Positions 1 through 64,000 of a DNA stretch of 64,000 nt are shown here, piece after piece. The notes beneath the pieces are model-generated. The model was not told where the DNA came from, did no database searches, and was given only the letters and a program-made list of their open reading frames with translations. Origin of the DNA: Candidatus Omnitrophota bacterium. Its GTDB lineage: Bacteria; Acidobacteriota; Aminicenantia; UBA2199. Location of the stretch: positions 42,633 to 106,632 of the forward strand of contig JBLMYT010000093.1 in the NCBI GenBank assembly GCA_050258455.1. The letters run 5' to 3'. Both the position numbers and the translations under genes were made by a program. Positions within the stretch are counted from its first letter, which is position 1. The number at the start of each line of letters is the position of its first letter.

Positions 1-46
1 TGTATAATATATATATATATATAATAGTATAAGATGCGATAACACC

Positions 47-667
47 ATGACCGAGGAAAAAGAACATACTTCAGATAATGATCATAAAATCAGTCCGGAT
101 ACGATCGAAGGTAAAATGGCCTTGATCGAAGCGGTTTTATTTGTATCCAAAGATCCGGTGGAACCGGGAAAAATCATGAGCTTTCTGGGGATTAAAGATG
201 TCACGGAATTTGAAACGGTGATGGATCGACTGGAGGAAATCGTTAACGCCGACCACCGGGGACTCGTACTCAAACGGACCGGCGGCGGGTTACAGATGGT
301 CACCAAACCCGGGCTCCACGACTTGTTGCAGGAATTTTTCTCGGTGAAAAATACCTCGCGTCTGACCCTCCCTTCCCTTGAAACCCTGGCCATTATTGCT
401 TACCGCCAACCGGTGACACTGGCTGAAATTTCCGACTTACGCGGGGTGAACTCCAACGGGCCGATTAAAAATCTCCTGCAAAAAAAAATGATCAAAATCA
501 GTGGACGGAAAAAAGTCCCCGGACTGCCGGCCCTTTATGCCACGACCAAAGAATTCCTCCTCTATTTTGGGTTGAATGATCTTTCCGAGTTACCGTCCCT
601 GGAAGAATTAACCGAGATGTTCGAGGAAAAAGAGCAACCGTCTCTGTTCCGGGACATGGCATTATAA
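47..667 (+). CDS. scpB: SMC-Scp complex subunit ScpB
   Basis: IEAVLFVS start, LETLAIIAYRQPVT...RGVNS and LYATTKEFL.YFGL..L.ELP motifs typical of ScpB. Confidence 0.95.
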   Translation: MTEEKEHTSDNDHKISPDTIEGKMALIEAVLFVSKDPVEPGKIMSFLGIKDVTEFETVMDRLEEIVNADHRGLVLKRTGGGLQMVTKPGLHDLLQEFFSVKNTSRLTLPSLETLAIIAYRQPVTLAEISDLRGVNSNGPIKNLLQKKMIKISGRKKVPGLPALYATTKEFLLYFGLNDLSELPSLEELTEMFEEKEQPSLFRDMAL

Positions 668-792
668 AAATCCCAATCGATTTATCCCTTTAAATGGGTT
701 TGTTTTTCCAACGGGATTCGTTTATAATATGGCTTATTACAAAATATTATAAAATATTATAAAAATAATAGGCTCGAAGCCGGAGGAAAAAC

Positions 793-1905
793 ATGAATGA
801 CTTAATTAATCCCAATGTTAGTGATCTTGTTCCATATAAACCGGGAAAACCCGTCGAAGAACTTCAACGGGAATTTAATCTTGAAAAAGTGGTGAAATTA
901 GCTTCAAACGAAAACCCTTCCGGTATTCCCAACCATGTGACCCAGGCCATTCACGATGAATTAAGCAATGTTAATTTTTACCCGGAAAGCGATTCGTATT
1001 ATCTGAAGAAACGGTTGGCCGAATACCACCGGGTGGATATCGAGAATGTGATCGTCGGTGCAGGCTCGGTGGAGCTGATCCGCATGATCGTGAAGGCGTT
1101 CTTAAAACCCGGGCAAACGGTGCTGACTTCAGAAAAAACCTTTTCCTTTTATAAAATTGCCACGCTGGAAGAAAGAGGAAAATCAGCCTATATCGAAGCA
1201 CCGATGGGTGACGATTATACCTTTGATCTCGATGCCATCTACCGCCGGGTCGATGAGAAGACCAAGGTCATCTTTATCACCAACCCCAATAATCCGACCG
1301 GAACCTTGCTTCCCAAGGAAAAAGTCCTTCAATTCATCGATAAGATTCCCGACGACAAGATCATCGTCCTGGATAACGCCTACCAGGAATACGTGAGTGA
1401 CCGCGCGACCTATCCGGATGGAATTGACGAAGCATTGAATCGAAAAAACATCATCGTTCTTCGAACCTTTTCCAAAATTTATGCCCTGTCCGGTTTACGG
1501 GTCGGATACGCCATATCCAATGAATCGGTTATCTCTTATTTAAACCGGGTGAAGGCACCGTTTAACGTGACGCGTCTCAGCCAGGTGGCGGCTCTGGCTT
1601 CGCTGGAAAACGATGACTTTAAAAATCGTTCGGCCTCCCTCAATTTAATTAACCGGGCAAAATTATTTCGTCAATTATCGGAATTGGGACTGCGAACCAT
1701 CCCTTCGGAAACCAATTTTATCATGTTTATTACCACGCTCAATATTCCGGAATTGAACCGGCGTCTCTTGAAGGAAGGCGTCATCATTCGTCCGCTGGAA
1801 GGGTTCGGCGTACCGGAAGGCATGCGCGTCACTGTGGGATTTGAGGACGAAAATGATTTCTTTATCGAAAAGTTAACGAAAGTGATGAAGGAGATGAAGA
1901 GTTAA
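793..1905 (+). CDS. hisC: Histidinol-phosphate aminotransferase
   Basis: YKPGKP, KLASNENP, NPNNPTG and LRTFSKIYALSGLRVGY (PLP Lys); GGAGG RBS. Confidence 0.92.
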   Translation: MNDLINPNVSDLVPYKPGKPVEELQREFNLEKVVKLASNENPSGIPNHVTQAIHDELSNVNFYPESDSYYLKKRLAEYHRVDIENVIVGAGSVELIRMIVKAFLKPGQTVLTSEKTFSFYKIATLEERGKSAYIEAPMGDDYTFDLDAIYRRVDEKTKVIFITNPNNPTGTLLPKEKVLQFIDKIPDDKIIVLDNAYQEYVSDRATYPDGIDEALNRKNIIVLRTFSKIYALSGLRVGYAISNESVISYLNRVKAPFNVTRLSQVAALASLENDDFKNRSASLNLINRAKLFRQLSELGLRTIPSETNFIMFITTLNIPELNRRLLKEGVIIRPLEGFGVPEGMRVTVGFEDENDFFIEKLTKVMKEMKS

Positions 1906-1908
1906 CCG

Positions 1909-2029
1909 GGGAGTGGATAATAATTTGTGTAAATATTATAGGGTTTGTAGAGACGTAGCGTGCTACGTCTCTTTTTATTGTAACCTTATTAATACGGTAT
2001 GAAGGAGACGTAGCACGCTACGTCTCTAC
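1909..2029. repeat. IS256-like end followed by an inverted pair of GTAG-type REP palindromes
   Basis: GTAGAGACGTAGCGTGCTACGTCTC at 1947-1971 and its exact reverse complement at 2005-2029, preceded by GGGAGTGGATAATAATTTGTGTAAAT; lies between convergent hisC and hflC. Confidence 0.75.
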
Positions 2030-2057
2030 GATACCGCAATTTACAAATTCCTGCTTT

Positions 2058-3047
2058 TTATTTCCCGCCTTTATTGTACAAATATTTAAAAAATTCCGAA
2101 TCCGTGGAGAATGTCTTTTTCATTTTGGGAAGGACTTTCTGGTACTGCATGATGGCCATCCAATAATCGGCAAATTCAGGACTCTGGGAGTAGGCCTTGT
2201 TTCGAATATCGAGGGCTTCGGCATCCGCTTTTGCCTTGATCTCTTTTGCGGTTCGTTCGGCTTCGGATTGAATCGTGCGCAATTCTTTGTCCATTTTGCC
2301 CAACCATTTGGCCTTTTCCCCTTCGCCGTCGGACCGAAACGCCTGGGCAATCTGGTTGCGTTCTTTGATCATCTGGCGATACACGGTTTGCGTGATATCG
2401 TCCGAATACTTAATTTGACGAATAATGAGATCCACCAATTTGATGCCGTATTCCGGTGTGGTATGGGCGGCCCGTTTCAGCATTTCTCCCGACAGCACCA
2501 CACGACCGTTTTTAATGGGTTCGTACGTGACCTGGGTAAAGGTATTCACCTGGGTGGTTTCACCGCCTTCCTCAATGGGTCCTGTTTGCGCTTTGTAGAC
2601 GTCTTTTCGAACAATCTGATTGATCAGATTGGTGCTTCGAATGGCTTCCCGCAGTGGATTGACGGCAATCACATCGCGCGCGCACGCGGTTAAGACTTGA
2701 TCCAGCCGGTGATGGGCCTGAATGATTTCGCCCAGCCGCTCATAAAAAAGTTTGGGGTTTTCGATCTGCCAGCGGGCCGTAATATCGACCCAAATATATT
2801 GGTTTTCTTCCGTGGGATACAATTGCGGGTCGCCATCCCAGGGTTGAATCCGTTTGGGGTAATAAACGATTTTATCGATTAAGGGGGTTTTTAATTTCAA
2901 GCCTGCTTCGGTTTCCACCCGAACGATTTTTCCAAAGCGGACCACCAGGGCTTGATCCCCTTCCTTGACGATGAAATAGGGTCCCATAAACAGGAACAGT
3001 AAAATCAATACCACAGTGACGAATGTGACGGCTTTAAACTTATTCAT
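2058..3047 (-). CDS. hflC: FtsH protease modulator HflC (SPFH domain)
   Basis: N-terminal TM, VRFGKI..GLKLKTP, MIKERNQIAQAFRSDGEGE, C-terminal DSEFFKYL. Confidence 0.92.
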   Translation of the reverse strand: MNKFKAVTFVTVVLILLFLFMGPYFIVKEGDQALVVRFGKIVRVETEAGLKLKTPLIDKIVYYPKRIQPWDGDPQLYPTEENQYIWVDITARWQIENPKLFYERLGEIIQAHHRLDQVLTACARDVIAVNPLREAIRSTNLINQIVRKDVYKAQTGPIEEGGETTQVNTFTQVTYEPIKNGRVVLSGEMLKRAAHTTPEYGIKLVDLIIRQIKYSDDITQTVYRQMIKERNQIAQAFRSDGEGEKAKWLGKMDKELRTIQSEAERTAKEIKAKADAEALDIRNKAYSQSPEFADYWMAIMQYQKVLPKMKKTFSTDSEFFKYLYNKGGK

Positions 3048-4081
3048 TTTTGGCCTCCTTTTTTAGACTTGGGAGATGGGGTTGGATTGCTGTCCGAGAG
3101 GGATTTGAAGGGAATAAAATTCTTCAATTGTTTATCGATCAATTCAATGGAGTCGGTTTGAGAGAAGACCTCATCCATCATTTCATAGTACAGCCGGGTG
3201 CGAATCACCTGGGGATTTTTTTTGTATTCACCCAACACGGCCAGAAATCGCGCTACATCGCCTTTGGCCAAATTGACCCGTTCCACGGCGTATCCTTCCG
3301 CTTCCCGGATGACTTGTTGCGCTTCGCCGCGTGCCCGGGGGATTTCTTTATTATACGCTTCTTTGCCTTCGTTGACGAATCGGATCCGGTCCTGAATCGC
3401 CTTATTCACATCTTCGAACGCATCCTGCACGGCCCCTTTGGGGTACATGGTTTTTTGCAGTTTGACTTCAAGGACCTGGACTCCCAGTCCCCATTTATTG
3501 AGGATGTCATTCATCGTCACTTTCCCTTTTTCCTGGATTTGGGTTCGCAGGGTGGTGACCACATCGAATACCGCCATATCGCCAACCAGCACATTAATCA
3601 CGGCCCGCGATACGTCCCGGATGCTTTTCTGTTGATCTTCCATGTTGAATAACCAGGCTTTCGGGTCTCGGATCTGGTATTGGATACTCCAGGTGACTTC
3701 TGCAATATTCAAATCGCCTGTCAGCATATAGGATTCGGTTGAAAAGTCTTCTTTGGAAAACCGGCTGATGATGCCCGCTTCTTCGGTTCGAAAGCCGAAT
3801 TCCTCGATGAGGTTTCGTCCGGTCGGGACTTTGTACGCTTTCTCCATTCCAAAGGGGAGTTTGACGTGCAAACCAGGCCCTGCCATGCGGTGGAATTTAC
3901 CGAATTGGAGTATGACGGCCGTCTCCTTTTGATCGACCATGAAAAAGCTTGTAAAGATAGCAACAAAAAGAAGTATTCCAAAGATGAGGATTCCCAAAAA
4001 ACGGGGGGTCACTTTTTTCTTTAATTCCTGAAACTCATTGTCTTTATTTAGTATGATCATCCTGCCTCCTTTATTAATCAT
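3044..4081 (-). CDS. hflK: FtsH protease modulator HflK
   Basis: PGLHVKLPFG, MLTGDLNIAEV.W.IQY.I.DP, VQDAFEDV, IPRARGEA; 4-nt overlap with hflC. Confidence 0.92.
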   Translation of the reverse strand: MINKGGRMIILNKDNEFQELKKKVTPRFLGILIFGILLFVAIFTSFFMVDQKETAVILQFGKFHRMAGPGLHVKLPFGMEKAYKVPTGRNLIEEFGFRTEEAGIISRFSKEDFSTESYMLTGDLNIAEVTWSIQYQIRDPKAWLFNMEDQQKSIRDVSRAVINVLVGDMAVFDVVTTLRTQIQEKGKVTMNDILNKWGLGVQVLEVKLQKTMYPKGAVQDAFEDVNKAIQDRIRFVNEGKEAYNKEIPRARGEAQQVIREAEGYAVERVNLAKGDVARFLAVLGEYKKNPQVIRTRLYYEMMDEVFSQTDSIELIDKQLKNFIPFKSLSDSNPTPSPKSKKGGQK

Positions 4082-4234
4082 AACATGTTAGAAAAAAAAA
4101 ATCACTGTCTGGGTTCTCAATTTTTTGATTTTATTTCGAATTCGGGAATTATATAAGCGACGTAATATTGACAACCGCTTCATATTATATTAATTATAAG
4201 GTCTGATAAAATTTGGAATTATAAGGAAAAAAAA

Positions 4235-4903
4235 ATGCATTGGATTTTAAAGTTTGTCGATTTTATTTTGCACCTGGATAAATACATCCAGCAGTTGATT
4301 CAGAGTTACGGTGTTTGGACTTATTTGATTATCTTTATTATCATTTTTTGTGAAACGGGACTGGTGGTTACCCCGTTTTTACCTGGGGATTCGCTTCTTT
4401 TTGCCGTCGGGGCCTTTTCGGCAGCCGGGGCGTTGAATGTGGTCTGGGTATTTGTTTTTCTTTCGGTGGCGGCGATCATTGGCGACACGGTGAATTATTG
4501 GATCGGGCATATGTTGGGGCCCAAGGTGTTTCAGAAGGAGAATGCCCGTTTTTTGAAAAAGGAATACCTGGAGCGTACCCACAAATTTTACGAAAAATAT
4601 GGTGGGGAGACTATTATTATTGCGCGGTTTGTTCCCATTATTCGAACGTTTGCTCCTTTTGTTGCCGGAATCGGGCGGATGAGTTATTGGAAATTCATCT
4701 CGTATAATATTATCGGCGGCATTGGCTGGGTGGCGATTTTTGTATTTGGCGGGTACTTTTTCGGCAATATTCCATTTGTAAAGAATAATTTTACCATTAC
4801 GATTTTTGCCATTATTTTTATTTCAATGCTGCCTGGGGTGATCGAGTTTATTCGTCAGAGGCGGGAAATGAAGAAAAACATTGGATCCGAAGAGGAGAGT
4901 TAA
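4235..4903 (+). CDS. dedA: DedA family membrane protein
   Basis: [19 protein letters not shown] and [16 protein letters not shown] signature. Confidence 0.95.
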
Positions 4904-4918
4904 GTATTCGGAAAATCG

Positions 4919-5030
4919 GCGAGTGTCAGGGATCTTGTGTAGATAGCCATATTGTAGAGGCGTAGCGCGCTACGTCTCTACAAACCGATAGAAGACCCTA
5001 TAATATTTACACAAAATTGCTGGCACTCTC
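4919..5030. mobile_element. Putative MITE with IS256-like terminal inverted repeats and an internal REP-like palindrome
   Basis: Left end GCGAGTGTCAGGGATCTTGTGTAGATA matches right end (revcomp) GAGAGTGCCAGCAATTTTGTGTAAATA at 21/27; internal palindrome TTGTAGAGGCGTAGCGCGCTACGTCTCTACAA at 4952-4983; no clear target-site duplication. Confidence 0.55.
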
Positions 5031-5207
5031 GCCCGAAGTTCGCCTCCTTTAAAAGAGAGTAGGGAGAGTCAGCGCAACCAAGGGCAGAGGGGAGCAGGGA
5101 ACGACCAACGGTCAAGAGGGAGAGAAAAAAATTTTAATCTTTAAAAACATTTCGCCGCGTATTATAATTATTTATATAATTCATGTTTAAAGATTAAGGA
5201 GGGAAAC

Positions 5208-5684
5208 ATGCCACTTCAACGATTAATCGATTACCTGGAAAAGAACCAGGTTAAATTTACCCGCATTATCCATTCGACTGCTTATACGGCCCAGGTGATC
5301 GCTCACCGAGCCCATATATCCGGCAACATCCTTGCCAAAACAATCGTGCTAAAGGATTCGGACAACCAATATTTGATGGCGGTTTTACCGGCCAACTTCC
5401 AAATCGAGGTCGACCGACTCGCCAATATCCACGGTAAACCCCTGGAACTGGCCACAGAGGACGAATTCCGCGCCTTATTCCCCGGTTGCGAGACCGGAGG
5501 CATGCCCCCATTCGGAAACCTGTTCGATCTGCCGGTTTATGTGTCCGAATCCCTGGCCAAAACCGAAGAGATCGTGTTTAACGCCGGTAACCATCGCGAA
5601 CTCCTCCAAATGCACTTCGAGGATTTCAATCGCCTGGTTAAACCCACCATTGCGGTTTTTTCGCGGAAAAAAGGACAAGCCTAG
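5208..5684 (+). CDS. YbaK/EbsC family aminoacyl-tRNA deacylase
   Basis: LAKTIVL, LATEDEF..LFPGCETGGMPPFG, FNAGNH motifs; AAGGAGG RBS. Confidence 0.9.
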   Translation: MPLQRLIDYLEKNQVKFTRIIHSTAYTAQVIAHRAHISGNILAKTIVLKDSDNQYLMAVLPANFQIEVDRLANIHGKPLELATEDEFRALFPGCETGGMPPFGNLFDLPVYVSESLAKTEEIVFNAGNHRELLQMHFEDFNRLVKPTIAVFSRKKGQA

Positions 5685-6091
5685 TGCGGTAACGATAAAC
5701 CCCGAACGTTTTTTTCTTTATTCCGGGATGAGGCGCGACGCTTTAATACAATGTCGCGGTATCTGGAGGGCGTGGTACCAAAATACCGTTTAAAGATACG
5801 GATGAAATAATCGCATCGGCAAAACCCAATCTTTTGCGCGATGTCTTTGATGGTAATGTCGGGATATTCTTCCAATATACCGGCTGCGCGGCTAATTTTA
5901 ATTTTAAAAATAAATTCCTCAATGGTGAAATCTTTTTCCGCCCGAAACGAACGGGATAAATGGGAACGATGCAGTCCCAAACGAAAGGCAATGTGTTCGA
6001 CGGATAGGGTGGCCAATTCCTCGTCAACCCTGGATAAAACAAACTCCACCACCCGATCGGACAGGGTATTTTCTTTTGCTTTATGAGCCAT
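5681..6091 (-). CDS. AraC-family regulator, HTH domain only
   Basis: LSVEHIA..LGLHRSHLSRSF and IKDIAQKIGF....YFIRIFKRYFGTTPSRYR double HTH; no ligand-binding domain. Confidence 0.9.
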   Translation of the reverse strand: MAHKAKENTLSDRVVEFVLSRVDEELATLSVEHIAFRLGLHRSHLSRSFRAEKDFTIEEFIFKIKISRAAGILEEYPDITIKDIAQKIGFCRCDYFIRIFKRYFGTTPSRYRDIVLKRRASSRNKEKNVRGLSLPH

Positions 6092-6235
6092 GATATACCT
6101 TTGAATGTATGAATGGATTTGCGAACCGCAGTTGAAGTCTTATTGTATCAAAAGCAGACCAATTACGCAATAACAAAAAATTTATTCGAACAGAGTGATC
6201 ATAAAGAACTTATTTCATTATTATTTAAAAAATTA

Positions 6236-6264
6236 TTGAAATGCATATGAAATTTTTATAAAAT
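6236..6264 (+). promoter_or_regulatory. Sigma70 promoter, probably leaderless
   Basis: TTGAAA-17bp-TAAAAT, ending 7 nt before ATG 6272; no RBS. Confidence 0.55.
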
Positions 6265-6271
6265 ACTAAGT

Positions 6272-8458
6272 ATGGGAAACAAGGAAAAGGAATCCGAAGG
6301 GATTAACCCGTCAACCGAAATTGACCACCTTCGCCAACGGGTCAGGGAACTCGAACGGACTGAAGAATTCAGAAAAAAAGCCCAAGCCATTACCAAAGAA
6401 GTGATTCAAAACGCCTCCCGGGAAAAAGGAAAAAAAGTTTTTCATTCGCTTGTTCAGCAATTGGCCCGAATCCTTCATGCCGATTATTTGATGATTGCCG
6501 AACTGATCGAAGGCAAAAAGCAACTCCACACCTTATCGTTTGTTGATAAGAACAAGATTTCAAAAAATTTCACTTACGAACTGGGAGGCAGCCCCTGCGA
6601 GCAAGCGATCCATAACGGTCTCTGTTATTATCGGCCCGAAGTGTATAAATTGTTTCCCAACGATCAAGTCCTAAATGCCCTCAAGGTCGAGGGATACGTG
6701 GGAATCCCTTTGTTCGATTTCCAATATCGGCCCATCGGCATTATGGCGGCGCTGTACAAGACTCCCCCGGATGACGAAACCCTCGGGTTGGCCACAGCAG
6801 TTTTTGAATGTGCCGCTCTCCTGGCAGCCGTGGCAATCAAACGTCGACAATTAGAATTAAAAGCCAAACGGCAAAATAAAAAACTTCGCGTCAGCGATTA
6901 TCGATATCGGACGTTATTTAATAAAATGCTGGACGGGTATGTGATTGAGCAAGTCATCTTTGATGAACAGGGGAACCCCGTGGATTTTCGCTACCTGGAG
7001 GTGAATCCCGCCTTTGAAACATTGACGGGACTGTCGCGGGCTCAGGTGATCGGGAAAACCATGAAAGAAGTACTTCCCGGTATTGAAGATTACTGGATGC
7101 AGATGTATGGCAAGGTGGTATTAACCGGCGAGGCCGCCAGGTATGAAAATTATAGCAGTCCGTTAAACAAATGGTACCAGGTCATGGCATTTAAACTCAG
7201 TAAAACGCGAGTAGCTGCCATATTTTCCGACTCCACCGAGCAAAAAATAGCAGAAGAAAAACTGTCCCACCTTCGGGTATTGTTAAGTAATATCATCAAT
7301 TCCATGCCGTCGGTTCTGATCGCGGTTGACGCCGATGGCAAGGTTCTGGAATGGAACAAGGAAGCCGAAAAAAAAACCGGAATTTCAACGGATGATGCCA
7401 AAGGAAAACGATTGACCGATATCCTTCCCCAATTTACGAGTGAGATGGAAAAAGTCAAAATGACGATTGAAACGCAGGAACCGCAAAAACTGGAACGCAT
7501 TCCCAAAAAAATGAATGGTAAAATGCAATACAGTGATCTAACGATTTATCCGTTATTACACGATAGTGTCGAAGGCGCCGTGATTCAAATCGATGACGTG
7601 ACAGACCGGGTACGGATGGAAGAGATGATTATCCAATCCGAGAAAATGATATCGATCGGCGGTCTAGCAGCCGGTATGGCCCATGAAATCAACAATCCCC
7701 TGGCCGGGATTTTACAAAATATCCAGGTGATCATCAACCGGATCAACCCGGAATTATCCAAAAATCGCCAGGCGGCGCGGGAATCCGGAATCACGATGGA
7801 ATCCGTTTCCGATTATTTGAACCGGCGCGGCATCATCTCCATGCTGGAAGAGGCATTGGAATCGGGTTTACGCGCCGCCAAAATTGTGGACAATGTCCTG
7901 GCGTTCAGCCGGAAAAGCGATTCGGAATTCGAATTCCACGATATTCGCACCCTCCTGGATCAAACCCTGGAGTTCGCCTCCGGAGACTATGATTTAAAGA
8001 AGCGGTACGATTTCCGGCGCATCGAGATTTTCCGCCAATATGGGGACGATGTTCCCGACGTACTGTGCGACGGGACCAAAATTCAACAGGTATTTCTGAA
8101 CCTGCTCAAAAATGGCGCCTACGCCATTACCGAGCGCATTCAGATGGAAGAAAAAGAAGGAAAGACAGGCGAAAAAGCGAGACTCACCCTCCGCGTCCGG
8201 TACGAAAAAGAAACCGACCGGGTCCGGGTCGAAGTCGAAGACAACGGGATCGGCATGACCGAAGAAATCCGTAAACGGGTTTCCGAACCCTTTTTTACCA
8301 CCAAAAAACGGGGGATTGGAACCGGTCTGGGCCTCTCGATTTCGTATTCGATCATCATCCAGGGCCATGGCGGAACCATGAACGTGGAATCCACCCCGGG
8401 TAAAGGGACGAAATTTATCATCCGACTCCCGGTAAGGTTGGAAATTAAAAAAAGGTAA
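6272..8458 (+). CDS. GAF-PAS-PAS sensor histidine kinase
   Basis: GAF (GSPCE..YVGIPL), two PAS domains, H-box MAHEINNPL, N box, DNGIG and GTGLGL. Confidence 0.93.
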   Translation: MGNKEKESEGINPSTEIDHLRQRVRELERTEEFRKKAQAITKEVIQNASREKGKKVFHSLVQQLARILHADYLMIAELIEGKKQLHTLSFVDKNKISKNFTYELGGSPCEQAIHNGLCYYRPEVYKLFPNDQVLNALKVEGYVGIPLFDFQYRPIGIMAALYKTPPDDETLGLATAVFECAALLAAVAIKRRQLELKAKRQNKKLRVSDYRYRTLFNKMLDGYVIEQVIFDEQGNPVDFRYLEVNPAFETLTGLSRAQVIGKTMKEVLPGIEDYWMQMYGKVVLTGEAARYENYSSPLNKWYQVMAFKLSKTRVAAIFSDSTEQKIAEEKLSHLRVLLSNIINSMPSVLIAVDADGKVLEWNKEAEKKTGISTDDAKGKRLTDILPQFTSEMEKVKMTIETQEPQKLERIPKKMNGKMQYSDLTIYPLLHDSVEGAVIQIDDVTDRVRMEEMIIQSEKMISIGGLAAGMAHEINNPLAGILQNIQVIINRINPELSKNRQAARESGITMESVSDYLNRRGIISMLEEALESGLRAAKIVDNVLAFSRKSDSEFEFHDIRTLLDQTLEFASGDYDLKKRYDFRRIEIFRQYGDDVPDVLCDGTKIQQVFLNLLKNGAYAITERIQMEEKEGKTGEKARLTLRVRYEKETDRVRVEVEDNGIGMTEEIRKRVSEPFFTTKKRGIGTGLGLSISYSIIIQGHGGTMNVESTPGKGTKFIIRLPVRLEIKKR

Positions 8459-8464
8459 CGGATA

Positions 8465-9691
8465 ATGGAAAAAAGGGAAACACAGGAACCCCTGGAAACC
8501 TATCATGCCCTGTACGAAGCCGCCAATGATGCTATTTTTTTGATCGAAAACACCATCTTTGTCGACTGCAATAAAAAAACCTTACACGTTTTCGGTTTTG
8601 ATGATAAAAATGAAATCATCGGTAACCACCCCTGGAACGTCTCCTTATCCCCGGAAATTCAACCCGATGGCCAACCGTCCATCGAAAAAGCCCAGAAAAT
8701 CATTGAATTGGTGTTTAAAGGAGAACCCCAACGGTTCTATTGGCGCCATATTCGGAAGGATAAAACCCCGTTTGATGCCGATATTTCCTTATCGCGTCTG
8801 GAATTGAGAGACCGGGTCTACCTCCTGGCCATTCTCCGGGATGTGACCGAGCGCATGCGCATGGAAGAGATGCTCATTCAATCGGAAAAGATGATTTCCA
8901 TTGGTGGACTGGCGGCAGGGATGGCCCATGAGATCAATAACCCTCTGGCCGGTATTCTTCAAAATACCCAGGTGATCATGCACCGGCTGGATCCGAAATT
9001 CTCCAAAAACCGCCAGGTCGCAGCGGAATGCCAGACCACCATGGAAACGATTACGACGTATATGGAGAAACGCAACATCCGATCCATGCTCGAATCGGTC
9101 TTCGAATCCGGAGTGCGAGCCACCCGCATCGTTGAAAATGTACTGAGTTTCAGCCGAAAGGGGGAATCCCAATTCGAAGCCCATGATTTACGGACACTCA
9201 TGGAGCAGACGATCGAACTCGCCTCCAATGAATATAATTTTAAAACGAAATACGATTTTCGTTCGATTGCCATCCGCCGGGAATACCGATGCGATGTTCC
9301 CGATGTGCTTTGCAACCCGTCCAAGATCCAACAGGTCTTTCTCAACATTCTCAAAAACGGCGCCCATGCGATGTTGGAAGATAAAGAGATCCGAAAAAGT
9401 CGAAAGCGATCTTCCCGGGAACCGGAGTTTATTATTCGTATCTTTTATGAGAAAAAAAGTGAAATGGTTCGTATTGAAATCGAAGACAATGGGCCCGGAA
9501 TGTCCGAATCCATCCGCAAACGCATATTCGAACCCTTTTTCACCACCAAGGAGATCGGTATGGGAACCGGTCTCGGGCTTTCCATGTCTTATTTTATCAT
9601 TACCCAAAATCACCAGGGGACCCTGGAGGTGGAATCCGAACCGGGTAAAGGATCCAATTTTATTATCCGTTTGCCTGCTCATAAGAAATAA
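8465..9691 (+). CDS. PAS sensor histidine kinase (paralog of the upstream kinase)
   Basis: PAS (LSPEIQPDG), MAHEINNPL, DNGPG, PFFTTK, GTGLGL. Confidence 0.93.
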   Translation: MEKRETQEPLETYHALYEAANDAIFLIENTIFVDCNKKTLHVFGFDDKNEIIGNHPWNVSLSPEIQPDGQPSIEKAQKIIELVFKGEPQRFYWRHIRKDKTPFDADISLSRLELRDRVYLLAILRDVTERMRMEEMLIQSEKMISIGGLAAGMAHEINNPLAGILQNTQVIMHRLDPKFSKNRQVAAECQTTMETITTYMEKRNIRSMLESVFESGVRATRIVENVLSFSRKGESQFEAHDLRTLMEQTIELASNEYNFKTKYDFRSIAIRREYRCDVPDVLCNPSKIQQVFLNILKNGAHAMLEDKEIRKSRKRSSREPEFIIRIFYEKKSEMVRIEIEDNGPGMSESIRKRIFEPFFTTKEIGMGTGLGLSMSYFIITQNHQGTLEVESEPGKGSNFIIRLPAHKK

Positions 9692-9723
9692 GGAAGGGGT
9701 AATCCAGGATCAGGAGGGAGATC

Positions 9724-12192
9724 ATGACTGAGCAAATCGAACCGAATCGAGAGCACGACATTCGGGTATTGATTGTTGACGACGAAGTATCGATCCGTAA
9801 CAGTTTATCGGCGTTTCTGGAAGATAACGATTTTCAAGTATCGGTTGCGGCGACGGCGGAAGAAGCCCTCTCGTTAATCGAAAAGTCGGTTTTTTTAAAC
9901 AAACGTTACCATACCTCCATTGTCGACATCCGCCTTCCGGGCATGGATGGGGACGCCTTAATTATTCGGGCACATGAAATATCTCCCACTACCCATATGA
10001 TTGTTTATACCGGTTCTTCCACCTATCAGATTTCGGAGTCATTGAAAAAAATTGGCGTCAAAAGGGAATGCGTTTTCGTTAAACCATTAAAAAACATGTC
10101 GGTATTACTCGAATGCATTAAAGCTCATGGGGAGCGTTTATTTCGTTCGCCATCGCCGGTCTCCCCTCAAAAAAAGTATTCGATCCTGATTATTGAAGAT
10201 GAAGCGGCGGTGCGTAAAAGTTCCAGAAATTTTCTGGAAGATTACAATTACCAAATTTTGGAGGCAGAGAATGGCCGGATCGGCTTAGAGATATTTGAAA
10301 AAGAAAAACCCGATCTGGTCCTGGTCGACCTGCGCATGCCGGAAATCAACGGAATGGAGGTTCTCGCCCGAATCCGGAAGCAGTCGCCGGACACCCCCAT
10401 CATCATCATGTCCGGAACCGGCGTGATCCGCGATGTCGTGGAAGCCTTGCGCCTGGGTGCCTGGAATTATCTATTAAAACCGATCGAGGATTTAACCGTG
10501 CTTCGACATGCGGTGGAAAAGGCATTGGAGCGAGCCCGGCTGATCCGTGAAAATCGATTGTACCAGGAACACCTCGAAGAAGAGGTGAAACGCCGAACGT
10601 TCGAACTGGAAAAAACCGCCCAGGAATTACGAAAGAGCGAAGAAAAATACCGGTCCATTTACGAGAATTTGCAGGATATTTATTTTGAGACCTTACCGGA
10701 CGGTCACGTGTTGGAAGTGAGCCCATCGTTGGAATCCTATTTTCATTTCAAACCCGATCGAATCATCGGTAAAAAAATAAACGATTTTTATGTTTACCCC
10801 GCCGAAAGGGAGCGTTTGCTGGAACTGTTAAGTCAACATGGCAAAGTGACGGATTATGAAATCACGTTAGATACGAAGTTCGGTGAAATTATTCCCTGTT
10901 CCATCACCGCGCATTTTCAGTACGATTCGAATCACCAACCCTTAAAAATCTGTGGAACGCTGAGGGATATCAGGGAACGCAAACAAGCGGAAATGGAAAA
11001 GGGAAAACTGACCGAGCAGCTCAACCAGGCTCAAAAAATAGAAGCATTGGGAAGCTTAACCGGGGGCATTGCGCATGACTTCAATAACCTGCTCACCGTC
11101 ATTAACGGGCATGCGGAAATGGCCCTTCGAAAACTGGAAAAAAATATTCCCATTGATAAAGACATTAACGCCATCTGGCAAGCCGGAAAACGGGCCGAAA
11201 AATTAACCCGCCAACTGCTCGCCTTCAGTCGCAAACAAATCTACAAACCCACGGTGCTCGAGCTCAATGAAATCCTCTCCAACATGAAGAGTATGCTGAT
11301 TCGCCTCATCGGTGAAGACATTCGCATGGATCTTCGTTATGGCTCGGATTTAACGGACATCAAAGCCGATCCCGGACAAATCGAACAGGTGGTCATGAAT
11401 TTAATCGTGAATGCCCGGGACGCCATCAATGAAAATAAAGGCGGTCGAGAGAAAAGAATTACCATTGAAACCCAAAAGGTCATGGTCGATAAACGAGTGG
11501 CCATGGATCATCCGGGGATCCGCGAAGGGAACTATGTCGTGTTATCCGTCTCGGATACCGGTATCGGAATGACCGAAGAGGTAAAGAGTAAAATCTTCGA
11601 GCCTTTTTTTACCACCAAGGAAAAGGGAAAAGGGACCGGGCTCGGTCTGTCGACGGTTTACGGCATTGCGAGACAGAACAGGGCCCATGTTTGCGTGCAC
11701 AGCGAACCGGGTCAGGGAGCCCGGTTTGAAATCTTCTGGCCGGTGGCCGAGGAAGTCCAGCCGGTCGAAAAGGAGCCGGTAAAAGCGTCCGCCGATCTTT
11801 TAAAGGGGAATGAAACCATCTTACTCGTGGAAGACGACAAGGACGTCCGAAATTTTGCCTGCCACACGTTACGCGATCTGGGATACAGCGTCATTGAAGC
11901 CGCCAATGGTCGCGAGGCCCTGGAGGTGATTGAAAAGAATAAACTCTCCATTGATTTGGTATTAACCGATATGATCATGCCGGAAATGAATGGCGCCGAA
12001 TTGGCCAGGCATATCAAATTAATGTACCCCGATACCCTAATCCTCTATGCGTCGGGGTATATCGATCATCATTTACTCCCCAATTACCGGATCGAGGAGG
12101 CCGACCATTTTATTCAAAAGCCTTACTCGTTTCTGGATTTAGCCCAAAATGTCCGGAACCTATTGGACAAAAATGCCAAGAATAAAAAATAG
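9724..12192 (+). CDS. Hybrid kinase REC-REC-PAS-HisKA-HATPase-REC
   Basis: Two N-terminal receivers (VDIRLP, VDLRMP), IAHDFNNLL H-box, C-terminal receiver TDMIMP. Confidence 0.93.
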   Translation: MTEQIEPNREHDIRVLIVDDEVSIRNSLSAFLEDNDFQVSVAATAEEALSLIEKSVFLNKRYHTSIVDIRLPGMDGDALIIRAHEISPTTHMIVYTGSSTYQISESLKKIGVKRECVFVKPLKNMSVLLECIKAHGERLFRSPSPVSPQKKYSILIIEDEAAVRKSSRNFLEDYNYQILEAENGRIGLEIFEKEKPDLVLVDLRMPEINGMEVLARIRKQSPDTPIIIMSGTGVIRDVVEALRLGAWNYLLKPIEDLTVLRHAVEKALERARLIRENRLYQEHLEEEVKRRTFELEKTAQELRKSEEKYRSIYENLQDIYFETLPDGHVLEVSPSLESYFHFKPDRIIGKKINDFYVYPAERERLLELLSQHGKVTDYEITLDTKFGEIIPCSITAHFQYDSNHQPLKICGTLRDIRERKQAEMEKGKLTEQLNQAQKIEALGSLTGGIAHDFNNLLTVINGHAEMALRKLEKNIPIDKDINAIWQAGKRAEKLTRQLLAFSRKQIYKPTVLELNEILSNMKSMLIRLIGEDIRMDLRYGSDLTDIKADPGQIEQVVMNLIVNARDAINENKGGREKRITIETQKVMVDKRVAMDHPGIREGNYVVLSVSDTGIGMTEEVKSKIFEPFFTTKEKGKGTGLGLSTVYGIARQNRAHVCVHSEPGQGARFEIFWPVAEEVQPVEKEPVKASADLLKGNETILLVEDDKDVRNFACHTLRDLGYSVIEAANGREALEVIEKNKLSIDLVLTDMIMPEMNGAELARHIKLMYPDTLILYASGYIDHHLLPNYRIEEADHFIQKPYSFLDLAQNVRNLLDKNAKNKK

Positions 12193-12293
12193 AATTAAAT
12201 AAAAAATAAAAATTTTACTCCCGTTGTTGTGCGTTGGGCGGATTTGTGGTATTTATAAAATCCGAATTAAATCAACAATAAGGAGTAACCAAC

Positions 12294-13541
12294 ATGCAGC
12301 GGAATCGTCGAACAGGGGTTCGAGTATCATATTTAATATTTTTTTTCGTATTAATCGTTTTTTTTCAAAACGTTTATTCGGCCGAAGAGAAAATCGATCC
12401 GGTACGATGGAAAAAAGCACTGGCGATTCATCAGAAGGCTATTGTCATTGATACGCATTCGGATACACCGATGGCGATATTCGAAGAGGGGAGAGATCTG
12501 GGGAAACGGTCGGACAAAGGGGAAGTGGATTTTGTCCGGATGAAAGAAGGCGGGTTGGGGGCGATGTTTTTTGCCGTGTTTGTGTCCAATAACCGGGATG
12601 ACAAGCATTCGGCCAAAGATGCGTTGGAGGGAATCGACGAAATATACCGCCAGGTTCAGAAAAATCCGTCTCTGACCGCTCTGGCCTATTCGCCGGCCGA
12701 CATTTTAAGTCTTCACGCCCAGGGAAAGCGGGCCATTTTGATTGGCATCGAAAACGGGGGGCCGCTGGAAGGCAGCCTCCGGATCCTGAGGGATTATTAC
12801 CGCCTGGGGGCACGTTACATCACCTTAACCCATAACAAGAACAACGATATCTGCGATTCGGCAACCGCGGATAAACCCCAATGGAATGGTTTGAGCCCGT
12901 TTGGGAAAGACGTGGTCAAAGAGATGAACCGGTTGGGAATGTTAATCGATATCTCCCATGTTTCGGACAAAACCTTTTACGATGTGATTCGGGAATCTCA
13001 GGCACCGGTATTTGCGTCTCATTCGTGTGCGCGAACCGTGTGCAGTGCGCCGCGCAACATGACCGATGACATGCTCCGGGCGCTGGCCAAAAAGGGCGGG
13101 GTCATTCAGGTGAACTTCTTTTCGGCTTTTGTGGATCAGGACTTTAAAAACAAATCCGATGCGTTTGAAAAGGATCGAGAGCCCGAACTCAAGAAACTGG
13201 CCGAAACCTATAAGGGGAACCCCAAGGCCCATTGGGAGGAGTATGGGAAACTGTTTAAGAAATACGGACCGTCGGATCCGCCGTTGGAGAGTCTGATCAA
13301 GCAGATCGATTACATTGTCAAATTGGTGGGTGTGGATTATGTCGGGCTCGGTTCGGACTTTGATGGGGCCGGGAGTTTTCCGGTGGGGCTTCAGGATGTC
13401 ACCGGTTACCCGAAAATCACGTATGAGCTCTTAAAGCGGGGGTATAAGGAAGAGGACATCAAAAAGATACTGGGCGGAAATTTTCTTCGGGTGTTCAATG
13501 CAGTGATAAAGACCGCCGAGAAGATCAAAGCGGGTAAATAA
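12294..13541 (+). CDS. Secreted membrane dipeptidase (peptidase M19)
   Basis: Signal peptide, IDTHSDT, IGIENG, TLTHN, DISHVSD, ASHS, GLGSDFDG. Confidence 0.92.
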   Translation: MQRNRRTGVRVSYLIFFFVLIVFFQNVYSAEEKIDPVRWKKALAIHQKAIVIDTHSDTPMAIFEEGRDLGKRSDKGEVDFVRMKEGGLGAMFFAVFVSNNRDDKHSAKDALEGIDEIYRQVQKNPSLTALAYSPADILSLHAQGKRAILIGIENGGPLEGSLRILRDYYRLGARYITLTHNKNNDICDSATADKPQWNGLSPFGKDVVKEMNRLGMLIDISHVSDKTFYDVIRESQAPVFASHSCARTVCSAPRNMTDDMLRALAKKGGVIQVNFFSAFVDQDFKNKSDAFEKDREPELKKLAETYKGNPKAHWEEYGKLFKKYGPSDPPLESLIKQIDYIVKLVGVDYVGLGSDFDGAGSFPVGLQDVTGYPKITYELLKRGYKEEDIKKILGGNFLRVFNAVIKTAEKIKAGK

Positions 13542-13601
13542 TTAAAATAATTAAAATAATTAAAATAATTAAATGATTAAATAATTAATAATTAATAATT
13601 A
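13537..13601. repeat. Low-complexity AAATAATTAA tandem repeat
   Basis: Several exact then degenerate 10-bp units directly after the dipeptidase stop codon. Confidence 0.7.
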
Positions 13602-13602
13602 T

Positions 13603-13627
13603 GTAGGGGCGATTTGACAATCGCCCC
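13603..13627 (+). repeat. GTAG-type REP-like palindrome, possible terminator
   Basis: GTAGGGGCGATTTGACAATCGCCCC between convergent genes. Confidence 0.6.
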
Positions 13628-13640
13628 GTTAATTAAACCA

Positions 13641-14867
13641 CTAAACCACCAGTTTTACCCAAAGCAGGGTAATGAGAATCGAAACCACCGTAATCGGAAT
13701 GCCTGTCCGGGCATGTTCCTTAAAACCGATGGTCACGCCATAGCCTTTGGCCCCTTCGATCACGATCAGGTTGGCAATACTGCCGATGGTGATCAGGTTT
13801 CCGGCAAAGGTCGAGGCGAGCGCCACCACGTACCATTGAGTCGCCTGGGACGGATTCAAAAATTTCACCAGTAGCATGGTGGCGGGAACATTGCTGACGA
13901 TGTTACTCAGTCCGGCGGAAACAAGGGTCAGGTTCGAAAGGTTTTGAATGTCAAAGTGCCTGGCGTTAAAGAATTGAATCGCGAGTGCCGGAATTCCCGT
14001 TACCTCGAGTCCGGCAATCACGATAAAAAGGGCACAAAAAAGGGTCATCAGGTGCCAGTCGATCAGTCCGAGGATCGAGCGGGTGTGCATGGAGCGGCTG
14101 CAAAGGAGAAAACCGGCCAGAGCGAGTGCGGAAAGTTCGCGCGGTACCGGAGTAAAGAAAAGAATCATCAAGAGGGCCACAACCGCCAACCCTTTATGCG
14201 ACTGGTGCGCGTTAAAATCCGGTCCCGGATCGTCCCGTAACTGAGCCGCAGCCGGAATCCGGATCCGAAACTTTTCCCGGTACAGAAAATAAATAATAAA
14301 ATAAGCGGCAATCAACGACAGGATCGAGGGAACCATGCAAAACAATAAAAATTTGCCGAAGTGTAAGTTTCCGATTTGACCCAGGAGCATGTTTTGAGGA
14401 TTCCCGATAATCGTTGCCGCAGACCCGATGTTACTCGAAACAGCCAGCCCAATGAGAAAGGGAATGGGGTTCATCCCGGCATCGAGTAACGCCAGGCAAA
14501 TGACCGGGGTAAACGCCAGACACACGATATCATTGGCCAGTATCGCGGAAAGGATGGCACAGGTGACCATCAGAAACGCCAGGAACGTTTTGGGGTTGGC
14601 CGTAAAGCGGGTAATGGATCGCGCCAGATGCGTATAAAATCCGCTCAACCGCAGTTGGGCGGAAATCACCATTAAGGAGTAGAGCAACAGGATCGTGGAC
14701 GTATCGATCGCCCCCACGGCATGGCGGGTGGTTAACACCCCGGCAACCACCATGGCAATGGCGCCCAGCAACGCCACGCCGGTTCGGTCCAGCGCCAATC
14801 CCGGGAGGGTTCCCAAAGCAACCCCGGCATAAGTGACGATAAAGATGATGATGGCGACCGTTGCCAT
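13641..14867 (-). CDS. ArsB/NhaD/CitM (SLC13-like) anion permease
   Basis: Many TM helices, LDRTGVALLG, SNIGSAATIIGNPQN, VSNVPA, GSIANLIV. Confidence 0.85.
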   Translation of the reverse strand: MATVAIIIFIVTYAGVALGTLPGLALDRTGVALLGAIAMVVAGVLTTRHAVGAIDTSTILLLYSLMVISAQLRLSGFYTHLARSITRFTANPKTFLAFLMVTCAILSAILANDIVCLAFTPVICLALLDAGMNPIPFLIGLAVSSNIGSAATIIGNPQNMLLGQIGNLHFGKFLLFCMVPSILSLIAAYFIIYFLYREKFRIRIPAAAQLRDDPGPDFNAHQSHKGLAVVALLMILFFTPVPRELSALALAGFLLCSRSMHTRSILGLIDWHLMTLFCALFIVIAGLEVTGIPALAIQFFNARHFDIQNLSNLTLVSAGLSNIVSNVPATMLLVKFLNPSQATQWYVVALASTFAGNLITIGSIANLIVIEGAKGYGVTIGFKEHARTGIPITVVSILITLLWVKLVV

Positions 14868-14928
14868 GACTGACCGATTGCCCGTTTAAAACGTTTTTGT
14901 GCGGTAACCGAAACGAAAAAAGAAAGAA

Positions 14929-15654
14929 TCAATATGCATGAGAGAGGAAATGATCGATAAAGATGTGAAGGGGGATATCGTTTACCTGAGCGGGGATTCG
15001 CTTGTGAGACGTACAAACGGCCATTTTATAGCCGTTGTGGATCGGGTATTGCCTGAAGAAAATATCATCGATCGCCTGACCGTTGATATGCATGGAAATA
15101 TTTTCGGGACTATGGTATTTGATGGAAAAGGCATTGAGCGGATGGGAGAGGCCTTTTCCGAGAATTTTGATATAGCTTTCCTTTAATGACCAGAGGGTAA
15201 AAAAGTAGTCGAATTTATCGGATTTATTCATCAGATCGAAATGTTCGTCTTCGGAAAAATAGTGTTTGGAGATATCCAGGTCGATCGATTGGATTTGTTC
15301 CACATCGATTCCCACGGGGTGATTGTCGATGACCCCGACGACCCATTCGCCGGAATGAGAGAGGTTGAACTCGATATCGTCGCGACCCTTGAGGGCGGGT
15401 TTTCCATAATAGTTGGTGGTAAAATCAATGTCTTTGTTCGGTATGCCGAGTTTTTCCCGGATGACATGACGAATCAGAAGGTCGGCAAACAATCCGCGAA
15501 GCCGGTCTTCTTCGCGCACAAATTTTTTAATGCGCACCCTTTTCTCCGGGGAAACGTAATTGAGTAACGTCTCAAAGAGTGACAAATCGAATTTTTCCGA
15601 AAAATCCAATCGAAGGGCATACACATCGATCATTTTCTTTTTACTCCTCTTCAC
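14929..15654 (-). CDS. Sfp-type 4'-phosphopantetheinyl transferase
   Basis: YGKP, FNLSHSG, VGIDVE, WSLKESYIK..GKGL; true start may be the ATG about 21 nt downstream. Confidence 0.93.
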   Translation of the reverse strand: MKRSKKKMIDVYALRLDFSEKFDLSLFETLLNYVSPEKRVRIKKFVREEDRLRGLFADLLIRHVIREKLGIPNKDIDFTTNYYGKPALKGRDDIEFNLSHSGEWVVGVIDNHPVGIDVEQIQSIDLDISKHYFSEDEHFDLMNKSDKFDYFFTLWSLKESYIKILGKGLSHPLNAFSIKYHSPENISMHINGQAIDDIFFRQYPIHNGYKMAVCTSHKRIPAQVNDIPLHIFIDHFLSHAY

Positions 15655-16371
15655 TTATTCAAGTCCGGAATTTCGAATGGCGGTGTTGATGATTTCCACG
15701 ACCCGCTGCGGTTCTTCGTGGATGAAGAAATGCCCGCCTTCAAAATAGTGGATATTGCATTGCCGGCTGGAGTGAACCGTCCAGGCTTCGACTTCCTCGA
15801 TGCTGTCCTCGTCTTTTTTACCGCTCATCACCGTAATGTTACAATCGAGGGGTGCGTCTTTGGGAGCGTGGACATAGGTCTCGGTCAAACGGAAGTCCCC
15901 TTTGAGTAAGGGCAAAAACACTTCGAGAAGTTCCGGGTGTTCGAAGAATTCTTTGGGAGTGCCGCCCATTCCCAGCAGTTCTTTTTTGAACTCGGGATCC
16001 GGCAAATGGTGCAGGCGTCGTTTCTTTTCCCGGTTGATCTGAGGGGCGGCTCTTCCGGAAAAGATAATATGAACCGGTGCGGGGTAGTTGTTTTTCAAAA
16101 TTTTATAAGCCAGTTCAAACGCGATCATGCTGCCCATGCTGTGGCCGCAGAGGGCATAGGGGCCCTGGAGGAGTTCATCTTTGATGAGTTTAAGAGCATC
16201 ATCCACGGCATGATCGATGGAGGCGTAATTGGCTTCGCGCATGCGTCTGCCGCGGGCGGCCAGTTCGATGGGGCGAAATTCGATATCGGGGTCAAAATAG
16301 GGTTTCCATTGATTGTAAGAGGCCGCAGCGCCTCCGGCGTAGGGGAAACAAAATAATTTAGTCTTAGTCAT
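15655..16371 (-). CDS. Type II thioesterase (NRPS/PKS editing)
   Basis: LFCFPYAGG, GHSMG nucleophile elbow, FEGGHFF. Confidence 0.93.
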   Translation of the reverse strand: MTKTKLFCFPYAGGAAASYNQWKPYFDPDIEFRPIELAARGRRMREANYASIDHAVDDALKLIKDELLQGPYALCGHSMGSMIAFELAYKILKNNYPAPVHIIFSGRAAPQINREKKRRLHHLPDPEFKKELLGMGGTPKEFFEHPELLEVFLPLLKGDFRLTETYVHAPKDAPLDCNITVMSGKKDEDSIEEVEAWTVHSSRQCNIHYFEGGHFFIHEEPQRVVEIINTAIRNSGLE

Positions 16372-16541
16372 GGTCGTGAGTTCCTCCGGTTATTTCATTT
16401 CCGAAATATTATACCATATTTTAATCGCTCCGCAGGAAAATTTTTAAATTTTTCATCGATATCCCCTATTTGTCCATGGGATGAAACCTGTTATAATTAA
16501 CGCTTATCGATAGTAAGATCATATGTCAAAAAGGAGGTACG

Positions 16542-17579
16542 ATGTCATACAATGGAATTTCGGATTTTCGGAGCGATACGGTAACCCGTCCGACGGAAGA
16601 AATGAGAAAAGCGATGGTCAATGCCGAAGTGGGGGATGATGTATTTGGGGATGACCCGACGGTCAATAAATTGGAAGCCTTAGCGGCTGAGAAAGTGGGG
16701 AAGGAAGCAGCCCTTTTTGTTCCGACCGGAACCATGGGCAATACCATTGCCATGGTCTTGTGTGCGGGTGGGGGCAAAGAAGTGATCATGGAAGAGAAGT
16801 GCCATATTCTGAATTTTGAAGCCGGAAACATTGCCCGGATTGCGCACGCCGTGCCGCGGGGATTGCCTTCGGATCGAGGAGAAATTCCGCTCACCGTGCT
16901 GGAAGAAAACATTCACGCGAGTCTTCGGGATCACATGCCGCAGACCACGGCCATTGCGTTGGAAAATTCACACAATACCTGGGGTGGGGCCGTATTGGGA
17001 TTGGATTATTTGAGCCGTGTTTCGGAACTGGCCCAAAAATACCGGTTGCATGTGCATCTGGATGGTGCCCGGTTGTTTAATGCGTCGGTGGCATTGAGTG
17101 TGGATGTGAAAGCGATCACCCAGCATGTCGATACCTTAATGTTTTGTCTCTCCAAAGGACTTTGTGCCCCGGTGGGATCGATTCTTGCGGGACCGAAGGC
17201 GTTTATCAAAGAAGCCCGCGTGGTGCGAAAGTATCTCGGTGGCGGAATGCGGCAGGTCGGTTTGATAGCCGCCGCCGGTCTGGTGGCCATGGAAACAATG
17301 GTTGACCGACTGGCAGACGATCATCGCCGGGCTCGGCAGTTAGCCGAACGAATCTCGGACCTCAAGGCCATTGCGGTCAATCGGGAACACGTTCAGACCA
17401 ATTTTGTGATGATCCAACTCAACACCATGACTGCGGATACCTTTCTTAAAAAGTTAGCGGAGAAAGGTGTGTGGGCATTGCCGTTTAATTCCACGTTGGT
17501 GCGGATGGTTACGCACAAAGACATCGATGATGCGGATGTGGAGCGGGCCGTGAACGCGATCCGGGAAATCGTCGCATGA
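16542..17579 (+). CDS. ltaE: Low-specificity L-threonine aldolase
   Basis: DFRSDTVTRPT, VGDDV.GDDPTV, HLDGARLFNA, CLSKGLCAPVGS, GGGMRQ. Confidence 0.93.
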   Translation: MSYNGISDFRSDTVTRPTEEMRKAMVNAEVGDDVFGDDPTVNKLEALAAEKVGKEAALFVPTGTMGNTIAMVLCAGGGKEVIMEEKCHILNFEAGNIARIAHAVPRGLPSDRGEIPLTVLEENIHASLRDHMPQTTAIALENSHNTWGGAVLGLDYLSRVSELAQKYRLHVHLDGARLFNASVALSVDVKAITQHVDTLMFCLSKGLCAPVGSILAGPKAFIKEARVVRKYLGGGMRQVGLIAAAGLVAMETMVDRLADDHRRARQLAERISDLKAIAVNREHVQTNFVMIQLNTMTADTFLKKLAEKGVWALPFNSTLVRMVTHKDIDDADVERAVNAIREIVA

Positions 17580-17701
17580 TGGTTGGAATGCAGGAATTGA
17601 ATGGAATCATTGAATAAATAAACGAAATTTTAAGTATTGATCATAAAATTGAAGAGGGGAGAGAAGGGGAAAACTTGGTGGAAAGCAACGAAAACAACAA
17701 G

Positions 17702-17773
17702 AGGCGGCGACCGGATTCGAACCGATGAATAACGATTTTGCAGACCGCTGCCTTACCACTTGGCTACGCCGCC
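17702..17773 (-). tRNA. tRNA-Cys(GCA), CCA not encoded
   Basis: Revcomp GGCGGCGTAGCCAAGTGGTAAGGCAGCGGTCTGCAAAATCGTTATTCATCGGTTCGAATCCGGTCGCCGCCT; anticodon GCA, TTCGAAT T-loop. Confidence 0.95.
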
Positions 17774-17780
17774 ACTCAAA

Positions 17781-17855
<75 letters not shown>

Positions 17856-17874
17856 TTGCATTTAGTGAAACAAT

Positions 17875-17903
17875 AGGATAATCGAAAACTGATATTTTGT
17901 CAA
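17875..17903 (-). promoter_or_regulatory. Sigma70 promoter of the tRNA-Gly/tRNA-Cys operon
   Basis: TTGACA-17bp-TATCCT on the minus strand, about 20 nt upstream of tRNA-Gly. Confidence 0.7.
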
Positions 17904-17935
17904 CCCCTTTTTTACGTTTTTTCTGTCTTAAAAAT

Positions 17936-19726
17936 TCAATGGACTTCGTCCTTGTAGACCAGACGATGGCCGAGGAAAACCAGAATGAGTTTTTTTAATT
18001 TGGTTTTTCCGATGATCTTTTGGAATCGCTCATCCGCGCTGTATTGACGCAGTTGCGTTTCGGCTTCTTCGGCGAGTGTTCGAATTCGTTCCTGAACACC
18101 TTCCGCGTCCACGGAAGAGGGCGACATGTATTTGATTTCGATCACATACGAATACTTCAAATTCGGGTATTGGACCAGCCAGGGTTCCAGAACCAGATCC
18201 GAAAACCCCTGATTCATCTCTTTTTCAGAATGAACAATATAGAGATCACTAAGGCCCAGGTAGACATTCCAGAACACTTGCAGGGCTTTTTCGCGCGTCA
18301 TCAAGTCTCTTAAACTCAATGAGGCTTCCATGCGTCCGGCAATGTAATCCACCAGGGGAAGCCATTGTCCCCGGTAGGCCATGTCATTCATCAATTCGGT
18401 GTATTTATCCGGATCGATGGTAAGGAGACCGATTTCTTCGCTGGTTTCCTGGATGTAATCATAATACAAATGTTTGATCGATTCATTGGGAATCGCCAGA
18501 ATGGTGTTGTTTTCTTCATCCGTTCCGCGGATGGATAACAGCCCGAAGTAATAGAGCAGAGAAACGAAATTACCGGTGCGCATCAATCCTGAAAGGGGAA
18601 AACTTTTCTCAATAATCGAATGAACCGATCCCTTTTCAATGATCTGTTGAAGTTTGGAAAAGTTTCCATTGGTTTTGGGTTTCCCTTTTTGATCGATCAC
18701 AATCAAATGACGCAGTTTCTGGTAGTCCATGCGCACATTACGATCGATGAGGCTCTCGGGGATTTGGGATTCTTTCATGTATTCATCCAGGAAATACAAT
18801 ACCTGGACCGGGTTAAACAAATCTGTTTCAGCATGCAACGCGAACCGGTAATGATTGTAAAATCGGCCCATAATCTCCATCAGTTCGGGAGTGGAATGTT
18901 TGATCTTTCCGGTTTGCCGGTAATAATTGACGGCGGTTTCGACTTCGGTCCGGGTGAAGCCGAGGATTTCATTGATATCCGAATCGAGCGAAATATTTTT
19001 GGCGATATTAAAACCGGATGTGACATCGTCCAGGGTAATCGGGGAGACGCCGGTCATAAACAGGCGTGAAATGGCGGCGCCGCTACCGGTGGTTCCTCCC
19101 TTGATGACATTGAAAAAAGATCGTAGAAAACCCTCCCCATGCGTGATGTCATGGTAAATGTTTTGACCGGCAGTGGACAATATCGTATTGGCAAAATTAT
19201 CATACTCATCGATAATGATATAGATTTTTTGATTTTGTCCCCAACAAAAATCCAGAAGCGAGTTCATTAATTCCGTGGCACTTAAGGAAGAACGAAATTC
19301 GTCTTTTACATCTTCGATATCGATATCCAAAAGTTTTTTATACTTTTTGATGAAATAAAGAGCTGTACTTTTGATATGGTTTAAGAAAGCCCTCTCAACC
19401 ACCTCTACATTTGAGTTGACTCTCGAAAAATTCAATTTAAAAATCAGGTATTTATTCCGTTCCTCGGTCGGGTGTCGGTGGATATCGGTTCCTTCGAAGA
19501 AGAAATCGAAACGATCCTTTTGGGCAATGTCATAGTAATCTTCCAGGATCGAAAGGAAGAGCGATTTTCCAAAACGCCTGGGACGGATGAAAAACAAATA
19601 ACGGCCCTTTTCCTCGATATTTCTGATATACCGCGTTTTATCCACGTAATAATAGTTTTCTTCACTGAAAATATCGTAATCCGAAATACCATAAGGTATC
19701 TGCTTTAATCGTTTTTCTTCTGTCAT
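17936..19726 (-). CDS. AAA-ATPase-like domain plus PD-(D/E)XK nuclease protein
   Basis: IPYGISD, YVDKT, RPRRFGKSL, IIDEYDNFAN, C-terminal EKE..GFSDL...IEIKY; start taken at ATG 19726 (ORF track begins 19744). Confidence 0.9.
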   Translation of the reverse strand: MTEEKRLKQIPYGISDYDIFSEENYYYVDKTRYIRNIEEKGRYLFFIRPRRFGKSLFLSILEDYYDIAQKDRFDFFFEGTDIHRHPTEERNKYLIFKLNFSRVNSNVEVVERAFLNHIKSTALYFIKKYKKLLDIDIEDVKDEFRSSLSATELMNSLLDFCWGQNQKIYIIIDEYDNFANTILSTAGQNIYHDITHGEGFLRSFFNVIKGGTTGSGAAISRLFMTGVSPITLDDVTSGFNIAKNISLDSDINEILGFTRTEVETAVNYYRQTGKIKHSTPELMEIMGRFYNHYRFALHAETDLFNPVQVLYFLDEYMKESQIPESLIDRNVRMDYQKLRHLIVIDQKGKPKTNGNFSKLQQIIEKGSVHSIIEKSFPLSGLMRTGNFVSLLYYFGLLSIRGTDEENNTILAIPNESIKHLYYDYIQETSEEIGLLTIDPDKYTELMNDMAYRGQWLPLVDYIAGRMEASLSLRDLMTREKALQVFWNVYLGLSDLYIVHSEKEMNQGFSDLVLEPWLVQYPNLKYSYVIEIKYMSPSSVDAEGVQERIRTLAEEAETQLRQYSADERFQKIIGKTKLKKLILVFLGHRLVYKDEVH

Positions 19727-19732
19727 GACTGT

Positions 19733-19761
19733 ATGATAAAACAAAAGGGTCGGATTGTCAA
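19733..19761 (-). promoter_or_regulatory. Sigma70 promoter, leaderless
   Basis: TTGACA-17bp-TATCAT ending 6 nt before ATG 19726. Confidence 0.65.
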
Positions 19762-19767
19762 TTTATT

Positions 19768-19814
19768 AAAAGTTTTCGGAGGTGTCGGAACCCTTTTTCA
19801 AAAGGGTTCTGACG
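19768..19814 (-). repeat. Palindromic intergenic repeat (same family as 42702-42758)
   Basis: Revcomp TCAGAACCCTTTTGAAAAAGGGTTCCGACACCTCCGAAAACTTTT: hairpin followed by an AAAACTTTT tail. Confidence 0.65.
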
Positions 19815-19844
19815 TCTAAATCTCGCCTTTTGCAGACCATTCAC

Positions 19845-20462
19845 CTAATTGGCCGGCACGCCGTACTGCTTCAGTCGGTGCCCGATATCGAGTAACACTT
19901 TTGAGTACCCCAATATCTCTTTGAAACAATTCGTTAACGCCGAAGGCTTATTCTCATTATTAATCGTTTGCCGCAATTCGTTGATCTCCTTGATCTCCGT
20001 AACCGACTCGACTAACCCCTTTTTATGCTCCCGGGTAAACACATCCCAGGTCGTCTCTTCCCGCTCAAATCGAATCTTATCCACCCCATTCACGATGATC
20101 GAAAGTAATATCCCACTTAAGCGCACAAACCGAAAGGTCAAGGTTTCAAAGGCATCGAATTCATCGTCTGCGTATTTTTCTTTAATCCCAATCCGCTGAC
20201 AAATTCCGTAGGAGCGCTTTAACCAATACATGGGCTCATCGATCTCTTCGATATTTTCAAAAATCGGTTTAAAATACTTTTCTTCTTTCATATACATTAT
20301 CTCCCTCCCACCCATTCCAATTTGCAGAGAATGGTTCATCGTTTGTTTATAACTCTCTAAAAATTGAATCCCAAAAGAGAAATCGATCCGTGGGCCGTAT
20401 TCCCGTAAGCCCGTTATTATCGATTCCTTCATCACTGAAATTTCACTTTCCTCGACTCCCAT
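19845..20462 (-). CDS. Hypothetical protein, HEPN/nucleotidyltransferase-substrate-binding-like, degenerate
   Basis: DAFETLTFRFVRL...KKGLVES....I.ELRQTINNE resembles the HEPN helix bundle, but the RX4H histidine is absent; true start may be internal. Confidence 0.5.
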   Translation of the reverse strand: MGVEESEISVMKESIITGLREYGPRIDFSFGIQFLESYKQTMNHSLQIGMGGREIMYMKEEKYFKPIFENIEEIDEPMYWLKRSYGICQRIGIKEKYADDEFDAFETLTFRFVRLSGILLSIIVNGVDKIRFEREETTWDVFTREHKKGLVESVTEIKEINELRQTINNENKPSALTNCFKEILGYSKVLLDIGHRLKQYGVPAN

Positions 20463-20602
20463 CGTCCTACCCCCATCCGTTGCATATCATAATATATATA
20501 TCAAAAAATTTTTTTCGTCAACTTTTATGATTAACCTTATTCACCTTCATTTTTAAATCCGGAATCGATTGACAAAAAGGCAAAATTAATGTTAAATATA
20601 GA

Positions 20603-21619
20603 ATGAATATCAGAGACCGTTTGGAACAAAACGAAGAAAACCTCCATCCCGCCGCCACTCGAAGCGCCAACAGCCAGCGCCTGATCCCGGAAAACAAATC
20701 ATCGGTGCGTACCGAGTTTCAACGCGACCGAGACCGCATCCTTCATTCCAAATCCTTCCGGCGACTCAAACACAAAACCCAGGTATTCATCTCACCCGGC
20801 GGCGACCACTATCGGACGCGGTTGACCCACACGCTCGAAGTCAGCCAGATTGCCCGAACCATTGCCCGCGCCATCAACGTGAACGAAGACCTCACCGAAG
20901 CCATTGCCCTGGGGCACGACTTGGGACACACCCCCTTCGGTCATACGGGCGAACGCGTCCTCAACGAATTGAACCCTGCCGGATTCAAACACTATGAACA
21001 GAGTCTTCGCGTGGTCGAAAAACTGGAAAACAACGGCAATGGGTTAAACCTGACGTTTCACGTCAAAGACGGGATCCTCAACCATTCCAAGGGAAAGGGA
21101 CCCATTATTCCGGAAGACAAACGCCTGCTCCCGGTTTCCCTCGAAGGACAAATCGTTCGAATATCGGATATTATCGCCTACGTCAACCACGACGTCGATG
21201 ACGCTATCCGCGCCCAAATGATTACCCCGCACGATGTCCCCCCTGAGGTTCAACATATCCTGGGAACAACATTCTCCCAACGCATCAATACCATTGTGCT
21301 GGACGTGATCGAACAGAGTTTGAAGAAAAACCTGGAGTATATTGCCATTTCCGATGATATCTATCATGCCGTCTGCAAGCTCAGAGACTTCCTCTATCAG
21401 TATGTCTACGGTGTGAAAGAGTCCGAGGCGGAAATCGCGAAAATCAGAAATATTTTATTTCACATTTACGATTATATCCTGGCAAACGCTGAGGACTACA
21501 TTTATCCCTACCCCGAAGAAGACGCCAAAGAAAGACGCGTGATCGATTTTATCGCCGGAATGACCGACCGCTACGTATTGAAACTGTTCTTCGAAATCAC
21601 CACGCCCCACGTGTTTTAG
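20603..21619 (+). CDS. dgt: Deoxyguanosinetriphosphate triphosphohydrolase-like HD protein
   Basis: RTEFQRDRDRILHSKSFRRLKHKTQVF, RTRLTH, GHDLGHTPFGH, DFIAGMTD. Confidence 0.93.
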   Translation: MNIRDRLEQNEENLHPAATRSANSQRLIPENKSSVRTEFQRDRDRILHSKSFRRLKHKTQVFISPGGDHYRTRLTHTLEVSQIARTIARAINVNEDLTEAIALGHDLGHTPFGHTGERVLNELNPAGFKHYEQSLRVVEKLENNGNGLNLTFHVKDGILNHSKGKGPIIPEDKRLLPVSLEGQIVRISDIIAYVNHDVDDAIRAQMITPHDVPPEVQHILGTTFSQRINTIVLDVIEQSLKKNLEYIAISDDIYHAVCKLRDFLYQYVYGVKESEAEIAKIRNILFHIYDYILANAEDYIYPYPEEDAKERRVIDFIAGMTDRYVLKLFFEITTPHVF

Positions 21620-21635
21620 TTTTTAATGACGTTAA

Positions 21636-24600
21636 TTACGTTTTGATTGTTTTTAGCAGAGCAGCCACTTTGTCGTTAATTCCCAAATCGCCATCGTAAA
21701 AAAGCGAAAGGAACGGAATATTAAATTTATCTTTGATCTCCAGCAATAGCGCACTGGACAGCGTCCCGGGCATGCACCCAAACGGAGACACATTGATCAC
21801 CATATCCACTCCCTGCTGCGCAAACAAAACCGCCCGACCCAGCGTTAATATGGCTTCCCCCTGAAACTGCCAGGGCACATACTGCGATCCCACGGCAATG
21901 ATGTCTTCGGTCAACGGTTCCATCCGATCATGGAGAATTTCGGACGCCGCCCGATAATAACGATGCGCAATCGAGAATATAAAAATATCCCTCGTCCTTG
22001 AGTGAATTCGTTGGAAAATATTGGCATTCCTCTTTTGAGCTGTAAAACCAAGGATATAAGGCACATAAAGAAACCATTCGTGAATCGGCGTCAGCCACGC
22101 TTCCCCACCATTGGCTTCGATGGTCTCCACCAGGTTCCCGTTGGAAAACGGGTTTCCCCGCGCATAGATTTCACCCACAATCCCCACCAGCGGTTTCCTT
22201 TCCCTTGCCCTGTCCACGGTGGGAATCGAGGCAAAACTCCGGGCCGCCTCTCGAATTATCCCTAACGGCCGTTTCCGCTGCTCCAATGCTCTAACCAGCC
22301 GCTCGAGAACCGTCTCAAACAACGCGTCCGTATCGCCGGCTGTTCGTTCATACGGTTTGATCTTGCATCGCATCTTAAACACAATGTCCGACGCCGTGAC
22401 CGCGTGCATCAACATCCGACGCAACGCCTTCGACAGTCCCTGATACGAATTGATCGAATTGGGGGAAAGAATGTCCACGTTTTCAAGCCCCAGACGATGA
22501 AAAATAATCCGCTCCAACAGGTTGTACTGACCGAATCGACACGGGCCTTCGGCCGTGGGCATAAACAGAATGTGACGGGAACCCGCAGGTTCATTTTGGA
22601 GGTGCTTCAAAAAGTTCCCAAGCGTCAACGTCATGGGCAAGCATTCACCGCCCCGAAGATACTTCTTCCCCAATTCCAGCGCTTCCCGGTCTTCCACCTC
22701 CATGCTCCGACACGCATACCCAAACCCCCGAAACGACGCTGCAAAAAGTTTGGCGGCCGAGCGATGAAGACACGGAATCCAGACGGTGCCGGTCGGGTCC
22801 GGAGCATGCGTGGGACGAAAAAGCGGCAGCGGCCTGGATACAGGCCTGGGGGAACGCTGTTTCAGGGTTGCTTCCACCACATCCATAAACGCTTCGATCC
22901 GGGTAATATACCCTCCATCCGAATCGTGCTCGTCCAGTTCCAAAACCAGCATGGGTTTGCCCTTTAATTCGGATTCGGCAAAACTCAACAGAAAACTATC
23001 GGGACCGCAATTGAAATTGGAGAGATAAACCGGAAACACATTCGAATACTGAGCGGCCAGCCGAATGGCCGCCATGATCCGTTGCCCGTATTTCCAGAAC
23101 ACATTGTGGTAATGCGTCTCGGAAAGCGCGGCCGTATCCAGGGGCAGCATGTCGATGGGAATGACCGGCGCGCCCATGAACGCGAGTTTTCCGGGAATTC
23201 CCAGATTAAGGCCATGATCGTGGAGGTTGTACGGTCGGCCAATCAGGATGAAGACGGGACGGTCTGTTTGGATCGCTTTTTCAAACATGTCCTGCCCTTT
23301 TTGCTCCAGATCGGCGGCGAGCGCTTCCCAGAACAAGCGAGCGACCGTGAACGCTGATACGACCTCTTCTTTTTTGACATCCCATACCGGCTGCAACGTC
23401 TGAAAAATTTCCCCGGCAATGTCCCGGTCCGAGAGACGAAAGTCAATGACCGGGGCCAGGAGATTGTCGACCGGTATGCCGCTGCGTGCCAGCGTGGAAC
23501 GCACCAGCGAGGCACTGCTTTCCACATACGGGCAAAAAAAGCTGGTCGCGGTTTTGAGGTCCGCCTTATCGGCAATCATCGACGGAAAAAAGATCGGATG
23601 CTCCGAATGGTTTTCCAGAGCGTTCACCATATGACCCAGGGCTACTTTCACCGGGAAACAGAAATCGGCAGAGGCGATTCGGGACGAATATTTTTTGACT
23701 TTCGGATCGGTGAAACCGGAAATCGATACCGCAATCCCCAACCGGTTGAAGAAGCGGACCCACAGGGGATAAAACGTGTAGTTGGTCAGGGCATGAATCA
23801 GCGTGATGGTTCCTTTTTGACCGATACCGTTCCCCCGTTCGTCGGTCCGGTCGTTTTTAAGATCAAAGGCGTTTTCCCGTTCCCTGAGCAGAGCATAACT
23901 CGGAAGTTCGCGCCGGACAGTCTCATTCGGATCGCGGCCGCATTGATACCCCCAGGAAAAGGTATTGCGTTTTCCATCGCCGGTGATTCGGGAGATGTGA
24001 TTGATCCGGCAGTAGTTATGGCACAACCGGCAAGATGCCGTTCGGGAATCCACGCGAATATCGACCGCATCCCTTCCCACAAAGGCTGACACCCGTTTTT
24101 CCCCGCCCTCATGGGTGTCCATGGCATCGCGGGCCATCAAGGCTGCCCCCACACCGCCCATCACGTGGCAAAACGGCGAGACCACCACTTCCACTCCCAG
24201 GAGGTTTTCGATGGCGCCGACCAACCCCTTGTTGCGGGCCGTTGCCCCTTGAAAGAAGATCTTTTGATCGCTTTTGGGGCGGTTTCCGACCACGCGGCGC
24301 AGATAATTTTGAATGACCGAATACAGGGCCGACGCCAGCGCCTCTTCTTTGGTAAAGCCTTCTTTTAAAAGGTCGCGTAAATCCTGTTCCATGAAGACCG
24401 TGCACCGGTCCGAGGTTACCGGCGGAGCGATTCCTTCGGTCAGATCGCCGATGTCTCGGACATCGAACCCCAGTTTTTTCGCTTGTTCCTCGACAAAGGA
24501 ACCCGTGCCTGCGGCGCATACGTAATTCATGTTCACGTCCGCGGCCAAACCGTTTTGCAAATGGATATATTTGGCGTCCTGACCCCCGATTTCAAAGATC

Positions 24601-25814
24601 GTTTCCACATCGGGAAAAAAATGCGACGTTCCCCGGGCGTGTGCGGAGATTTCATTCACGATCAGATCGGCCCCGAAGATGTGTCCGACCAGTTTGCGTC
24701 CCGAACCGGTTGCGCCAAACGCCCGAACCGTGAAATCATGGGTTCCGATAACGTCGTAGAAGGAGGCAAAAATCTTTCGAGCGGCTCCCACCGGATCGCC
24801 GGACGTTCGACCGTAGATATCCAATACCGGTTTACCGGAGGTGGCGTCCAATACCGCGAGTTTGGTGCTGGTCGAGCCGATATCCATGCCCAGGAAGATC
24901 TCGGTTAAATGGAGAAACGGTTCGTGGATGCGAATCTCGTTTTGGTGGCGGTCCGGAGTGGGGGAGGGCATCACCGGGTAATGACTGCGGTGAAGGGTGA
25001 GAGCGGGCATGCGGTTGAAATTTCGTTTCGGCGTGCACAAATCGCGTTTCAGGGTACCGATCGGTTGCCCCGGAACCCGGCAGGCGCCTTGCGCAATCAA
25101 GGCTTCGCCCGGAGGAATCACGATCCAGCGGACATTCGGATAGAGGGTTTTAAACCACCGCATGGCTTCGCTGTTTAAGGAAACCCCGCCGAAAATCAGG
25201 ATACTTCCCGAAGGCTCGGCGCCGCGAAACAGGGTATTGATGGCAGAAATAACAAAGCTGCGGCATAACCCGGACCACATGTCGTGTTTGGAGCGTCCCT
25301 CCTGTTGATGATGGATCAGGTCGCTTTTGGCAAAAACCGTGCATCGGCTGGCAATCAGGGGCGGATCGTCCATGGCGACCGTTCCCGGGTTTTCCAGATC
25401 GATGGTTAAGCGTTGGGCCTGTTCTTCCAGAAACAGACCCGTGCCTGCCGCACACAAGGTATTTTTGGCAATATCGATAATTTGATTCCCCCGGATCGTA
25501 TACAGAGTCAGCGACGATGCGCCGATATCGATGGCCTGGCCGCTGCCGTCTTCAAACCATTCCTGACCGAATGCAGATACCATGGACGCGATAGCTGCGG
25601 GTTCTCCGATGTAAACGCCGCCCATGTTTTGGGACATCTCTTCTCCGGCTTTACCGGTAAACACACAACAACCGTCGTTGCCATGATGATCGAGAAACGC
25701 ATTAAGGGATTCGATCACCTGACCTTCGTGTCGGATTCGGGTGACGGTTCCCGTGCTCCCCTCATATATGGTAATAAATGCTGTACCTATATCGATTCCA
25801 AAAGAACGGGACAT
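21636..25814 (-). CDS. 2-hydroxyacyl-CoA dehydratase activator-type fusion (two BadF/BadG ATPase domains plus DUF2229 and dehydratase-like C-terminus)
   Basis: CAAGTG twice, RCTVF twice, GMDIGSTSTK, EIGGQDAK, CFPVK, NCGPD, GPCRFGQY, PFGCMPG. Confidence 0.88.
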   Translation of the reverse strand: MSRSFGIDIGTAFITIYEGSTGTVTRIRHEGQVIESLNAFLDHHGNDGCCVFTGKAGEEMSQNMGGVYIGEPAAIASMVSAFGQEWFEDGSGQAIDIGASSLTLYTIRGNQIIDIAKNTLCAAGTGLFLEEQAQRLTIDLENPGTVAMDDPPLIASRCTVFAKSDLIHHQQEGRSKHDMWSGLCRSFVISAINTLFRGAEPSGSILIFGGVSLNSEAMRWFKTLYPNVRWIVIPPGEALIAQGACRVPGQPIGTLKRDLCTPKRNFNRMPALTLHRSHYPVMPSPTPDRHQNEIRIHEPFLHLTEIFLGMDIGSTSTKLAVLDATSGKPVLDIYGRTSGDPVGAARKIFASFYDVIGTHDFTVRAFGATGSGRKLVGHIFGADLIVNEISAHARGTSHFFPDVETIFEIGGQDAKYIHLQNGLAADVNMNYVCAAGTGSFVEEQAKKLGFDVRDIGDLTEGIAPPVTSDRCTVFMEQDLRDLLKEGFTKEEALASALYSVIQNYLRRVVGNRPKSDQKIFFQGATARNKGLVGAIENLLGVEVVVSPFCHVMGGVGAALMARDAMDTHEGGEKRVSAFVGRDAVDIRVDSRTASCRLCHNYCRINHISRITGDGKRNTFSWGYQCGRDPNETVRRELPSYALLRERENAFDLKNDRTDERGNGIGQKGTITLIHALTNYTFYPLWVRFFNRLGIAVSISGFTDPKVKKYSSRIASADFCFPVKVALGHMVNALENHSEHPIFFPSMIADKADLKTATSFFCPYVESSASLVRSTLARSGIPVDNLLAPVIDFRLSDRDIAGEIFQTLQPVWDVKKEEVVSAFTVARLFWEALAADLEQKGQDMFEKAIQTDRPVFILIGRPYNLHDHGLNLGIPGKLAFMGAPVIPIDMLPLDTAALSETHYHNVFWKYGQRIMAAIRLAAQYSNVFPVYLSNFNCGPDSFLLSFAESELKGKPMLVLELDEHDSDGGYITRIEAFMDVVEATLKQRSPRPVSRPLPLFRPTHAPDPTGTVWIPCLHRSAAKLFAASFRGFGYACRSMEVEDREALELGKKYLRGGECLPMTLTLGNFLKHLQNEPAGSRHILFMPTAEGPCRFGQYNLLERIIFHRLGLENVDILSPNSINSYQGLSKALRRMLMHAVTASDIVFKMRCKIKPYERTAGDTDALFETVLERLVRALEQRKRPLGIIREAARSFASIPTVDRARERKPLVGIVGEIYARGNPFSNGNLVETIEANGGEAWLTPIHEWFLYVPYILGFTAQKRNANIFQRIHSRTRDIFIFSIAHRYYRAASEILHDRMEPLTEDIIAVGSQYVPWQFQGEAILTLGRAVLFAQQGVDMVINVSPFGCMPGTLSSALLLEIKDKFNIPFLSLFYDGDLGINDKVAALLKTIKT

Positions 25815-25862
25815 TTGACGCCTCCTTATCTAATTATTATTGCCCGGTTCTGATTTTCTAAT

Positions 25863-26291
25863 TTATAAACCTGAAGAACCAAAACCCCTTTCACATCGGT
25901 GAGTATCCGATAGTTCATCCGTCACTTCAACGTCAACGGATACAAACGTGTGGATCACCATTTGGGCAATTTTCATTCCTTCGTTGACCGTAAACGGTTT
26001 TTTCCCGTGGTTGATCATGATCACCCGGATTTCGCCCCGGTAGCCCTGATCGATGGTTCCGGGTGTATTCAGAAGGGTGATTTGATGGTTCAAGGCCAGG
26101 CCGCTGCGGGGTCTGATCTGGGCTTCGGTATGTTCCGGCAGTTCGATGGCAATGCCTGTGCGAATCCCGGCACTTTCCCCGGGTAATATCTCTTGGCATT
26201 CGATGGAAAACAGATCGAGGCCCGCATCACCGGGATAGTGATAACGCGGTACAATGGCTTTTTCATCCAGCAATTTTATTTTTAATTTCAT
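25863..26291 (-). CDS. dut: dUTP diphosphatase
   Basis: AGLDL, RPRSGLA, NTPGTIDQGYRGEI, RGFGSSG. Confidence 0.96.
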   Translation of the reverse strand: MKLKIKLLDEKAIVPRYHYPGDAGLDLFSIECQEILPGESAGIRTGIAIELPEHTEAQIRPRSGLALNHQITLLNTPGTIDQGYRGEIRVIMINHGKKPFTVNEGMKIAQMVIHTFVSVDVEVTDELSDTHRCERGFGSSGL

Positions 26292-26306
26292 TGTTTTAAT
26301 TTTCCC

Positions 26307-27761
26307 CTATACCGATTCATTCATTTTGAGGTAGAGTCGTGAACCTTCCGGAATATCGGAAAAGTTTTGAATCGCATCGCCGGTTAATATCCCTTTCCCG
26401 GGGATCACGTAAACCGTATCGCGTCGGTTGTGGGCTTTACCGGCGATTCCCCACGGGGTTTGGCCTCGAACCGTTCCGATCATGAACGGTCCCTTATAGC
26501 CGATGATTAACGACGTTCCGTCCGGAATCGAATCCCAATCCGGGATTTGGTCTCCGGAGAGGATCCGGCCGTCGGATAGAAAGTAAATCGTCGACGGTTT
26601 GCAATACGCCGCGCCCGCAAAGCTCCAGGCTGTAAAGTCTTTGGTGATTAAGAACACAGGTCCCTTATCCTGCTCCGGATGCTGCGGCTCGTTGAGCAAG
26701 ACCCGGGTTCCGCGGGGAATATGGGCCCAGCCGATCGTCGGTTCGATCGCGTCGCCCCGGATTTCCCGTTGGTCGGGCAGCACATAGAGTGTTGTGGGGC
26801 TGTCGAAATCTTCGCCCGCGATGTTCCAGGCCGTGTTATTGGTCCCGATTATATTGGAGATTTTGCTTTCGTCCTGAACCAGTTTCGCATAGATGGTCGT
26901 GCCCTTTGGTTTACCCGTGCGTGTTTTGTTGGCAGCCAGGATCGGTTTTTCATCGGTTTCGTGGCCCTTGAATTTTTTATAAAACATGGCATAAATAAAC
27001 GGATCTCCGGCCAGGCGTCCGGTTTTTACATCCGGGTCATAGTGCCAGGAGTCGGTAAGGCCTGCTTTTTCTCGGTCGAAATTCAGGGCGCAGCGTTTGC
27101 GGCCTCGGTGACAGCGTTTAAACCAGATGTTGGGTTTTCCATAGGAAACCTGGCTGTGGGTCAATACATTTTTATCCGCGATGTCGTAGATGCGTTGAAG
27201 GATTTTCAGCAGTCGGGCAATTGCGTCGTATTGTTGAGGGGTGATCGTGTCGTAATGGTATCCCACCAGTTCGATGCTAACCGAATAGGAGCTGATATCT
27301 TCCAGGCCGTTCCACATGCTCAGACCGGCGTGGTCGGCCCGGCAGCGGTGGTTCAGGATCCGGTAGATTTTCCCGTCTCTGGAGATGGCATAATTGGCAT
27401 GGCCGCCGAAAGTTCGGTATTTTCCCACGTTTTTTCCTTCGGAGAGGGTGCGCAGGGTGCTGACCATTCCGGCTTCGGATGTATGAATAATGATGAAATT
27501 GGTTTTTGATCGGATGATTTTCACAAACTTTTTATTTAAGTGATCCTGATAATTGATAAAGGAGTCATTGGATTCGCTGGTTGGTTCATCCTCGGTTGGG
27601 GTTTCGCGGGGAAAAATGGGGCTGGTGAAATTCCAGAGAGCAAAGGCAATACAAATAACAACCCAACTCACATTACCCAGATGTCCCGCGTAGCGCGGGA
27701 GATGCCGCACGTTCATTCGACTCCTTTGTATTGAGAAAATATCAGAATGTAAAAGATCCAA
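26307..27761 (-). CDS. N-acetylmuramoyl-L-alanine amidase (Amidase_2) with three C-terminal repeats
   Basis: N-terminal hydrophobic segment, IIIHTSE, HAGLSMW, SIELVG, VLTHSQV; true start probably the ATG near 27716. Confidence 0.82.
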   Translation of the reverse strand: MDLLHSDIFSIQRSRMNVRHLPRYAGHLGNVSWVVICIAFALWNFTSPIFPRETPTEDEPTSESNDSFINYQDHLNKKFVKIIRSKTNFIIIHTSEAGMVSTLRTLSEGKNVGKYRTFGGHANYAISRDGKIYRILNHRCRADHAGLSMWNGLEDISSYSVSIELVGYHYDTITPQQYDAIARLLKILQRIYDIADKNVLTHSQVSYGKPNIWFKRCHRGRKRCALNFDREKAGLTDSWHYDPDVKTGRLAGDPFIYAMFYKKFKGHETDEKPILAANKTRTGKPKGTTIYAKLVQDESKISNIIGTNNTAWNIAGEDFDSPTTLYVLPDQREIRGDAIEPTIGWAHIPRGTRVLLNEPQHPEQDKGPVFLITKDFTAWSFAGAAYCKPSTIYFLSDGRILSGDQIPDWDSIPDGTSLIIGYKGPFMIGTVRGQTPWGIAGKAHNRRDTVYVIPGKGILTGDAIQNFSDIPEGSRLYLKMNESV

Positions 27762-27910
27762 AAAGATTATTATTTATACTAGCTTTGCAAAAAAGTCAAG
27801 TAAATTGATTTGATAACCGGGAGTTCTCTGAAGTTGGGCTCGCTCTCTCCGAAGTTGGTGATTCCCTGACGTTGATTGCGCCGGCTCTCCCGGTGGTTGC
27901 CTGTTTCCGT

Positions 27911-28426
27911 GTGACACGTTTGCGGTTTCCGGTCACATGATTGTTGGTTTCATGTCGCTGGTTTGCGATTTCCGGTCACATGATTGTTGGTTTCATGTAA
28001 CTGGTTTGCGATTTTGGGTCACATGATTGGTGGTTTCATGTCGCTGGTTTGCGATTTGCGGTCACATGATTGATGGTTTCATGTCACTGGTTTGCGATTT
28101 TGGGTCACATGATTGGTGATTTCATGTCACTGGTTTGCGGTTTTGGGTCACATGATTGGTGATTTCATGTCACTGGTTTGCGGTTTGCGGTCACATGATT
28201 GGTGATTTCATGTCACAGGTTTACGGTTTGCGGTCACATGATTGGTGATTTCATGTCACAGGTTTACGGTTTGCGGTCACATGATTGGTGATTTCATGTC
28301 ACAGGTTTGCGGTTTTCGGTCACATGATTGGTGATTTCAGGTCACTGGTTTACGGTTTCCGGTCACATGATTGGTGGTTTCATGTCACAGGTTTGCGGTT
28401 TTCGGTCACATGATTGGTGATTTCAT
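27911..28426. repeat. Tandem array of about 12 x 43-bp units, non-coding
   Basis: GGTCACATGATT recurs exactly every 43 bp from 27931 to 28404; consensus GGTCACATGATTGGTGATTTCATGTCACTGGTTTGCGGTTTGC; no unique spacers. Confidence 0.95.
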
Positions 28427-28427
28427 T

Positions 28428-28526
28428 GGGAGTGTCAATTATTTTGTGTAAATGGTTAAAAAAAGGGTACCAAAAATTTTTTGGTTTGGGTATTAAATGG
28501 CAGAGACGTTGCGTGCAACGTCTCTG
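28428..28526 (+). mobile_element. IS256-like end remnant plus REP-like palindrome
   Basis: GGGAGTGTCAATTATTTTGTGTAAAT at 28428, then CAGAGACGTTGCGTGCAACGTCTCTG at 28501-28526; same layout as 1909 and 5030. Confidence 0.55.
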
Positions 28527-28550
28527 ATATAAGATTAGAACCAAAAAATT

Positions 28551-28654
28551 ATGATCAATGCTTACCGGGATAAATAAGCCTTTGTAATTATTGTTTAACA
28601 AATGGGGTTAGTTTTTTTATTGCCAATCGTTGTAGAAGAATTGACCCCGCATTT
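28551..28654 (+). repeat. Direct repeat copy 1 (paralog 3' end plus GGGGT..ACCCC hairpin)
   Basis: Aligns with 30304-30407: AATAAGCC.TTGTAATTATTG...AATGGGGT.AGTTTT...GAAT.TGACCCCGC. Confidence 0.75.
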
Positions 28655-28745
28655 CTCAATTCCTCAGTTTCGAATGATTGGAATTTTTTATAAAGGCTAC
28701 AATAAAGGATGATCGATCCTAAGTGGATTGAATTGAACGAAAAAT

Positions 28746-28773
28746 TTGACTTTTTTTTAATAGTTCTTATAAT
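28746..28773 (+). promoter_or_regulatory. Sigma70 promoter
   Basis: TTGACT-16bp-TATAAT upstream of 28936; RBS AAGGAGGG at 28925. Confidence 0.55.
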
Positions 28774-28935
28774 TTATTTTGTAAAATAAGGGGGACTCTT
28801 GATATGACCGGATAGGGGATGGACATTGCTTTGGAATAAATTTCAGTAAAGGTATGATTATGATTACCAAGGTATTTATAGTAAGGAGGAGAAGATATCG
28901 CTTGTAAATAAAAATCATTAAATAAAGGAGGGAAA

Positions 28936-30330
28936 ATGAACAACTACAAAAACAACAGGAAAAGAACGTTTCTTTTCAAGACAAACCTTAATAAGTCAAA
29001 GATTATGGGAAGGGTGATGCTATTAGGCATTCTGGCATTACTTTTATTTTTCAATGTATCCGGCCTTAACGCGCAACTTTGTGTAAATCAAAGCGTCTAT
29101 AACTCATGTTCGTGGACCTGGTCTTACGCAGGTCCTTGCAGTTCCCAATATAACTGCCTTTCTTATGCACTCGGCATCACCAGTTCGTGGATTTGGCCCT
29201 GGGGAGGATGTCCTACCAGCAGTCAAGTAGATACTTATCTTGCCACACAAGGCTATTATACTACTGGCGATTTCCCTAAAATTATTTCTTATGGCTCTTC
29301 GTCTTCATGCATCGTACATTTCGGTAAAGTAACGAGCTCGACCACTATAACAGCCAAATGGGGTTCGTTAAACCTTTTGAATCATGGTTCCTGGAACCCG
29401 TATTATTCAGGGTCATGCTATGGAAGTATGCAATCGGTGTATTATCAAAGGGTAGTACCAATGTCTGTTTCAATTTCCGGTCCTAGCAAAGGGTATAATA
29501 CCGGAACCTATACCTGGTGCGCCAATACTTCAAACGGTACACCACCCTATACCTACAGTTGGGAATACAAATATGCTAGTTATTCTTATCAACCCTGGCC
29601 ATTTACAACCCAATGTATAACGGTTTCCTTACCTCTGGATTTTGATCTCTGGATTAAGGCAACGGTCACGGGAGCAGACGGAAAGAAAGTTTCGGCGGAA
29701 AAGTTTATTATAAACCTGGATGCCCTCGGATTAAAATTGGGGGCTACCCTGAATTCCAATCAAATATCTACCCATCTTTCAGACCTGTTAAATGAGGCTG
29801 AGGCGAAGGGGATCATTAGTTCGAATCCCTATGACTATATTAACAATGAATCCTTCCGAAAAATTGTTAAATTGGGACCTGAAGCATTGATGACCATAAG
29901 AAGTATGATCCGAGAGAGCGATGAAAATGGCCTTAAAGAATATATCCTTGCTATAGCCGCAGAAGAAATTGCCAAAACCGATTTGAAAGGAGACCATTTT
30001 GGATGGGAGAACGGAAAAAAATGGACTCAGCAATGGGATTTTTACATGAGATCGTTGTCCGGTAAAGTGGCAGAGATATTTAAATCCGGTATCCCAGTCA
30101 CAGAAAAAAATAAGGCCCTGGTTAAATTGGGTATCCCCGCCATTCCTTTAATCATCGACGAAATCGCTCGTGGAAATTCCCAATACAAAGTCGCAATTCA
30201 AGATTTACTCAAAGGATATCCTTCGCTAACAGGATTAAGGGCAGGAGAAGATGTGAAATCCTGGGAAACTAAAAATTCCAATAATATTAGGGTCTTAAGA
30301 GATTTAATTAATATTTACAGGAAAAAATAA
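28936..30330 (+). CDS. Secreted protein: papain-like (DUF7689-type) domain, PKD/Ig-like domain and helical C-terminal domain
   Basis: Signal peptide (...SGLNA/QL), YNCLSYALG..WIWP, VHFGK..AKWG, then GTPPYTYSW Ig-like segment and repeated VKLG..A motifs. Confidence 0.6.
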   Translation: MNNYKNNRKRTFLFKTNLNKSKIMGRVMLLGILALLLFFNVSGLNAQLCVNQSVYNSCSWTWSYAGPCSSQYNCLSYALGITSSWIWPWGGCPTSSQVDTYLATQGYYTTGDFPKIISYGSSSSCIVHFGKVTSSTTITAKWGSLNLLNHGSWNPYYSGSCYGSMQSVYYQRVVPMSVSISGPSKGYNTGTYTWCANTSNGTPPYTYSWEYKYASYSYQPWPFTTQCITVSLPLDFDLWIKATVTGADGKKVSAEKFIINLDALGLKLGATLNSNQISTHLSDLLNEAEAKGIISSNPYDYINNESFRKIVKLGPEALMTIRSMIRESDENGLKEYILAIAAEEIAKTDLKGDHFGWENGKKWTQQWDFYMRSLSGKVAEIFKSGIPVTEKNKALVKLGIPAIPLIIDEIARGNSQYKVAIQDLLKGYPSLTGLRAGEDVKSWETKNSNNIRVLRDLINIYRKK

Positions 30331-30407
30331 GCCCTTGTAATTATTGGCTCATACAATGGGGTCAGTTTTCTTAACCACTCTTGGTGAGAGAATCTGACCC
30401 CGCTTTT
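30304..30407 (+). repeat. Direct repeat copy 2, likely terminator hairpin
   Basis: GGGGTCAG...CTGACCCCGCTTTT after the stop codon; homologous to 28551-28654. Confidence 0.75.
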
Positions 30408-30455
30408 GGCTCGTTGAATTCTGCGGCAAAATGAGGCATAGATCCACACGAATCG

Positions 30456-31616
30456 TCATGCACCTCTACCTTTTCCCCAATCGATTTTATAGACTTCAAG
30501 CATCTGCGAACCGCTCTCTTGATTGTATAGATAATATAACCGGTTGTTGACCACCCGTATGACGGCTTTTGGATAAGGAGGGGCTTTTAAAACAAATCGT
30601 GAAATAAAAATTCCGTCAGAGTTAAAAACATCCACCATATAACCGGAATTGTTTTTATCTCTTTCATAAGTCATCACATACAACCGACCCTCCGGGTCGG
30701 TTGAAAATTGATGAAACGCAGGCAATGCATCCGGAAATACCAATTTATTCTTAACCAATTGATATTTTTTACCTAAGGTTTCAATAAAAGCTTTTTTGTA
30801 ATCTTCGGAAGGGGAAACCGGTTCGAATTTCTTTTGAATTCTCTTGAGCAATTTACCTGAAAAGTTATAGACGCTAAGATCATAGCCTCTTTCCTGGTTA
30901 CCGGTGATGATCGTATTGCCGGCAATATCCACGCCCATCGTATTGTATATCCCCAGGAGTTTTGAACCCAGAGGGCTAAGCATTTCCATTTCGTCCAGCG
31001 TTTTAATTTCATTAAAACCGGCATCATATAATTGCAATAAAATTTTTATATTACCGGTTTTCGAAGTCGGAAATTCAAATTTTTTAAAAACAAAGTTCCC
31101 ATTCTCCTTATCCAGGATAATCCCTTCGGACGCGGAAGGGGTGAATCGAATATCTTTAATAAATTTTCCATTGGTTTGAAAGAAAGAAAATTTCCGATTT
31201 AGAGGATCCGTGATGACAATTTGGTTGGCGCGATTCAGACGGATTCTCAGTGGAGAACGAAATTCTCCCGGGCCCTGTCCTTCTCTTCCGAACTCGGATA
31301 GGAATTCCCCTTTTTTATTTAAAACGACAATCTTTTGATATTTCACATCGAGTAAATAAATATTACCGGTTTTATCCGCATCCAAATCTCCGATAATTGC
31401 AATCGTTTCCTCAAACTTGTCCAGATCGATCGCATTTTCTGCCTTTAAAGTCACTTTTAATGGCAGCCCATTCACCTTGTAAGGTTGGAGGTGATTGACA
31501 ATCACTTCGACCCCGTTTTCGATTCGTTTTTCGATTTTTTCAACCTGGGCGCCATCAAGAAAAAAGGACATAAACGCAAGTATCAACGTAAGACCGATGA
31601 GTATTCTCATCTTCAC
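30456..31616 (-). CDS. Secreted 6-bladed beta-propeller (NHL-repeat) protein
   Basis: Signal peptide, GNIYLLD, FGREGQGPGEF, D.EGRLYV, DVFNSDG. Confidence 0.85.
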   Translation of the reverse strand: MKMRILIGLTLILAFMSFFLDGAQVEKIEKRIENGVEVIVNHLQPYKVNGLPLKVTLKAENAIDLDKFEETIAIIGDLDADKTGNIYLLDVKYQKIVVLNKKGEFLSEFGREGQGPGEFRSPLRIRLNRANQIVITDPLNRKFSFFQTNGKFIKDIRFTPSASEGIILDKENGNFVFKKFEFPTSKTGNIKILLQLYDAGFNEIKTLDEMEMLSPLGSKLLGIYNTMGVDIAGNTIITGNQERGYDLSVYNFSGKLLKRIQKKFEPVSPSEDYKKAFIETLGKKYQLVKNKLVFPDALPAFHQFSTDPEGRLYVMTYERDKNNSGYMVDVFNSDGIFISRFVLKAPPYPKAVIRVVNNRLYYLYNQESGSQMLEVYKIDWGKGRGA

Positions 31617-32347
31617 CTCCCAATCTCTTTTATATTAAAAAGTTTTATTCCCGCAGTAAAGAGCAGGAACACATAAATGCAATATTTCAGGAAGAAAATA
31701 AATGAAAGCGGCTTTGCCGCAAATAAGTTTTTCACAATAGCCACACTCTTTATCGGGTTGATAAAGTCAACCAGTTGTTTCAAAAAATAAGGTAAGCTCA
31801 AGCCCGGTAAATTGGGTAAGAAAACAATGATAAATATAAGGAAAACCATGACCGAAACATTCATTTCTCTGGGAGTCCACACCGAAATGAATGTCGCAGC
31901 ACCAATGATGGATATTTGGTCTAAGAGTAAGACGCCTAAAATGGGAAGCAAAGAGAATAAGGGAAAGGATTGCTTGTGATAAAGTGTTGTTATCAATCCG
32001 ATTCCGAGTAAAAAAAGAAGAAGCAATAGGGTACAGAAAAATAGTGTGGCCACGTATTTACTCAAATAAATGGAGCTCTTTTTTACGGGTTTTGCCAGAA
32101 TAATATTCATAAAACCGCTGCTGATTTCTTTTCCCAAAATACCGGCACTCAATATCAGGCAAATAAAGATGTTGAAAATAAAGACCTTGTTAAAAAGGAA
32201 TCTTTCAAATGATTCAAGGTGGGCATAATATCGGGTGAAAACAAAAAGAGCAGTAAAGAGGATAAATGCACCCAGGTAAAACGCCACTCTCGACAGGTCT
32301 CTAAAGAACTGAATAATATGAAATTTGATGATGGTTTTTGAAATCAT
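31613..32347 (-). CDS. ABC-2 type transporter permease
   Basis: About six TM helices, EISSGFMNIILAKPVKKSSIYLSKY motif; 4-nt overlaps with both neighbours. Confidence 0.88.
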   Translation of the reverse strand: MISKTIIKFHIIQFFRDLSRVAFYLGAFILFTALFVFTRYYAHLESFERFLFNKVFIFNIFICLILSAGILGKEISSGFMNIILAKPVKKSSIYLSKYVATLFFCTLLLLLFLLGIGLITTLYHKQSFPLFSLLPILGVLLLDQISIIGAATFISVWTPREMNVSVMVFLIFIIVFLPNLPGLSLPYFLKQLVDFINPIKSVAIVKNLFAAKPLSFIFFLKYCIYVFLLFTAGIKLFNIKEIGR

Positions 32348-33075
32348 TGTTGGTCTCCGGCATGCACATGTTTTAAGAACAAGTCTTCGAGGCTTTCTTG
32401 TTTGTTTTGCATATCAAAGGTATGTTGAATTTTACCCTGTTTTAAAAATCCAACTGTATCACAAACTTTTTCCAATTCGGAAAGATAATGAGAACACATG
32501 ATGATCGTTCTTCCCTGTTTCTTTAAGTCGTATAAGATGTTTCTGAAATCGATAATTCCAAGAGGATCAAGGCCTGTTGTGGGTTCGTCTAAAACTACCA
32601 ATCTCGGATTGCCAAGAAGTGCCTGGGCTAAAAACAACCGCTGGATCATACCTTTTGAATAAGTGGTGATTTTTCTTTTTATATTGTCTTCGAGCCCAAC
32701 CTTTATCGTGATCTGATTGATTTCATTTTTCAGATCTTGAGCATTCAGACCGGAGAGAGCCCCCATATACTCAAGAAATTCTTTTCCGTTGAGGTAATTT
32801 AAGTATATGGGATCTTCAGGCAGGTATCCCATCCATTTCTTGGTTTCGATATGGCGGTTATCTTTCCCAAATATGTTGATGATACCGGAATCGGGTTTAA
32901 GAAGCCCGATGATCATTTTGATTGTTGTTGTTTTTCCTGCGCCATTCGGACCGACCAGGCCGAATATCTTCCCTTCTTCGACAGAAAACGATAGTTCATC
33001 TACTGCTTTTTTCGTATCTTTTCCGTCTCTATATGCTTTTGTAAGATTATTGAGTTCAATTTGTTCTATTTTCAT
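32344..33075 (-). CDS. ABC transporter ATP-binding protein
   Basis: GPNGAGKTT, YSKGM signature, LDEPTTGLDP, SH; start taken at ATG 33075 (ORF track begins 33090). Confidence 0.93.
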   Translation of the reverse strand: MKIEQIELNNLTKAYRDGKDTKKAVDELSFSVEEGKIFGLVGPNGAGKTTTIKMIIGLLKPDSGIINIFGKDNRHIETKKWMGYLPEDPIYLNYLNGKEFLEYMGALSGLNAQDLKNEINQITIKVGLEDNIKRKITTYSKGMIQRLFLAQALLGNPRLVVLDEPTTGLDPLGIIDFRNILYDLKKQGRTIIMCSHYLSELEKVCDTVGFLKQGKIQHTFDMQNKQESLEDLFLKHVHAGDQQ

Positions 33076-33080
33076 GAAAA

Positions 33081-33109
33081 AGTGTAACATATTTTGTTTT
33101 TTCTTTCAA
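33081..33109 (-). promoter_or_regulatory. Sigma70 promoter for the ABC/propeller operon (leaderless)
   Basis: TTGAAA-17bp-TACACT with extended TG, ending 5 nt before ATG 33075. Confidence 0.55.
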
Positions 33110-33199
33110 GAAATCAATAGGAAAATTATGGAAAATAATTATTACGGTTTGATTATTATGAATAATTCTTTTAATGATCAAAAAATTAAGATACTGACG

Positions 33200-33244
33200 T
33201 TGACATTTATAGAAAAATGTGATATCCTCTTTATGCTTAAGGAG
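33200..33244 (+). promoter_or_regulatory. Sigma70 promoter and RBS of the RiPP precursor
   Basis: TTGACA (33200)-17bp-TATCCT with extended TG; AAGGAG at 33239-33244. Confidence 0.7.
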
Positions 33245-33249
33245 TATTT

Positions 33250-33438
33250 ATGAAAAAAATAACAAAAGAATCAATAATATCGATCGCTGGTCAGGATGCC
33301 ATTAAGGCAGGTGTCAGAACTTGCGCTGATGCTTGTTCTGATTATTGTGTTGCTTCTTGCCCGGAATCAGGTTCGCTTAATGGTGATACCGCTCTTCAAT
33401 GGGGATTCGGCGGCGTATGGGGACCCGATAAAGTTTAA
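33250..33438 (+). CDS. Putative RiPP precursor peptide (CX3CX3CX3C core)
   Basis: 62 aa with an MKKITK leader, CADACSDYCVASC and a WGFGGVWGP tail; own promoter and RBS; 63 nt upstream of the rSAM genes. Confidence 0.85.
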   Translation: MKKITKESIISIAGQDAIKAGVRTCADACSDYCVASCPESGSLNGDTALQWGFGGVWGPDKV

Positions 33439-33501
33439 TTATTTCATCTAAAAAACTATATCCGGTTTTAGAGAATCGTTATATCTACATATTTACCAAA
33501 A

Positions 33502-35001
33502 ATGTATAAATGGGAAGTCACATTCAAGGATGAGAATAATAACGATTATATATATGATTATTGGAATAATGCGATTTATCATTCAGGTGAGTGTTTTCAG
33601 AATGTCCGAAAATTAAAAGGCCAATATGATATAGATACCATTGTGTCTCTATTACCTGATTTTTCGAGGGAAGAAGTGCTTCTAAATTATAAACGCATTC
33701 AAAAAATTGAAGAAACCAATAAACTTATAACTAAATTCAAAACAGAAGCACTGGAGAAACCGAAAAAATACTTGCCCAGATTGACTCACAAAACCTTCGA
33801 AAAAATGATTTCGCTGACTAAACAATTAACTTTAGAAGTATGTCAATCTTGTAATCAGCGATGCGAGTATTGTATTTATTCGGGAAAATATGAATTTCAG
33901 AGAACTCACCCTGAAGGTAATAAGGTAATGTCATTTGATATTGCACGTAAATCAATCGATTATTTTATCTCCCTTATCAATTCAAAGAAAAGGATATTAA
34001 AATATGGCAATGCAGCGATCGGTTTCTATGGCGGGGAACCATTGCTTGCCTTCGAATTAATCAAAGAGTGCGTTGATTATATAAAAAAGAAAGAAACAAA
34101 AGAAAAAATAATTTACACGATCACAACAAATGGAACACGGTTAAATGAAGAAATGATCAATTTTTTCATTCAAAATGATTTCTGGATACTTTTGAGCCTC
34201 GATGGTCCTCAAGAAGAACACGATAAATTCAGGGTATTTAAAAATAAAAGAGGCACCTTCGAAAAAACCATGAAAGGGATTTCAATGCTAAAAAAATACC
34301 AAGATTATTATGAGAAAAAAGTATCCATTTCCTCGACTTATTGTATGGCCCATGATTTACTTTCCATAGAAGAATTCTTTGAGGAGAATTTTAAAGATAA
34401 AAATATACTTGCCTCAGCGATAAGATCAACCCGAACTGATTTTTATCGGAAAGTAAAGCCCGATCCGAATTTCCTTGAAAAGTACAAAAGACTATTTCGA
34501 AAATATTGCGATGCTGTTGAAAATAACAAACCATTATCCAGTTATATTAACGGTTTTTTTTCAAAAAATCTAGCCAAAGTTCACGATAGACCGATGATTC
34601 GTTTGGATAACCGTTTAAACGGAATACTTAAAATATTCAATATATGCGCAAATTGCTTTCCCGGTGAAAAAATATTTGTGGATACGGACGGGGTATTCTT
34701 TATATGTGAAAGGGTTAATCAGTTTTTTTCTATTGGGGATTACCAAAATGGTATTAATTTTAAAAAGGTAAAAAAAATTGTAGAATCATATTCACAATTT
34801 GCTTTAAAACACTGTCTTTTTTGCGAGGCAAGACGATTTTGCAATTTGTGTATCTCCCATAATGGTGTGAAAGGAAATTTCGAATATAATGATACCTGTG
34901 AGAATGCCCGAATGATTCTTCGGGACACTTTGGGCGCGTATATCACTTTATATCAAAGAAATAAGAATGCGTTACTTAATAATTTAAGAAAAGTATCATG
35001 A
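33502..35001 (+). CDS. Radical SAM/SPASM peptide maturase (Cys-rich peptide maturase-like)
   Basis: N-terminal RRE-like region, QLTLEV..CNQRCEYC, FYGGEPLL, TTNG, SLDGP..HD..R, SPASM CFPG...CERV...CLFC..RFCNLC. Confidence 0.9.
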   Translation: MYKWEVTFKDENNNDYIYDYWNNAIYHSGECFQNVRKLKGQYDIDTIVSLLPDFSREEVLLNYKRIQKIEETNKLITKFKTEALEKPKKYLPRLTHKTFEKMISLTKQLTLEVCQSCNQRCEYCIYSGKYEFQRTHPEGNKVMSFDIARKSIDYFISLINSKKRILKYGNAAIGFYGGEPLLAFELIKECVDYIKKKETKEKIIYTITTNGTRLNEEMINFFIQNDFWILLSLDGPQEEHDKFRVFKNKRGTFEKTMKGISMLKKYQDYYEKKVSISSTYCMAHDLLSIEEFFEENFKDKNILASAIRSTRTDFYRKVKPDPNFLEKYKRLFRKYCDAVENNKPLSSYINGFFSKNLAKVHDRPMIRLDNRLNGILKIFNICANCFPGEKIFVDTDGVFFICERVNQFFSIGDYQNGINFKKVKKIVESYSQFALKHCLFCEARRFCNLCISHNGVKGNFEYNDTCENARMILRDTLGAYITLYQRNKNALLNNLRKVS

Positions 35002-36296
35002 TGCGAGATGAATTGAGTCTTAATTATTTTTTTTTGAACGATGATTGTATATTAATTAAGGGCGCATTAAATGGGGCTATTTATGATTTGAAAAGTGGGC
35101 ATGTTTATTCGTTAACTCCTATAGAAAAATCAATATTGAATTACTGCGAAGAATCCAAATGCCTTAAAACCATTGCAAAATTGTTGAACGTGCCCAAGGG
35201 AGATATACTTAAAATTCTTCAGGAAATAAAAAGGAATGGATTGGGACATTTTTATAAAAATAGCGTTTTTATCGATAAGAATACCGATTACAATTTAAAA
35301 TCTCTATCGCATAAACCGGTAAAATTGGATACGCTTGTCATTGAGCTTCATCGACGATGCGATTTGAATTGTCTTTTCTGCGATAATGAAGAAGCAAACA
35401 GCCCACGGTATGCTTACTGCGGATGCAGAAAAGAAAGAAATCCAAGATGCTTAACTATTGAAAAAATAAAAAGCGTCATCCGAGAAGGAAGGGAATTTAA
35501 TTTGAATTCAATCTACTTTATTGGGGGAGACCCTTTTTTATTTAAAGAAAAGTTTTTCAAATTACTCGAATATTGTCGAAAGCGTGTAAATGGGATATGG
35601 GTTCATACGCATGCGGGAAATCTTAACGATGAAGGCATCAATCTGTTGAATCAACTCGAAATAAATCTTGATATCCCCGTGTATTCGCATGACGAGAAAC
35701 TTCATGATAATATAACCGGTACGCCATATCATTATAAAAAATTGATTTCAGTAATAGAGACGTTAGTGGGAAAAGGAATAAATTTTAATGTTATTCATTA
35801 TATTGGTGATTTCAATTCAACGCATCTTTATAAGACCCAGGAATTTTTCAAAAACTTGGGGTGCTGTTCTGTGACTCAAAAATTTATTTATCCGAAAAAT
35901 AAGATGGCAGCAGATAATCCATTTCTTCATATTTATAATAACAGTAAAAAAAATTTTCCAAGGATAAATAAAGATATTTTTTTCCGTAATAAAACTGGAA
36001 ATATGTGTTTGTCCCGGAAATTGGCAATTTCACGAACAGGAGAGATTGCCCCTTGTCATATTATAGCGGATCGAAGTCTTGGTAATGTTAAAGAAGTAAG
36101 TATAAATGAAGTTCTCAGAATGAAAGAAATCGACTCTTACTGGGAATTATCCAAGGATAAGTTAGAAGTTTGTAATGAATGTGAATATCGCTATCTGTGT
36201 ATTGATTGCCCCATTCTGGAACACCGGGCAGATGGAAAGTTTTATCAAAATTTTTATTGTCGCTATAATCCACAAAGAGCAATGTTTGAGGAATGA
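34998..36296 (+). CDS. Second radical SAM/SPASM peptide maturase
   Basis: YFFLNDDCILIKG...IYDL RRE-like N-terminus, CDLNCLFC, GGDP, SPASM SKDKLEVCNECEYRYLCIDC...CRYNP; ATGA overlap with the upstream gene. Confidence 0.87.
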   Translation: MMRDELSLNYFFLNDDCILIKGALNGAIYDLKSGHVYSLTPIEKSILNYCEESKCLKTIAKLLNVPKGDILKILQEIKRNGLGHFYKNSVFIDKNTDYNLKSLSHKPVKLDTLVIELHRRCDLNCLFCDNEEANSPRYAYCGCRKERNPRCLTIEKIKSVIREGREFNLNSIYFIGGDPFLFKEKFFKLLEYCRKRVNGIWVHTHAGNLNDEGINLLNQLEINLDIPVYSHDEKLHDNITGTPYHYKKLISVIETLVGKGINFNVIHYIGDFNSTHLYKTQEFFKNLGCCSVTQKFIYPKNKMAADNPFLHIYNNSKKNFPRINKDIFFRNKTGNMCLSRKLAISRTGEIAPCHIIADRSLGNVKEVSINEVLRMKEIDSYWELSKDKLEVCNECEYRYLCIDCPILEHRADGKFYQNFYCRYNPQRAMFEE

Positions 36297-36301
36297 TAAC
36301 C

Positions 36302-36319
36302 CTAATCGATAACGGTCAT
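36302..36319 (-). pseudogene. Truncated VapC (PIN) remnant, MTVID*
   Basis: ATG overlaps the antitoxin stop (ATGA); MxVID matches the PIN first-strand motif, then TAG. Confidence 0.45.
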
Positions 36320-36522
36320 CTATCTTTTTCTTCTCTTTCCGGATCCGTGTCCATTCCGGATAAAACTCCGAATAAATCGTCTATTTTTTTTTCAGGAATC
36401 AGTTCTATTCTATCCCCGATAGTCATTAATATGAATCTTTCACCGGGTTTCATATTTTGTTTTTCCCGTATTTCTTTAGGGATGGATATTTGATAACTCG
36501 TCGAAAGATTTACTATAGGTAT
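36316..36522 (-). CDS. AbrB/MazE/SpoVT-type antitoxin (VapB-like), apparent ATA start
   Basis: LSTSYQISIPKEIRE...KPGE...IELIP...G.DTD..REEKDR; GAGGAGGT RBS precedes ATA at 36522. Confidence 0.7.
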   Translation of the reverse strand: MPIVNLSTSYQISIPKEIREKQNMKPGERFILMTIGDRIELIPEKKIDDLFGVLSGMDTDPEREEKDR

Positions 36523-36650
36523 TTTACCTCCTCTGCGTGCCCGGTGCACTTATATTAATGATAGTATAGGTTAATTTCGTATTCAAGCTGTTTGCATGAA
36601 TACCAGCAATTCGCATTCTGTCCCAACACGAAAGCCCATATCGAACACAC

Positions 36651-36758
36651 GGGCAGACACGCAGGTCTGCCCCTACAGGAAAATAAGATCAATTATTGGT
36701 TATATCGCGCGGGACCGCTCGGAATTTTCCCTTAGGGGCGCACCCGTGTGTGCGCCCC
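36651..36758. repeat. Two oppositely oriented GTAG-type REP-like palindromes
   Basis: GGGCAGACACGCAGGTCTGCCCCTAC (36651-36676) and TAGGGGCGCACCCGTGTGTGCGCCCC (36733-36758). Confidence 0.7.
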
Positions 36759-36970
36759 CATTCTATTCGGATGGTCCGAGAATTGACTCATTTTTTCAAT
36801 GATTTAAATCCAGATATTTTATTTCGATATTCAGTAACTGACTGAGTTCTTTTACTTTTTTGGAAGAGATGGGGACAGAATGCAAACTGCTGTTTTTCAA
36901 AATACCCGGTTTTAAAAAATCCCAAAATGGTATATCATATTAAGATAAACTTTTTTCATTGAGGTAAATA

Positions 36971-39307
36971 ATGAAACGTCTCCTGCTTATCCTGCTCGTG
37001 GGTATGTTTTTAATGACCACGAATGTGTTCACCATAAGCACCGCAAAAGATTATACCAATTTTTATAAAGGCATCACCTATATCATCCTCGACGATAAAC
37101 CAAATGCGGAAAAATACCTTGACCAATTCTTCAAGGATTTTCCCGATCCGCAACTGAGCGGCGCTTTCTCAAACCTGATCAACACCAACAGCTTCGAGGT
37201 CACCAAAGAATTTAACCGTTACCTGGATATGAATCACCGATCCCCACTCGCCCTGATGGGCATCGCTCTGTCCGCTTCAAAATTGGAATCCCCGGGCGCA
37301 ATCGAAAACCTGGAACGCGCCCAACGCCTGGACGAATCCTTCTCCATCCTGTACATCGGCCTGGGCATGGAATACGTGAAACAAAAAGATTACCCCAAAG
37401 CCGAATCCTACTTCACCCGCGCCATGCGCTATTCCAAAATTCCGGAATATAAACTCTTTTACGCCAAACTCTTCCTTCGAAAAAATGAACCGGCCAAAGC
37501 CCTTGACCTTCTCAAACCCGAAGCCGAAAAACAACCCTACCATTTTTATTTTAATTTCTACACTGCCAAAGCCCTTTACCGACTCCATCAACTGGACCCC
37601 ATGGGCAAATTTATCACGGCCGCGGTCAAGGCATGGCCAACTAACCCCGACGCCCAACTCCTGATGGCCAAATACCTGACCGGTAAAGGCCAATTTCGCC
37701 CCGCCCGAGATATCCTGAAAAAACTCCAATTCAAAGATTATAACGACGATTATTACCGCATCTATGCCCGGGTCTTATTCGAACTCAAAGACCCCAATGC
37801 CAAACGCTACATGGATAAAGTTTACTCGTATAACCCATGGGATGGCGTAATTAACCGCTTATTGGGACTGGTCGAGGAAGGAAAACCAACCGAAAAAGGA
37901 AACGTCCAGAACCGAATCACCCGCGCCTCAATCTGCGGCACCCCCATCGCTCAACTGCAACGCTTGTTCCCCTCCACCTACCGATTTCCCGTATACCCAT
38001 CCTTACCCTTTTTTGAAATGAACGCCATCAAATGGTTAACCCCCCATCTCCTGGCGGTCGGGGGAATCCGAACCAGCGGAGACACCGGAAAACTCGTTGT
38101 GATCAATGCCGATAATTTAAATATCATCCATTCCATGGATTACAAAGGAAAACTAAAAGACATCTTTCCCTCTCCGGATGGGAGCAAACTTATTTTTTAT
38201 ACGCATTTTGATAAAGACGATAAATTTTATATTTATTCGATCGAAATGTCGGGAAAAAACGTCCGGTCCAACCTCCTTACCCCCAATGGCCAATCCATGC
38301 CGGCCCTCTCGGTCGGATTTGACGGAACGGGCAATCTGGCCTATATCACGGATGACCGGTTAACCAAATTAACCAGCGAATCCCCGTTTTCATTGGTATC
38401 CGAAGGAGTGAGAAAACGGGTATATGCGCCGTCGTTTCCTTTTAATCTCTACATGTACAATTTCAAAACGCAATTTACCAGTTTTGTCAGAGATACCGGA
38501 AACTTCCCCAATATTCCCATCGATTGCATCAAAAAATATTATTGGGTATCCCGGGCCGCCCGCAGCCAAACCGATATTCAAAACCTGATTAAAAAGGGGG
38601 AAAACCTGGATATCACGGCTTCGGAAATGGTCCGGATATTTTTCTCCAATGACCGGCACTCATTTATTATCTATCTGTCGGACCTCAAAAACGCATTCCA
38701 GGGAATCGTCTACGATCATCATGCCAACCGAACATTTAAAGTCAATCAAAATATGTTTCTCTCGCAATTCGCGGAACTCCACCTGCTGGATTTTGATCCG
38801 GAACGACACGAACTCCTGGTGCTGACCAAAGATGCATCCCGCCAGTTGATTCGATACAATTATAAAAATTATTCCTTTACCCCGATCGCCGACAAGGTCC
38901 GTCAATGCGTGATCGATCGAACCGAAAACCGCCTCCTGATTCTTCGGGAACGGCGCCGGATGCAGGAGGGGATGGAAACCACGCTGTTAACGGTGTCGCT
39001 TTCCCCCTATATCCGAAAGACGATCGAGGCGCGGCGCGATTTGAAACAAATTCTTTTTGTCAACGAACAGGGCGAGGTTTACTTTTCCACGTTTCGCGGC
39101 GAAACCGTTAAAATGGATGAACAGGGAACCTTCGTTTCTTGCGGACCGTCGTTTGACGGTTGTCGGCATGCGGTATCACCCTCCAAAACCAAAACCGCTG
39201 CTTTTATCAACGGGCGTCTGGTCATCGTGGATGGACCGGTCATGATCCCGGCAAAGGAACTACCCAAAACCAACTCTCGCAATCGGAAAGGATCTCATGG
39301 GCATTGA
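36971..39307 (+). CDS. Secreted TPR-repeat protein with a C-terminal beta-propeller-like region
   Basis: Signal peptide, helical TPR patterns, SPDGSKL (PD40-like). Confidence 0.7.
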   Translation: MKRLLLILLVGMFLMTTNVFTISTAKDYTNFYKGITYIILDDKPNAEKYLDQFFKDFPDPQLSGAFSNLINTNSFEVTKEFNRYLDMNHRSPLALMGIALSASKLESPGAIENLERAQRLDESFSILYIGLGMEYVKQKDYPKAESYFTRAMRYSKIPEYKLFYAKLFLRKNEPAKALDLLKPEAEKQPYHFYFNFYTAKALYRLHQLDPMGKFITAAVKAWPTNPDAQLLMAKYLTGKGQFRPARDILKKLQFKDYNDDYYRIYARVLFELKDPNAKRYMDKVYSYNPWDGVINRLLGLVEEGKPTEKGNVQNRITRASICGTPIAQLQRLFPSTYRFPVYPSLPFFEMNAIKWLTPHLLAVGGIRTSGDTGKLVVINADNLNIIHSMDYKGKLKDIFPSPDGSKLIFYTHFDKDDKFYIYSIEMSGKNVRSNLLTPNGQSMPALSVGFDGTGNLAYITDDRLTKLTSESPFSLVSEGVRKRVYAPSFPFNLYMYNFKTQFTSFVRDTGNFPNIPIDCIKKYYWVSRAARSQTDIQNLIKKGENLDITASEMVRIFFSNDRHSFIIYLSDLKNAFQGIVYDHHANRTFKVNQNMFLSQFAELHLLDFDPERHELLVLTKDASRQLIRYNYKNYSFTPIADKVRQCVIDRTENRLLILRERRRMQEGMETTLLTVSLSPYIRKTIEARRDLKQILFVNEQGEVYFSTFRGETVKMDEQGTFVSCGPSFDGCRHAVSPSKTKTAAFINGRLVIVDGPVMIPAKELPKTNSRNRKGSHGH

Positions 39308-39860
39308 AAAACCGTTTCAAAAAGTCAAATTATTCTCAGGTTTTATTTATCGGGATGAACCCGTATATCATCATATCAAAACCAAACTGGAATCGATTTA
39401 CTCGATTGCCGAACTGGAATCGGAACCCTTTCATTTCGAGTTTACCGATTACTACCACCAGGAAATGGGCGCCCCGCTCTATCGTCGGTTTGTGGCGTTT
39501 CAATCGCTGATCGATCCGGAAGAACTGCCGGATATCAAATTGTTAACCAATGAAATCGAACGCGAAACCGCTCAGAACGGGAAACGAACCATTAACCTGG
39601 ACCCGGGGTTTTTATCCGAAGCCAACGTCATTATTGCCACGACCAAGAACTACTATCACCGGGTGCCGCTCACCCGGGGCATCTATGCGCACATGGAATA
39701 CGTGATTATCGGTAAATCCCTCAAAACGCTGGATTGGACTTACCCCGATTTTAAATCCCCGGGGTACATGGACTTTTTTTACCGGCTCAATACCGTATAT
39801 AAAAAAAATTTGAAAGAAATGAGACAACATGCTGATGAAATTAGAACGCCAGGAGCGTAA
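39297..39860 (+). CDS. DUF4416 family protein
   Basis: FTDYY..EMG, IKLLTNEIE, RTINLDPG, ATTKNYYHR, WTYPD. Confidence 0.85.
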   Translation: MGIEKPFQKVKLFSGFIYRDEPVYHHIKTKLESIYSIAELESEPFHFEFTDYYHQEMGAPLYRRFVAFQSLIDPEELPDIKLLTNEIERETAQNGKRTINLDPGFLSEANVIIATTKNYYHRVPLTRGIYAHMEYVIIGKSLKTLDWTYPDFKSPGYMDFFYRLNTVYKKNLKEMRQHADEIRTPGA

Positions 39861-41376
39861 AAAAGCCGGCCTGAAACAAAAATTAAACAGCAATTACATC
39901 TGGACCTTCACCACTTACTTTACCGAAGGGTTTCCCTATGCCATGATCCGGTCGGTTTCCGCCGTTTTTTTCCGGGACATGAAAGCGCCGCTCTCATTTG
40001 TCGGATTGACGTCCTTATTCGGCATTCCCTGGATATTGAAATTTCTCTGGGGACCCTGGGTCGATGAGTTTGGCACCAAGCGTCGGTGGCTGGTGGGCAT
40101 GCAGGCGCCGCTCCTCGTGGTCTTTCTGGCCGCCGCTGTATTTGCCCCGTTTGGGAATAATGTTTATCTGATTTACGGGCTCTTTTTTATCGGGTCTTTT
40201 ATTGCAGCCTCCAATGACACGGCCATCGATGGCTATTACCTGGAAGCGTTAAGCAAAGAGGATCAATCGAAATTTGTCGGGTACCGGAACATGGCGTACC
40301 GGTTATCCTGGATGTGCGGAACCGGGGTCATTGTCACCCTGGGCGCCACGGCCGGATGGCCCCTGGCGTTTCTAATCGCAGCCGTGATCTTTGGTCTTTT
40401 CGTCCTGTACCATTTGTTCTTTTTGCCGGAGATCCAGGTTCCCGAAAAAAGGATCGGCATCCTGTTGGCCCGGGTATTTCGATTCAAGGTTCTGGCCATA
40501 ATTCTCGCGATCCTGGCTGCGGCAATCGGGATTCAATACTATTTTCAATCGCCCGGTTATGCCCGGTTAACCGAACGGATTTCCTTTTTAAAGAAGATGG
40601 AACTGGCCCATTGGGCCGCGCTTCTTTTACTCCTGGCACTGATTCTGGTGGGAATCTTTATCAAACGGTTCAAGCAACTGCTGGTCAAAAACCCGGATTC
40701 CAACTATGGAAAAGCCTTCATCACCTTCATGGATAAGGAGAAAATCGGGGTCATTCTCTCATTTATCATCTTGCTTCGGCTCGGCGAATGGGTGCTGTCA
40801 AACATGGTGTCCCCGTTTATCGTGGATCTGGGGATCAAAGTCCATTACGGATGGATCAGTGCGGGCGTCGGACTTCCCTTATCGATCACCGGAACCATGG
40901 TCGGAGGATGGATGATTGCCCGTTACTCCTTAAAACGCATGATCTGGCCGTTTATCCTCATTCAAAATTTCATCCATGTTTTTTATACCTTGTTGGCCGT
41001 GCACCTTCAGCCGTTTGTCGCGCTTAATACCGGCGCGGCCCATCCGGTTCCGATCGGCTTCGCCAATTTGATATGGGTTGCCGGCGTTAATGGGTTTGAC
41101 CAGTTTGCCGGCGGGTTGGGAAGTTCGGTATTGATCACCTACCTCATGCGCATTTGTCACAAAGACCATAAAGCCAGCCATTACGCGATCGGCACCGGTT
41201 TAATGGCCATACCCGCTCCGTTTGCCGGCGTGTTTAGCGGAATCATTGCCGGATGGCTGGGGTATGCCTGGTTGTTCGGGATCAGCTTTGTCCTGGCCAT
41301 TCCCGGGATGATGCTCATCCCGTTTCTGCCTTATCTTTCGGATGAGAAACTCGACATGAAAGGGAGTACAACATGA
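39829..41376 (+). CDS. AmpG-like MFS muropeptide permease
   Basis: YFTEGFPY, PWILKFLWGPWVD, ASNDTAIDGYYL, ASHYAIGTG; multiple TM helices. Confidence 0.82.
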   Translation: MLMKLERQERKKAGLKQKLNSNYIWTFTTYFTEGFPYAMIRSVSAVFFRDMKAPLSFVGLTSLFGIPWILKFLWGPWVDEFGTKRRWLVGMQAPLLVVFLAAAVFAPFGNNVYLIYGLFFIGSFIAASNDTAIDGYYLEALSKEDQSKFVGYRNMAYRLSWMCGTGVIVTLGATAGWPLAFLIAAVIFGLFVLYHLFFLPEIQVPEKRIGILLARVFRFKVLAIILAILAAAIGIQYYFQSPGYARLTERISFLKKMELAHWAALLLLLALILVGIFIKRFKQLLVKNPDSNYGKAFITFMDKEKIGVILSFIILLRLGEWVLSNMVSPFIVDLGIKVHYGWISAGVGLPLSITGTMVGGWMIARYSLKRMIWPFILIQNFIHVFYTLLAVHLQPFVALNTGAAHPVPIGFANLIWVAGVNGFDQFAGGLGSSVLITYLMRICHKDHKASHYAIGTGLMAIPAPFAGVFSGIIAGWLGYAWLFGISFVLAIPGMMLIPFLPYLSDEKLDMKGSTT

Positions 41377-42677
41377 ACTTACTGATTCGAAACGGGCGAT
41401 TGATCGATCCCGGGTCCTCCACGGACCGGGTATGCAGTATTCTAATCCAAGACGGAATCATTAAAGAAATTTCGGAATCGATTCCGGACTCTGCGGTTCC
41501 CTCGGGTTCGATTCTCGATGCCTCCGGGTGGGTGGTGGCGCCGGGTTTCATCGACTTACACGTTCATTTGCGAGAACCGGGTCAGGAGCACAAGGAAACC
41601 ATTGAGACCGGATGCAAGGCCGCTGCACGCGGCGGGTTTACCTCCATTGCCTGCATGCCCAATACCTCACCCGTGAACGATAGCATCGACGTCACGCAAA
41701 CGATCATCCGAAAAGCCAAGGAAGTCGGCCGGGTGAATGTGTTTCCCATTGCCGCCGTATCGATGAATCTGGAAAGTAATCGGCTGACCGATATGGACGC
41801 ATTGGTGAAGGCCGGCGCAGTCGGGTTTTCCGATGACGGTCGGTGTGTCATGGATGAAAGGTTATTCACTCAGGCCCTGGAACGGGCAAGGATCCTCCGC
41901 GTGCCGATCATCGAACATCCCGAAGATCACGGGATTTCCAAAGATGGCCAGGTGAACGAAGGCGCGATCTCGCAATTACTCGGATTAAATGGGATTTCAT
42001 CCGCTTCCGAAGACGTCATCATCGAACGCGATATCCGAATCCAGGAAAAAATGCAATCGTTTCTTCACCTCACGCATATCTCAACCCGAAAAGCGGTGGA
42101 CATGATCCGCGACGCCAAAAAACGACACATTGCCGTAACCGCAGACGTGACCCCCCATCACCTGCTCCTGGACGAAACGGTCCTGGATCCCCGAAATCGA
42201 ATGTCCGTTAATCCGACATTCTATAAGATGAAACCGCCCCTGCGCACGGCTCAAGATCGCCAGGCCCTCATCGACGGATTAAAAGACGGAACCATCGACT
42301 GCATTGCCACAGACCATGCCCCCCATTCCCGCGAGGAAAAAGAACAGGCATTCGAAAAAGCCCCCTTTGGCATCACCGGTCTGGAAACCGCCTTCTCACT
42401 GCTCTTCGATCGATTGGTCCGAACAAACATCATCGATTGGAACCACCTGATCCGACTCCTCTCCACCCACCCGGCACAAATTCTCCATCTCACGGATAGG
42501 GGAGGGGGCCGACCCGGCCTACCCGCGGATTTGACGATTATCGACCCGGAACACCCATTCAAAATCAACGAAGACGATTTTCAATCCAAAGCCTCCAATT
42601 CCCCATTCATCGGCTGGGAAGGAAAAGGCGTCATCGCATGTACCATCGTCAATGGGAAGATTGTTTATCAGTATTGA
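41373..42677 (+). CDS. pyrC: Dihydroorotase
   Basis: PGFIDLHVHLREPG, CMPNT, KMKPPLR, IATDHAPH, GLETA. Confidence 0.93.
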   Translation: MNLLIRNGRLIDPGSSTDRVCSILIQDGIIKEISESIPDSAVPSGSILDASGWVVAPGFIDLHVHLREPGQEHKETIETGCKAAARGGFTSIACMPNTSPVNDSIDVTQTIIRKAKEVGRVNVFPIAAVSMNLESNRLTDMDALVKAGAVGFSDDGRCVMDERLFTQALERARILRVPIIEHPEDHGISKDGQVNEGAISQLLGLNGISSASEDVIIERDIRIQEKMQSFLHLTHISTRKAVDMIRDAKKRHIAVTADVTPHHLLLDETVLDPRNRMSVNPTFYKMKPPLRTAQDRQALIDGLKDGTIDCIATDHAPHSREEKEQAFEKAPFGITGLETAFSLLFDRLVRTNIIDWNHLIRLLSTHPAQILHLTDRGGGRPGLPADLTIIDPEHPFKINEDDFQSKASNSPFIGWEGKGVIACTIVNGKIVYQY

Positions 42678-42701
42678 TAATTATGTATAATTATGTATAA
42701 T

Positions 42702-42758
42702 GCCTTCGGCGACCAGAAACCTTTTTGAAAAAAGGTTTCTGGACTTCCAAAAACTTTT
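42702..42758 (+). repeat. Palindromic intergenic repeat, possible terminator
   Basis: CCAGAAACCTTTTTGAAAAAAGGTTTCTGG hairpin followed by ACTTCCAAAAACTTTT; same family as 19768-19814. Confidence 0.65.
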
Positions 42759-42813
42759 GTTTTTCCGAAGACTTTTGTATGGTGATTTTATTTTGTGATT
42801 TTTGTTATTAGGG

Positions 42814-43551
42814 ATGAAAGAAATCATTAATGACACGTTTAAAGCCGCAGTAAACGATTACTTCTTTTTGAAGAATAAAAACTACGCCGCCCGGCCGGCA
42901 CTCAAACTCGTGGGAGACCACTACCGGCTCACCGGTCAACAACGCACCATGCTCTACCGCGGCATCACCTCCTCACAAACCGCAACCCTTCGCCAACGCA
43001 AACTCATTACAGATCCGGAGGAGCTAAAAGGAAAAACACTGTTCCTGGACGGCTGCAATATCCTGTTTACCCTGATCAATTACCTGACCGGAAAAACCAT
43101 CTTTCTGGGAAACGACGGCATACTCCGAGATACCGGCAGCGAATCCGAACCGATCGGGGAGCCCTTCATTGATAAAGCCGTTGAACGGCTGATCCGGTTT
43201 CTTGAAACCTCGGGCGGAAGTTCAGTGATTATTGTTCTTGACCGGTCACTCGTCAACGTTTCCCGCTATGAAAACGCTTTAATAAAGGAATACAACCGGT
43301 TGAAAAAAGAAAACCCCCTGGTCCTTCCCATCACCATTCAATCCGTCCCTTCCGCCGATAACCGGCTCAAACAATGCGATCAAACGGATCATGAATACAA
43401 AGACGTTAGGGTTATCGGTACTGCGGATTCGGAAATTATCGATGCGGTAGCGGGCCGAATCATCGATGCCGCCCGCTATATATTGGAAAACGAATTCAAC
43501 GTGAAAATTTCGGATCTGAAAAATTTATTGAAGGATAAAGGAGACGCTTAA
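42814..43551 (+). CDS. DUF434 domain protein (PIN-like C-terminal part)
   Basis: ALKLVGDHYRL...R..LYR, LDG.N.L.T, DG.LRD, AD, TADS.IID. Confidence 0.75.
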   Translation: MKEIINDTFKAAVNDYFFLKNKNYAARPALKLVGDHYRLTGQQRTMLYRGITSSQTATLRQRKLITDPEELKGKTLFLDGCNILFTLINYLTGKTIFLGNDGILRDTGSESEPIGEPFIDKAVERLIRFLETSGGSSVIIVLDRSLVNVSRYENALIKEYNRLKKENPLVLPITIQSVPSADNRLKQCDQTDHEYKDVRVIGTADSEIIDAVAGRIIDAARYILENEFNVKISDLKNLLKDKGDA

Positions 43552-44192
43552 TCGTCGGCCTGCGTTGCCGTCCAACTACCATTGGTTTCGGTTTCCCCGG
43601 TCCAATTTCCGCTCATCAACGATACATTTCCCGTCAATTGATAATCCTTCCAATCCGTATAAATAATCGTCAGCGTGGTGCCTCCTGTGATTTTCCATTT
43701 GCCATGGTATCCCAGACCCGGCCCCTGATCGTCGGAAAACGTGCCGGAAATAAAACTGTCACCCGCAAACGTAATGTTAAACTTGTACGTCGTACCGGTT
43801 GTCAACGAGGGCTTCATGGTCACAGCCCATTTTCCCCGAATGTCCATCAATCTGGCTTCCAGCGTCGTATCGGTATACATCACCAGGGTGCTCGTCGAGC
43901 TCCACCGACTGCCATTCACCAATACTTCGATCGCGTAATTGGTGTCTTCCGGCGCAAAATTGTAGTCAACTGCCGACAAATCTTTATAGGTGTAAGTCCC
44001 ATCGGTCGGCGTTCCCTGAACCCCACTCGCGACCTTCACGACCAACTGATAGTTGGGGGCACCGAAATCCTTGCACCCGCCAAACACCAAAACCATCAGA
44101 CCAATGGCTGCCGCAACCGCCAGGTAAACGCCACGCGCCACGTATTTATGCATTGCTGTTTGTTTCATCATTTTCGGTTTCATTGTATTCAC
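43548..44192 (-). CDS. Hypothetical lipoprotein
   Basis: Hydrophobic stretch ending FGGC (lipobox-like); beta-rich mature part. Confidence 0.65.
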   Translation of the reverse strand: MNTMKPKMMKQTAMHKYVARGVYLAVAAAIGLMVLVFGGCKDFGAPNYQLVVKVASGVQGTPTDGTYTYKDLSAVDYNFAPEDTNYAIEVLVNGSRWSSTSTLVMYTDTTLEARLMDIRGKWAVTMKPSLTTGTTYKFNITFAGDSFISGTFSDDQGPGLGYHGKWKITGGTTLTIIYTDWKDYQLTGNVSLMSGNWTGETETNGSWTATQADD

Positions 44193-44224
44193 TCCATTAA
44201 TAATACCTTAAACCAATGGATTTT

Positions 44225-45151
44225 TCAAGTTTTATTATATAAAGTTTTTCGTGAAATCTTTAATATCTCCGCAACTCTGGCTTTATTTTTATATTTACGG
44301 ATCAGGAATTCGATGTACCGCGTTTCCAGCTCCGCCAAACTCATGTCCGTGCGTTTCACGGTTTCGAAAAAATCATCGGAGTTTTTGATCAAAGCGGTCA
44401 CATCCTCGTCCGTCAGTCGGTCTTTCTCGATCGAGACCGCAACGATAAAATTCTCGATTTCGCGAATATTTCCCATCCACGGGTAATGAACCAGTAAATC
44501 CGCGGCCCTGGCACTCAGCTCCACCCGTAATGACCGCTGACGGGCGACGTATTCGACCAGAGGCAATATATCGGCCGGACGCTCCCGAAGCGGAGGAACC
44601 CGAACCTTAACCGTAGAGACCCGGTAATACAAATCGGCCCGAAATCGATTCTCCCTGACCTTGTGCTCGATGTCGTCATCGGCCGAGAACACGAACCGGG
44701 CGTCGATATCGGTTTCAACCCCCGAACCCAGCGCGTAGTATTTCTTCCGCTCAATGATCCGCAACAATTTGGATTGCACATTCAGGCTCAAAAGATCGAT
44801 CCGATTCAAAAATAAAATACCGCCTTCGGCTTTTTTCCACTTCCCCTCGTAGTCTTTCTCCGCCCCGGTAAAGGCCCCCTTGCTGTAACCGAACCACTCA
44901 CTCTCGATCAGATTCTCCGGAACATCCGCGCAGTGAAGATTGAGCAGGGTTGGACATCCGGTAATCTCCTGTAAATAGCTGATCCAAAAATCCTTTCCCA
45001 CCCCCGTTTCACCGAAGATCAACAGGTTCGAATTCAAATCCGCTGCGCGGCGAATCAACTCCTCGACCCGCAGCGATTGATCATCGCGCAGGTTCCGAAC
45101 CAGGGTAGAAATTGTACCGTTTGGCATCCATCCATAATTTTTCGATGGCAT
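44225..45151 (-). CDS. Sigma54-interacting AAA+/Fis-HTH regulator lacking a sensor domain, with degenerate Walker B
   Basis: GETGVGKD, ESEWFG...GAFTGA, LFLNRI, FRADLYYR, WMGNIRE, HTH ISRKTLY; start uncertain because it overlaps rsfS. Confidence 0.8.
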   Translation of the reverse strand: MPSKNYGWMPNGTISTLVRNLRDDQSLRVEELIRRAADLNSNLLIFGETGVGKDFWISYLQEITGCPTLLNLHCADVPENLIESEWFGYSKGAFTGAEKDYEGKWKKAEGGILFLNRIDLLSLNVQSKLLRIIERKKYYALGSGVETDIDARFVFSADDDIEHKVRENRFRADLYYRVSTVKVRVPPLRERPADILPLVEYVARQRSLRVELSARAADLLVHYPWMGNIREIENFIVAVSIEKDRLTDEDVTALIKNSDDFFETVKRTDMSLAELETRYIEFLIRKYKNKARVAEILKISRKTLYNKT

Positions 45152-45497
45152 ACTTTTTCCGGTTCTCCTCTGAAAAAATATGGATCACAAAGTCCACATA
45201 ATCCAAAAGGATCCATTCGGCATCCATCACGCCTTCCACCCCGAAAGGTTTTAACTTGAACTCTTCTCTTAGCTTGACTTGGATCTCGTCCGAGATGGCT
45301 TTGTTCTGACGGGACGAATTCCCGTGACAGACGATCATGTAATCGGTAATGTCTGTCAGGTCCTTCATCTTCAACACCACAATCCGCTCGGCTTTCTTAT
45401 CCAACATGATCGAAACGGCCCGCTTGACATCGGCGGGAATCCGCCGCCGTTTCAGGTCTGTTTCAATGAGTTTAAGTTCCTCAATTTTTAAATCCAT
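45081..45497 (-). CDS. rsfS: Ribosome silencing factor
   Basis: DKKAE.I, TDYMIVC.G.S.RQ, WILLDY.D.VIHIF, Y.IEKLW. Confidence 0.93.
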   Translation of the reverse strand: MDLKIEELKLIETDLKRRRIPADVKRAVSIMLDKKAERIVVLKMKDLTDITDYMIVCHGNSSRQNKAISDEIQVKLREEFKLKPFGVEGVMDAEWILLDYVDFVIHIFSEENRKKYAIEKLWMDAKRYNFYPGSEPAR

Positions 45498-46134
45498 AGA
45501 GATGATTTTCCTCCATTATTTTTTTGACGCCTTCATTGACCCATTGATCGATGGGTTCCGATAATTTTATTTTTTGACGTATCGCGGTCGACGAAATACC
45601 CAGTTTGTCCGACGGATACGAAAAGACATACACGCGGTTCTCCGACGATGCGAAGGAACGGGAAACCTCGACACACGGGGGAATGCCCTCGTCCTTCAGG
45701 AGCGCTTCCACCGGAGCGCAATGCGACGCATCGCGAAGAATCACAATAAACGACACCATGCGGAGCAGTGTGCGGTAATCCTTCCAGGTCCGGATCTTTA
45801 GAAAGCCTTCGCTCCCGGAGATAAAATAAAAATCGGTTTCCGGCTCCAGGTGTTTTAACTCGGCCACGGTATCGATGGTCCAGGAATAGGTATCCCGTTT
45901 CATTTCGATATCGCACGCCTGAAAGTAGGGGAAGGGGGTCAAGGCCTCCTGAAGCATGGCCCAGCGAAGCGAAACCGGGGCGGTCTCTACCATGGTTTTG
46001 TGCGGCGGCCGGGCTGCCAGAATGTAATAGATTTGATCCAGCGCAAACGCGTCCCGGATCGTCATCCCCAGATCGATATGCCCCCGGTGGATGGGATTAA
46101 ACGTTCCGCCTAACAGTCCGACCCTGGTCTTCAT
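45481..46134 (-). CDS. nadD: Nicotinate-nucleotide adenylyltransferase
   Basis: GGTFNPIHRGH, PPHK, ISSTAIR. Confidence 0.93.
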   Translation of the reverse strand: MKTRVGLLGGTFNPIHRGHIDLGMTIRDAFALDQIYYILAARPPHKTMVETAPVSLRWAMLQEALTPFPYFQACDIEMKRDTYSWTIDTVAELKHLEPETDFYFISGSEGFLKIRTWKDYRTLLRMVSFIVILRDASHCAPVEALLKDEGIPPCVEVSRSFASSENRVYVFSYPSDKLGISSTAIRQKIKLSEPIDQWVNEGVKKIMEENHLYGFKN

Positions 46135-47140
46135 GGTAAAGCTCGAATAACCTGGATTTTAATTCCTCGAGATTCGTTTCTTTGATCGCAGATATCTCCA
46201 TAACCGGCAGCTCATGCGTCAAACAATATTTTTTTAATCGTCCGATATCCCGACGCCGCTTCTTGCTCTCCTCGCTGTCATCGAGCAAGTCGATTTTATT
46301 GGCGACCACCAAACTTTTTTTTCGGGCCATATCGGATCGGTAATAGTCCAGTTCCTTTCGAAGGGTACTCAGGGTTTTTAGCGGGGTGGATTCGGCAAAC
46401 GGGGAACAATCGATTAAAAAGATCAGCACCTTGGTCCGTTCCACGTGTCGCAGAAATTGAAGCCCCATGCCTTCACCCGTGTGCGCGCCTTTGATGATCC
46501 CGGGAATGTCGGCCACCACCAAGCTGTCCGTATCCCGGTACACCACTCCCAGATTGGGCGATAACGTGGTAAACGGGTAATCGGCAATCCGGGGTTTGGC
46601 CGCACTGATTTTGGAAATCAGCGTGGATTTGCCTGCGTTCGGAAGTCCGACAATGCCGGCAAATGCAATGAGTTTTAATTCCAGAATGACCTTGATGGCT
46701 TCCCCGGGTTTTCCCGGTTTGGCGTACCGGGGCGCTTGATTGGTGGACGATTTGAACCGCGCATTACCGGCCCCGCCCTTTCCTCCTTTCACGATGGTAA
46801 AGGACATACCGGGAGCCGAAAAATCAAAGATCGGTTTTTCGTCCGGGAAGGTTTTTACAATGGTACCGGCAGGTACCTGGATGATTTCGTCTCTCCCGCT
46901 TTTCCCTGTTCGATTTGAACCCTGGCCATTGACTCCGTTTTCGGCACGGATGAACCGTTGGTTCTTAAAATCGACCAGCGAATAGATGCTGGGGGAGCTG
47001 GTCAACGTGATGCTTCCCCCATCGCCCCCATCACCGCCATCGGGTCCGCCCTTGGGAATGAATTTTTCCCTTCGAAAACTGACGCACCCGTTACCGCCTT
47101 TACCAGCGACAAACGTGAGTACAGCCGTATCTATAAACAT
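46097..47140 (-). CDS. obgE: GTPase ObgE
   Basis: MFID, GGPDGGDGG, GLPNAGKST, DYPFTT, DIPG, NKID. Confidence 0.97.
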   Translation of the reverse strand: MFIDTAVLTFVAGKGGNGCVSFRREKFIPKGGPDGGDGGDGGSITLTSSPSIYSLVDFKNQRFIRAENGVNGQGSNRTGKSGRDEIIQVPAGTIVKTFPDEKPIFDFSAPGMSFTIVKGGKGGAGNARFKSSTNQAPRYAKPGKPGEAIKVILELKLIAFAGIVGLPNAGKSTLISKISAAKPRIADYPFTTLSPNLGVVYRDTDSLVVADIPGIIKGAHTGEGMGLQFLRHVERTKVLIFLIDCSPFAESTPLKTLSTLRKELDYYRSDMARKKSLVVANKIDLLDDSEESKKRRRDIGRLKKYCLTHELPVMEISAIKETNLEELKSRLFELYHEDQGRTVRRNV

Positions 47141-47185
47141 ACTCTCCCACTACTCTCCTGCGGCCGGATGCAGGGATAAAAACGA

Positions 47186-47440
47186 CTATGAATTGGTTTC
47201 GACCTCAGCGAATTTCTTGCTGTTATGCTCGGTAAATCGAAGCGTTCCGGTAGCCAGGGCAAAAAGGGTATAATCCTTTCCGATTCCCACATTCTTACCG
47301 GGCTTAATCCGGGTTCCCCGCTGCCGAACAATAATCGAGCCCGCATTGATGTGCTGGCCGCCGAACACTTTTACGCCCAACCGTTTGGAGTTGCTGTCTC
47401 GTCCGTTCTTTCCGCTTCCGCCTGATTTCTTGTGTGCCAT
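47186..47440 (-). CDS. rpmA: 50S ribosomal protein L27
   Basis: MAHKK.GGS..NGRDS.SKRLGVK. Confidence 0.98.
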
Positions 47441-47452
47441 GACATTTTCTCC

Positions 47453-47779
47453 TTATTGATTGAACTCGATTTTGTCGATTTGAATCCGGTGCAGTCTCTG
47501 TCGGTGACCCCGGGTACGTTTGTATTGTTTTTTCGATTCTTTCTTGAAAATCATCACTTTGTCGGCTTTGATTTCTTCAAGAACGGAAGCCCTGATTTTG
47601 GCGTTAGCCACAAACGGCTGACCAATGTGAAGCTCTTGATTCTTTAACAACAGGACACTATCAAAATCCACTTTTTTGTCTTCAGAGATTTTATCTTCTT
47701 TCAACAACTCAACTTCGAGTACGTCGCCTTCTTCTACTCTATATTGCTTGCTGCCAGTTTCGAGAATTGCATACATCAT
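47453..47779 (-). CDS. rplU: 50S ribosomal protein L21
   Basis: MYAI.ETGSKQYRV..GD, GHRQ. Confidence 0.97.
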   Translation of the reverse strand: MMYAILETGSKQYRVEEGDVLEVELLKEDKISEDKKVDFDSVLLLKNQELHIGQPFVANAKIRASVLEEIKADKVMIFKKESKKQYKRTRGHRQRLHRIQIDKIEFNQ

Positions 47780-47807
47780 ATTTTCTCCTTGTCTATACTT
47801 AGCCTGT

Positions 47808-47836
47808 TTTATATCATAAAATAATCGTTAAGTCAA
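47808..47836 (-). promoter_or_regulatory. Sigma70 promoter of the rplU operon
   Basis: TTGACT-17bp-TATAAA with extended TG; AGGAG RBS downstream. Confidence 0.6.
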
Positions 47837-47911
47837 CCGTATGGCCATACGGTATTAACAAAAAAAATGCGAACCGCTGGTAATATTTCATAAATCTGAT
47901 AAAATTAAATC

Positions 47912-48601
47912 ATGAGAATTTTCATGCTTCAGGAAAAACCGATATTTCCGCCTCCCGAACTGGCCGGGCCGGATGGACTCATTGCCATCGGCGGGGATCT
48001 ATCGCCCGAACGCCTGCTCAATGCCTATGCCTCCGGGATCTTTCCCTGGTTTAACGAGGGCGATCCCCTGCTGTGGTGGTCGCCGGATCCCAGACTGGTG
48101 CTCGTGCCCGGAGAACTCCATATCTCCCGCACCATGCAAAAATTATTGAACCGCCACGCGTTCCGGGTAACGGTGGATACCCATTTTCGCGAGGTCATGG
48201 AAAACTGCCGCGACCTCCGGGAAGCGGAGCCCGGGACCTGGATTACCTCGCCGATGATCGACGCGTACGCGCGACTGCACGATCTGGGATTTGCCCATTC
48301 CGTGGAAGCCTGGCAGGAGGATCAACTGGCGGGCGGCCTCTATGGCGTGTCGCTGGGGCGGTGCTTCTTCGGCGAATCCATGTTTTTCAACGTCCCCAAC
48401 GCCTCCAAATATGCCTTTATCACCTTTGCCCAAAAAATCTTCGACCACGGCTTTCGCTTCATCGATTGCCAGGTCCCGACCACCCATCTGGCCAGCCTCG
48501 GCGCTCGAGAAGTCACTCGCAAAACCTTTCTCAAAATGTTAAAAAAAGCACTGAAACATGAAACGCTCATTGGAAAATGGAACTTTTTGAATGAAGAGTA
48601 A
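47912..48601 (+). CDS. aat: Leucyl/phenylalanyl-tRNA-protein transferase
   Basis: GGDLSPERLL.AY..GIFPW, WWSPDPR, AHSVE, GGLYG, FFGESMF, IDCQ. Confidence 0.96.
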   Translation: MRIFMLQEKPIFPPPELAGPDGLIAIGGDLSPERLLNAYASGIFPWFNEGDPLLWWSPDPRLVLVPGELHISRTMQKLLNRHAFRVTVDTHFREVMENCRDLREAEPGTWITSPMIDAYARLHDLGFAHSVEAWQEDQLAGGLYGVSLGRCFFGESMFFNVPNASKYAFITFAQKIFDHGFRFIDCQVPTTHLASLGAREVTRKTFLKMLKKALKHETLIGKWNFLNEE

Positions 48602-48669
48602 AAATTTTTTACGTAGATCCCGGCGGCTACATTGCAATTATTAACGGTTTCTGATACTATATATATCTG

Positions 48670-49929
48670 ATGAATAAGATACGCTTGATTTTTATAGTTG
48701 CGATTATTGCTGTAGCATCAATCTCTTTTCTGTGGGTGAACTCTGTCCGGGTACCGATGAATGCGAAATTATTCGATATTTCGGAATTTAAAATTACGCA
48801 GATTTCAGGAAATGGTCGGGTTTATGTCGATGATCAGCCGATGGACGGGCGTCCTTTAAACGGATTCAAAGCCGTTGATCTTCGCCAATTGGAATTTTCG
48901 AGACGGACCCATTACTTTCGATCCGATGACCATACCGCATTCGAATTCTATTACGCCGGCAGCGCATTTACCGTGCTCCCGGATTCAACTCTCGCCTTTA
49001 ATCCGAAAACCGGCGAAACCTGTTTGTTCTCGGGCGAATACCATTGGGATGAACGCGTCAACGATAAAAGTGGCAAAAATGGCAAAAACGATAAAAACCG
49101 GAAACGGGCAACCCTCACGATCGCTTCGGCCAATGGCGCCCCGGGGGCGCAAACGCTGGTAATCTCCGGTTCGGGCCGCATCCGGATGAACGAGGGGGGG
49201 ATCGAAATTCGAAATTATCGGGGAACAGCAGTATTTGACACCGGCAGGCAGCGTTATGAGATCCGGGCCGATCAAGCCTTCATCGTCGCCATGTCCAAAA
49301 ACGGTAATAACGGTAATAACGGTAATAATGATAATCCGATTTTTTCCCGCCTCTTACCCATGCCCCGAACCATCGATCCGGTTCAAAAAATCGTTACCCT
49401 GACCCAATCGGACGACTCCGTGGTCCGGTTCGAGTGGAACGCCGTACCGGAGGCATCGCAATACGTGTTCCGGCTCTACTCGTCCGATTTGAAAGAAATG
49501 GTGTTGACGCAAAAGCAAATCGGTACCCATCACCTGGAAATGGATTTACTCTCTTTTGACGAAAAAGAATTTTACTGGGATGTGGCGGCCTTCGACCCGT
49601 CGACCCAAAACGAAGGTGCGCCGTCTGCCCTGGGCCATATCCGATTCACCGGCGCCCTGCTCGAGAAAAAGAGCGATCGCAAAGCACCGGCTCTGGTGAT
49701 CAACGATTTCACCGTGAATGGAAACCTCGTGCTGATCAAAGGCGAAGCGGATGTGAACTCCCAGCTCTATATCAACGGTCAGGTTCAGAAAATCGATCCG
49801 GAAGACGGCCAGTTTATCTGCTCCTTAACCCTCAAGTCCCTGGGGTATCAAAAAATCACGTTCCGACTCGTTTCCCCGTCCGGTGTGGAAACCAATCTGG
49901 CACGATATGTGACAATATCCGAAGAATGA
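48670..49929 (+). CDS. Membrane-anchored hypothetical protein (FecR-like and Ig/Fn3-like domains)
   Basis: N-terminal TM, beta-rich, FEWNAVPEA.QY and FYW.V.A Fn3-like motifs, NGN repeats. Confidence 0.55.
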   Translation: MNKIRLIFIVAIIAVASISFLWVNSVRVPMNAKLFDISEFKITQISGNGRVYVDDQPMDGRPLNGFKAVDLRQLEFSRRTHYFRSDDHTAFEFYYAGSAFTVLPDSTLAFNPKTGETCLFSGEYHWDERVNDKSGKNGKNDKNRKRATLTIASANGAPGAQTLVISGSGRIRMNEGGIEIRNYRGTAVFDTGRQRYEIRADQAFIVAMSKNGNNGNNGNNDNPIFSRLLPMPRTIDPVQKIVTLTQSDDSVVRFEWNAVPEASQYVFRLYSSDLKEMVLTQKQIGTHHLEMDLLSFDEKEFYWDVAAFDPSTQNEGAPSALGHIRFTGALLEKKSDRKAPALVINDFTVNGNLVLIKGEADVNSQLYINGQVQKIDPEDGQFICSLTLKSLGYQKITFRLVSPSGVETNLARYVTISEE

Positions 49930-49939
49930 AGAACAACGA

Positions 49940-50893
49940 ATGACCCTGAATGAATATAAAAAACGCAAGCCGGCGGTTGAGTTTCCGGTTTGCAATCCGT
50001 ACCGTTTTATCCTGAATCTCCAGACCAAAAACGATGTGCGTCAGGCACTCAAAACGTTTGTTTATGGCGTCTCTCCATGGATTACTATTCAATGTGCCAG
50101 ACTCATTTATCGGGTGGGAGCCACCCTGGAATCCCTGAATCTTACGAAGAATGGACTCACCTTGAAATCCTTACCCGAATACCTCTTCATTGAATTCCCG
50201 GACGAATGCGACTATAAGACCGTGAACCAGACGCTGGTCTTCTTTAAACGGTTTGACGGCGATTGCATTCAATTGGAAATCGATGGGGTGGAACCCGTCA
50301 GCGATACCCTGAATGCGCTTCCGGAACTGACGCAAATTTTTCTCAACCACCTGATCCTGCTGTTGCGGATAAAAAATTTCGAATACACCTCGTTTAAAGA
50401 CGATATCACCCTGGCCTACAACCAGAATTACCTGAAAGCCTTTATCCGGAATGAAATCGAGCGGTCCCGCCGATTTGCGTCCGTTTTTGCCATTGTCTTT
50501 TTCGATCTGGATAATTTGAAGGTGATCAACGATCAACACGGTCATCTCATCGGAACGGAAATTTTGAAAGAAGTGTCGGCAATCTTACGAAAGCATGTCC
50601 GGAAAGTCGATATGTTGTCCCGGTTTGGTGGGGATGAATTTGTGATCGTGCTGCTGCACGCCGATGCGCCCAAAGCCTTCGAGGTCTGCCTGCGCATCCG
50701 GAAAGCGTTAAATGATTATGAATTTTTAAAAAATCAGAATTTAAGCATTAAAACCACCGGAAGTTTTGGCATCTCCAGTTTCCCTGAGGATGGTCAATCG
50801 GTCGAAGAATTGATTCGCAAGGCCGATCGAGCGATGTACGATGTCAAACGCACCGGGAAAGATGGAATAAAAATATATGTAGGAGATTACTAA
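49940..50893 (+). CDS. Diguanylate cyclase (GGDEF)
   Basis: DLDNLK.IND.HGH..G, RKVD I-site, intact GGDEF. Confidence 0.9.
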
Positions 50894-51924
50894 TGTCAAT
50901 TTTTTCGCGTGTTTATAATTACTTCAGCTCCGACCTTGCCATTGACCTGGGGACAGCCAATACCCTGGTTTATGCCAAGGGCAAGGGCGTTGTCATCCGA
51001 GAACCCTCAATCGTAGCAATTGAAAAGCATACAGGCAAGATACAGGCGGTCGGCAGTGTGGCCAAGGATATGTTGGGAAAAACTCCCGCCAATATCGTGG
51101 CGATTCGGCCGATGAAAGACGGTGTCATTGCCGATTTTGAAATCACCGAGAAGATGTTGGAATACTTTATTCGACGGACGCGGGGCGGGGGACACTTTTT
51201 AAAGCCCCGGATCGTCATCGGCGTGCCTTCGGAAATTACCCAGGTGGAACGTCGGGCCGTCAAAGATGCGGCGCTTCGCGCCCGGGCCAGCGAAGTCTTC
51301 CTGATCGAGCAGGCCATGGCCGCGGCCATTGGTGCCGAATTACCGATCACCGAAGCCGGCGGCAACATGATCGTGGACATTGGCGGCGGAACCACCGATG
51401 TGGCCGTGATCTCGCTCTCCGGAATCGTGATTTCCAAATCCATTCGCACGGCCAGTAATGAAATGGATGAAGCCATTATCCAATATATTAAAAAGAAGTA
51501 CAATCTCCTGATCGGCGAACGCACGTCCGAACAAATCAAAATTGAAATCGGTTCGGCCTATCCGTTGGACGAAAACCTGGAGATGGAAATCAAAGGCCGG
51601 GATCTGTCGCACGGGATTCCCAAAACCATTACCATCAATGACTCGGAAATCCGGGAAGCGCTCGAAGCCGTGGTTCATGCGATCGTGGAAGCGGTCAAAA
51701 ATACTCTGGAAAAAACGCCGCCGGAATTATCCGCCGATATCGTGGACCGGGGCATCATCCTTTCGGGCGGTGGGTCGCTGCTGCGAAACCTCGATAAGCG
51801 CCTGCGCGAAGAAACATCGCTTCCGGTTTTTATTTCGGATGACCCGCTTTCTTCCGTGGTTCTGGGGGCAGGAAAAATCCTGGATAATCTGGAACTCTTG
51901 CGAAAGGTCGGTCAAAATTATTAA
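50893..51924 (+). CDS. mreB: Rod shape-determining protein MreB
   Basis: [35 protein letters not shown]. Confidence 0.98.
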
Positions 51925-51926
51925 CG

Positions 51927-52820
51927 ATGATTCCGGATCGTCTGCCCATTGAGCGAAAAATCATTATTGTCGTTGCCGTCCTGTTTTTAAATCTGATCCT
52001 GGTGTCGACCGGGGTCGTGCTGGAAAATGAAAAAACCATGTTTCAGAGTGTGGTGGGCGTGGTCGTTGCCCCGTTCCAGATCGGCTTTCAAAAAACCGTG
52101 GACTATCTGTCGTTTGAATGGCGTCACTACATTTTCCTGAAGGATAGTTTTGAAAAATATCAGGAACTGGAGAAAAAATACACGGAACTGATTTATAAAA
52201 ACTATCTGCTCAAAAAATCCATCACCGATCAGGAAGCGTTAAAGAGCATGCGGAGCCGACAGGCCAATTTCATCAAGGCGGACGTGATCTCCGTGGACAT
52301 GAATTTTCCGTTAAGCAGCGTGCTCATCGACAAAGGAACCCGGGATGGCATCAAAAAGGACATGATCGTCCTCAATGGCAAAGGCGAACTGGTGGGAAAG
52401 ATCGTGGAGCCCGTGTCGGTCTTTTCGTCGAAAGTCCGGTTGATTACCTCTTCGATCGGCGGTATCGGGGCTTATATCGATACCAACCGTCTGGAGGGAC
52501 TGTTAACCGGCAATAATACGGCCCTGTGCAACTTCAAGTATCTGATCGAGAACAATCCGGTCGATGTGGGCGCCGAGGTGATCACCTCCGGAACGGATAA
52601 AATTTTCCCGCCCTATATCCCCATTGGGAAAGTGGTGAACGTGCAAAAAGACAACTTTACGCAGAAGATTCGGATTGAACCGTTTTTTATCAAAAATTCC
52701 ATCAAGCAATTGTTCGTGATCCAAAACTACCTGCCGCCCATTTCCAGTTATCAGTACATGAACAGTGACTTGCCGCCGTCGCTGATCCATAACCGGTCGT
52801 TCATCCCGGATAATTCGTAA
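51927..52820 (+). CDS. mreC: Rod shape-determining protein MreC
   Basis: TM plus coiled coil, IDKGTRDGI, TSG.D.IFP..IPIG; follows mreB. Confidence 0.92.
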   Translation: MIPDRLPIERKIIIVVAVLFLNLILVSTGVVLENEKTMFQSVVGVVVAPFQIGFQKTVDYLSFEWRHYIFLKDSFEKYQELEKKYTELIYKNYLLKKSITDQEALKSMRSRQANFIKADVISVDMNFPLSSVLIDKGTRDGIKKDMIVLNGKGELVGKIVEPVSVFSSKVRLITSSIGGIGAYIDTNRLEGLLTGNNTALCNFKYLIENNPVDVGAEVITSGTDKIFPPYIPIGKVVNVQKDNFTQKIRIEPFFIKNSIKQLFVIQNYLPPISSYQYMNSDLPPSLIHNRSFIPDNS

Positions 52821-52863
52821 TCGGGGTGATTATCATCATTATCCTATATTATCATATATCATC

Positions 52864-53340
52864 ATGAAAAATCGTTTTAAGGTTTTAGTCTTCATTCTGT
52901 TGGTCCTGGGGCAGGTGGTGCTTCACCGTTACGTGCATCAACCGTCACCGATAAGCCTGGATTTGCTTTATTTGATCCTGGTGTATGTCAGTATCATGTC
53001 GACGTTTTACAAGACGATTGCGTCGGCGTGTGCCGTGGGTTTGGTTTTGGATTACTTTAGCGGGAATATCATGGGGGTATTTGGTTTTTCCCGGACGATT
53101 TCGGCGTTTTTACTGCATGAAATCTCGCGGCGCATCGATTTGAAAAACAACATCTTTGTCTTTTTAATGATTTCGGTCTCGCTGTTGTTGTCCAATGTCA
53201 TTGCCAATGTTTTTCTATATTTCATTTTGGGGTTCTCGTTTAATATCGGTTTAGTCGTCTATCAACCGCTACTCACCGGTGCGTTGGGCATTGCGATTGC
53301 CGGTTCGACGCGGGCCAAGGTGTATCTCGATGTATATTGA
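52864..53340 (+). CDS. mreD: Rod shape-determining protein MreD
   Basis: Small and hydrophobic, GL.LD.FSG...G; located between mreC and mrdA. Confidence 0.85.
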   Translation: MKNRFKVLVFILLVLGQVVLHRYVHQPSPISLDLLYLILVYVSIMSTFYKTIASACAVGLVLDYFSGNIMGVFGFSRTISAFLLHEISRRIDLKNNIFVFLMISVSLLLSNVIANVFLYFILGFSFNIGLVVYQPLLTGALGIAIAGSTRAKVYLDVY

Positions 53341-55138
53341 AAAACAAAAGTTAGCCAAGCAGGAAATTCGGCGGATGTCCTTTACCGCTAATGTGGTGTT
53401 AACGGTTTTATTCGTCATCTTAATCTTTTCGTTCTGGAGTGCGCAGGTATTAAAGACGCGGTATTATTCGACCCTGGCCACGCAGAATATCATCAAAGAC
53501 ATTGAGATGAAAGCGCCCCGGGGGTTTATCCTGGACCGCTACCACAACCGGCTGGCGGAAAACAAATTAAATTTTACGCTCTTTCTGGTTCGGGAAAACA
53601 GTAAGATCATGCCTCGAACAATCGAAACCGCGGCGTCACTGATCGGAAAGAGCAAAGAGGATATCCAGAAAAAGATCGATAAGTATAAAAACCATCCGGA
53701 ATCGTTTATGATTCCGCTGGAAAAGAATCTGCCGATGCAGAAGGTCATCTACATCGAGAGTCGCTCGGACGAATACCCGGAGTTCAAGGTGGAGATCGAA
53801 CCGGCGCGGGCGTACCCGTATCGGGATGTGGCGTCTCATATCCTGGGGTACATTTCCGAATTGACCTCCGAGGAATTGGCGGAGCGAAAAAAAGAAAAGT
53901 ACACGCTGGGGGATGTATCGGGAAAAAGCGGGATCGAAAAACAATATGAGTCGATTCTGAAAGGCAACAAAGGCGTGCAATCCGTGGCCCGAGATAACCA
54001 GGGCCGGATCCGGGAGGTCATTAGCGAACGAAAATCCTCGATCGGCAATTCCGTGGTCCTGACCCTCGATGTCGAATTGCAAAAATTTGTCGAAGAGACC
54101 TTCAAGGAGTATAACGGTACGGTGGGCATCGTCGAATTAAAAACCGGCGATATCCTGTCTCTGGTCAGTACGCCCAATTTTTACCCGGAATTCTTTTCCG
54201 GGGTTCTGGAACCGGAAGAATGGCAGGCCCTGGTCAATGACCCGGATAAACCGTTGAACAATAAAATCCTGCAAGGGTTGTATTCGCCCGGATCGATTTT
54301 TAAAATCGTCGTGGCGTTGGCCGGTTTGCAGGAACAGGTCATCGATGCCCATACGGTTTCGCAATGCAGCGGATCGGTTAAAATTTACGACCGGAACTTC
54401 CACTGCTGGATGAGCGGCGGTCATGGACCGTTAACCGTGGTCGATGCCATCAAAAATTCCTGCAACATCTTCTTTTACCGGGTAGGCAAGCGCCTGGATA
54501 TCGACGATATCGCCAAATATGCCAAACTCCTTGGCCTGGGGGATCGCACGGGCATCGATTTGCCCAATGAGAAACGAGGACTCATTCCCTCCAAACAGTG
54601 GAAACTGAACACCTTGAATCAGAAATGGTTTCCCGGTGAGACCATTTCCGTTGCCATCGGCGGCGGGATGCTCAACATTACCCCCATTCAAGCCCTGCAG
54701 ATGATCAGTACCGTGGCCCTGCGAGGGATGCGCCCCAGGTTGCATCTCTTGAAAGCCATTGAAAAAGACGGGGCCGTGGTCAAAAAGTTTGAACCCGAAT
54801 TCACCAAGATTCCTATCGATAAAGAAAATTTTGAAATTGTGATCGAAGGGCTTTACCGCGTGGTTAATGGGGGCGGAACCGGCGGAGCCGCCCGGGTTCC
54901 GGGGATCGATATCTGCGGAAAGACCGGAACCCAGCAGGTCATTTCCAAGGAAAACCCCAATTACAAAAAGCTGGTCAACAAGGTCAAACGCTTAAAACCC
55001 CATTCCTGGTTTGTGTCCTTTGCACCCAGAGAGAACCCGCAGTATGCGATGGTCATCTTTGTGGAAAACGGAGGCGATGCCGGTTCGGTGGCTGCGCCTT
55101 TGGCTTCAACCATTTATAAACGACTGTTTAAGAAATGA
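53330..55138 (+). CDS. mrdA: Penicillin-binding protein 2
   Basis: APRG.I.DR, GKSGIE, SIFK (SxxK), SCN, KTG; start taken at ATG 53330. Confidence 0.95.
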   Translation: MYIEKQKLAKQEIRRMSFTANVVLTVLFVILIFSFWSAQVLKTRYYSTLATQNIIKDIEMKAPRGFILDRYHNRLAENKLNFTLFLVRENSKIMPRTIETAASLIGKSKEDIQKKIDKYKNHPESFMIPLEKNLPMQKVIYIESRSDEYPEFKVEIEPARAYPYRDVASHILGYISELTSEELAERKKEKYTLGDVSGKSGIEKQYESILKGNKGVQSVARDNQGRIREVISERKSSIGNSVVLTLDVELQKFVEETFKEYNGTVGIVELKTGDILSLVSTPNFYPEFFSGVLEPEEWQALVNDPDKPLNNKILQGLYSPGSIFKIVVALAGLQEQVIDAHTVSQCSGSVKIYDRNFHCWMSGGHGPLTVVDAIKNSCNIFFYRVGKRLDIDDIAKYAKLLGLGDRTGIDLPNEKRGLIPSKQWKLNTLNQKWFPGETISVAIGGGMLNITPIQALQMISTVALRGMRPRLHLLKAIEKDGAVVKKFEPEFTKIPIDKENFEIVIEGLYRVVNGGGTGGAARVPGIDICGKTGTQQVISKENPNYKKLVNKVKRLKPHSWFVSFAPRENPQYAMVIFVENGGDAGSVAAPLASTIYKRLFKK

Positions 55139-56211
55139 GAGACGTTTACAAGTATTTCGATAAATCCACCTTCCTGACCTTGCTCGCGCTTTCGCTGATG
55201 GGGGTGCTGTTGATTTACAGTGCCTCGCGGGGAATGAATCATCCGTATTGGAGTAAACAATTGTTATGGCTCGGAGTTTCGGTTCTTGCTTTTTTTCTGT
55301 TTTTCCGGGTCAAATTCGAGCAGGCGTTGCGGTTTTGCTTTTTCTTTTATGTGATCCTCAACTCCGCGCTTTTTTTACAGTTTGTGACCGGGGAGCTGGT
55401 GGCCAACACCAAAAGCTGGATCAAGATGGGTTTTTTTTCGATTCAAATCTCCGAATTCATCAAAATACCGCTGGCCCTTTTCCTGGCCCGCACCCTGGCT
55501 CGGTTTTCCACCATCGGATGGAAGGAGTACCTCAAGCTGATCGCGGCCATTGGGGTCCCGTTCCTCTTCATTGCCATTCAGCCGGACCTGGGGACCGCCT
55601 TTATGCTGGCGTCGTTTTTTTTGACCTCCATTTTCCTGAGACGGACCCGAATGGTCTTTATTATCATCATCCTGGTTTCGGCTGTGGTCGGATCGTTTGT
55701 CGGATGGAACTACGTGCTCAAACCGTACCAGCGGGAGCGGGTGATCTCGTTTTTGAATCCGGAAGAGCATAAAAAAACCTCCGGTTATCAAATCATTCAA
55801 TCAAAAATTGCCATCGGATCCGGGGGGCTGACCGGAAAGGGATACCTCAATGGCACTCAATCGCAGTATAAATTTCTCCCCACGCGTCATACGGACTTTA
55901 TTGTCTCGGTTCTGGGAGAAGAATTCGGGTTTATGGGAATCAGTGTCCTGTTGATGTTGTTTTTTACCCTGTTTTACCGACAATTTAATTTCAAAGTTCA
56001 ATCGGACGAAGAATTTTATTTCATCTATCTATTCAACACCCTTCTGCTCTTTCAATTCCTGATCAACATCCTGATGACGATCGGGTTTGTTCCGATCATG
56101 GGGGTACCCATGCCGTTTGTGTCTTACGGGGGATCCTCTTTGCTGGCGTTTTTCATCGGCGAAGCGTTAATCTTTCGGATCAAGATCAGCAGTTATTTGA
56201 ACGAATTTTAA
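55135..56211 (+). CDS. rodA: Rod shape-determining protein RodA (SEDS)
   Basis: QPDLGTA, GYQ..QS.IAIGSGG, HTDFI, PFVSYGGSS. Confidence 0.95.
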   Translation: MRDVYKYFDKSTFLTLLALSLMGVLLIYSASRGMNHPYWSKQLLWLGVSVLAFFLFFRVKFEQALRFCFFFYVILNSALFLQFVTGELVANTKSWIKMGFFSIQISEFIKIPLALFLARTLARFSTIGWKEYLKLIAAIGVPFLFIAIQPDLGTAFMLASFFLTSIFLRRTRMVFIIIILVSAVVGSFVGWNYVLKPYQRERVISFLNPEEHKKTSGYQIIQSKIAIGSGGLTGKGYLNGTQSQYKFLPTRHTDFIVSVLGEEFGFMGISVLLMLFFTLFYRQFNFKVQSDEEFYFIYLFNTLLLFQFLINILMTIGFVPIMGVPMPFVSYGGSSLLAFFIGEALIFRIKISSYLNEF

Positions 56212-56248
56212 AACGTTTAAAAATTTTAGCGAGGAACAATAACCGCGA

Positions 56249-58726
56249 ATGACCATAAATGAGTTAAATGAGTTAAATGATTTTATCTCCAAATTGGAAA
56301 ATCCCCAGATTTACACGGGGCAAGAGATCAATGCCGTTCGGAAAAATCTCGAAAACCGGGACGATTTTATCCATGTGTGCTTGGTGTTTCCGGATAAATA
56401 TGAAATCGGCATGAGCCACTATGGGCTGGTGGTGTTGTATCATTGGCTCAACCGGATGCCCGGGGTCAATGCCGAACGGTGTTTTCTGCCGGACCGGGGC
56501 TCGATCGAGACTTTTAAAGCCCACGGCATGAAATTATTTTCGTTGGAAAACAAAGTCCCCCTGGACCAATTCGATATCATTGCTTTTTCGATCATGAGTG
56601 AGATGAATTATACCAATATTTTCCAGGTGCTGGAATTGGCCGGGATTCCGTTTCGCTCGGCCGAACGCAGCCTGGCGCATCCGTTTCCGCTGGTGATGGC
56701 CGGGGGAATTTCCACCGTCAATCCCGAACCGTTGCGAGAGTTTGTCGATGCGTTCGGAATTGGCGATGGGGAAGCGCTTTTTCCCGATATCATTGCCGCG
56801 GTTTCCGACGTGAAAGAGAAACGCAAAACCCGGCAGGCGTTGTTGGAAGCGCTCGACCGAATCGAGGGCGTTTACGTGCCGGCGTTGTATCCCCTGGTCA
56901 AACGGGGGCGGTTTTATACCCCGGATATGGCGCCCGGAAAAATCAAGCGGCGGGTTTTGGCTTCGCTTGACGGTACTTTTCCGGATGATCGGCTGATCAC
57001 CCCGATCACCAATATTGTCTTTAACCGGTTGAATGTGGAAATCGCGCGGGGATGCCCGCAGCGGTGCCGGTTTTGTCAGGCCAAATCCTATTATGCGCCG
57101 TATCGCCCCCGTCCTCTGGAGGAGAATATCCGGCATATCAAAGAGGGGTTAAGAAAAACCGGTTTTGAAACCTTTTCGCTTTCGACCTTGAGTGCCGGGG
57201 ATTATCCGCAATTGAATGAATTATTGGAACTCATTCCCGATATATTGGCGTTAGGACCCGGGGTTAATTTTTCCCTTTCCTCGATGCGTCCGTCCACGCT
57301 GTCTCATCACCTCTTATCGACCATTGCCCTGTACAAGCGCACGGGTATTACGATTGTTCCGGAAGCCGGAACGCAGCGCCTGCGCAATGTGATCAACAAG
57401 AATGTCACGGATGAGGAGATCTTTCAGGCCGTGGAACTGGCATTGAAAAACCGGTGGCAGAAGATCAAGCTCTATTTCATGCTGGGGCTTCCCACGGAAA
57501 CCATGGCGGATATCGAGGGAATTGTTCGGCTGATGCGTCAAATGATGGACATGTCCCGCAGTGCCCGGCAGAAGATTCGAATCAATGCCTCGTTTTCTCC
57601 GTTTGTTCCCAAGCCGCAGACGCCTCTTCAGTGGGCGTCGGGTGAGAACCGGGATCATATTTACGAGAGTATCCGGTATTTGAAACATGAAATGCATCCG
57701 TTTCTCAAATCCGAAATCATGGAATTCGATTTTCATGTGCCCAACAATGCCGTCATTGAAACGTTGATAGCCCGGGGCGATGTCCGGGTCGGGGAGCTCT
57801 TGCTTAAAGCCTATGAGCGCGGGGAGATCTTTTCGGCCTGGGGAACGGATTTTCATTATTCGGTTTGGGCCGATCTGCTGAGCCCTGAGGATGACATCTT
57901 TTTAAAGGAATTAGCCGTGGATGAGCCGCTGCCCTGGGATTTTTTGCAGGTGAATTATTATTCGGATCATCTCAAGCAGGAATATCAAAAGGCGCTTCAG
58001 GCCGAAGCCACGCCGTCGTGCGATCAAACGGATTGCGGGACTTGCGGCGGGTGTCGGAGCAAACAAAAGCGGTCGGGATCCGGAGCGGATGCCCCGATCC
58101 TGGAGGAGTTAACACAGGAGATCCGGTCGATGAAAGCGGCCATTCCCGATCCCATGCCGTTTCGCAAAGTCCGGCTGGTTTATGAGAAAACCGGTTCATT
58201 TACTTTCTTTTCGCATCTGGCCATGATGCAGTACATCGAGCGGCTGATCCGGGGAACCGGCATTTTCTTTCGATGCACCGAAGGGTTTACCCCGCGAATC
58301 AAGATGCAATCGCTGCCGCCGCTGCCGGTATTTGCGGCCGGACTTGAAGAAATCGTGGAACTGTACATGGAGGCGTCGTTGAGTGATGCGGAAATCCTGG
58401 ACCGGCTCAATGCCGGGGCCGAACCGCAGGGGTTTCGCTTTCAGGCGGTTATCGGATGCCCGGACGATAAAAAATTATCTCGAGATGTTCATTTCCTCGG
58501 CTATGAGATCGTCGTCGATGATCCGGAGGCGTTTCGGGATCGAATCGCCGAACACCTGGCGGAAACCGATTCGGTGGCGTATGGACCGGATCGGATCACG
58601 TTGCGAATCGATTATTTAACGCAGGGTCAGGAACGGTTTGCCCGAATTTATAAACTCATTGATCCGGACAAACAACGGACGATGAATCTGACCCGGACGC
58701 ATGTGGAATTTAAGGGCAGCGCATGA
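56249..58726 (+). CDS. TIGR03960-type B12-binding radical SAM protein fused to a TIGR03936/DUF2344 domain
   Basis: FPDKYEIGMS, EIARGCPQRCRFCQA, PEAGTQRLR..INK, KLYFMLGLP, C-terminal FSHL....R...EGFTP. Confidence 0.88.
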   Translation: MTINELNELNDFISKLENPQIYTGQEINAVRKNLENRDDFIHVCLVFPDKYEIGMSHYGLVVLYHWLNRMPGVNAERCFLPDRGSIETFKAHGMKLFSLENKVPLDQFDIIAFSIMSEMNYTNIFQVLELAGIPFRSAERSLAHPFPLVMAGGISTVNPEPLREFVDAFGIGDGEALFPDIIAAVSDVKEKRKTRQALLEALDRIEGVYVPALYPLVKRGRFYTPDMAPGKIKRRVLASLDGTFPDDRLITPITNIVFNRLNVEIARGCPQRCRFCQAKSYYAPYRPRPLEENIRHIKEGLRKTGFETFSLSTLSAGDYPQLNELLELIPDILALGPGVNFSLSSMRPSTLSHHLLSTIALYKRTGITIVPEAGTQRLRNVINKNVTDEEIFQAVELALKNRWQKIKLYFMLGLPTETMADIEGIVRLMRQMMDMSRSARQKIRINASFSPFVPKPQTPLQWASGENRDHIYESIRYLKHEMHPFLKSEIMEFDFHVPNNAVIETLIARGDVRVGELLLKAYERGEIFSAWGTDFHYSVWADLLSPEDDIFLKELAVDEPLPWDFLQVNYYSDHLKQEYQKALQAEATPSCDQTDCGTCGGCRSKQKRSGSGADAPILEELTQEIRSMKAAIPDPMPFRKVRLVYEKTGSFTFFSHLAMMQYIERLIRGTGIFFRCTEGFTPRIKMQSLPPLPVFAAGLEEIVELYMEASLSDAEILDRLNAGAEPQGFRFQAVIGCPDDKKLSRDVHFLGYEIVVDDPEAFRDRIAEHLAETDSVAYGPDRITLRIDYLTQGQERFARIYKLIDPDKQRTMNLTRTHVEFKGSA

Positions 58727-59502
58727 TCGTTCGACTCCAATCTCGGACCAACCCCCGGGTCAAGGCGTTGGTGAAGCATAAAGAGGCCTATTTCGTTTTT
58801 GAAGGGGAAAAGCTGGTTTTGGATATCCTTCATCGGGGAATCGCCATCGATATTTTGATGGTCAATGAGAGTAAGGAGCCTTCCTTTCGGGTGCCCGACA
58901 ATGCCCGGGTCCAGGAAACCTGGTTGGCGTCCGAGTCGGTCATGGAAAAGGTCTCGGGTTTAAAGGAGACGCCCGATTTCATCGCTGTGTTAAAATTAGA
59001 AGAGAAACCGCTGCCCTTTCAGGAGCTCAAGGTCGTGATTGCCCTGGATCGGATCCAGGATCCGGCCAATGTGGGCACGGTGTTTCGGTGTGCGGCGGCA
59101 TTCGGGGTGGAGGCGATTGCGTTAACCGGGGAAAGTGTGGCCTTCAACAATACCAAATTGTTGCGGGCCGCGCAGAATTCGCTGTTGGATATCCGGTTTG
59201 CGCGGTTTGGCAGTGTGGCGCAACTGATCGAAGAGGCGAAAAAACACAACCCTGACATTCGGATTTATCTCACCTCCTCGCATGATGTCGAAACCGCGAT
59301 TTCGCCCCGTGAGATTGGTTCACCCTGCATCATTGTCTTTGGAAATGAAGGAAAGGGCGTGGACGAAGCGTTGTTTCAGCATTACCCGTGTGTGGCCATT
59401 CGCCAGTCGGATAAAGTCGAGTCGTTGAATGTGGGGGTCAGTGCCTGCATCATCATGCATGAATTGCAGCAATTCTTCGGTTCCGAGCAAATTCCAAAAT
59501 AA
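58723..59502 (+). CDS. TrmH/SpoU family RNA methyltransferase
   Basis: IQDPANVGT.FR, FGNEGKG, ESLNV. Confidence 0.92.
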   Translation: MIVRLQSRTNPRVKALVKHKEAYFVFEGEKLVLDILHRGIAIDILMVNESKEPSFRVPDNARVQETWLASESVMEKVSGLKETPDFIAVLKLEEKPLPFQELKVVIALDRIQDPANVGTVFRCAAAFGVEAIALTGESVAFNNTKLLRAAQNSLLDIRFARFGSVAQLIEEAKKHNPDIRIYLTSSHDVETAISPREIGSPCIIVFGNEGKGVDEALFQHYPCVAIRQSDKVESLNVGVSACIIMHELQQFFGSEQIPK

Positions 59503-59509
59503 ACCAACC

Positions 59510-59535
59510 GGGCGCACACGCGGGTGCGCCCCTCC
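59510..59535 (-). repeat. REP-like palindrome between convergent genes
   Basis: GGGCGCACACGCGGGTGCGCCCCTCC; its reverse complement is near-identical to 36733-36758. Confidence 0.65.
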
Positions 59536-59562
59536 AGCATATTCCACATCCCTAAAGACTTC

Positions 59563-61041
59563 TTACTCTTTTTTATGCTTTTTCCTAAAAAACGAAAACC
59601 GGGGCTTTTTCTCCTGAACCTTTTGGGCCATGTCTTTGAGGGCTTTTTCGGCCTGAAAATAATGGGCATCGATTTTGAGCGCTTTTTTAAAGCAGGCTTC
59701 CGCATTTTTGATCAGGTTTTCCGACCGGTACAGTTCGCCCAGGGCAAACACCGGGTCTGCGTTTAACGGCTGCAATTCCGCGGCTTTTTTCAGGTTGGTT
59801 TCGGCTTGCTGTTTATTTCCCTCGAGCTTGGATTGGCATAACCCCAGGAGCAGAAAATAGCTGGCCTTTGAGTTGTCGATGGAAATGGCGTCTTCCAGCA
59901 GTCGGGCGGCTTCCGGATATCGGATTTGCCGGTACAGGGACGTGGCTTTGGCGTATAGATGTCGGGCTCTTTTGGCCGGGTCTTCCAGTTCGGCCCCGTC
60001 TCTGGAGATCTGGGCATCGTATTCCCGACGCTTGGTAGGGGAGGTTAAAACTGCGTATCCGGCATTTATTTCGGCAAATACATCATTGGCCATTCGCATC
60101 AGGTTCGAATCGGCGGCGGCGTGGATGCGGTCCGGGTGGAATTTATGAGAAAAATCGAAATATTTTTGATTGATTTCTTCGACGGATGCGGACGGTTTTA
60201 CCCCGAACAGTTGGTAATAATTCCAGGGATGGCGATTGATTCGCTCATATAATTCGTTTAATTCCTCGATGGTTGAATGTTGTTCGTTTTGTTCTTCCGA
60301 ATTGGGATGAATTTGAGGCGTTTTAGCGGTTTCGGAAAAATCCAGGGCATCGATCAGGTAGAAGAAGAGGACAATTTCCCAGGGTGTAAACCCATCGATC
60401 ATCATGCGGGCATCCAGTTTGGAAATAAACTGGTCGGCCGGAATACGGGGAAAGCCGGAGATATAGTTATGAAAGGAAATATGGGCCGGTGTTAATAGAT
60501 CCAGGATATCCGGCAGAAGCGGATGGGTGGTAATGGCAGCGGGTCCGAATTTTTGTTTGTAAAAAGTGAGTTCCGGAACGTGTTTGAGTCCGGTTCGGAT
60601 CACTTCCGGGAGTTTAATATTGAAGTTTCGTTGTTTGAGTTCATTTTTCTCTTCCGGCATAAACTGCCATTGGCCCTGGGTGAGGGAGAAGCAGGCTGTG
60701 GTAATGGTGATTAACTGGCGGATCAGTGCGTGATAAACATCCCTGGTTTTGAGATTGGCGGTTTCGATCAGGATTTCGCCTATTTTTTTATAATACGGGG
60801 TGGCCTTTTTGATTTTAATGGCGTTTTCCAGTTGGGTTCTGGAAATTTTTCCTTCGGAGATCAGGATTTCGCCCAGGTGTTCCGGGGGAAACGTCGTTTT
60901 GGCGGAGTTCAGGCGGCCTTCGGTAAAATAGATTCTCCGGGAAATGGTTTCGCTCGTGACGTAAAGCATCCCGGACATTTTGTTTTTTCCTATATTTCTT
61001 AGGGTAAGCGGAATCGGAAAAAGTGCAATCTCGTTTGTCAT
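59563..61041 (-). CDS. DUF4388-like, DnaJ and TPR domain protein
   Basis: SGML.V...IYF.EG, LGEIL, NYYQLFGV...FHPD (HPD), TPR C-terminus. Confidence 0.82.
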   Translation of the reverse strand: MTNEIALFPIPLTLRNIGKNKMSGMLYVTSETISRRIYFTEGRLNSAKTTFPPEHLGEILISEGKISRTQLENAIKIKKATPYYKKIGEILIETANLKTRDVYHALIRQLITITTACFSLTQGQWQFMPEEKNELKQRNFNIKLPEVIRTGLKHVPELTFYKQKFGPAAITTHPLLPDILDLLTPAHISFHNYISGFPRIPADQFISKLDARMMIDGFTPWEIVLFFYLIDALDFSETAKTPQIHPNSEEQNEQHSTIEELNELYERINRHPWNYYQLFGVKPSASVEEINQKYFDFSHKFHPDRIHAAADSNLMRMANDVFAEINAGYAVLTSPTKRREYDAQISRDGAELEDPAKRARHLYAKATSLYRQIRYPEAARLLEDAISIDNSKASYFLLLGLCQSKLEGNKQQAETNLKKAAELQPLNADPVFALGELYRSENLIKNAEACFKKALKIDAHYFQAEKALKDMAQKVQEKKPRFSFFRKKHKKE

Positions 61042-61323
61042 CTATAATTATTATGGCATTTTTGCTTGTGATTTGTCAAATAATTATGTACGCAATAACC
61101 AAATCGTGATGAAACTTGAAACAGTTACCGAAATATGTTACAATCAAAACTTTTATATGATCATTTGAAATTCATTTGTTATTGATCGGTTCCAAAAACT
61201 AAAACAATTTTAATTCAAAGATAATATCTGACGTTGTAAAAGCTGTTATGGTTTGAAGCCATTGATTATCGATAAGGAAAATACCGATGCGAATTCAAGA
61301 TTTATCCGATTTAACAGTTATGA

Positions 61324-62751
61324 ATGGTGCGGGAAGAGGGAGTAAAAAATGGAGGAAATGAAATGGAGATAAAGGAAGAATTAAAAGAAACCCAACAGAA
61401 ATTATCGAAAGTTAATACTTCATTTTTCGAATTTGTTGAACGTCATCCTGTCGCCTTCCAGGCATCGACCTTTCGCACGTTGGATTTAAATAGCAAATTA
61501 TTTGTCTTGCAACCCTGGCCGACGTTTATTAACAAAACAGCCGTGGACGAGTTTCGGGAAGCCAGTGTCAAGGTATTTGAACTGATCAAGAGTATACCCC
61601 AACGCATTTTTGGTAATAATGTGGAAAAAATAAGCGCCTATTATGGCCTTCCCCTGCAGGTTGTCAAACTGCATTTGGAGGGAGCAACGGAACGCCATAT
61701 CCGGGATCTGGTAGGCAGAGGTGATTTTCTCCTGGGGCCATCAGGGTTAAAATGCCTTGAGTTCAATATTACCGCAAACCTCGGCGGATGGTATGTGCCC
61801 GTATGGGAAACCCTGTATCTGAACCACCCGCTGGTAGGAAAATTTTTAAGGGAATATCAGGTGAAAACCCACAATAGCAATTTAATCCATCAATTTTTGG
61901 AACATATCCTAGAGGCCATTCTTTTGGAATCGGAAAACCTGCACAGCCCTGAACGGAATACCGTTTTTGTGGTAAAAAATTACATGTCGGAAGCCGCGGA
62001 CCTGGGGGTTTATTTAAATGCCTATTATCAGACGCTTTTGAAAAAAAAAGATAGGCATTTAACCGGCGAAGTCATGGTTTGTGATTATCACCATATGAAG
62101 ACCATCGACAAACATTTATACTACAAGGGGAAACGGATTCATGCCCTGGTTGAATTCTACAATGGCCTTGTTCCGCCTGAAGTCCAGGACGTGTTTAGAG
62201 CGGGGAATGTCCGATTATGGAATGGACCGATTACCGATTTACTTTCCAGCAAGCTGAACCTGGCATTGCTCTCCGATTACCATGCGGCAGGATCCTGTTT
62301 CAGCGATGAAGAAAAGAGGATTATTGACCGATTCATCCCATGGTCTCGCAAAGTAACCCGCGGTTCGAGCACCTACGGGACAGAAATCATCGACCTGGAA
62401 CACTTTATCTTATCGCAAAAAGATCGATTGGTCATCAAATCCTCGGTGGGTTATGGGGGGAAAAGCGTGTTTGTGGGGCAGAAACTTTCGGCAACAGAAT
62501 GGGAAGGGGTCCTCCGAAAGGCCCTGGAAGGGGGAAATTGGATGGTCCAGGAATTTGTTGAAGCTCTATCCGCCGTGTACCAGTCGGGAGAAAATGGGTA
62601 TGAACCGCATGACATGGTATGGGGGATCTTTGTATTGGGATCCCAATATGGGGGAACCTGGGTTCGGGTCATGCCTCAAAAAGATAATAAGGGCACGATC
62701 AATTGCCATCAGGGGGCACGAGTCAGCGTTATTTTCGAAGTGGATGAATGA
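61324..62751 (+). CDS. ATP-grasp-type ligase (glutathionylspermidine synthase / circularly permuted ATP-grasp-like)
   Basis: RGDFLL....K.LEFN...GG, SKLNLALL, LVIK...GYGGK.V.VG, WMVQEFV, IN..QGA. Confidence 0.75.
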   Translation: MVREEGVKNGGNEMEIKEELKETQQKLSKVNTSFFEFVERHPVAFQASTFRTLDLNSKLFVLQPWPTFINKTAVDEFREASVKVFELIKSIPQRIFGNNVEKISAYYGLPLQVVKLHLEGATERHIRDLVGRGDFLLGPSGLKCLEFNITANLGGWYVPVWETLYLNHPLVGKFLREYQVKTHNSNLIHQFLEHILEAILLESENLHSPERNTVFVVKNYMSEAADLGVYLNAYYQTLLKKKDRHLTGEVMVCDYHHMKTIDKHLYYKGKRIHALVEFYNGLVPPEVQDVFRAGNVRLWNGPITDLLSSKLNLALLSDYHAAGSCFSDEEKRIIDRFIPWSRKVTRGSSTYGTEIIDLEHFILSQKDRLVIKSSVGYGGKSVFVGQKLSATEWEGVLRKALEGGNWMVQEFVEALSAVYQSGENGYEPHDMVWGIFVLGSQYGGTWVRVMPQKDNKGTINCHQGARVSVIFEVDE

Positions 62752-62785
62752 CATCGATACATAAAGACAGTGACATGGAGATCAG

Positions 62786-64000
62786 ATGATTATAAAAAGA
62801 TTTGAAGAATTCGTCGAACGGTTCCCTGGAAAAATTGCAGTAAACGATGGCCGTGTATCCCTGACCTACGCCGAACTGAACCGGCTCTCCAATGCCGTGG
62901 CCAACGCGGTCATGGCCCCGGATCATCCGTCGGACGCCCCCGAGGTATCCAACGTATCCCTTTTATTTGGTCACAATGCGGAAGCGATCATCGGAATAAT
63001 CGGAACGCTAAAAGCCTGTAAAACATATATTCCTCTGGATGCCGGTTATCCCCAAAAGAGATTATTGTACATTCTCGATCATTCGGAATCCCATATCATT
63101 CTGACCAACAACGCGAATTATTCGCTGGCCGAATCCTTGATCAACCAGTTAAACAAGAACATAAGGATTTTAAATATCGATGATATCATCCATACCATCC
63201 ACCGAACCGATGCAAGCCTTTCGGGCAATAGAAATAATAATATTGTTAATCATTTTAACAGGATTGAAAGGATCGCCGACGGAAAACGCATCGCTTATAT
63301 TCTTTATACCTCCGGATCGACCGGAAACCCGAAAGGGGTCGTTCAAAACCATGAGAACGTGTTGCATTTCATCGACGAGTGGGTCCGGATCTTTGGCATT
63401 ACCGCATCTCACTACCTGACCCTCTTCTCCTCGTTGAGCCATGATGCGGCCATTCCGGACATATTCGGTACGCTGCTGAGTGGGGCCACCTTGTATCCGT
63501 ACGACATCAAGGGAAGATCCAATATGGAGGACCTGGCGACCTGGCTGCAACGGGAACGCCTCAATATCTGGCATTCGGTTCCCACATTTTACCGGTTTTT
63601 TACCCGAACACTGCGCGACGAGCAGAGTTTTCCCGATCTGGAACTGATCGTGCTCGGGGGAGAAGAAGTTCGAAGCCATGACGTTTTAATCGCCAGATCC
63701 AATTTTTCTTCGTCCAGATTTGCCAATATTTATGGTCAAACCGAATCCACGGTCAATTCCATCTGGCTGGTATCTCCCGAAGATCCTCTGTCCAAAGTCG
63801 TTATTGGGGAGCCCATCGAGGGAACGGAGATCTTCCTGGTGGATGAAAGCGGATGCCCGGTGGAAGGGATGGGAATCGGAGAAATTGTTGTTGCCAGTAA
63901 CCATGTGGCTTTGGGATATTGGAAGGATCCGGAGAATACGGAAAACGTATTCACCCATTCGGAACTGGGGCGAATGTACTGGACCGGCGATATGGGGCAA
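62786..64000 (+). CDS. NRPS initiating adenylation domain (partial, runs off the window)
   Basis: Translated by hand from ATG 62786 (GGAG RBS): LTYAELN (A1), LKA..YIPLD (A2), AYILYTSGSTGNPKG (A3), LGGE, NIYGQTE (A5), YWTGD (A7); open to the window end. Confidence 0.92.
   Translation, partial: MIIKRFEEFVERFPGKIAVNDGRVSLTYAELNRLSNAVANAVMAPDHPSDAPEVSNVSLLFGHNAEAIIGIIGTLKACKTYIPLDAGYPQKRLLYILDHSESHIILTNNANYSLAESLINQLNKNIRILNIDDIIHTIHRTDASLSGNRNNNIVNHFNRIERIADGKRIAYILYTSGSTGNPKGVVQNHENVLHFIDEWVRIFGITASHYLTLFSSLSHDAAIPDIFGTLLSGATLYPYDIKGRSNMEDLATWLQRERLNIWHSVPTFYRFFTRTLRDEQSFPDLELIVLGGEEVRSHDVLIARSNFSSSRFANIYGQTESTVNSIWLVSPEDPLSKVVIGEPIEGTEIFLVDESGCPVEGMGIGEIVVASNHVALGYWKDPENTENVFTHSELGRMYWTGDMGQ

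What the first reader, a model, noticed from the sequence alone, without database searches (positions are those of the whole stretch)
30456..36296. Candidate new RiPP system: CX3C-ladder precursor with two distinct rSAM/SPASM maturases and a dedicated exporter
Seen: a 62-aa ORF with its own promoter and RBS, followed by two translationally coupled radical SAM proteins. Both keep CxxxCxxC, SPASM cysteines and RRE-like N-termini. An ABC ATPase-permease-propeller operon is divergent from it, and all lie in an AT-rich island. Known: rSAM/SPASM enzymes beside Cys-rich peptides make sactipeptide or ranthipeptide thioethers, and others make aromatic C-C crosslinks or epimerise residues. Inference: this is a self-contained cluster from an apparently uncultured-type lineage, and its precursor matches no characterised RiPP I recognise. 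The two maturases may carry out two different chemistries.
Basis: partly seen in the sequence, partly recalled or inferred. Interest (0 to 1): 0.9.

Follow-up and report, generated by a model that had tools for sequence, protein, structure and literature searches.

The report
Cys-ladder peptide with paired radical-SAM maturases
A small, probably horizontally acquired gene cluster encodes a cysteine-ladder peptide and two different radical-SAM enzymes that most likely staple it into a cross-linked hairpin, making it an uncharacterised relative of known bacterial peptide antibiotics rather than a wholly new kind of system.

Summary
At 33250-36296 a 62-aa ORF with Cys25/29/33/37 precedes two overlapping (ATGA) RRE-rSAM-SPASM genes. 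A divergent, overlapping ABC-ATPase/ABC-2 permease/NHL-propeller operon lies at 30456-33090. All sit in a 36% GC island; the rest of the window is 48% GC.

The peptide is a real gene. A full HMMER search found three 61-66-aa relatives with the same invariant Cys ladder. One appears to share a contig with relatives of both enzymes.

No enzyme reaches any NCBIfam cut-off. The same tandem, with Cys-ladder ORFs upstream, recurs in 21 of 80 related metagenome loci.

Best reading: a thioether-stapled hairpin RiPP (sacti-/ranthipeptide kind). Its pattern mirrors thuricin Z/huazacin: a CX3C ladder, acceptor candidates at i+4 spacing, two distant rSAMs, and an ABC transporter with a permease. A complex prediction (0.81 against 0.00 for controls) and natural fusions suggest the two enzymes work as a heterodimer, as TrnC/TrnD do, rather than performing two separate chemistries.

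The ABC-2/propeller module looks at least as much like self-protection as export. No C39 leader peptidase was found in the genome. The chemistry is untested.

Verdict: a new variant of a known kind, of moderate interest.

The parts
33200..33244 (+). Promoter-like site (TTGACA-17-TATCCT, TG upstream) and AAGGAG ribosome-binding site of the precursor gene
   Evidence: These are consensus matches only. Promoter-like sites in the region are not clearly above shuffles.
33250..33438 (+). Precursor peptide, 62 aa. The leader is about residues 1-21, ending I-K-A-G. The core is about residues 22-62, with Cys25/29/33/37 (CX3C x3).
   Evidence: ORF. No Pfam or NCBIfam family. Three homologous peptides were found (E 7.5e-10 to 3.4e-7). 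Alignment A4 has invariant R23 C25 D27 C29 S30 D31 C33 C37 G41 L43 T47 A48 W51 G55.
33502..35001 (+). rSAM1: RRE-like N-terminus, radical SAM core (C117/121/124) and a 7-Cys SPASM domain. A distant CcpM/RumMC/PapB/CteB relative.
   Evidence: TIGR04068 257.6 bits against a cut-off of 500. PF04055. CteB 5wgg, E 2.2e-32, from residue 16; invariant Cys in 25 sequences. The start codon is supported by homologue N-termini.
34998..36296 (+). rSAM2: RRE, radical SAM core (C121/125/128) and a 7-Cys SPASM domain. Its start overlaps the rSAM1 stop (ATGA).
   Evidence: TIGR04193 84.8 bits against 175, C-terminal part only; TIGR04150 42.4 against 250. PF04055 and PF13186; invariant Cys in 28 sequences; model pLDDT 89.0; Foldseek hits to SuiB, CteB, SkfB and TigE.
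32344..33090 (-). ABC transporter ATPase, divergent from the precursor gene
   Evidence: PF00005, 102 bits. GldA 193.7, lantibiotic-protection ATPase 191.0, DrrA 184.4, all below their cut-offs.
31613..32347 (-). ABC-2 type permease (244 aa), overlapping the ATPase gene (ATGA)
   Evidence: weak ABC2_membrane_2/4/3 hits, all below gathering scores; overlap.
30456..31616 (-). Membrane-anchored or secreted six-bladed NHL-type beta-propeller (DUF5128), overlapping the permease gene (GTGA)
   Evidence: PF17170, 43.1 bits; model pLDDT 84.4, N-terminal helix 2-20; NHL domains, BF0058 (4raa), PAL (3fvz) and Vgb (2z2n) are among the fold matches; relatives lie next to rSAM1-like genes in 14 other loci.
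36316..36549 (-). AbrB/SpoVT-type small DNA-binding protein, convergent with rSAM2. It has island-like composition and may be a regulator.
   Evidence: TIGR01439, 43.7 bits against 28.3. PF04014. GC3 0.295. No toxin partner was seen.
28936..30330 (+). Secreted 464-aa DUF7689 protein at the left end of the AT-rich island. It is a weak candidate for an extracytoplasmic Cys peptidase. Its link to the cluster is unproven.
   Evidence: PF24738, 65.5 bits; structural lead to NlpC/P60, TM 0.43 and 0.41 (a lead only). No relatives in the other loci.

Best explanation
This is a horizontally acquired RiPP cluster of the radical-SAM/SPASM thioether kind (sactipeptide or ranthipeptide).

Proposed pathway:
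1. The 62-aa precursor carries a leader of about 21 residues ending in an AG (GG-type) motif. Its core of about 40 residues has four Cys at i, i+4, i+8 and i+12.
2. The two translationally coupled RRE-rSAM-SPASM proteins act together, probably as a heterodimer. They convert the four thiols into thioether cross-links.
3. The most likely product has four nested rings that pin the Cys arm to the conserved L43/T47/W51/G55 arm. This gives a hairpin like thuricin Z/huazacin.
4. The divergent ABC-2 transporter with its NHL propeller then exports the peptide, protects the producer against it, or both.
5. The leader is removed by a protease that is not a C39 domain.

Shown here: the gene content, the motifs, the conservation of peptide and pair, and the predicted folds.

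Inferred: thioether chemistry, ring topology, the heterodimer, and the roles of the transporter and propeller.
For: Precursor is a real, conserved gene:
- Three relatives at E 7.5e-10, 1.2e-7 and 3.4e-7 among 1.84 billion representatives.
- All four Cys and ten other positions are invariant. All leaders end I-[KHN]-[AG]-G.

Co-conservation with the enzymes:
- P0132 (peptide), P0013 (rSAM1 relative, 49%) and P0006 (rSAM2 relative, 46%) are each on one Logan contig of 136992 nt.
- P0012 and P0004 share a contig length of 8086 nt. P0014 and P0005 share 14506 nt.

Enzyme class:
- rSAM1's best families are thioether or Cys-rich-peptide maturases: CcpM 257.6 bits, RumMC 178.1, lachnocin 167.7, TIGR04148 162.9, PapB 149.4.
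- Its closest solved structure is the thioether synthase CteB.
- Both enzymes keep all 3+7 cluster Cys.

Wider pattern:
- 21 of 80 metagenome loci carry the same rSAM1-like plus full rSAM2-like tandem.
- 14 of those 21 have a Cys-ladder ORF within 800 nt upstream on the same strand. The opposite-strand control gives 2 of 21.
- L091 has the whole gene set: ladder peptides, pair, ABC exporter, DUF5128 propeller.

Hairpin:
- In all four peptides the invariant L/T/W/G positions keep a spacing of 4, mirroring the Cys ladder (read).
- Thuricin Z links C16-D26, C12-T30, C8-Y34 and C4-H38. Its cluster has two distant rSAMs, a permease and ABC transporters (PMC8172795, passages).

Heterodimer:
- Complex prediction scored 0.81, against 0.00 for the best of 3 controls. 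That mark was reached by 58 of 80 solved complexes and 2 of 110 mismatched pairs. These counts hold only roughly because my own alignments were used.
- The runs agree in at least 92% of contacts, and the partner's pLDDT is at least 84.
- The genes overlap as ATGA.
- Natural fusions exist. P0065 (760 aa) carries an rSAM1-like part followed by rSAM2-like N-terminal and SPASM segments. The window's own genome has a 768-aa rSAM+SPASM ORF matching both enzymes.
- TrnC/TrnD form a tight complex in thuricin CD biosynthesis (PMC12093266, abstract).
Against: - No chemistry was measured. Nothing here distinguishes C-alpha from C-beta or C-gamma thioethers, or thioethers from other radical cross-links.
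- All curated family cut-offs are missed by wide margins.
- The invariant D27, S30 and D31 between the Cys could be the acceptors instead, as in PapB/QhpD-type Cys-Asp links. That would give small local rings and not a hairpin.
- An i+4 periodicity could simply reflect two amphipathic helices.
- Predicted interface residues are no better conserved than average: 0.413 against 0.449 in A6, and 0.395 against 0.396 in A5.
- ThzC and ThzD are reported to act independently (PMC8172795), so two rSAMs need not form a complex.
The DNA was not seen.
- No leader peptidase was identified. PF03412 was not found in the 93.9%-complete genome.
Confidence: 0.6

Rival explanations
1. This is the first reader's idea of two independent enzymes with two chemistries. 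rSAM1 makes the Cys thioethers. rSAM2 installs something else, such as a cross-link on the invariant Trp51 or the aromatic C-terminal arm, or an epimerisation.
For: - The enzymes are very different: 29% identity over 93 aa, E 8e-5.
- rSAM2 keeps a complete rSAM cluster and SPASM Cys in all 28 family members. It is therefore probably catalytically active, unlike the pseudo-rSAM TIGR04150.
- Its top fold match is SuiB, a Lys-Trp cross-linker.
- W51 is invariant, and aromatic residues are frequent at positions 51-57.
Against: - The complex prediction passes.
- Fusions in which the rSAM2-like part has lost its rSAM core exist. Many relatives have only a SPASM-only second protein. This argues for an accessory or partner role.
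- In the TrnC/TrnD pair both enzymes are active, but only TrnC's radical chemistry is essential (PMC12093266, abstract).
- Foldseek scores for SuiB, CteB and SkfB are practically equal.
Confidence: 0.2
2. The product is a ranthipeptide, not a sactipeptide. The Cys sulfurs link to side-chain carbons of the invariant Asp27/Asp31 (and D/N/E46), as in PapB/freyrasin or QhpD. This gives small rings and not a nested hairpin.
For: - D27, S30 and D31 are invariant, and position 46 is D/N/D/E in the four peptides.
- rSAM1 scores 149.4 bits on PapB, 109.1 on QhpD and 113.1 on the SCIFF maturase.
- The closest solved structure is CteB, whose Cys-Thr links in CteA are reported as gamma-thioethers (PMC10352776, passage).
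- PapB links Cys to Asp or Glu (PMC9413430, abstract in the listing).
Against: - There are four Cys but only two invariant Asp within the ladder.
- The sactisynthase model RumMC scores higher (178.1) than PapB.
- The mirrored i+4 conservation of L43/T47/W51/G55 is left unexplained.
Confidence: 0.25
3. The divergent ABC-2/propeller operon is a self-protection (immunity) module, or is unrelated to the peptide, and not a dedicated exporter. Export and leader removal are done by proteins encoded elsewhere.
For: - The ATPase scores 191.0 bits on the lantibiotic-protection ABC model and 184.4 on DrrA.
- The permease is of the ABC-2 type with no peptidase domain.
- The related locus L091 uses a different exporter, a fused ABC_membrane+ABC_tran type, yet keeps the propeller.
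- From my own recall, LanFEG-LanI immunity systems pair an ABC-2 transporter with a surface lipoprotein.
Against: - The operon shares the island's composition.
- It shares the 160-nt divergent promoter region with the precursor gene.
- ABC ATPases and DUF5128 propellers recur beside rSAM1-like genes.
- No other exporter was seen in the island.
Confidence: 0.4
4. The cluster does not make a cross-linked secreted peptide. The small ORF is a metal- or disulfide-binding peptide, or a chance ORF, and the rSAM enzymes act on another substrate.
For: No experimental data exist. The peptide has no curated family.
Against: - Peptide relatives with invariant Cys are significant against 1.84 billion proteins.
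- It has a strong AAGGAG site.
- Both enzymes carry RRE-type peptide-binding domains.
- Ladder ORFs are enriched upstream of the tandem: 14 of 21, against 2 of 21 in the control.
Confidence: 0.05

Closest known systems
Thuricin Z / huazacin (thz cluster, Bacillus thuringiensis), a type I nested-hairpin sactipeptide
   Same: - Four Cys at CX3C spacing.
- Acceptor candidates at spacing 4 on the opposite arm.
- Two very distant rSAM enzymes in one cluster.
- A permease plus ABC transporter.
(PMC8172795, passages; window features.)
   Different: - No sequence relationship was shown. Thz sequences were not on hand.
- The loop is shorter here: 5 residues between C37 and L43, against 9.
- The leader is AG/GG-type.
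- ThzC and ThzD are reported to act independently, whereas a complex is predicted here.
- An NHL propeller is present here.
- The producer is a MAG-like assembly of an unnamed lineage, not a Bacillus.
Thuricin CD maturases TrnC/TrnD
   Same: Two rSAM enzymes encoded together that form a tight complex and act jointly on the precursor (PMC12093266, abstract and introduction). A heterodimer is predicted here.
   Different: - Thuricin CD has two precursors with three Cys each. Here one precursor with four Cys was found.
- The complex here is a prediction only.
GG-Bacteroidales cassette: TIGR04149 precursor, TIGR04148 rSAM and TIGR04150 pseudo-rSAM. It is uncharacterised chemically as far as I recall. 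The cassette is described in PMC4573289 (passages).
   Same: - A GG-type leader peptide followed by a pair of rSAM-family proteins.
- rSAM1 hits TIGR04148 and rSAM2 hits TIGR04150.
   Different: - Both scores are far below their cut-offs: 162.9 against 300, and 42.4 against 250.
- The second protein here keeps CX3CX2C and all SPASM Cys, so it is not 'pseudo'.
- The precursor does not hit TIGR04149 at E up to 10.
- There is no C39-ABC exporter or HlyD here.
CcpM (TIGR04068), Cys-rich peptide radical SAM maturase of Clostridia
   Same: It is the best-scoring curated family for rSAM1 (257.6 bits over residues 15-483). Its target peptides are Cys-rich.
   Different: - The score is about half the cut-off of 500.
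- The CcpM system's companion proteins (TIGR04066 and TIGR04069, PMC4573289) were not among the hits listed for the eight proteins scanned.
CteB (SCIFF ranthipeptide maturase, PDB 5wgg) and PapB (freyrasin)
   Same: - The RRE + rSAM + SPASM architecture.
- CteB is the closest solved structure to rSAM1 (E 2.2e-32).
- CteB has the best TM-score for the rSAM2 model (0.60).
   Different: - SCIFF and PapB family cut-offs are not met: 113.1 against 425, and 149.4 against 340.
- The precursor is neither a SCIFF peptide nor a CX3D repeat.
- Those systems use a single maturase.
Grasp-with-SPASM system (TIGR04193 SPASM-domain maturase with an ATP-grasp ligase)
   Same: The SPASM domain of rSAM2 is most like TIGR04193 (84.8 bits, residues 312-431). 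SPASM-only relatives sit beside rSAM1-like genes in related genomes.
   Different: - The score is below the cut-off of 175.
- rSAM2 has a full rSAM core.
- No ATP-grasp family was among the Pfam hits of the eight proteins scanned.

Membership tests
rSAM/SPASM thioether RiPPs (sactipeptides and ranthipeptides) | Short precursor with a leader and a Cys-containing core, encoded beside the maturase | tested here: met
   62-aa ORF 63 nt upstream of rSAM1, with four invariant Cys.
rSAM/SPASM thioether RiPPs (sactipeptides and ranthipeptides) | Maturase with CX3CX2C and a 7-Cys SPASM domain | tested here: met
   Both enzymes qualify. The Cys are invariant in 25 and 28 family members.
rSAM/SPASM thioether RiPPs (sactipeptides and ranthipeptides) | RRE (PqqD-like) leader-binding domain | tested here: met
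   rSAM2: the AF2 model has an N-terminal sheet plus three helices and aligns full-length to SuiB and CteB. rSAM1: the profile aligns to CteB from residue 16. RRE-Finder itself was not available.
rSAM/SPASM thioether RiPPs (sactipeptides and ranthipeptides) | Cys sulfur linked to C-alpha (sacti) or to a side-chain carbon (ranthi) of an acceptor residue | not testable with these tools
   This needs MS/MS, desulfurisation labelling or NMR.
Thuricin Z/huazacin-type nested hairpin | CX3C ladder of four Cys, with four acceptors at matching spacing on the other arm | tested here: inconclusive
   The ladder is present. Invariant L43/T47/W51/G55 keep a spacing of 4 in all four peptides. Whether they are acceptors is unknown.
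Thuricin Z/huazacin-type nested hairpin | Sequence homology to ThzA/ThzC/ThzD | not tested
TIGR04068 CcpM | Score at or above the curated cut-off of 500 bits | tested here: not met
   257.6 bits.
NF035951 RumMC sactisynthase | Score at or above 720 bits | tested here: not met
   178.1 bits.
NF047865 PapB ranthipeptide maturase | Score at or above 340 bits | tested here: not met
   149.4 bits.
TIGR04115 CXXX-repeat target rSAM maturase | Score at or above 350 bits | tested here: not met
   93.5 bits, although the precursor has Cys at every fourth residue.
GG-Bacteroidales cassette (TIGR04148/04149/04150) | TIGR04148 at or above 300 bits, TIGR04150 at or above 250 bits, and a precursor matching TIGR04149 | tested here: not met
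   162.9 and 42.4 bits. The precursor has no NCBIfam hit at E up to 10.
GG-Bacteroidales cassette (TIGR04148/04149/04150) | Second protein is a pseudo-rSAM lacking the cluster Cys (definition recalled from the family name) | tested here: not met
   rSAM2 has C121/C125/C128, invariant in 28 sequences.
TIGR04193 grasp-with-SPASM maturase | Score at or above 175 bits and an ATP-grasp partner | tested here: not met
   84.8 bits, on the C-terminal 120 residues only. No ATP-grasp family was among the Pfam hits of the eight proteins scanned.
PCAT-exported GG-leader peptides | C39 peptidase-ABC exporter in the cluster or genome | tested here: not met
   PF03412 was not found in the window's genome, which is 93.92% complete. 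The control search rang in 7 of 14 known genomes.

The most novel reading that the evidence does not exclude
The two RRE-rSAM-SPASM proteins form an obligate heterodimer with two active radical sites. In the model, a conserved linker of rSAM2 (residues 88-95) sits on the RRE sheet of rSAM1, leaving rSAM2's RRE to hold the leader. The pair would install two kinds of cross-link on one core: a Cys thioether ladder plus a link involving the invariant Trp51 arm. That would give a scaffold not yet described. The membrane-anchored NHL propeller that travels with such clusters would be a new extracytoplasmic processing or immunity component, replacing the missing C39 peptidase.
Probability: 0.12. Interest if true: 0.75.

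Novelty: new variant of a known kind. Interest (0 to 1): 0.5.

Why it matters
If the reading is right, this locus is one of only four known members of a new precursor family. It also represents a much larger tandem-maturase class, found in 21 of the 80 related metagenome loci examined, that no NCBIfam model names at its cut-off. My four literature searches found no description of it.

It would give a tractable test case of three genes of about 3 kb for three questions:
- Do paired rSAM/SPASM enzymes generally work as heterodimers? So far this has been shown for TrnC/TrnD.
- What do the degenerate SPASM-only and pseudo-rSAM partners of the Bacteroidales cassettes do?
- What is the role of DUF5128 NHL propellers beside such clusters?

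Nested-hairpin sactipeptides are narrow-spectrum membrane-active antibiotics. A stable four-ring peptide from an uncultured lineage therefore has some discovery value.

It is not a new kind of biology. Thousands of sacti-/ranthipeptide clusters have already been mapped: 3421 in PMC10288494 (passage).

Tried and rejected
Searches and checks that led nowhere:
- **Earlier findings.** As a result the ENA/Logan contigs with the close homologues could not be read.
- **Word-index search with the precursor.** It found only the precursor itself, 1 of 1 candidate. The full HMMER search was needed.
- **Fifth hit.** P0134 is a 1703-aa repeat protein without a Cys ladder. I regard it as unrelated.
- **Genome-contig scan with the rSAM2 alignment.** It returned 7 loci at 20-23% identity and no close relative.
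- **Metagenome-contig scan with the rSAM1 alignment.** It found 533 relatives and kept the best 80. None was above 38% identity.
- **Precursor profile across the class.** Among 301 genomes it found only the window's own gene, plus three weak hits at E 0.002-0.008. One of these is a CX3C-ladder peptide upstream of an rSAM1-like gene in G002.
- **Clean insertion test.** Relatives of the two flanking genes lie on different contigs in all 5 same-genus genomes, so nothing can be concluded.
- **Interface conservation.** The predicted heterodimer interface shows no enrichment.
- **Lipoproteins in the paralogous clusters.** Pfam scan of three lipoproteins of about 370-380 aa from the genome's own paralogous clusters gave no family. 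I cannot call them propellers.
- **Rfam scan of 27000-37500.** It returned only a sub-threshold miRNA match, 27.4 bits against a gathering score of 90, which I take as chance.
- **The look-up of sequencing runs.** None was listed, and no RNA holder was listed.
- **Literature searches**. None turned up a description of this precursor family, of the rSAM1/rSAM2 tandem as such, or of DUF5128 with rSAM clusters.
- **Papers not seen.** Haft & Basu 2011 (PMC3133131) is not held, so what I say of the TIGR families' definitions is partly recalled. Supplementary tables of PMC10288494 and PMC8939145, which I could not see, may list related clusters.

Considered and rejected: an ATP-grasp (graspetide) system. 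No ATP-grasp family was among the Pfam hits.

Full report
**What is there**

- The 62-aa ORF at 33250-33438 reads MKKITKESIISIAGQDAIKAGVRTCADACSDYCVASCPESGSLNGDTALQWGFGGVWGPDKV. Its only Cys are at 25, 29, 33 and 37.
- It has an AAGGAG site 5 nt upstream. It also has a TTGACA-17-TATCCT promoter-like site. This is a consensus match only: 40 sites in the region against 31.9 +/- 5.3 in shuffles.
- Sixty-three nt downstream starts a 499-aa gene (rSAM1, 33502-35001).
- Its TGA stop overlaps the ATG of a 432-aa gene (rSAM2, 34998-36296).
- Divergent from the peptide gene, and each overlapping the next by 4 nt, are three genes:
  - an ABC ATPase (32344-33090);
  - a 244-aa ABC-2-like permease (31613-32347);
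  - a 386-aa DUF5128 propeller (30456-31616).
- The stretch 28547-36970 is 36.2% GC, against 48.2% for the rest of the window. GC3 is about 0.30 in the rSAM genes and 0.57-0.60 in the flanking genes.
- A small AbrB/SpoVT-type gene (36316-36549) shares the island's composition. At the left end so does a secreted DUF7689 protein (28936-30330).

**The enzymes**

- Both have PF04055. rSAM2 also has PF13186.
- rSAM1 carries C117/C121/C124 and seven SPASM Cys. rSAM2 carries C121/C125/C128 and seven SPASM Cys.
- All ten Cys are invariant in alignments of 25 (A6) and 28 (A5) family members.
- rSAM1's best curated families are CcpM (257.6 bits, cut-off 500), RumMC (178.1/720), lachnocin rSAM (167.7/550), TIGR04148 (162.9/300) and PapB (149.4/340).
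- rSAM2's best are TIGR04193 (84.8/175, C-terminal 120 residues only) and, weakly, TIGR04150 (42.4/250). None reaches its cut-off.
- The closest solved structure to rSAM1 by sequence is CteB (5wgg, E 2.2e-32). The alignment starts at residue 16, so it includes the N-terminal peptide-binding domain.
- rSAM2 is only weakly like SkfB by sequence (E 4.2e-7).
- An AlphaFold model of rSAM2 built on 28 sequences (pLDDT 89.0, pTM 0.85) shows an N-terminal sheet plus three helices. It aligns over about 450 columns to SuiB, CteB, SkfB and TigE.
- The two enzymes share only 29% identity over 93 residues (E 8e-5).

**Is the small ORF a gene?**

- It matches no Pfam or NCBIfam family.
- The word-index search found only the ORF itself.
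- A full HMMER search of 1.84 billion representatives found three peptides of 61-66 aa: P0131, P0132 and P0133, at E 7.5e-10, 1.2e-7 and 3.4e-7, with 49-54% identity. It also found one unrelated repeat protein.
- In alignment A4 the invariant positions are M1 K3 T5 Q15 I18 G21 R23 C25 D27 C29 S30 D31 C33 C37 G41 L43 T47 A48 W51 G55.
- All four leaders end I-[KHN]-[AG]-G just before the conserved R-x-C. This suggests a double-glycine-type cleavage site after residue 21.

**Co-conservation with the enzymes**

- Close relatives of rSAM1 are P0012-P0015, at 46-56% identity.
- Close relatives of rSAM2 are P0003-P0007, at 42-50% identity.
- They exist only in ENA, Logan or NCBI metagenome assemblies.
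- Exact look-up puts P0132 (peptide), P0013 and P0006 each on a single contig of 136992 nt. P0012 and P0004 are each on one of 8086 nt. P0014 and P0005 are each on one of 14506 nt.
- P0015 is named by NCBI as coming from a Nitrososphaerota archaeon MAG.
- Within the window's own lineage the cluster is not shared:
  - In 40 related genomes the best rSAM1 match is 34% identical.
  - The only full-length rSAM2 relative above 100 bits is 30% identical and sits in a different context.
  - The peptide profile finds nothing convincing in 300 other genomes of the class.
- Together with the composition, this points to horizontal acquisition.
- A clean insertion could not be shown, because the flanking genes lie on different contigs in the five same-genus assemblies.

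**The wider class**

- Among the 80 best metagenome loci recovered with the rSAM1 profile (all at or below 38% identity), 21 carry a full-length rSAM2-like gene directly downstream.
- In the 20 of these whose second ORF is complete, CX3CX2C is present.
- Fourteen of the 21 have a small ORF with a Cys ladder within 800 nt upstream on the same strand. The opposite strand, as control, gives 2 of 21.
- Ladder spacings vary: CXC, CX2C and CX3C.
- Scanned examples also miss all NCBIfam cut-offs.
- Relatives of the propeller occur in 14 other loci, and ABC ATPases in many.
- Locus L091 holds the full set:
  - several ladder peptides;
  - the enzyme pair;
  - an ABC exporter of the fused ABC_membrane type;
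  - a DUF5128 propeller.
- The window's own genome has further clusters that pair an rSAM with a SPASM-only protein, next to Cys-rich AG-leader peptides. It also has a 768-aa fusion of the two parts.

**How it probably works**

- The class of rSAM1's nearest relatives, the RRE domains and the invariant Cys make Cys-derived thioether cross-linking the most likely chemistry. This is an inference.
- In all four peptides the invariant L, T, W and G positions (43/47/51/55 in the window) keep a spacing of 4 that mirrors the Cys ladder. This holds even in P0133, where the loop is shorter.
- That is the geometry of thuricin Z/huazacin, which links C16-D26, C12-T30, C8-Y34 and C4-H38. Its cluster also has two very distant rSAMs, a permease and ABC transporters (PMC8172795, passages).
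- I therefore propose four nested rings forming a hairpin.
- The main alternative is Cys-Asp links to the invariant D27/D31, as in ranthipeptides. It cannot be excluded.

**The pair**

- A complex prediction with both alignments gave a score of 0.81, against 0.00 for the best of 3 controls.
  - That mark was reached by 58 of 80 solved complexes and 2 of 110 mismatched pairs. These counts hold only roughly because my own alignments were used.
  - The runs agree in at least 92% of contacts, and the partner's pLDDT is at least 84.
  - The model supports binding but does not show it.
- In the model the N-terminal domain of rSAM1 (residues 10-27, 55-61) touches residues 88-108 of rSAM2.
- Interface residues are not better conserved than average.
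- Independent hints are the ATGA overlap and the natural fusions:
  - P0065: residues 470-491 match the start of rSAM2, and residues 651-754 match its SPASM domain at 36% identity, E 2e-19.
  - The genome's own 768-aa ORF.
- There is also a precedent. [quoted passage not shown]
- Against this, ThzC and ThzD are reported to act independently.

**Transport and processing**

- The ATPase scores about equally on GldA, lantibiotic-protection and DrrA models, all below their cut-offs.
- The permease is of the ABC-2 type, with weak hits below gathering scores.
- The propeller model (pLDDT 84.4) has an N-terminal helix and a six-bladed NHL fold. Its fold neighbours include NHL domains, the exported B. 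fragilis protein BF0058, peptidyl-hydroxyglycine lyase and virginiamycin B lyase. None of these assigns a function.
- No C39 peptidase domain was found in the 93.9%-complete genome, so the leader protease is unknown.
- The DUF7689 protein has a weak structural lead to NlpC/P60 (TM 0.43). It is not found in related loci.
- I consider export and self-protection about equally likely for the ABC-2/propeller operon.

**Verdict**

- The finding is real, and it is a good genome-mining lead.
- It belongs to a known kind, the rSAM/SPASM thioether RiPPs with paired maturases.
- Its pattern has a characterised counterpart in thuricin Z.
- What is new:
  - the precursor family, with four members;
  - an uncurated but widespread tandem of two complete RRE-rSAM-SPASM enzymes, with a predicted heterodimer;
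  - the recurrent NHL propeller.
- Novelty: a new variant of a known kind. Interest: 0.5.

Noticed in passing
window 27918-28426: A non-coding tandem array of 11.8 copies of a 43-nt unit (92% matches) sits at the left edge of the AT-rich island. Related units occur on at least 10 other contigs of the same genome. Its function is unknown.
   Followed up: partly
window 28554-28616 and 30307-30369: A 63-nt imperfect direct repeat (71%) brackets the DUF7689 gene (D11).
   Followed up: no
window 36597-36624 / 36872-36899; 36735-36758: A 28-nt inverted repeat (86% complementary, 247 nt apart) and a GC-rich terminator-like hairpin lie at the right edge of the island.
   Followed up: no
window 28936-30330: A secreted 464-aa DUF7689 protein carries a Cys-rich N-terminal domain. 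The Atlas model gives a weak structural lead to NlpC/P60 papain-like hydrolases (TM 0.43 and 0.41). It may be a peptidase or a cell-wall hydrolase.
   Followed up: partly
G000 contigs C123 (7000-17000, 27000-34761), C74 (37884-40193), C71, C58: The same genome carries several other clusters with an rSAM, a SPASM-only protein of about 300 aa, repeated lipoproteins of about 380 aa without a Pfam family, and Cys-rich peptides with AG-type leaders. One 768-aa ORF fuses the rSAM and SPASM parts.
   Followed up: partly
L115 (G002:C178:2151-2267): A same-genus genome encodes a GG-leader peptide with a CX3CX3CX3C ladder just upstream of an rSAM1-like gene. It is weakly similar to the window's precursor family (E 0.002).
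   Followed up: partly
L023 (G015:C4) 5934-9464: The only full-length rSAM2 relative in related genomes (30% identity) stands without an rSAM1 partner. Next to it are a 677-aa fused ABC-2 permease/ATPase-like gene and two paralogous secreted proteins of about 225 aa.
   Followed up: no
P0015 (NCBI MEM2929159.1): A 46%-identical rSAM1 relative is labelled as coming from a Nitrososphaerota archaeon MAG. This suggests either transfer between domains or a binning error.
   Followed up: no
window 17701-17855: Adjacent tRNA-Cys(GCA) and tRNA-Gly(GCC) genes lie on the minus strand, about 10 kb from the island. No link to it was seen.
   Followed up: no

Follow-up and report, generated by a model that had tools for sequence, protein, structure and literature searches.

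The question raised by this locus is what becomes of a 62-aa open reading frame whose four Cys residues stand at even spacing in front of two radical SAM (rSAM) genes. The window analyzed here is the whole stretch of DNA of 64,000 nucleotides. From our analysis, the 62-aa ORF is almost certainly the precursor of a cross-linked, antibiotic-like product built by the two adjoining radical SAM enzymes, and the product is probably a nested-hairpin sactipeptide. The features used in the analysis are listed below.

28000..37000, no strand: low-GC island holding the cluster, 31-42% GC versus 46-56% in the flanks
30456..31616, minus strand: secreted 6-bladed beta-propeller-like protein (DUF5128; PF17170, 4.1e-11)
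31613..32347, minus strand: ABC-2 type permease, with weak ABC2_membrane matches that stay under the gathering scores (E 1.3e-5 to 8.4e-5)
32344..33090, minus strand: ABC transporter ATPase, divergent from the precursor gene (PF00005, 5.2e-29)
33200..33228, plus strand: promoter-like site TTGACA-17-TATCCT with TG, 10 of 12 matches, a consensus match only
33239..33244, plus strand: strong ribosome-binding site AAGGAG, 5 nt 5' of the ATG, read from the sequence
33250..33438, plus strand: precursor peptide gene, 62 aa plus stop, with three homologues at 46-53% identity
33250..33312, plus strand: leader, residues 1-21, with an M-x-K-[IV]-T start and a GG-type end I-K-A-G; putative cleavage site
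33322..33360, plus strand: Cys ladder C25-x3-C29-x3-C33-x3-C37; D27, S30 and D31 invariant
33376..33414, plus strand: candidate acceptor arm, L43 to G55; L43, T47, A48, W51 and G55 invariant, position 53 aromatic
33502..35001, plus strand: rSAM1, 499 aa; RRE-like N-terminus, CX3CX2C (C117/C121/C124), 7-Cys SPASM; candidate thioether synthase
34998..36296, plus strand: rSAM2, 432 aa; RRE-like N-terminus, CX3CX2C, Y-C-G-C-R, 7-Cys SPASM

The translation of 33250-33438 on the plus strand is MKKITKESIISIAGQDAIKAGVRTCADACSDYCVASCPESGSLNGDTALQWGFGGVWGPDKV followed by a stop codon and, as given in the original prediction, the peptide has Cys at 25, 29, 33 and 37, P-E-S-G at 38-41 and a Trp/Gly-rich tail at 43-62. 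The gene is the first in an operon, followed after a 64-nt gap by the gene of rSAM1 and then by that of rSAM2, which overlaps rSAM1 by 4 nt. The promoter-like site is the joint best among the 27 sites scanned in 32900-37000. In 1,000,000 random trials with four Cys in 62 positions, the exact i+4 order was obtained with P = 8.5e-5 and any equal spacing up to 7 with P = 6.3e-4. C-x3-C-x3-C-x3-C is found in 9 of the 32,298 M-to-stop small ORFs of 30-120 aa in the whole genome. Most of these nine ORFs themselves resemble peptide precursors. Neither Pfam nor NCBIfam contains a family that matches the peptide, and Rfam gave 0 matches in 27000-40000. The ESM Atlas feature scores of the precursor (0.81-0.86) are all below the lead level of 0.9, and the sub-threshold clusters, which include a CLI_3235-family bacteriocin and an Apre_1838-family putative sactipeptide, were taken as a lead only.

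On the other strand, the permease gene is translationally coupled to the ATPase gene, and the scores of the ATPase on GldA (193.7 bits) and on a lantibiotic-protection ABC family (191 bits) are both under the cut-off. The beta-propeller protein is 22% identical (E 1e-6) to lipoprotein-like genes in paralogous cassettes on contig C123; such a gene is a recurring accessory of these cassettes. A 66-aa ORF at 36293-36493 (plus strand) was rejected as a member of the cluster, having no family match and overlapping an oppositely oriented MazE-type ORF.

Three distant homologues of the precursor, P0002-P0004 (E 7.5e-10 to 3.4e-7), were found among 1.84 billion representatives searched, whereas P0005, a repetitive protein of 1703 aa, was left out of the alignment as a low-complexity match. 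An alignment of homologous precursors had been proposed in the original prediction as a check of the Cys spacing. The four-member alignment has 20 invariant columns, all four Cys among them, an invariance that is statistically weak with only four family members known. The spacing of the first three Cys is kept in all four sequences and that of the last in three, CxC replacing CxxxC in one homologue. Positions 35 (A/I/G/-) and 39 (E/H/T/G) are variable. In the C-terminal arm, to which an acceptor role is assigned by analogy with thuricin Z, the i+4 ladder L43/T47/W51/G55 is invariant in the four sequences and mirrors C37/C33/C29/C25. The aromatic-X-X triplets considered earlier as alternative substrates fared unevenly: W51-x-aromatic53 and G55 are conserved, but WGP is not a conserved motif, as residue 57 is W/W/S/A.

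A word-index search with the precursor returned the query itself only, and none of the 34 pattern matches of the precursor alignment in genome contigs or of the 590 in metagenome contigs was related. Across 401 genomes of the phylum the precursor profile found nothing convincing (3 non-self matches at E 0.001-0.006, of which two have internal stops), and in 72 genomes of the family it gave 2 weak matches. One of the latter, locus L025 (E 0.002), is followed directly by an rSAM1 paralogue and has four Cys at i+4, as does locus L053. The sequence family of the precursor is very rare, and its host is an uncultured bacterium.

In the leader, residues M1, K3, T5, Q15, I18 and G21 are invariant in the four members, and paralogous precursors likewise begin with M-I/L-K-x-h-T and have a boundary of the GG/AG kind. 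Taken literally, the earlier statement that the leader does not end in a double-Gly is correct, but the aligned site is A-G in three of the four sequences and G-G in P0003. A cut after G21 would release a 41-residue core, V22-V62, with Cys at core positions 4/8/12/16. The A-G site would suit a double-glycine leader, but the local transporter is of the ABC-2 type without a peptidase, and the locus does not match a double-glycine/C39 exporter system. For the C39 peptidase (PF03412) the genome, 93.9% complete, gave 0 matches, whereas 7 of 14 control genomes match, so that the genome offers no known agent for processing at a GG-type site; no leader protease is encoded near the cluster. The AlphaFold2 model of the precursor has helices at 25-28, 31-36 and 45-54, but with a mean pLDDT of 49 it is, like the rSAM2 model (53), too weak for fold-based claims.

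The enzyme next to the precursor, rSAM1, matches Pfam Radical_SAM (1.1e-16), and CX3CX2C and the seven SPASM Cys are invariant among five orthologues of rSAM1 and among six of rSAM2. Its best NCBIfam family is CcpM (TIGR04068; 257.6 bits, cut-off 500), and it scores 178.1 bits on RumMC (NF035951), a sactisynthase, below the cut-off of 720. It also remains below the ranthipeptide cut-offs, with 149.4 of 340 bits for PapB (NF047865) and 113.1 of 425 for the SCIFF maturase (TIGR03974), and scores 109 bits on QhpD. On the CXXX-repeat maturase model TIGR04115 it reaches 93.5 of 350 bits, although the substrate carries a CXXX repeat. Both GG-Bacteroidales models are below cut-off (TIGR04148, 162.9 of 300 bits for rSAM1; TIGR04150, 42.4 of 250 for rSAM2). 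The best curated families of rSAM1 are all Cys-peptide thioether maturases, and for none of them is the cut-off reached.

The solved structure closest to rSAM1 by sequence is CteB of the thermocellin (SCIFF ranthipeptide) system (5wgg, 5why), at low identity. The match to 5wgg has an E-value of 3e-23, or 2.2e-32 with a profile, and the profile alignment starts at CteB residue 17 and hence spans the RRE. At position 1 of the catalytic-site profile described in PMC10288494, which calls CteB a ranthisynthase, Ile/Val is found here versus Phe in CteB. The family matches, the CteB alignment and the operon bear out the original proposal of a RiPP precursor adjoining a thioether-type rSAM/SPASM maturase.

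None of the 42 pattern matches of rSAM1 in genome contigs was related, and the alignment of rSAM1 orthologues detected 80 loci in metagenome contigs, all of them paralogues at 28-41% identity. Among 99 rSAM1-paralogue loci (28-44% identity), an upstream small ORF on the same strand with at least three Cys was found at 63; strict C-x3-C-x3-C is present in 7 of these small ORFs and CxCxC in 30. Up to 25 maturase matches were found in one relative genome.

The second enzyme, rSAM2, matches Pfam Radical_SAM (4.8e-16) and SPASM (6.3e-7), whereas its NCBIfam matches are weak, the best being to a SPASM tail alone (84.8 bits); weak matches of rSAM2 and of the short partners described below include TIGR04150 and TIGR04193. 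A sequence search of the PDB with rSAM2 gave no match, and the ESM Atlas gave generic rSAM/SPASM clusters only. The protein is rare, with five orthologues (42-50% identity) among 5.8 billion clustered proteins. Judged from its sequence, rSAM2 looks catalytically competent, because CX3CX2C (C120/C124/C127 in the numbering of the 431-aa P0126), the seven SPASM Cys and the extra Y-C-G-C-R motif are kept in all six orthologous sequences. Its AlphaFold2 model, of low confidence (mean pLDDT 53), has a beta-beta-beta-alpha-alpha-alpha N-terminus, and in Foldseek CteB came top, with SkfB, anSME and SuiB also among the hits, at TM-scores of only 0.33-0.40.

Longest contigs of 8086, 14506 and 136992 and their sources are common to the orthologues of rSAM1 and rSAM2, and these shared sizes and sources are the sole basis of the pairing of the two sets. 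A paralogue in the same genome is a 769-aa fusion, with a CcpM-like part at 78-454 and a SPASM-partner part at 663-767, and long frames resembling it are found in four related genomes. In the paralogous cassettes the partner is shortened to 302-308 aa and the precursors are mostly without a Trp tail, an indication that the partner acts as a general helper.

Co-folding of the leader with the enzymes, also proposed in the original prediction, placed the leader on the RRE-type recognition domain of rSAM2 in a three-chain model, with an ipSAE of 0.66 (0.70, 0.66 and 0.64 in the separate runs). The best control, which kept the precursor and rSAM2, reached 0.46, and two controls with unrelated partners 0.00. 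In calibration, 116 of 157 solved complexes and 2 of 215 mismatched pairs came up to the mark. The margin over the best control is here exactly at the 0.20 mark, and the present job is unlike the calibration in having three chains and shallow custom alignments. RRE-leader complexes are already among the solved structures, so that the docking result may reflect likeness to them. At least 55% of the contacts are common to the runs, at a low partner pLDDT of 43-48. In the modelled interface, precursor residues 1-11 and 13-17 lie on rSAM2 residues 26-27, 33-39, 42 and 72-79, and precursor residues 54-55 also contact rSAM2. We therefore regard rSAM2 as a candidate leader-binding partner and/or second modifier, and from the model its part may be to bind the leader and not to cross-link aromatic residues.

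Among the known systems closest to this one is thuricin Z (huazacin) of Bacillus thuringiensis (ThzA, ThzC and ThzD), for which the review PMC8172795 gives the links Cys4-His38, Cys8-Tyr34, Cys12-Thr30 and Cys16-Asp26. If the peptide is cut after G21, the Cys donors are also at core positions 4/8/12/16. The thuricin Z acceptors (26/30/34/38) are likewise at i+4, and the innermost distance of +10 (C16-D26) is that of C37-T47 here. The offsets from Cys to T47, W51 and G55, as read from four sequences only, are identical to those given there for thuricin Z. Its cluster, as described in the same review, also serves one precursor type with two distant rSAMs and includes genes for ABC transporters. 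Unlike thuricin Z, the present peptide has a non-Bacillus, uncultured host, Pro/Lys at the outermost acceptor and invariant Asp/Ser between the Cys. The likeness is one of layout and residue positions, and the C-alpha linkage is putative here.

Thuricin CD is made with TrnC and TrnD, like rSAM1 and rSAM2 two rSAM/SPASM enzymes each reported to have an N-terminal RRE-type domain; in the reported model the leader is held by one enzyme and the core by its partner. Its precursors, as described, have Cys5/9/13, also at i+4, but there are two of them with three links each, versus one precursor with four Cys here. Here the model docks the leader on rSAM2, and paralogues of the enzymes occur as fusions; the comparison is one of domain layout and of the scored precursor interface. 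The GG-Bacteroidales systems (TIGR04148 and TIGR04150), according to PMC4573289, share with this locus a GG-type leader, an rSAM-type pair and a lipoprotein gene, but TIGR04150 is a pseudo-rSAM, whereas rSAM2, its CX3CX2C being intact, is a complete rSAM. The precursor gave 0 hits with the CcpM and GG-Bacteroidales peptide models, and the literature searched on the CcpM and TIGR04148/TIGR04150 systems contained in-silico surveys only. As in sactipeptide systems, a leader-plus-core precursor with Cys donors lies beside a maturase, and the rSAM enzymes have CX3CX2C, a SPASM/twitch domain and an RRE, that of rSAM2 taken from a low-confidence model.

Taken as a whole, a radical-SAM thioether peptide with a nested hairpin and a two-subunit rSAM1/rSAM2 maturase has, in our estimation, an even chance of being the right explanation. 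The N-terminal leader strand M-K-K-I-T-K-E-S would be gripped by an RRE domain, and rSAM1 would abstract hydrogen from C-terminal arm residues, joining a Cys sulfur to each. The resulting helix-turn-helix hairpin would hold as many as four nested rings. The pairs could be C37-L43, C33-T47, C29-W51 and C25-G55, or, shifted by four, C37-T47, C33-W51, C29-G55 and C25-residue 59, which would be exactly the thuricin Z register; against the latter, the outermost acceptor, residue 59 (P/K/P/P), is not conserved. Together, rSAM2 and rSAM1 would form a TrnC/TrnD-type two-subunit maturase in which rSAM2 supplies at least leader binding and may also catalyze, because all its cluster-binding Cys are kept. 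The divergent ABC-2 transporter would export the product or protect the producer.

The conservation of the rSAM2 catalytic motifs could also mean that the chemistry is split, rSAM1 making the thioethers and rSAM2 cross-linking W51-x-aromatic53-x-G55 (C-C/C-N, cyclophane-type) or epimerizing, to give a hybrid RiPP. This is the alternative raised in the original prediction, and we consider it rather unlikely. It would agree with the distance of rSAM2 from every NCBIfam thioether family, with the aromatic residues at 51 and 53 in all four precursors and with the modelled contact at 54-55. However, the cyclophane families XyeB, GrrM, FxsB and YhhB are absent from the best 25 of 40 NCBIfam matches of rSAM2, WGP is not conserved, the paralogous cassettes combine shortened partners with precursors mostly without the Trp tail, and ThzC/ThzD and TrnC/TrnD, as reported, indicate that two rSAMs can serve one chemistry.

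The invariance of D27 and D31 is not explained by nesting and is what a PapB-type Cys-Asp ranthipeptide would need. PapB joins Cys to the C-beta of Asp in freyrasin. In a product of this kind, to which we give a low probability, each Cys would be joined to nearby side-chain carbons in small, non-nested rings within C-A-D-A-C-S-D-Y-C (C-beta of D27 and D31), and the Trp/Gly arm would be a functional tail rather than an acceptor arm. The conserved S30 and the rSAM1 scores on PapB, the SCIFF maturase and QhpD, with CteB as nearest structure, are in favor of such rings; yet there are two conserved acidic residues for four conserved Cys, where a PapB-type repeat would have an acidic acceptor for each, positions 35 and 39 are variable, the invariant L43/T47/W51/G55 ladder would be unexplained, and RumMC outscores PapB on rSAM1 (178 versus 149 bits). 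PapB is reported in PMC9413430 to link Cys to Asp or Glu.

A bolder combination, which we think improbable, is a divided-labor maturase in which rSAM2 holds the leader by its own RRE and installs a new, non-thioether cross-link on W51-x-aromatic53-x-G55 while the CcpM-like subunit staples the four Cys. The product would then be a hybrid peptide with thioether and aromatic cross-links, encoded on a low-GC mobile island in a lineage where this type of cassette has expanded. Finally, an unmodified small Cys-rich metal-binding or disulfide protein, or a non-coding ORF, beside the rSAM genes by accident would fit the lack of any Pfam or NCBIfam family but is very improbable in view of the conserved homologues with leader-like and core-like parts, the ribosome-binding site, promoter-like site and operon position, the Cys-rich small ORFs upstream of the paralogous maturases and the controlled model that docks the leader on the RRE.

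Going by the review PMC8172795, nested-hairpin thioether peptides have been characterized only from Bacillota. Here the 4/8/12/16 Cys geometry is found in an uncultured bacterium, on a low-GC island, in a peptide with no detectable sequence relation to known peptides, thuricin Z being likened to it by layout and residue positions. The nested-hairpin candidate and its two enzymes provide a compact three-gene test case for what CcpM-type enzymes make and for the generality of the TrnC/TrnD division of labor, with leader binding in one subunit and catalysis in the other. That a division of labor of this type is general is suggested by the short partners and by the paralogue fused into 769 aa.

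The 62-codon ORF at 33250-33438 of the forward strand is intact, and its translation, with Cys residues at positions 25, 29, 33 and 37, is identical to that given in the original prediction. It is accompanied by the following genes.

Genes of the precursor cluster (window coordinates)
30456-31616, divergent, upstream of the precursor gene: secreted DUF5128 beta-propeller-like protein
31613-32347, divergent, upstream of the precursor gene: ABC-2 permease
32344-33090, divergent, upstream of the precursor gene: ABC ATPase
33502-35001, starting 63 nt after the precursor gene: rSAM1, 499-aa radical SAM/SPASM enzyme
34998-36296, overlapping rSAM1 by 4 nt: rSAM2, 432-aa radical SAM/SPASM enzyme

Read directly from the sequence, an AAGGAG box lies 5 nt 5' of the precursor ATG. 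A promoter-like site (TTGACA, 17 nt, TG-TATCCT) ends 21 nt before the same ATG; with 10/12 matches it is the joint best in the scanned 4.1 kb, as a consensus match and not as proof of function. For four Cys randomly placed in 62 positions, an exact i+4 ladder has a chance probability of P = 8.5e-5, and any equal spacing of up to 7 residues one of P = 6.3e-4. The pattern C-x3-C-x3-C-x3-C is found in only 9 of the 32,298 small ORFs of the whole 6.27-Mb assembly, and most of these nine themselves look like precursor peptides. We consider it highly probable that the ORF encodes a real RiPP precursor. Six more small ORFs of the source genome carry at least four Cys at exact i+4 spacing (C15:1674(-), C95:33237(-), C95:30186(-), C41:8059(-), C49:14208(+) and C49:14848(+)); three of them have in common a leader starting with MFFEMPELLNLDGS or a near variant, and in two a long CXXX repeat comes after a TAT-like signal.

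Scanning 1.84 billion representatives in full with HMMER detected three precursor homologues of 61-66 aa (E 7.5e-10, 1.2e-7 and 3.4e-7), giving a family of four members in the libraries searched; a repetitive 1703-aa protein from the same scan was dropped. No Pfam or NCBIfam model recognised these peptides, and the homologue P0003 gave only a sub-threshold match to a double-glycine bacteriocin model (E 0.023). In the alignment of the four sequences, M1, K3, T5, Q15, I18 and G21 of the leader and R23, C25, D27, C29, S30, D31, C33, C37, G41, L43, T47, A48, W51 and G55 of the core are invariant. The proposed conservation of the Cys spacing held for the first three Cys, which follow i+4 in all four sequences, but the fourth gap is CxxxC in three and CxC in one. 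Similarly, among the aromatic residues W51 is invariant and position 53 is always aromatic (F/Y/W/F), but W57 varies (W/W/S/A). The leaders end in K-A-G, K-A-G, H-G-G and N-A-G; the earlier statement that a double-Gly is absent must thus be qualified, since the aligned boundary, A-G or G-G, is by sequence of the GG type.

The CX3CX2C motif (C117/C121/C124) and the seven-Cys SPASM pattern of rSAM1 are invariant in five orthologues. The best curated families of rSAM1 are all maturases of Cys-containing peptides, none of which reached its cut-off.

Scores of rSAM1 against curated maturase families (bits; cut-off in brackets)
CcpM, Cys-rich peptide maturase: 257.6 (500)
RumMC, sactisynthase: 178 (720)
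Lachnocin maturase: 168 (550)
Bacteroidales GG-system maturase TIGR04148: 163 (300)
PapB, ranthisynthase: 149 (340)
SCIFF maturase: 113 (425)
CXXX-repeat maturase: 93.5 (350)

The nearest solved structure is CteB (3e-23, or 2.2e-32 with the orthologue profile), and the rSAM1 profile covers the N-terminal recognition domain of CteB, because the alignment begins at CteB residue 17. A word-index search returned four rSAM1 orthologues with 46-56% identity, all other matches being at most about 38% identical. The conversion of the precursor Cys residues into thioethers by rSAM1 is likely.

Among 99 rSAM1-paralogue loci (19 from related genomes and 80 metagenomic), 63 have three or more Cys in a small ORF that lies upstream on the same strand. 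CxCxC occurs in 30 of these 63 ORFs and strict C-x3-C-x3-C in seven; two extra cases of the latter, at loci L012 and L025, lie beyond the 99-locus count, and four Cys at i+4 are present at L025 and at L053, the latter among the seven. The i+4 ladder is thus a recurring, minority substrate type of the rSAM1 clade. Many small peptides of this clade start with M-I/L-K-x-h-T, and GG or AG closely precedes their first Cys; the N-terminal leader motif and the GG-type boundary are features held in common.

In rSAM2, the CX3CX2C motif, seven SPASM Cys and an extra Y-C-G-C-R motif are invariant in 6/6 sequences. The extra motif, at residues 138-143 of the 431-aa protein P0126 used for numbering, lies 13 residues past CX3CX2C and contributes two additional conserved Cys. 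The family has six members in the libraries searched: the word-index search gave five orthologues with 42-50% identity, and all other matches were at most 32% identical. A PDB search by sequence gave no match, and NCBIfam matches were weak only, the best being the TIGR04193 SPASM tail (84.8 bits), with 42 bits for TIGR04150 'pseudo-rSAM'. The AlphaFold2 model is of poor quality (mean pLDDT 53); in it a beta-beta-beta-beta, alpha-alpha-alpha N-terminus precedes a barrel that is well modelled; CteB, SkfB, anSME and SuiB ranked highest in Foldseek (TM 0.33-0.40).

For three rSAM1/rSAM2 orthologue pairs the longest contigs are equal in size and from the same source (8086 ena, 14506 ena and 136992 lgn), from which we infer that the paired orthologues sit on one contig. 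The rSAM1 family is strongly expanded, with matches in 29 of 61 genomes (this genome and relatives; E <= 1e-20) and up to 25 per genome, and a protein of 260-310 aa that matches the rSAM2 C-terminus comes after many of the paralogues. Four paralogous cassettes were inspected in the source genome: two on contig C123 (L107, 7000-17000; L108, 27000-34761), one on C71 (L110, 49000-55500) and one on C74 (L109). Each contains several Cys-rich precursors, and those on C123 and C74 include genes for beta-propeller-like lipoproteins, repeated and of about 380 aa on C123. A CcpM-like maturase of 448-457 aa (457 aa on C123) is encoded in the C123 and C71 cassettes, and both C123 cassettes encode a partner of 302-307 aa that starts like an RRE, contains CX3CX2C and has a SPASM tail. 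On C74 a natural fusion of 769 aa (L109:3888-6194 (-)) joins a CcpM-like part (78-454) to a SPASM partner (663-767), and open frames of about 700 aa with both parts are found in four related genomes (G001, G005, G024 and G036). These fusions are Rosetta-stone evidence that CcpM-like and SPASM-partner proteins work together.

Co-folding of rSAM1, rSAM2 and the precursor, each with a small alignment and the precursor scored as the partner, was in favour of leader binding. The three-chain model scored 0.66 (runs 0.70, 0.66 and 0.64) versus 0.46 for the best control, a margin exactly on the threshold; an unrelated 62-aa partner, used in two controls, gave 0.00. The tool's calibration, in which 116 of 157 solved complexes and 2 of 215 mismatched pairs attained the mark, is a setting unlike the present job with its three chains and shallow own alignments, and RRE-leader complexes exist as solved structures. 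At least 55% of contacts agree between runs, and the partner pLDDT is 43-48; by the tool's verdict, the model backs binding but stops short of showing it. Nearly all confident contacts join precursor residues 1-11 and 13-17 to rSAM2, at residues 26-27, 33-39, 42 and 72-79 (strand three and the final helix of the N-terminal domain) plus barrel loops, whereas rSAM1 touches the precursor with only two residues. In the 0.46 control the leader stayed on rSAM2, because rSAM1 was the chain replaced there. The model, which is silent on the core, gives moderate support for recognition of the leader, probably by rSAM2.

According to the available part of a study of thuricin CD (Chem Sci 2025), only the radical chemistry of TrnC is essential, and an AlphaFold 3 model has the leader held mainly by TrnD and the core by TrnC. 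For rSAM2, we regard the role of obligatory leader-binding partner as evenly balanced. A separate modification by rSAM2 of the tail around W51 and aromatic position 53, a reading compatible with leader binding, is doubtful; the invariance of W51 lies on its side.

As far as the available part of PMC8172795 describes them, thuricin Z (huazacin) has the links Cys4-His38, Cys8-Tyr34, Cys12-Thr30 and Cys16-Asp26, and its cluster encodes two distant rSAM enzymes, ThzC and ThzD, together with ABC transporter genes; the donors in thuricin CD are Cys5/9/13. Measured against these links, and if the leader is cut after G21, the precursor Cys would lie at core positions 4/8/12/16, and T47, W51 and G55 at 26/30/34 with equal offsets. 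Residue 59 (P/K/P/P) would then serve as the fourth acceptor. Shifting the register by four gives C37-L43, C33-T47, C29-W51 and C25-G55, in which all four candidate partners are invariant. The innermost loop then has five residues, as it also has in thurincin H. In either scheme the three outer pairs stay in register, because the deletions of the homologue P0004 fall between C33 and T47. A thuricin Z-type hairpin with nested S-C-alpha links has, in our view, slightly less than an even chance of being the product; it accounts neither for the invariant Asp and Ser that separate the Cys nor for the absence of a leader protease. Side-chain (ranthi) links to D27 and D31, two of these invariant residues, are unlikely, and PapB scores below RumMC among the rSAM1 matches.

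The precursor cluster contains no peptidase gene, and Peptidase_C39 had no match in the 93.9%-complete genome, whereas 7 of 14 control genomes matched. Because its GC content is low (31-42% across about 28.0-37.0 kb, versus 46-56% in the flanks), this stretch looks like an acquired island. Within it lie, besides the RiPP cluster, the transporter and beta-propeller genes and one for a 464-aa secreted DUF7689 protein (28936-30330). At its left edge, a non-coding gap contains a 43-bp tandem array (27918-28426; 11.8 copies, 92% matches). A 77-aa MazE/AbrB-type antitoxin-like ORF (36316-36549 (-); PF04014, 1.6e-8) has no toxin gene alongside, and a 66-aa ORF 3' of rSAM2 (36293-36493 (+)), which overlaps it and has no family match, was excluded from the system. 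Elsewhere in the window, adjacent phosphopantetheinyl transferase and type II thioesterase genes (14929-16371 (-)) and an AMP-binding enzyme gene running past the window end (62786-64000 (+)) look like NRPS accessory genes. A 1392-aa protein (21636-25814 (-)) fuses BcrAD/BadFG activase ATPase domains, DUF2229 and a partial 2-hydroxyglutaryl-CoA dehydratase D-component.

In the open-access literature we found no characterised product for the CcpM/TIGR04068, TIGR04148/04149/04150, 'pseudo-rSAM' or 'GG-Bacteroidales' families, only in-silico surveys and general reviews, and the same kinds of work alone were returned for PF14406/DUF5128 with radical SAM and RiPP and for Omnitrophota with sacti- or ranthipeptides. 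The overall design, in which a Cys ladder is combined with an rSAM/SPASM thioether synthase, another rSAM enzyme and an ABC transporter, is already known, and the chance that rSAM2 brings new chemistry is modest. One rSAM1 orthologue carries the source label of a Nitrososphaerota MAG, which together with the low-GC island suggests that the cassette moves between lineages.
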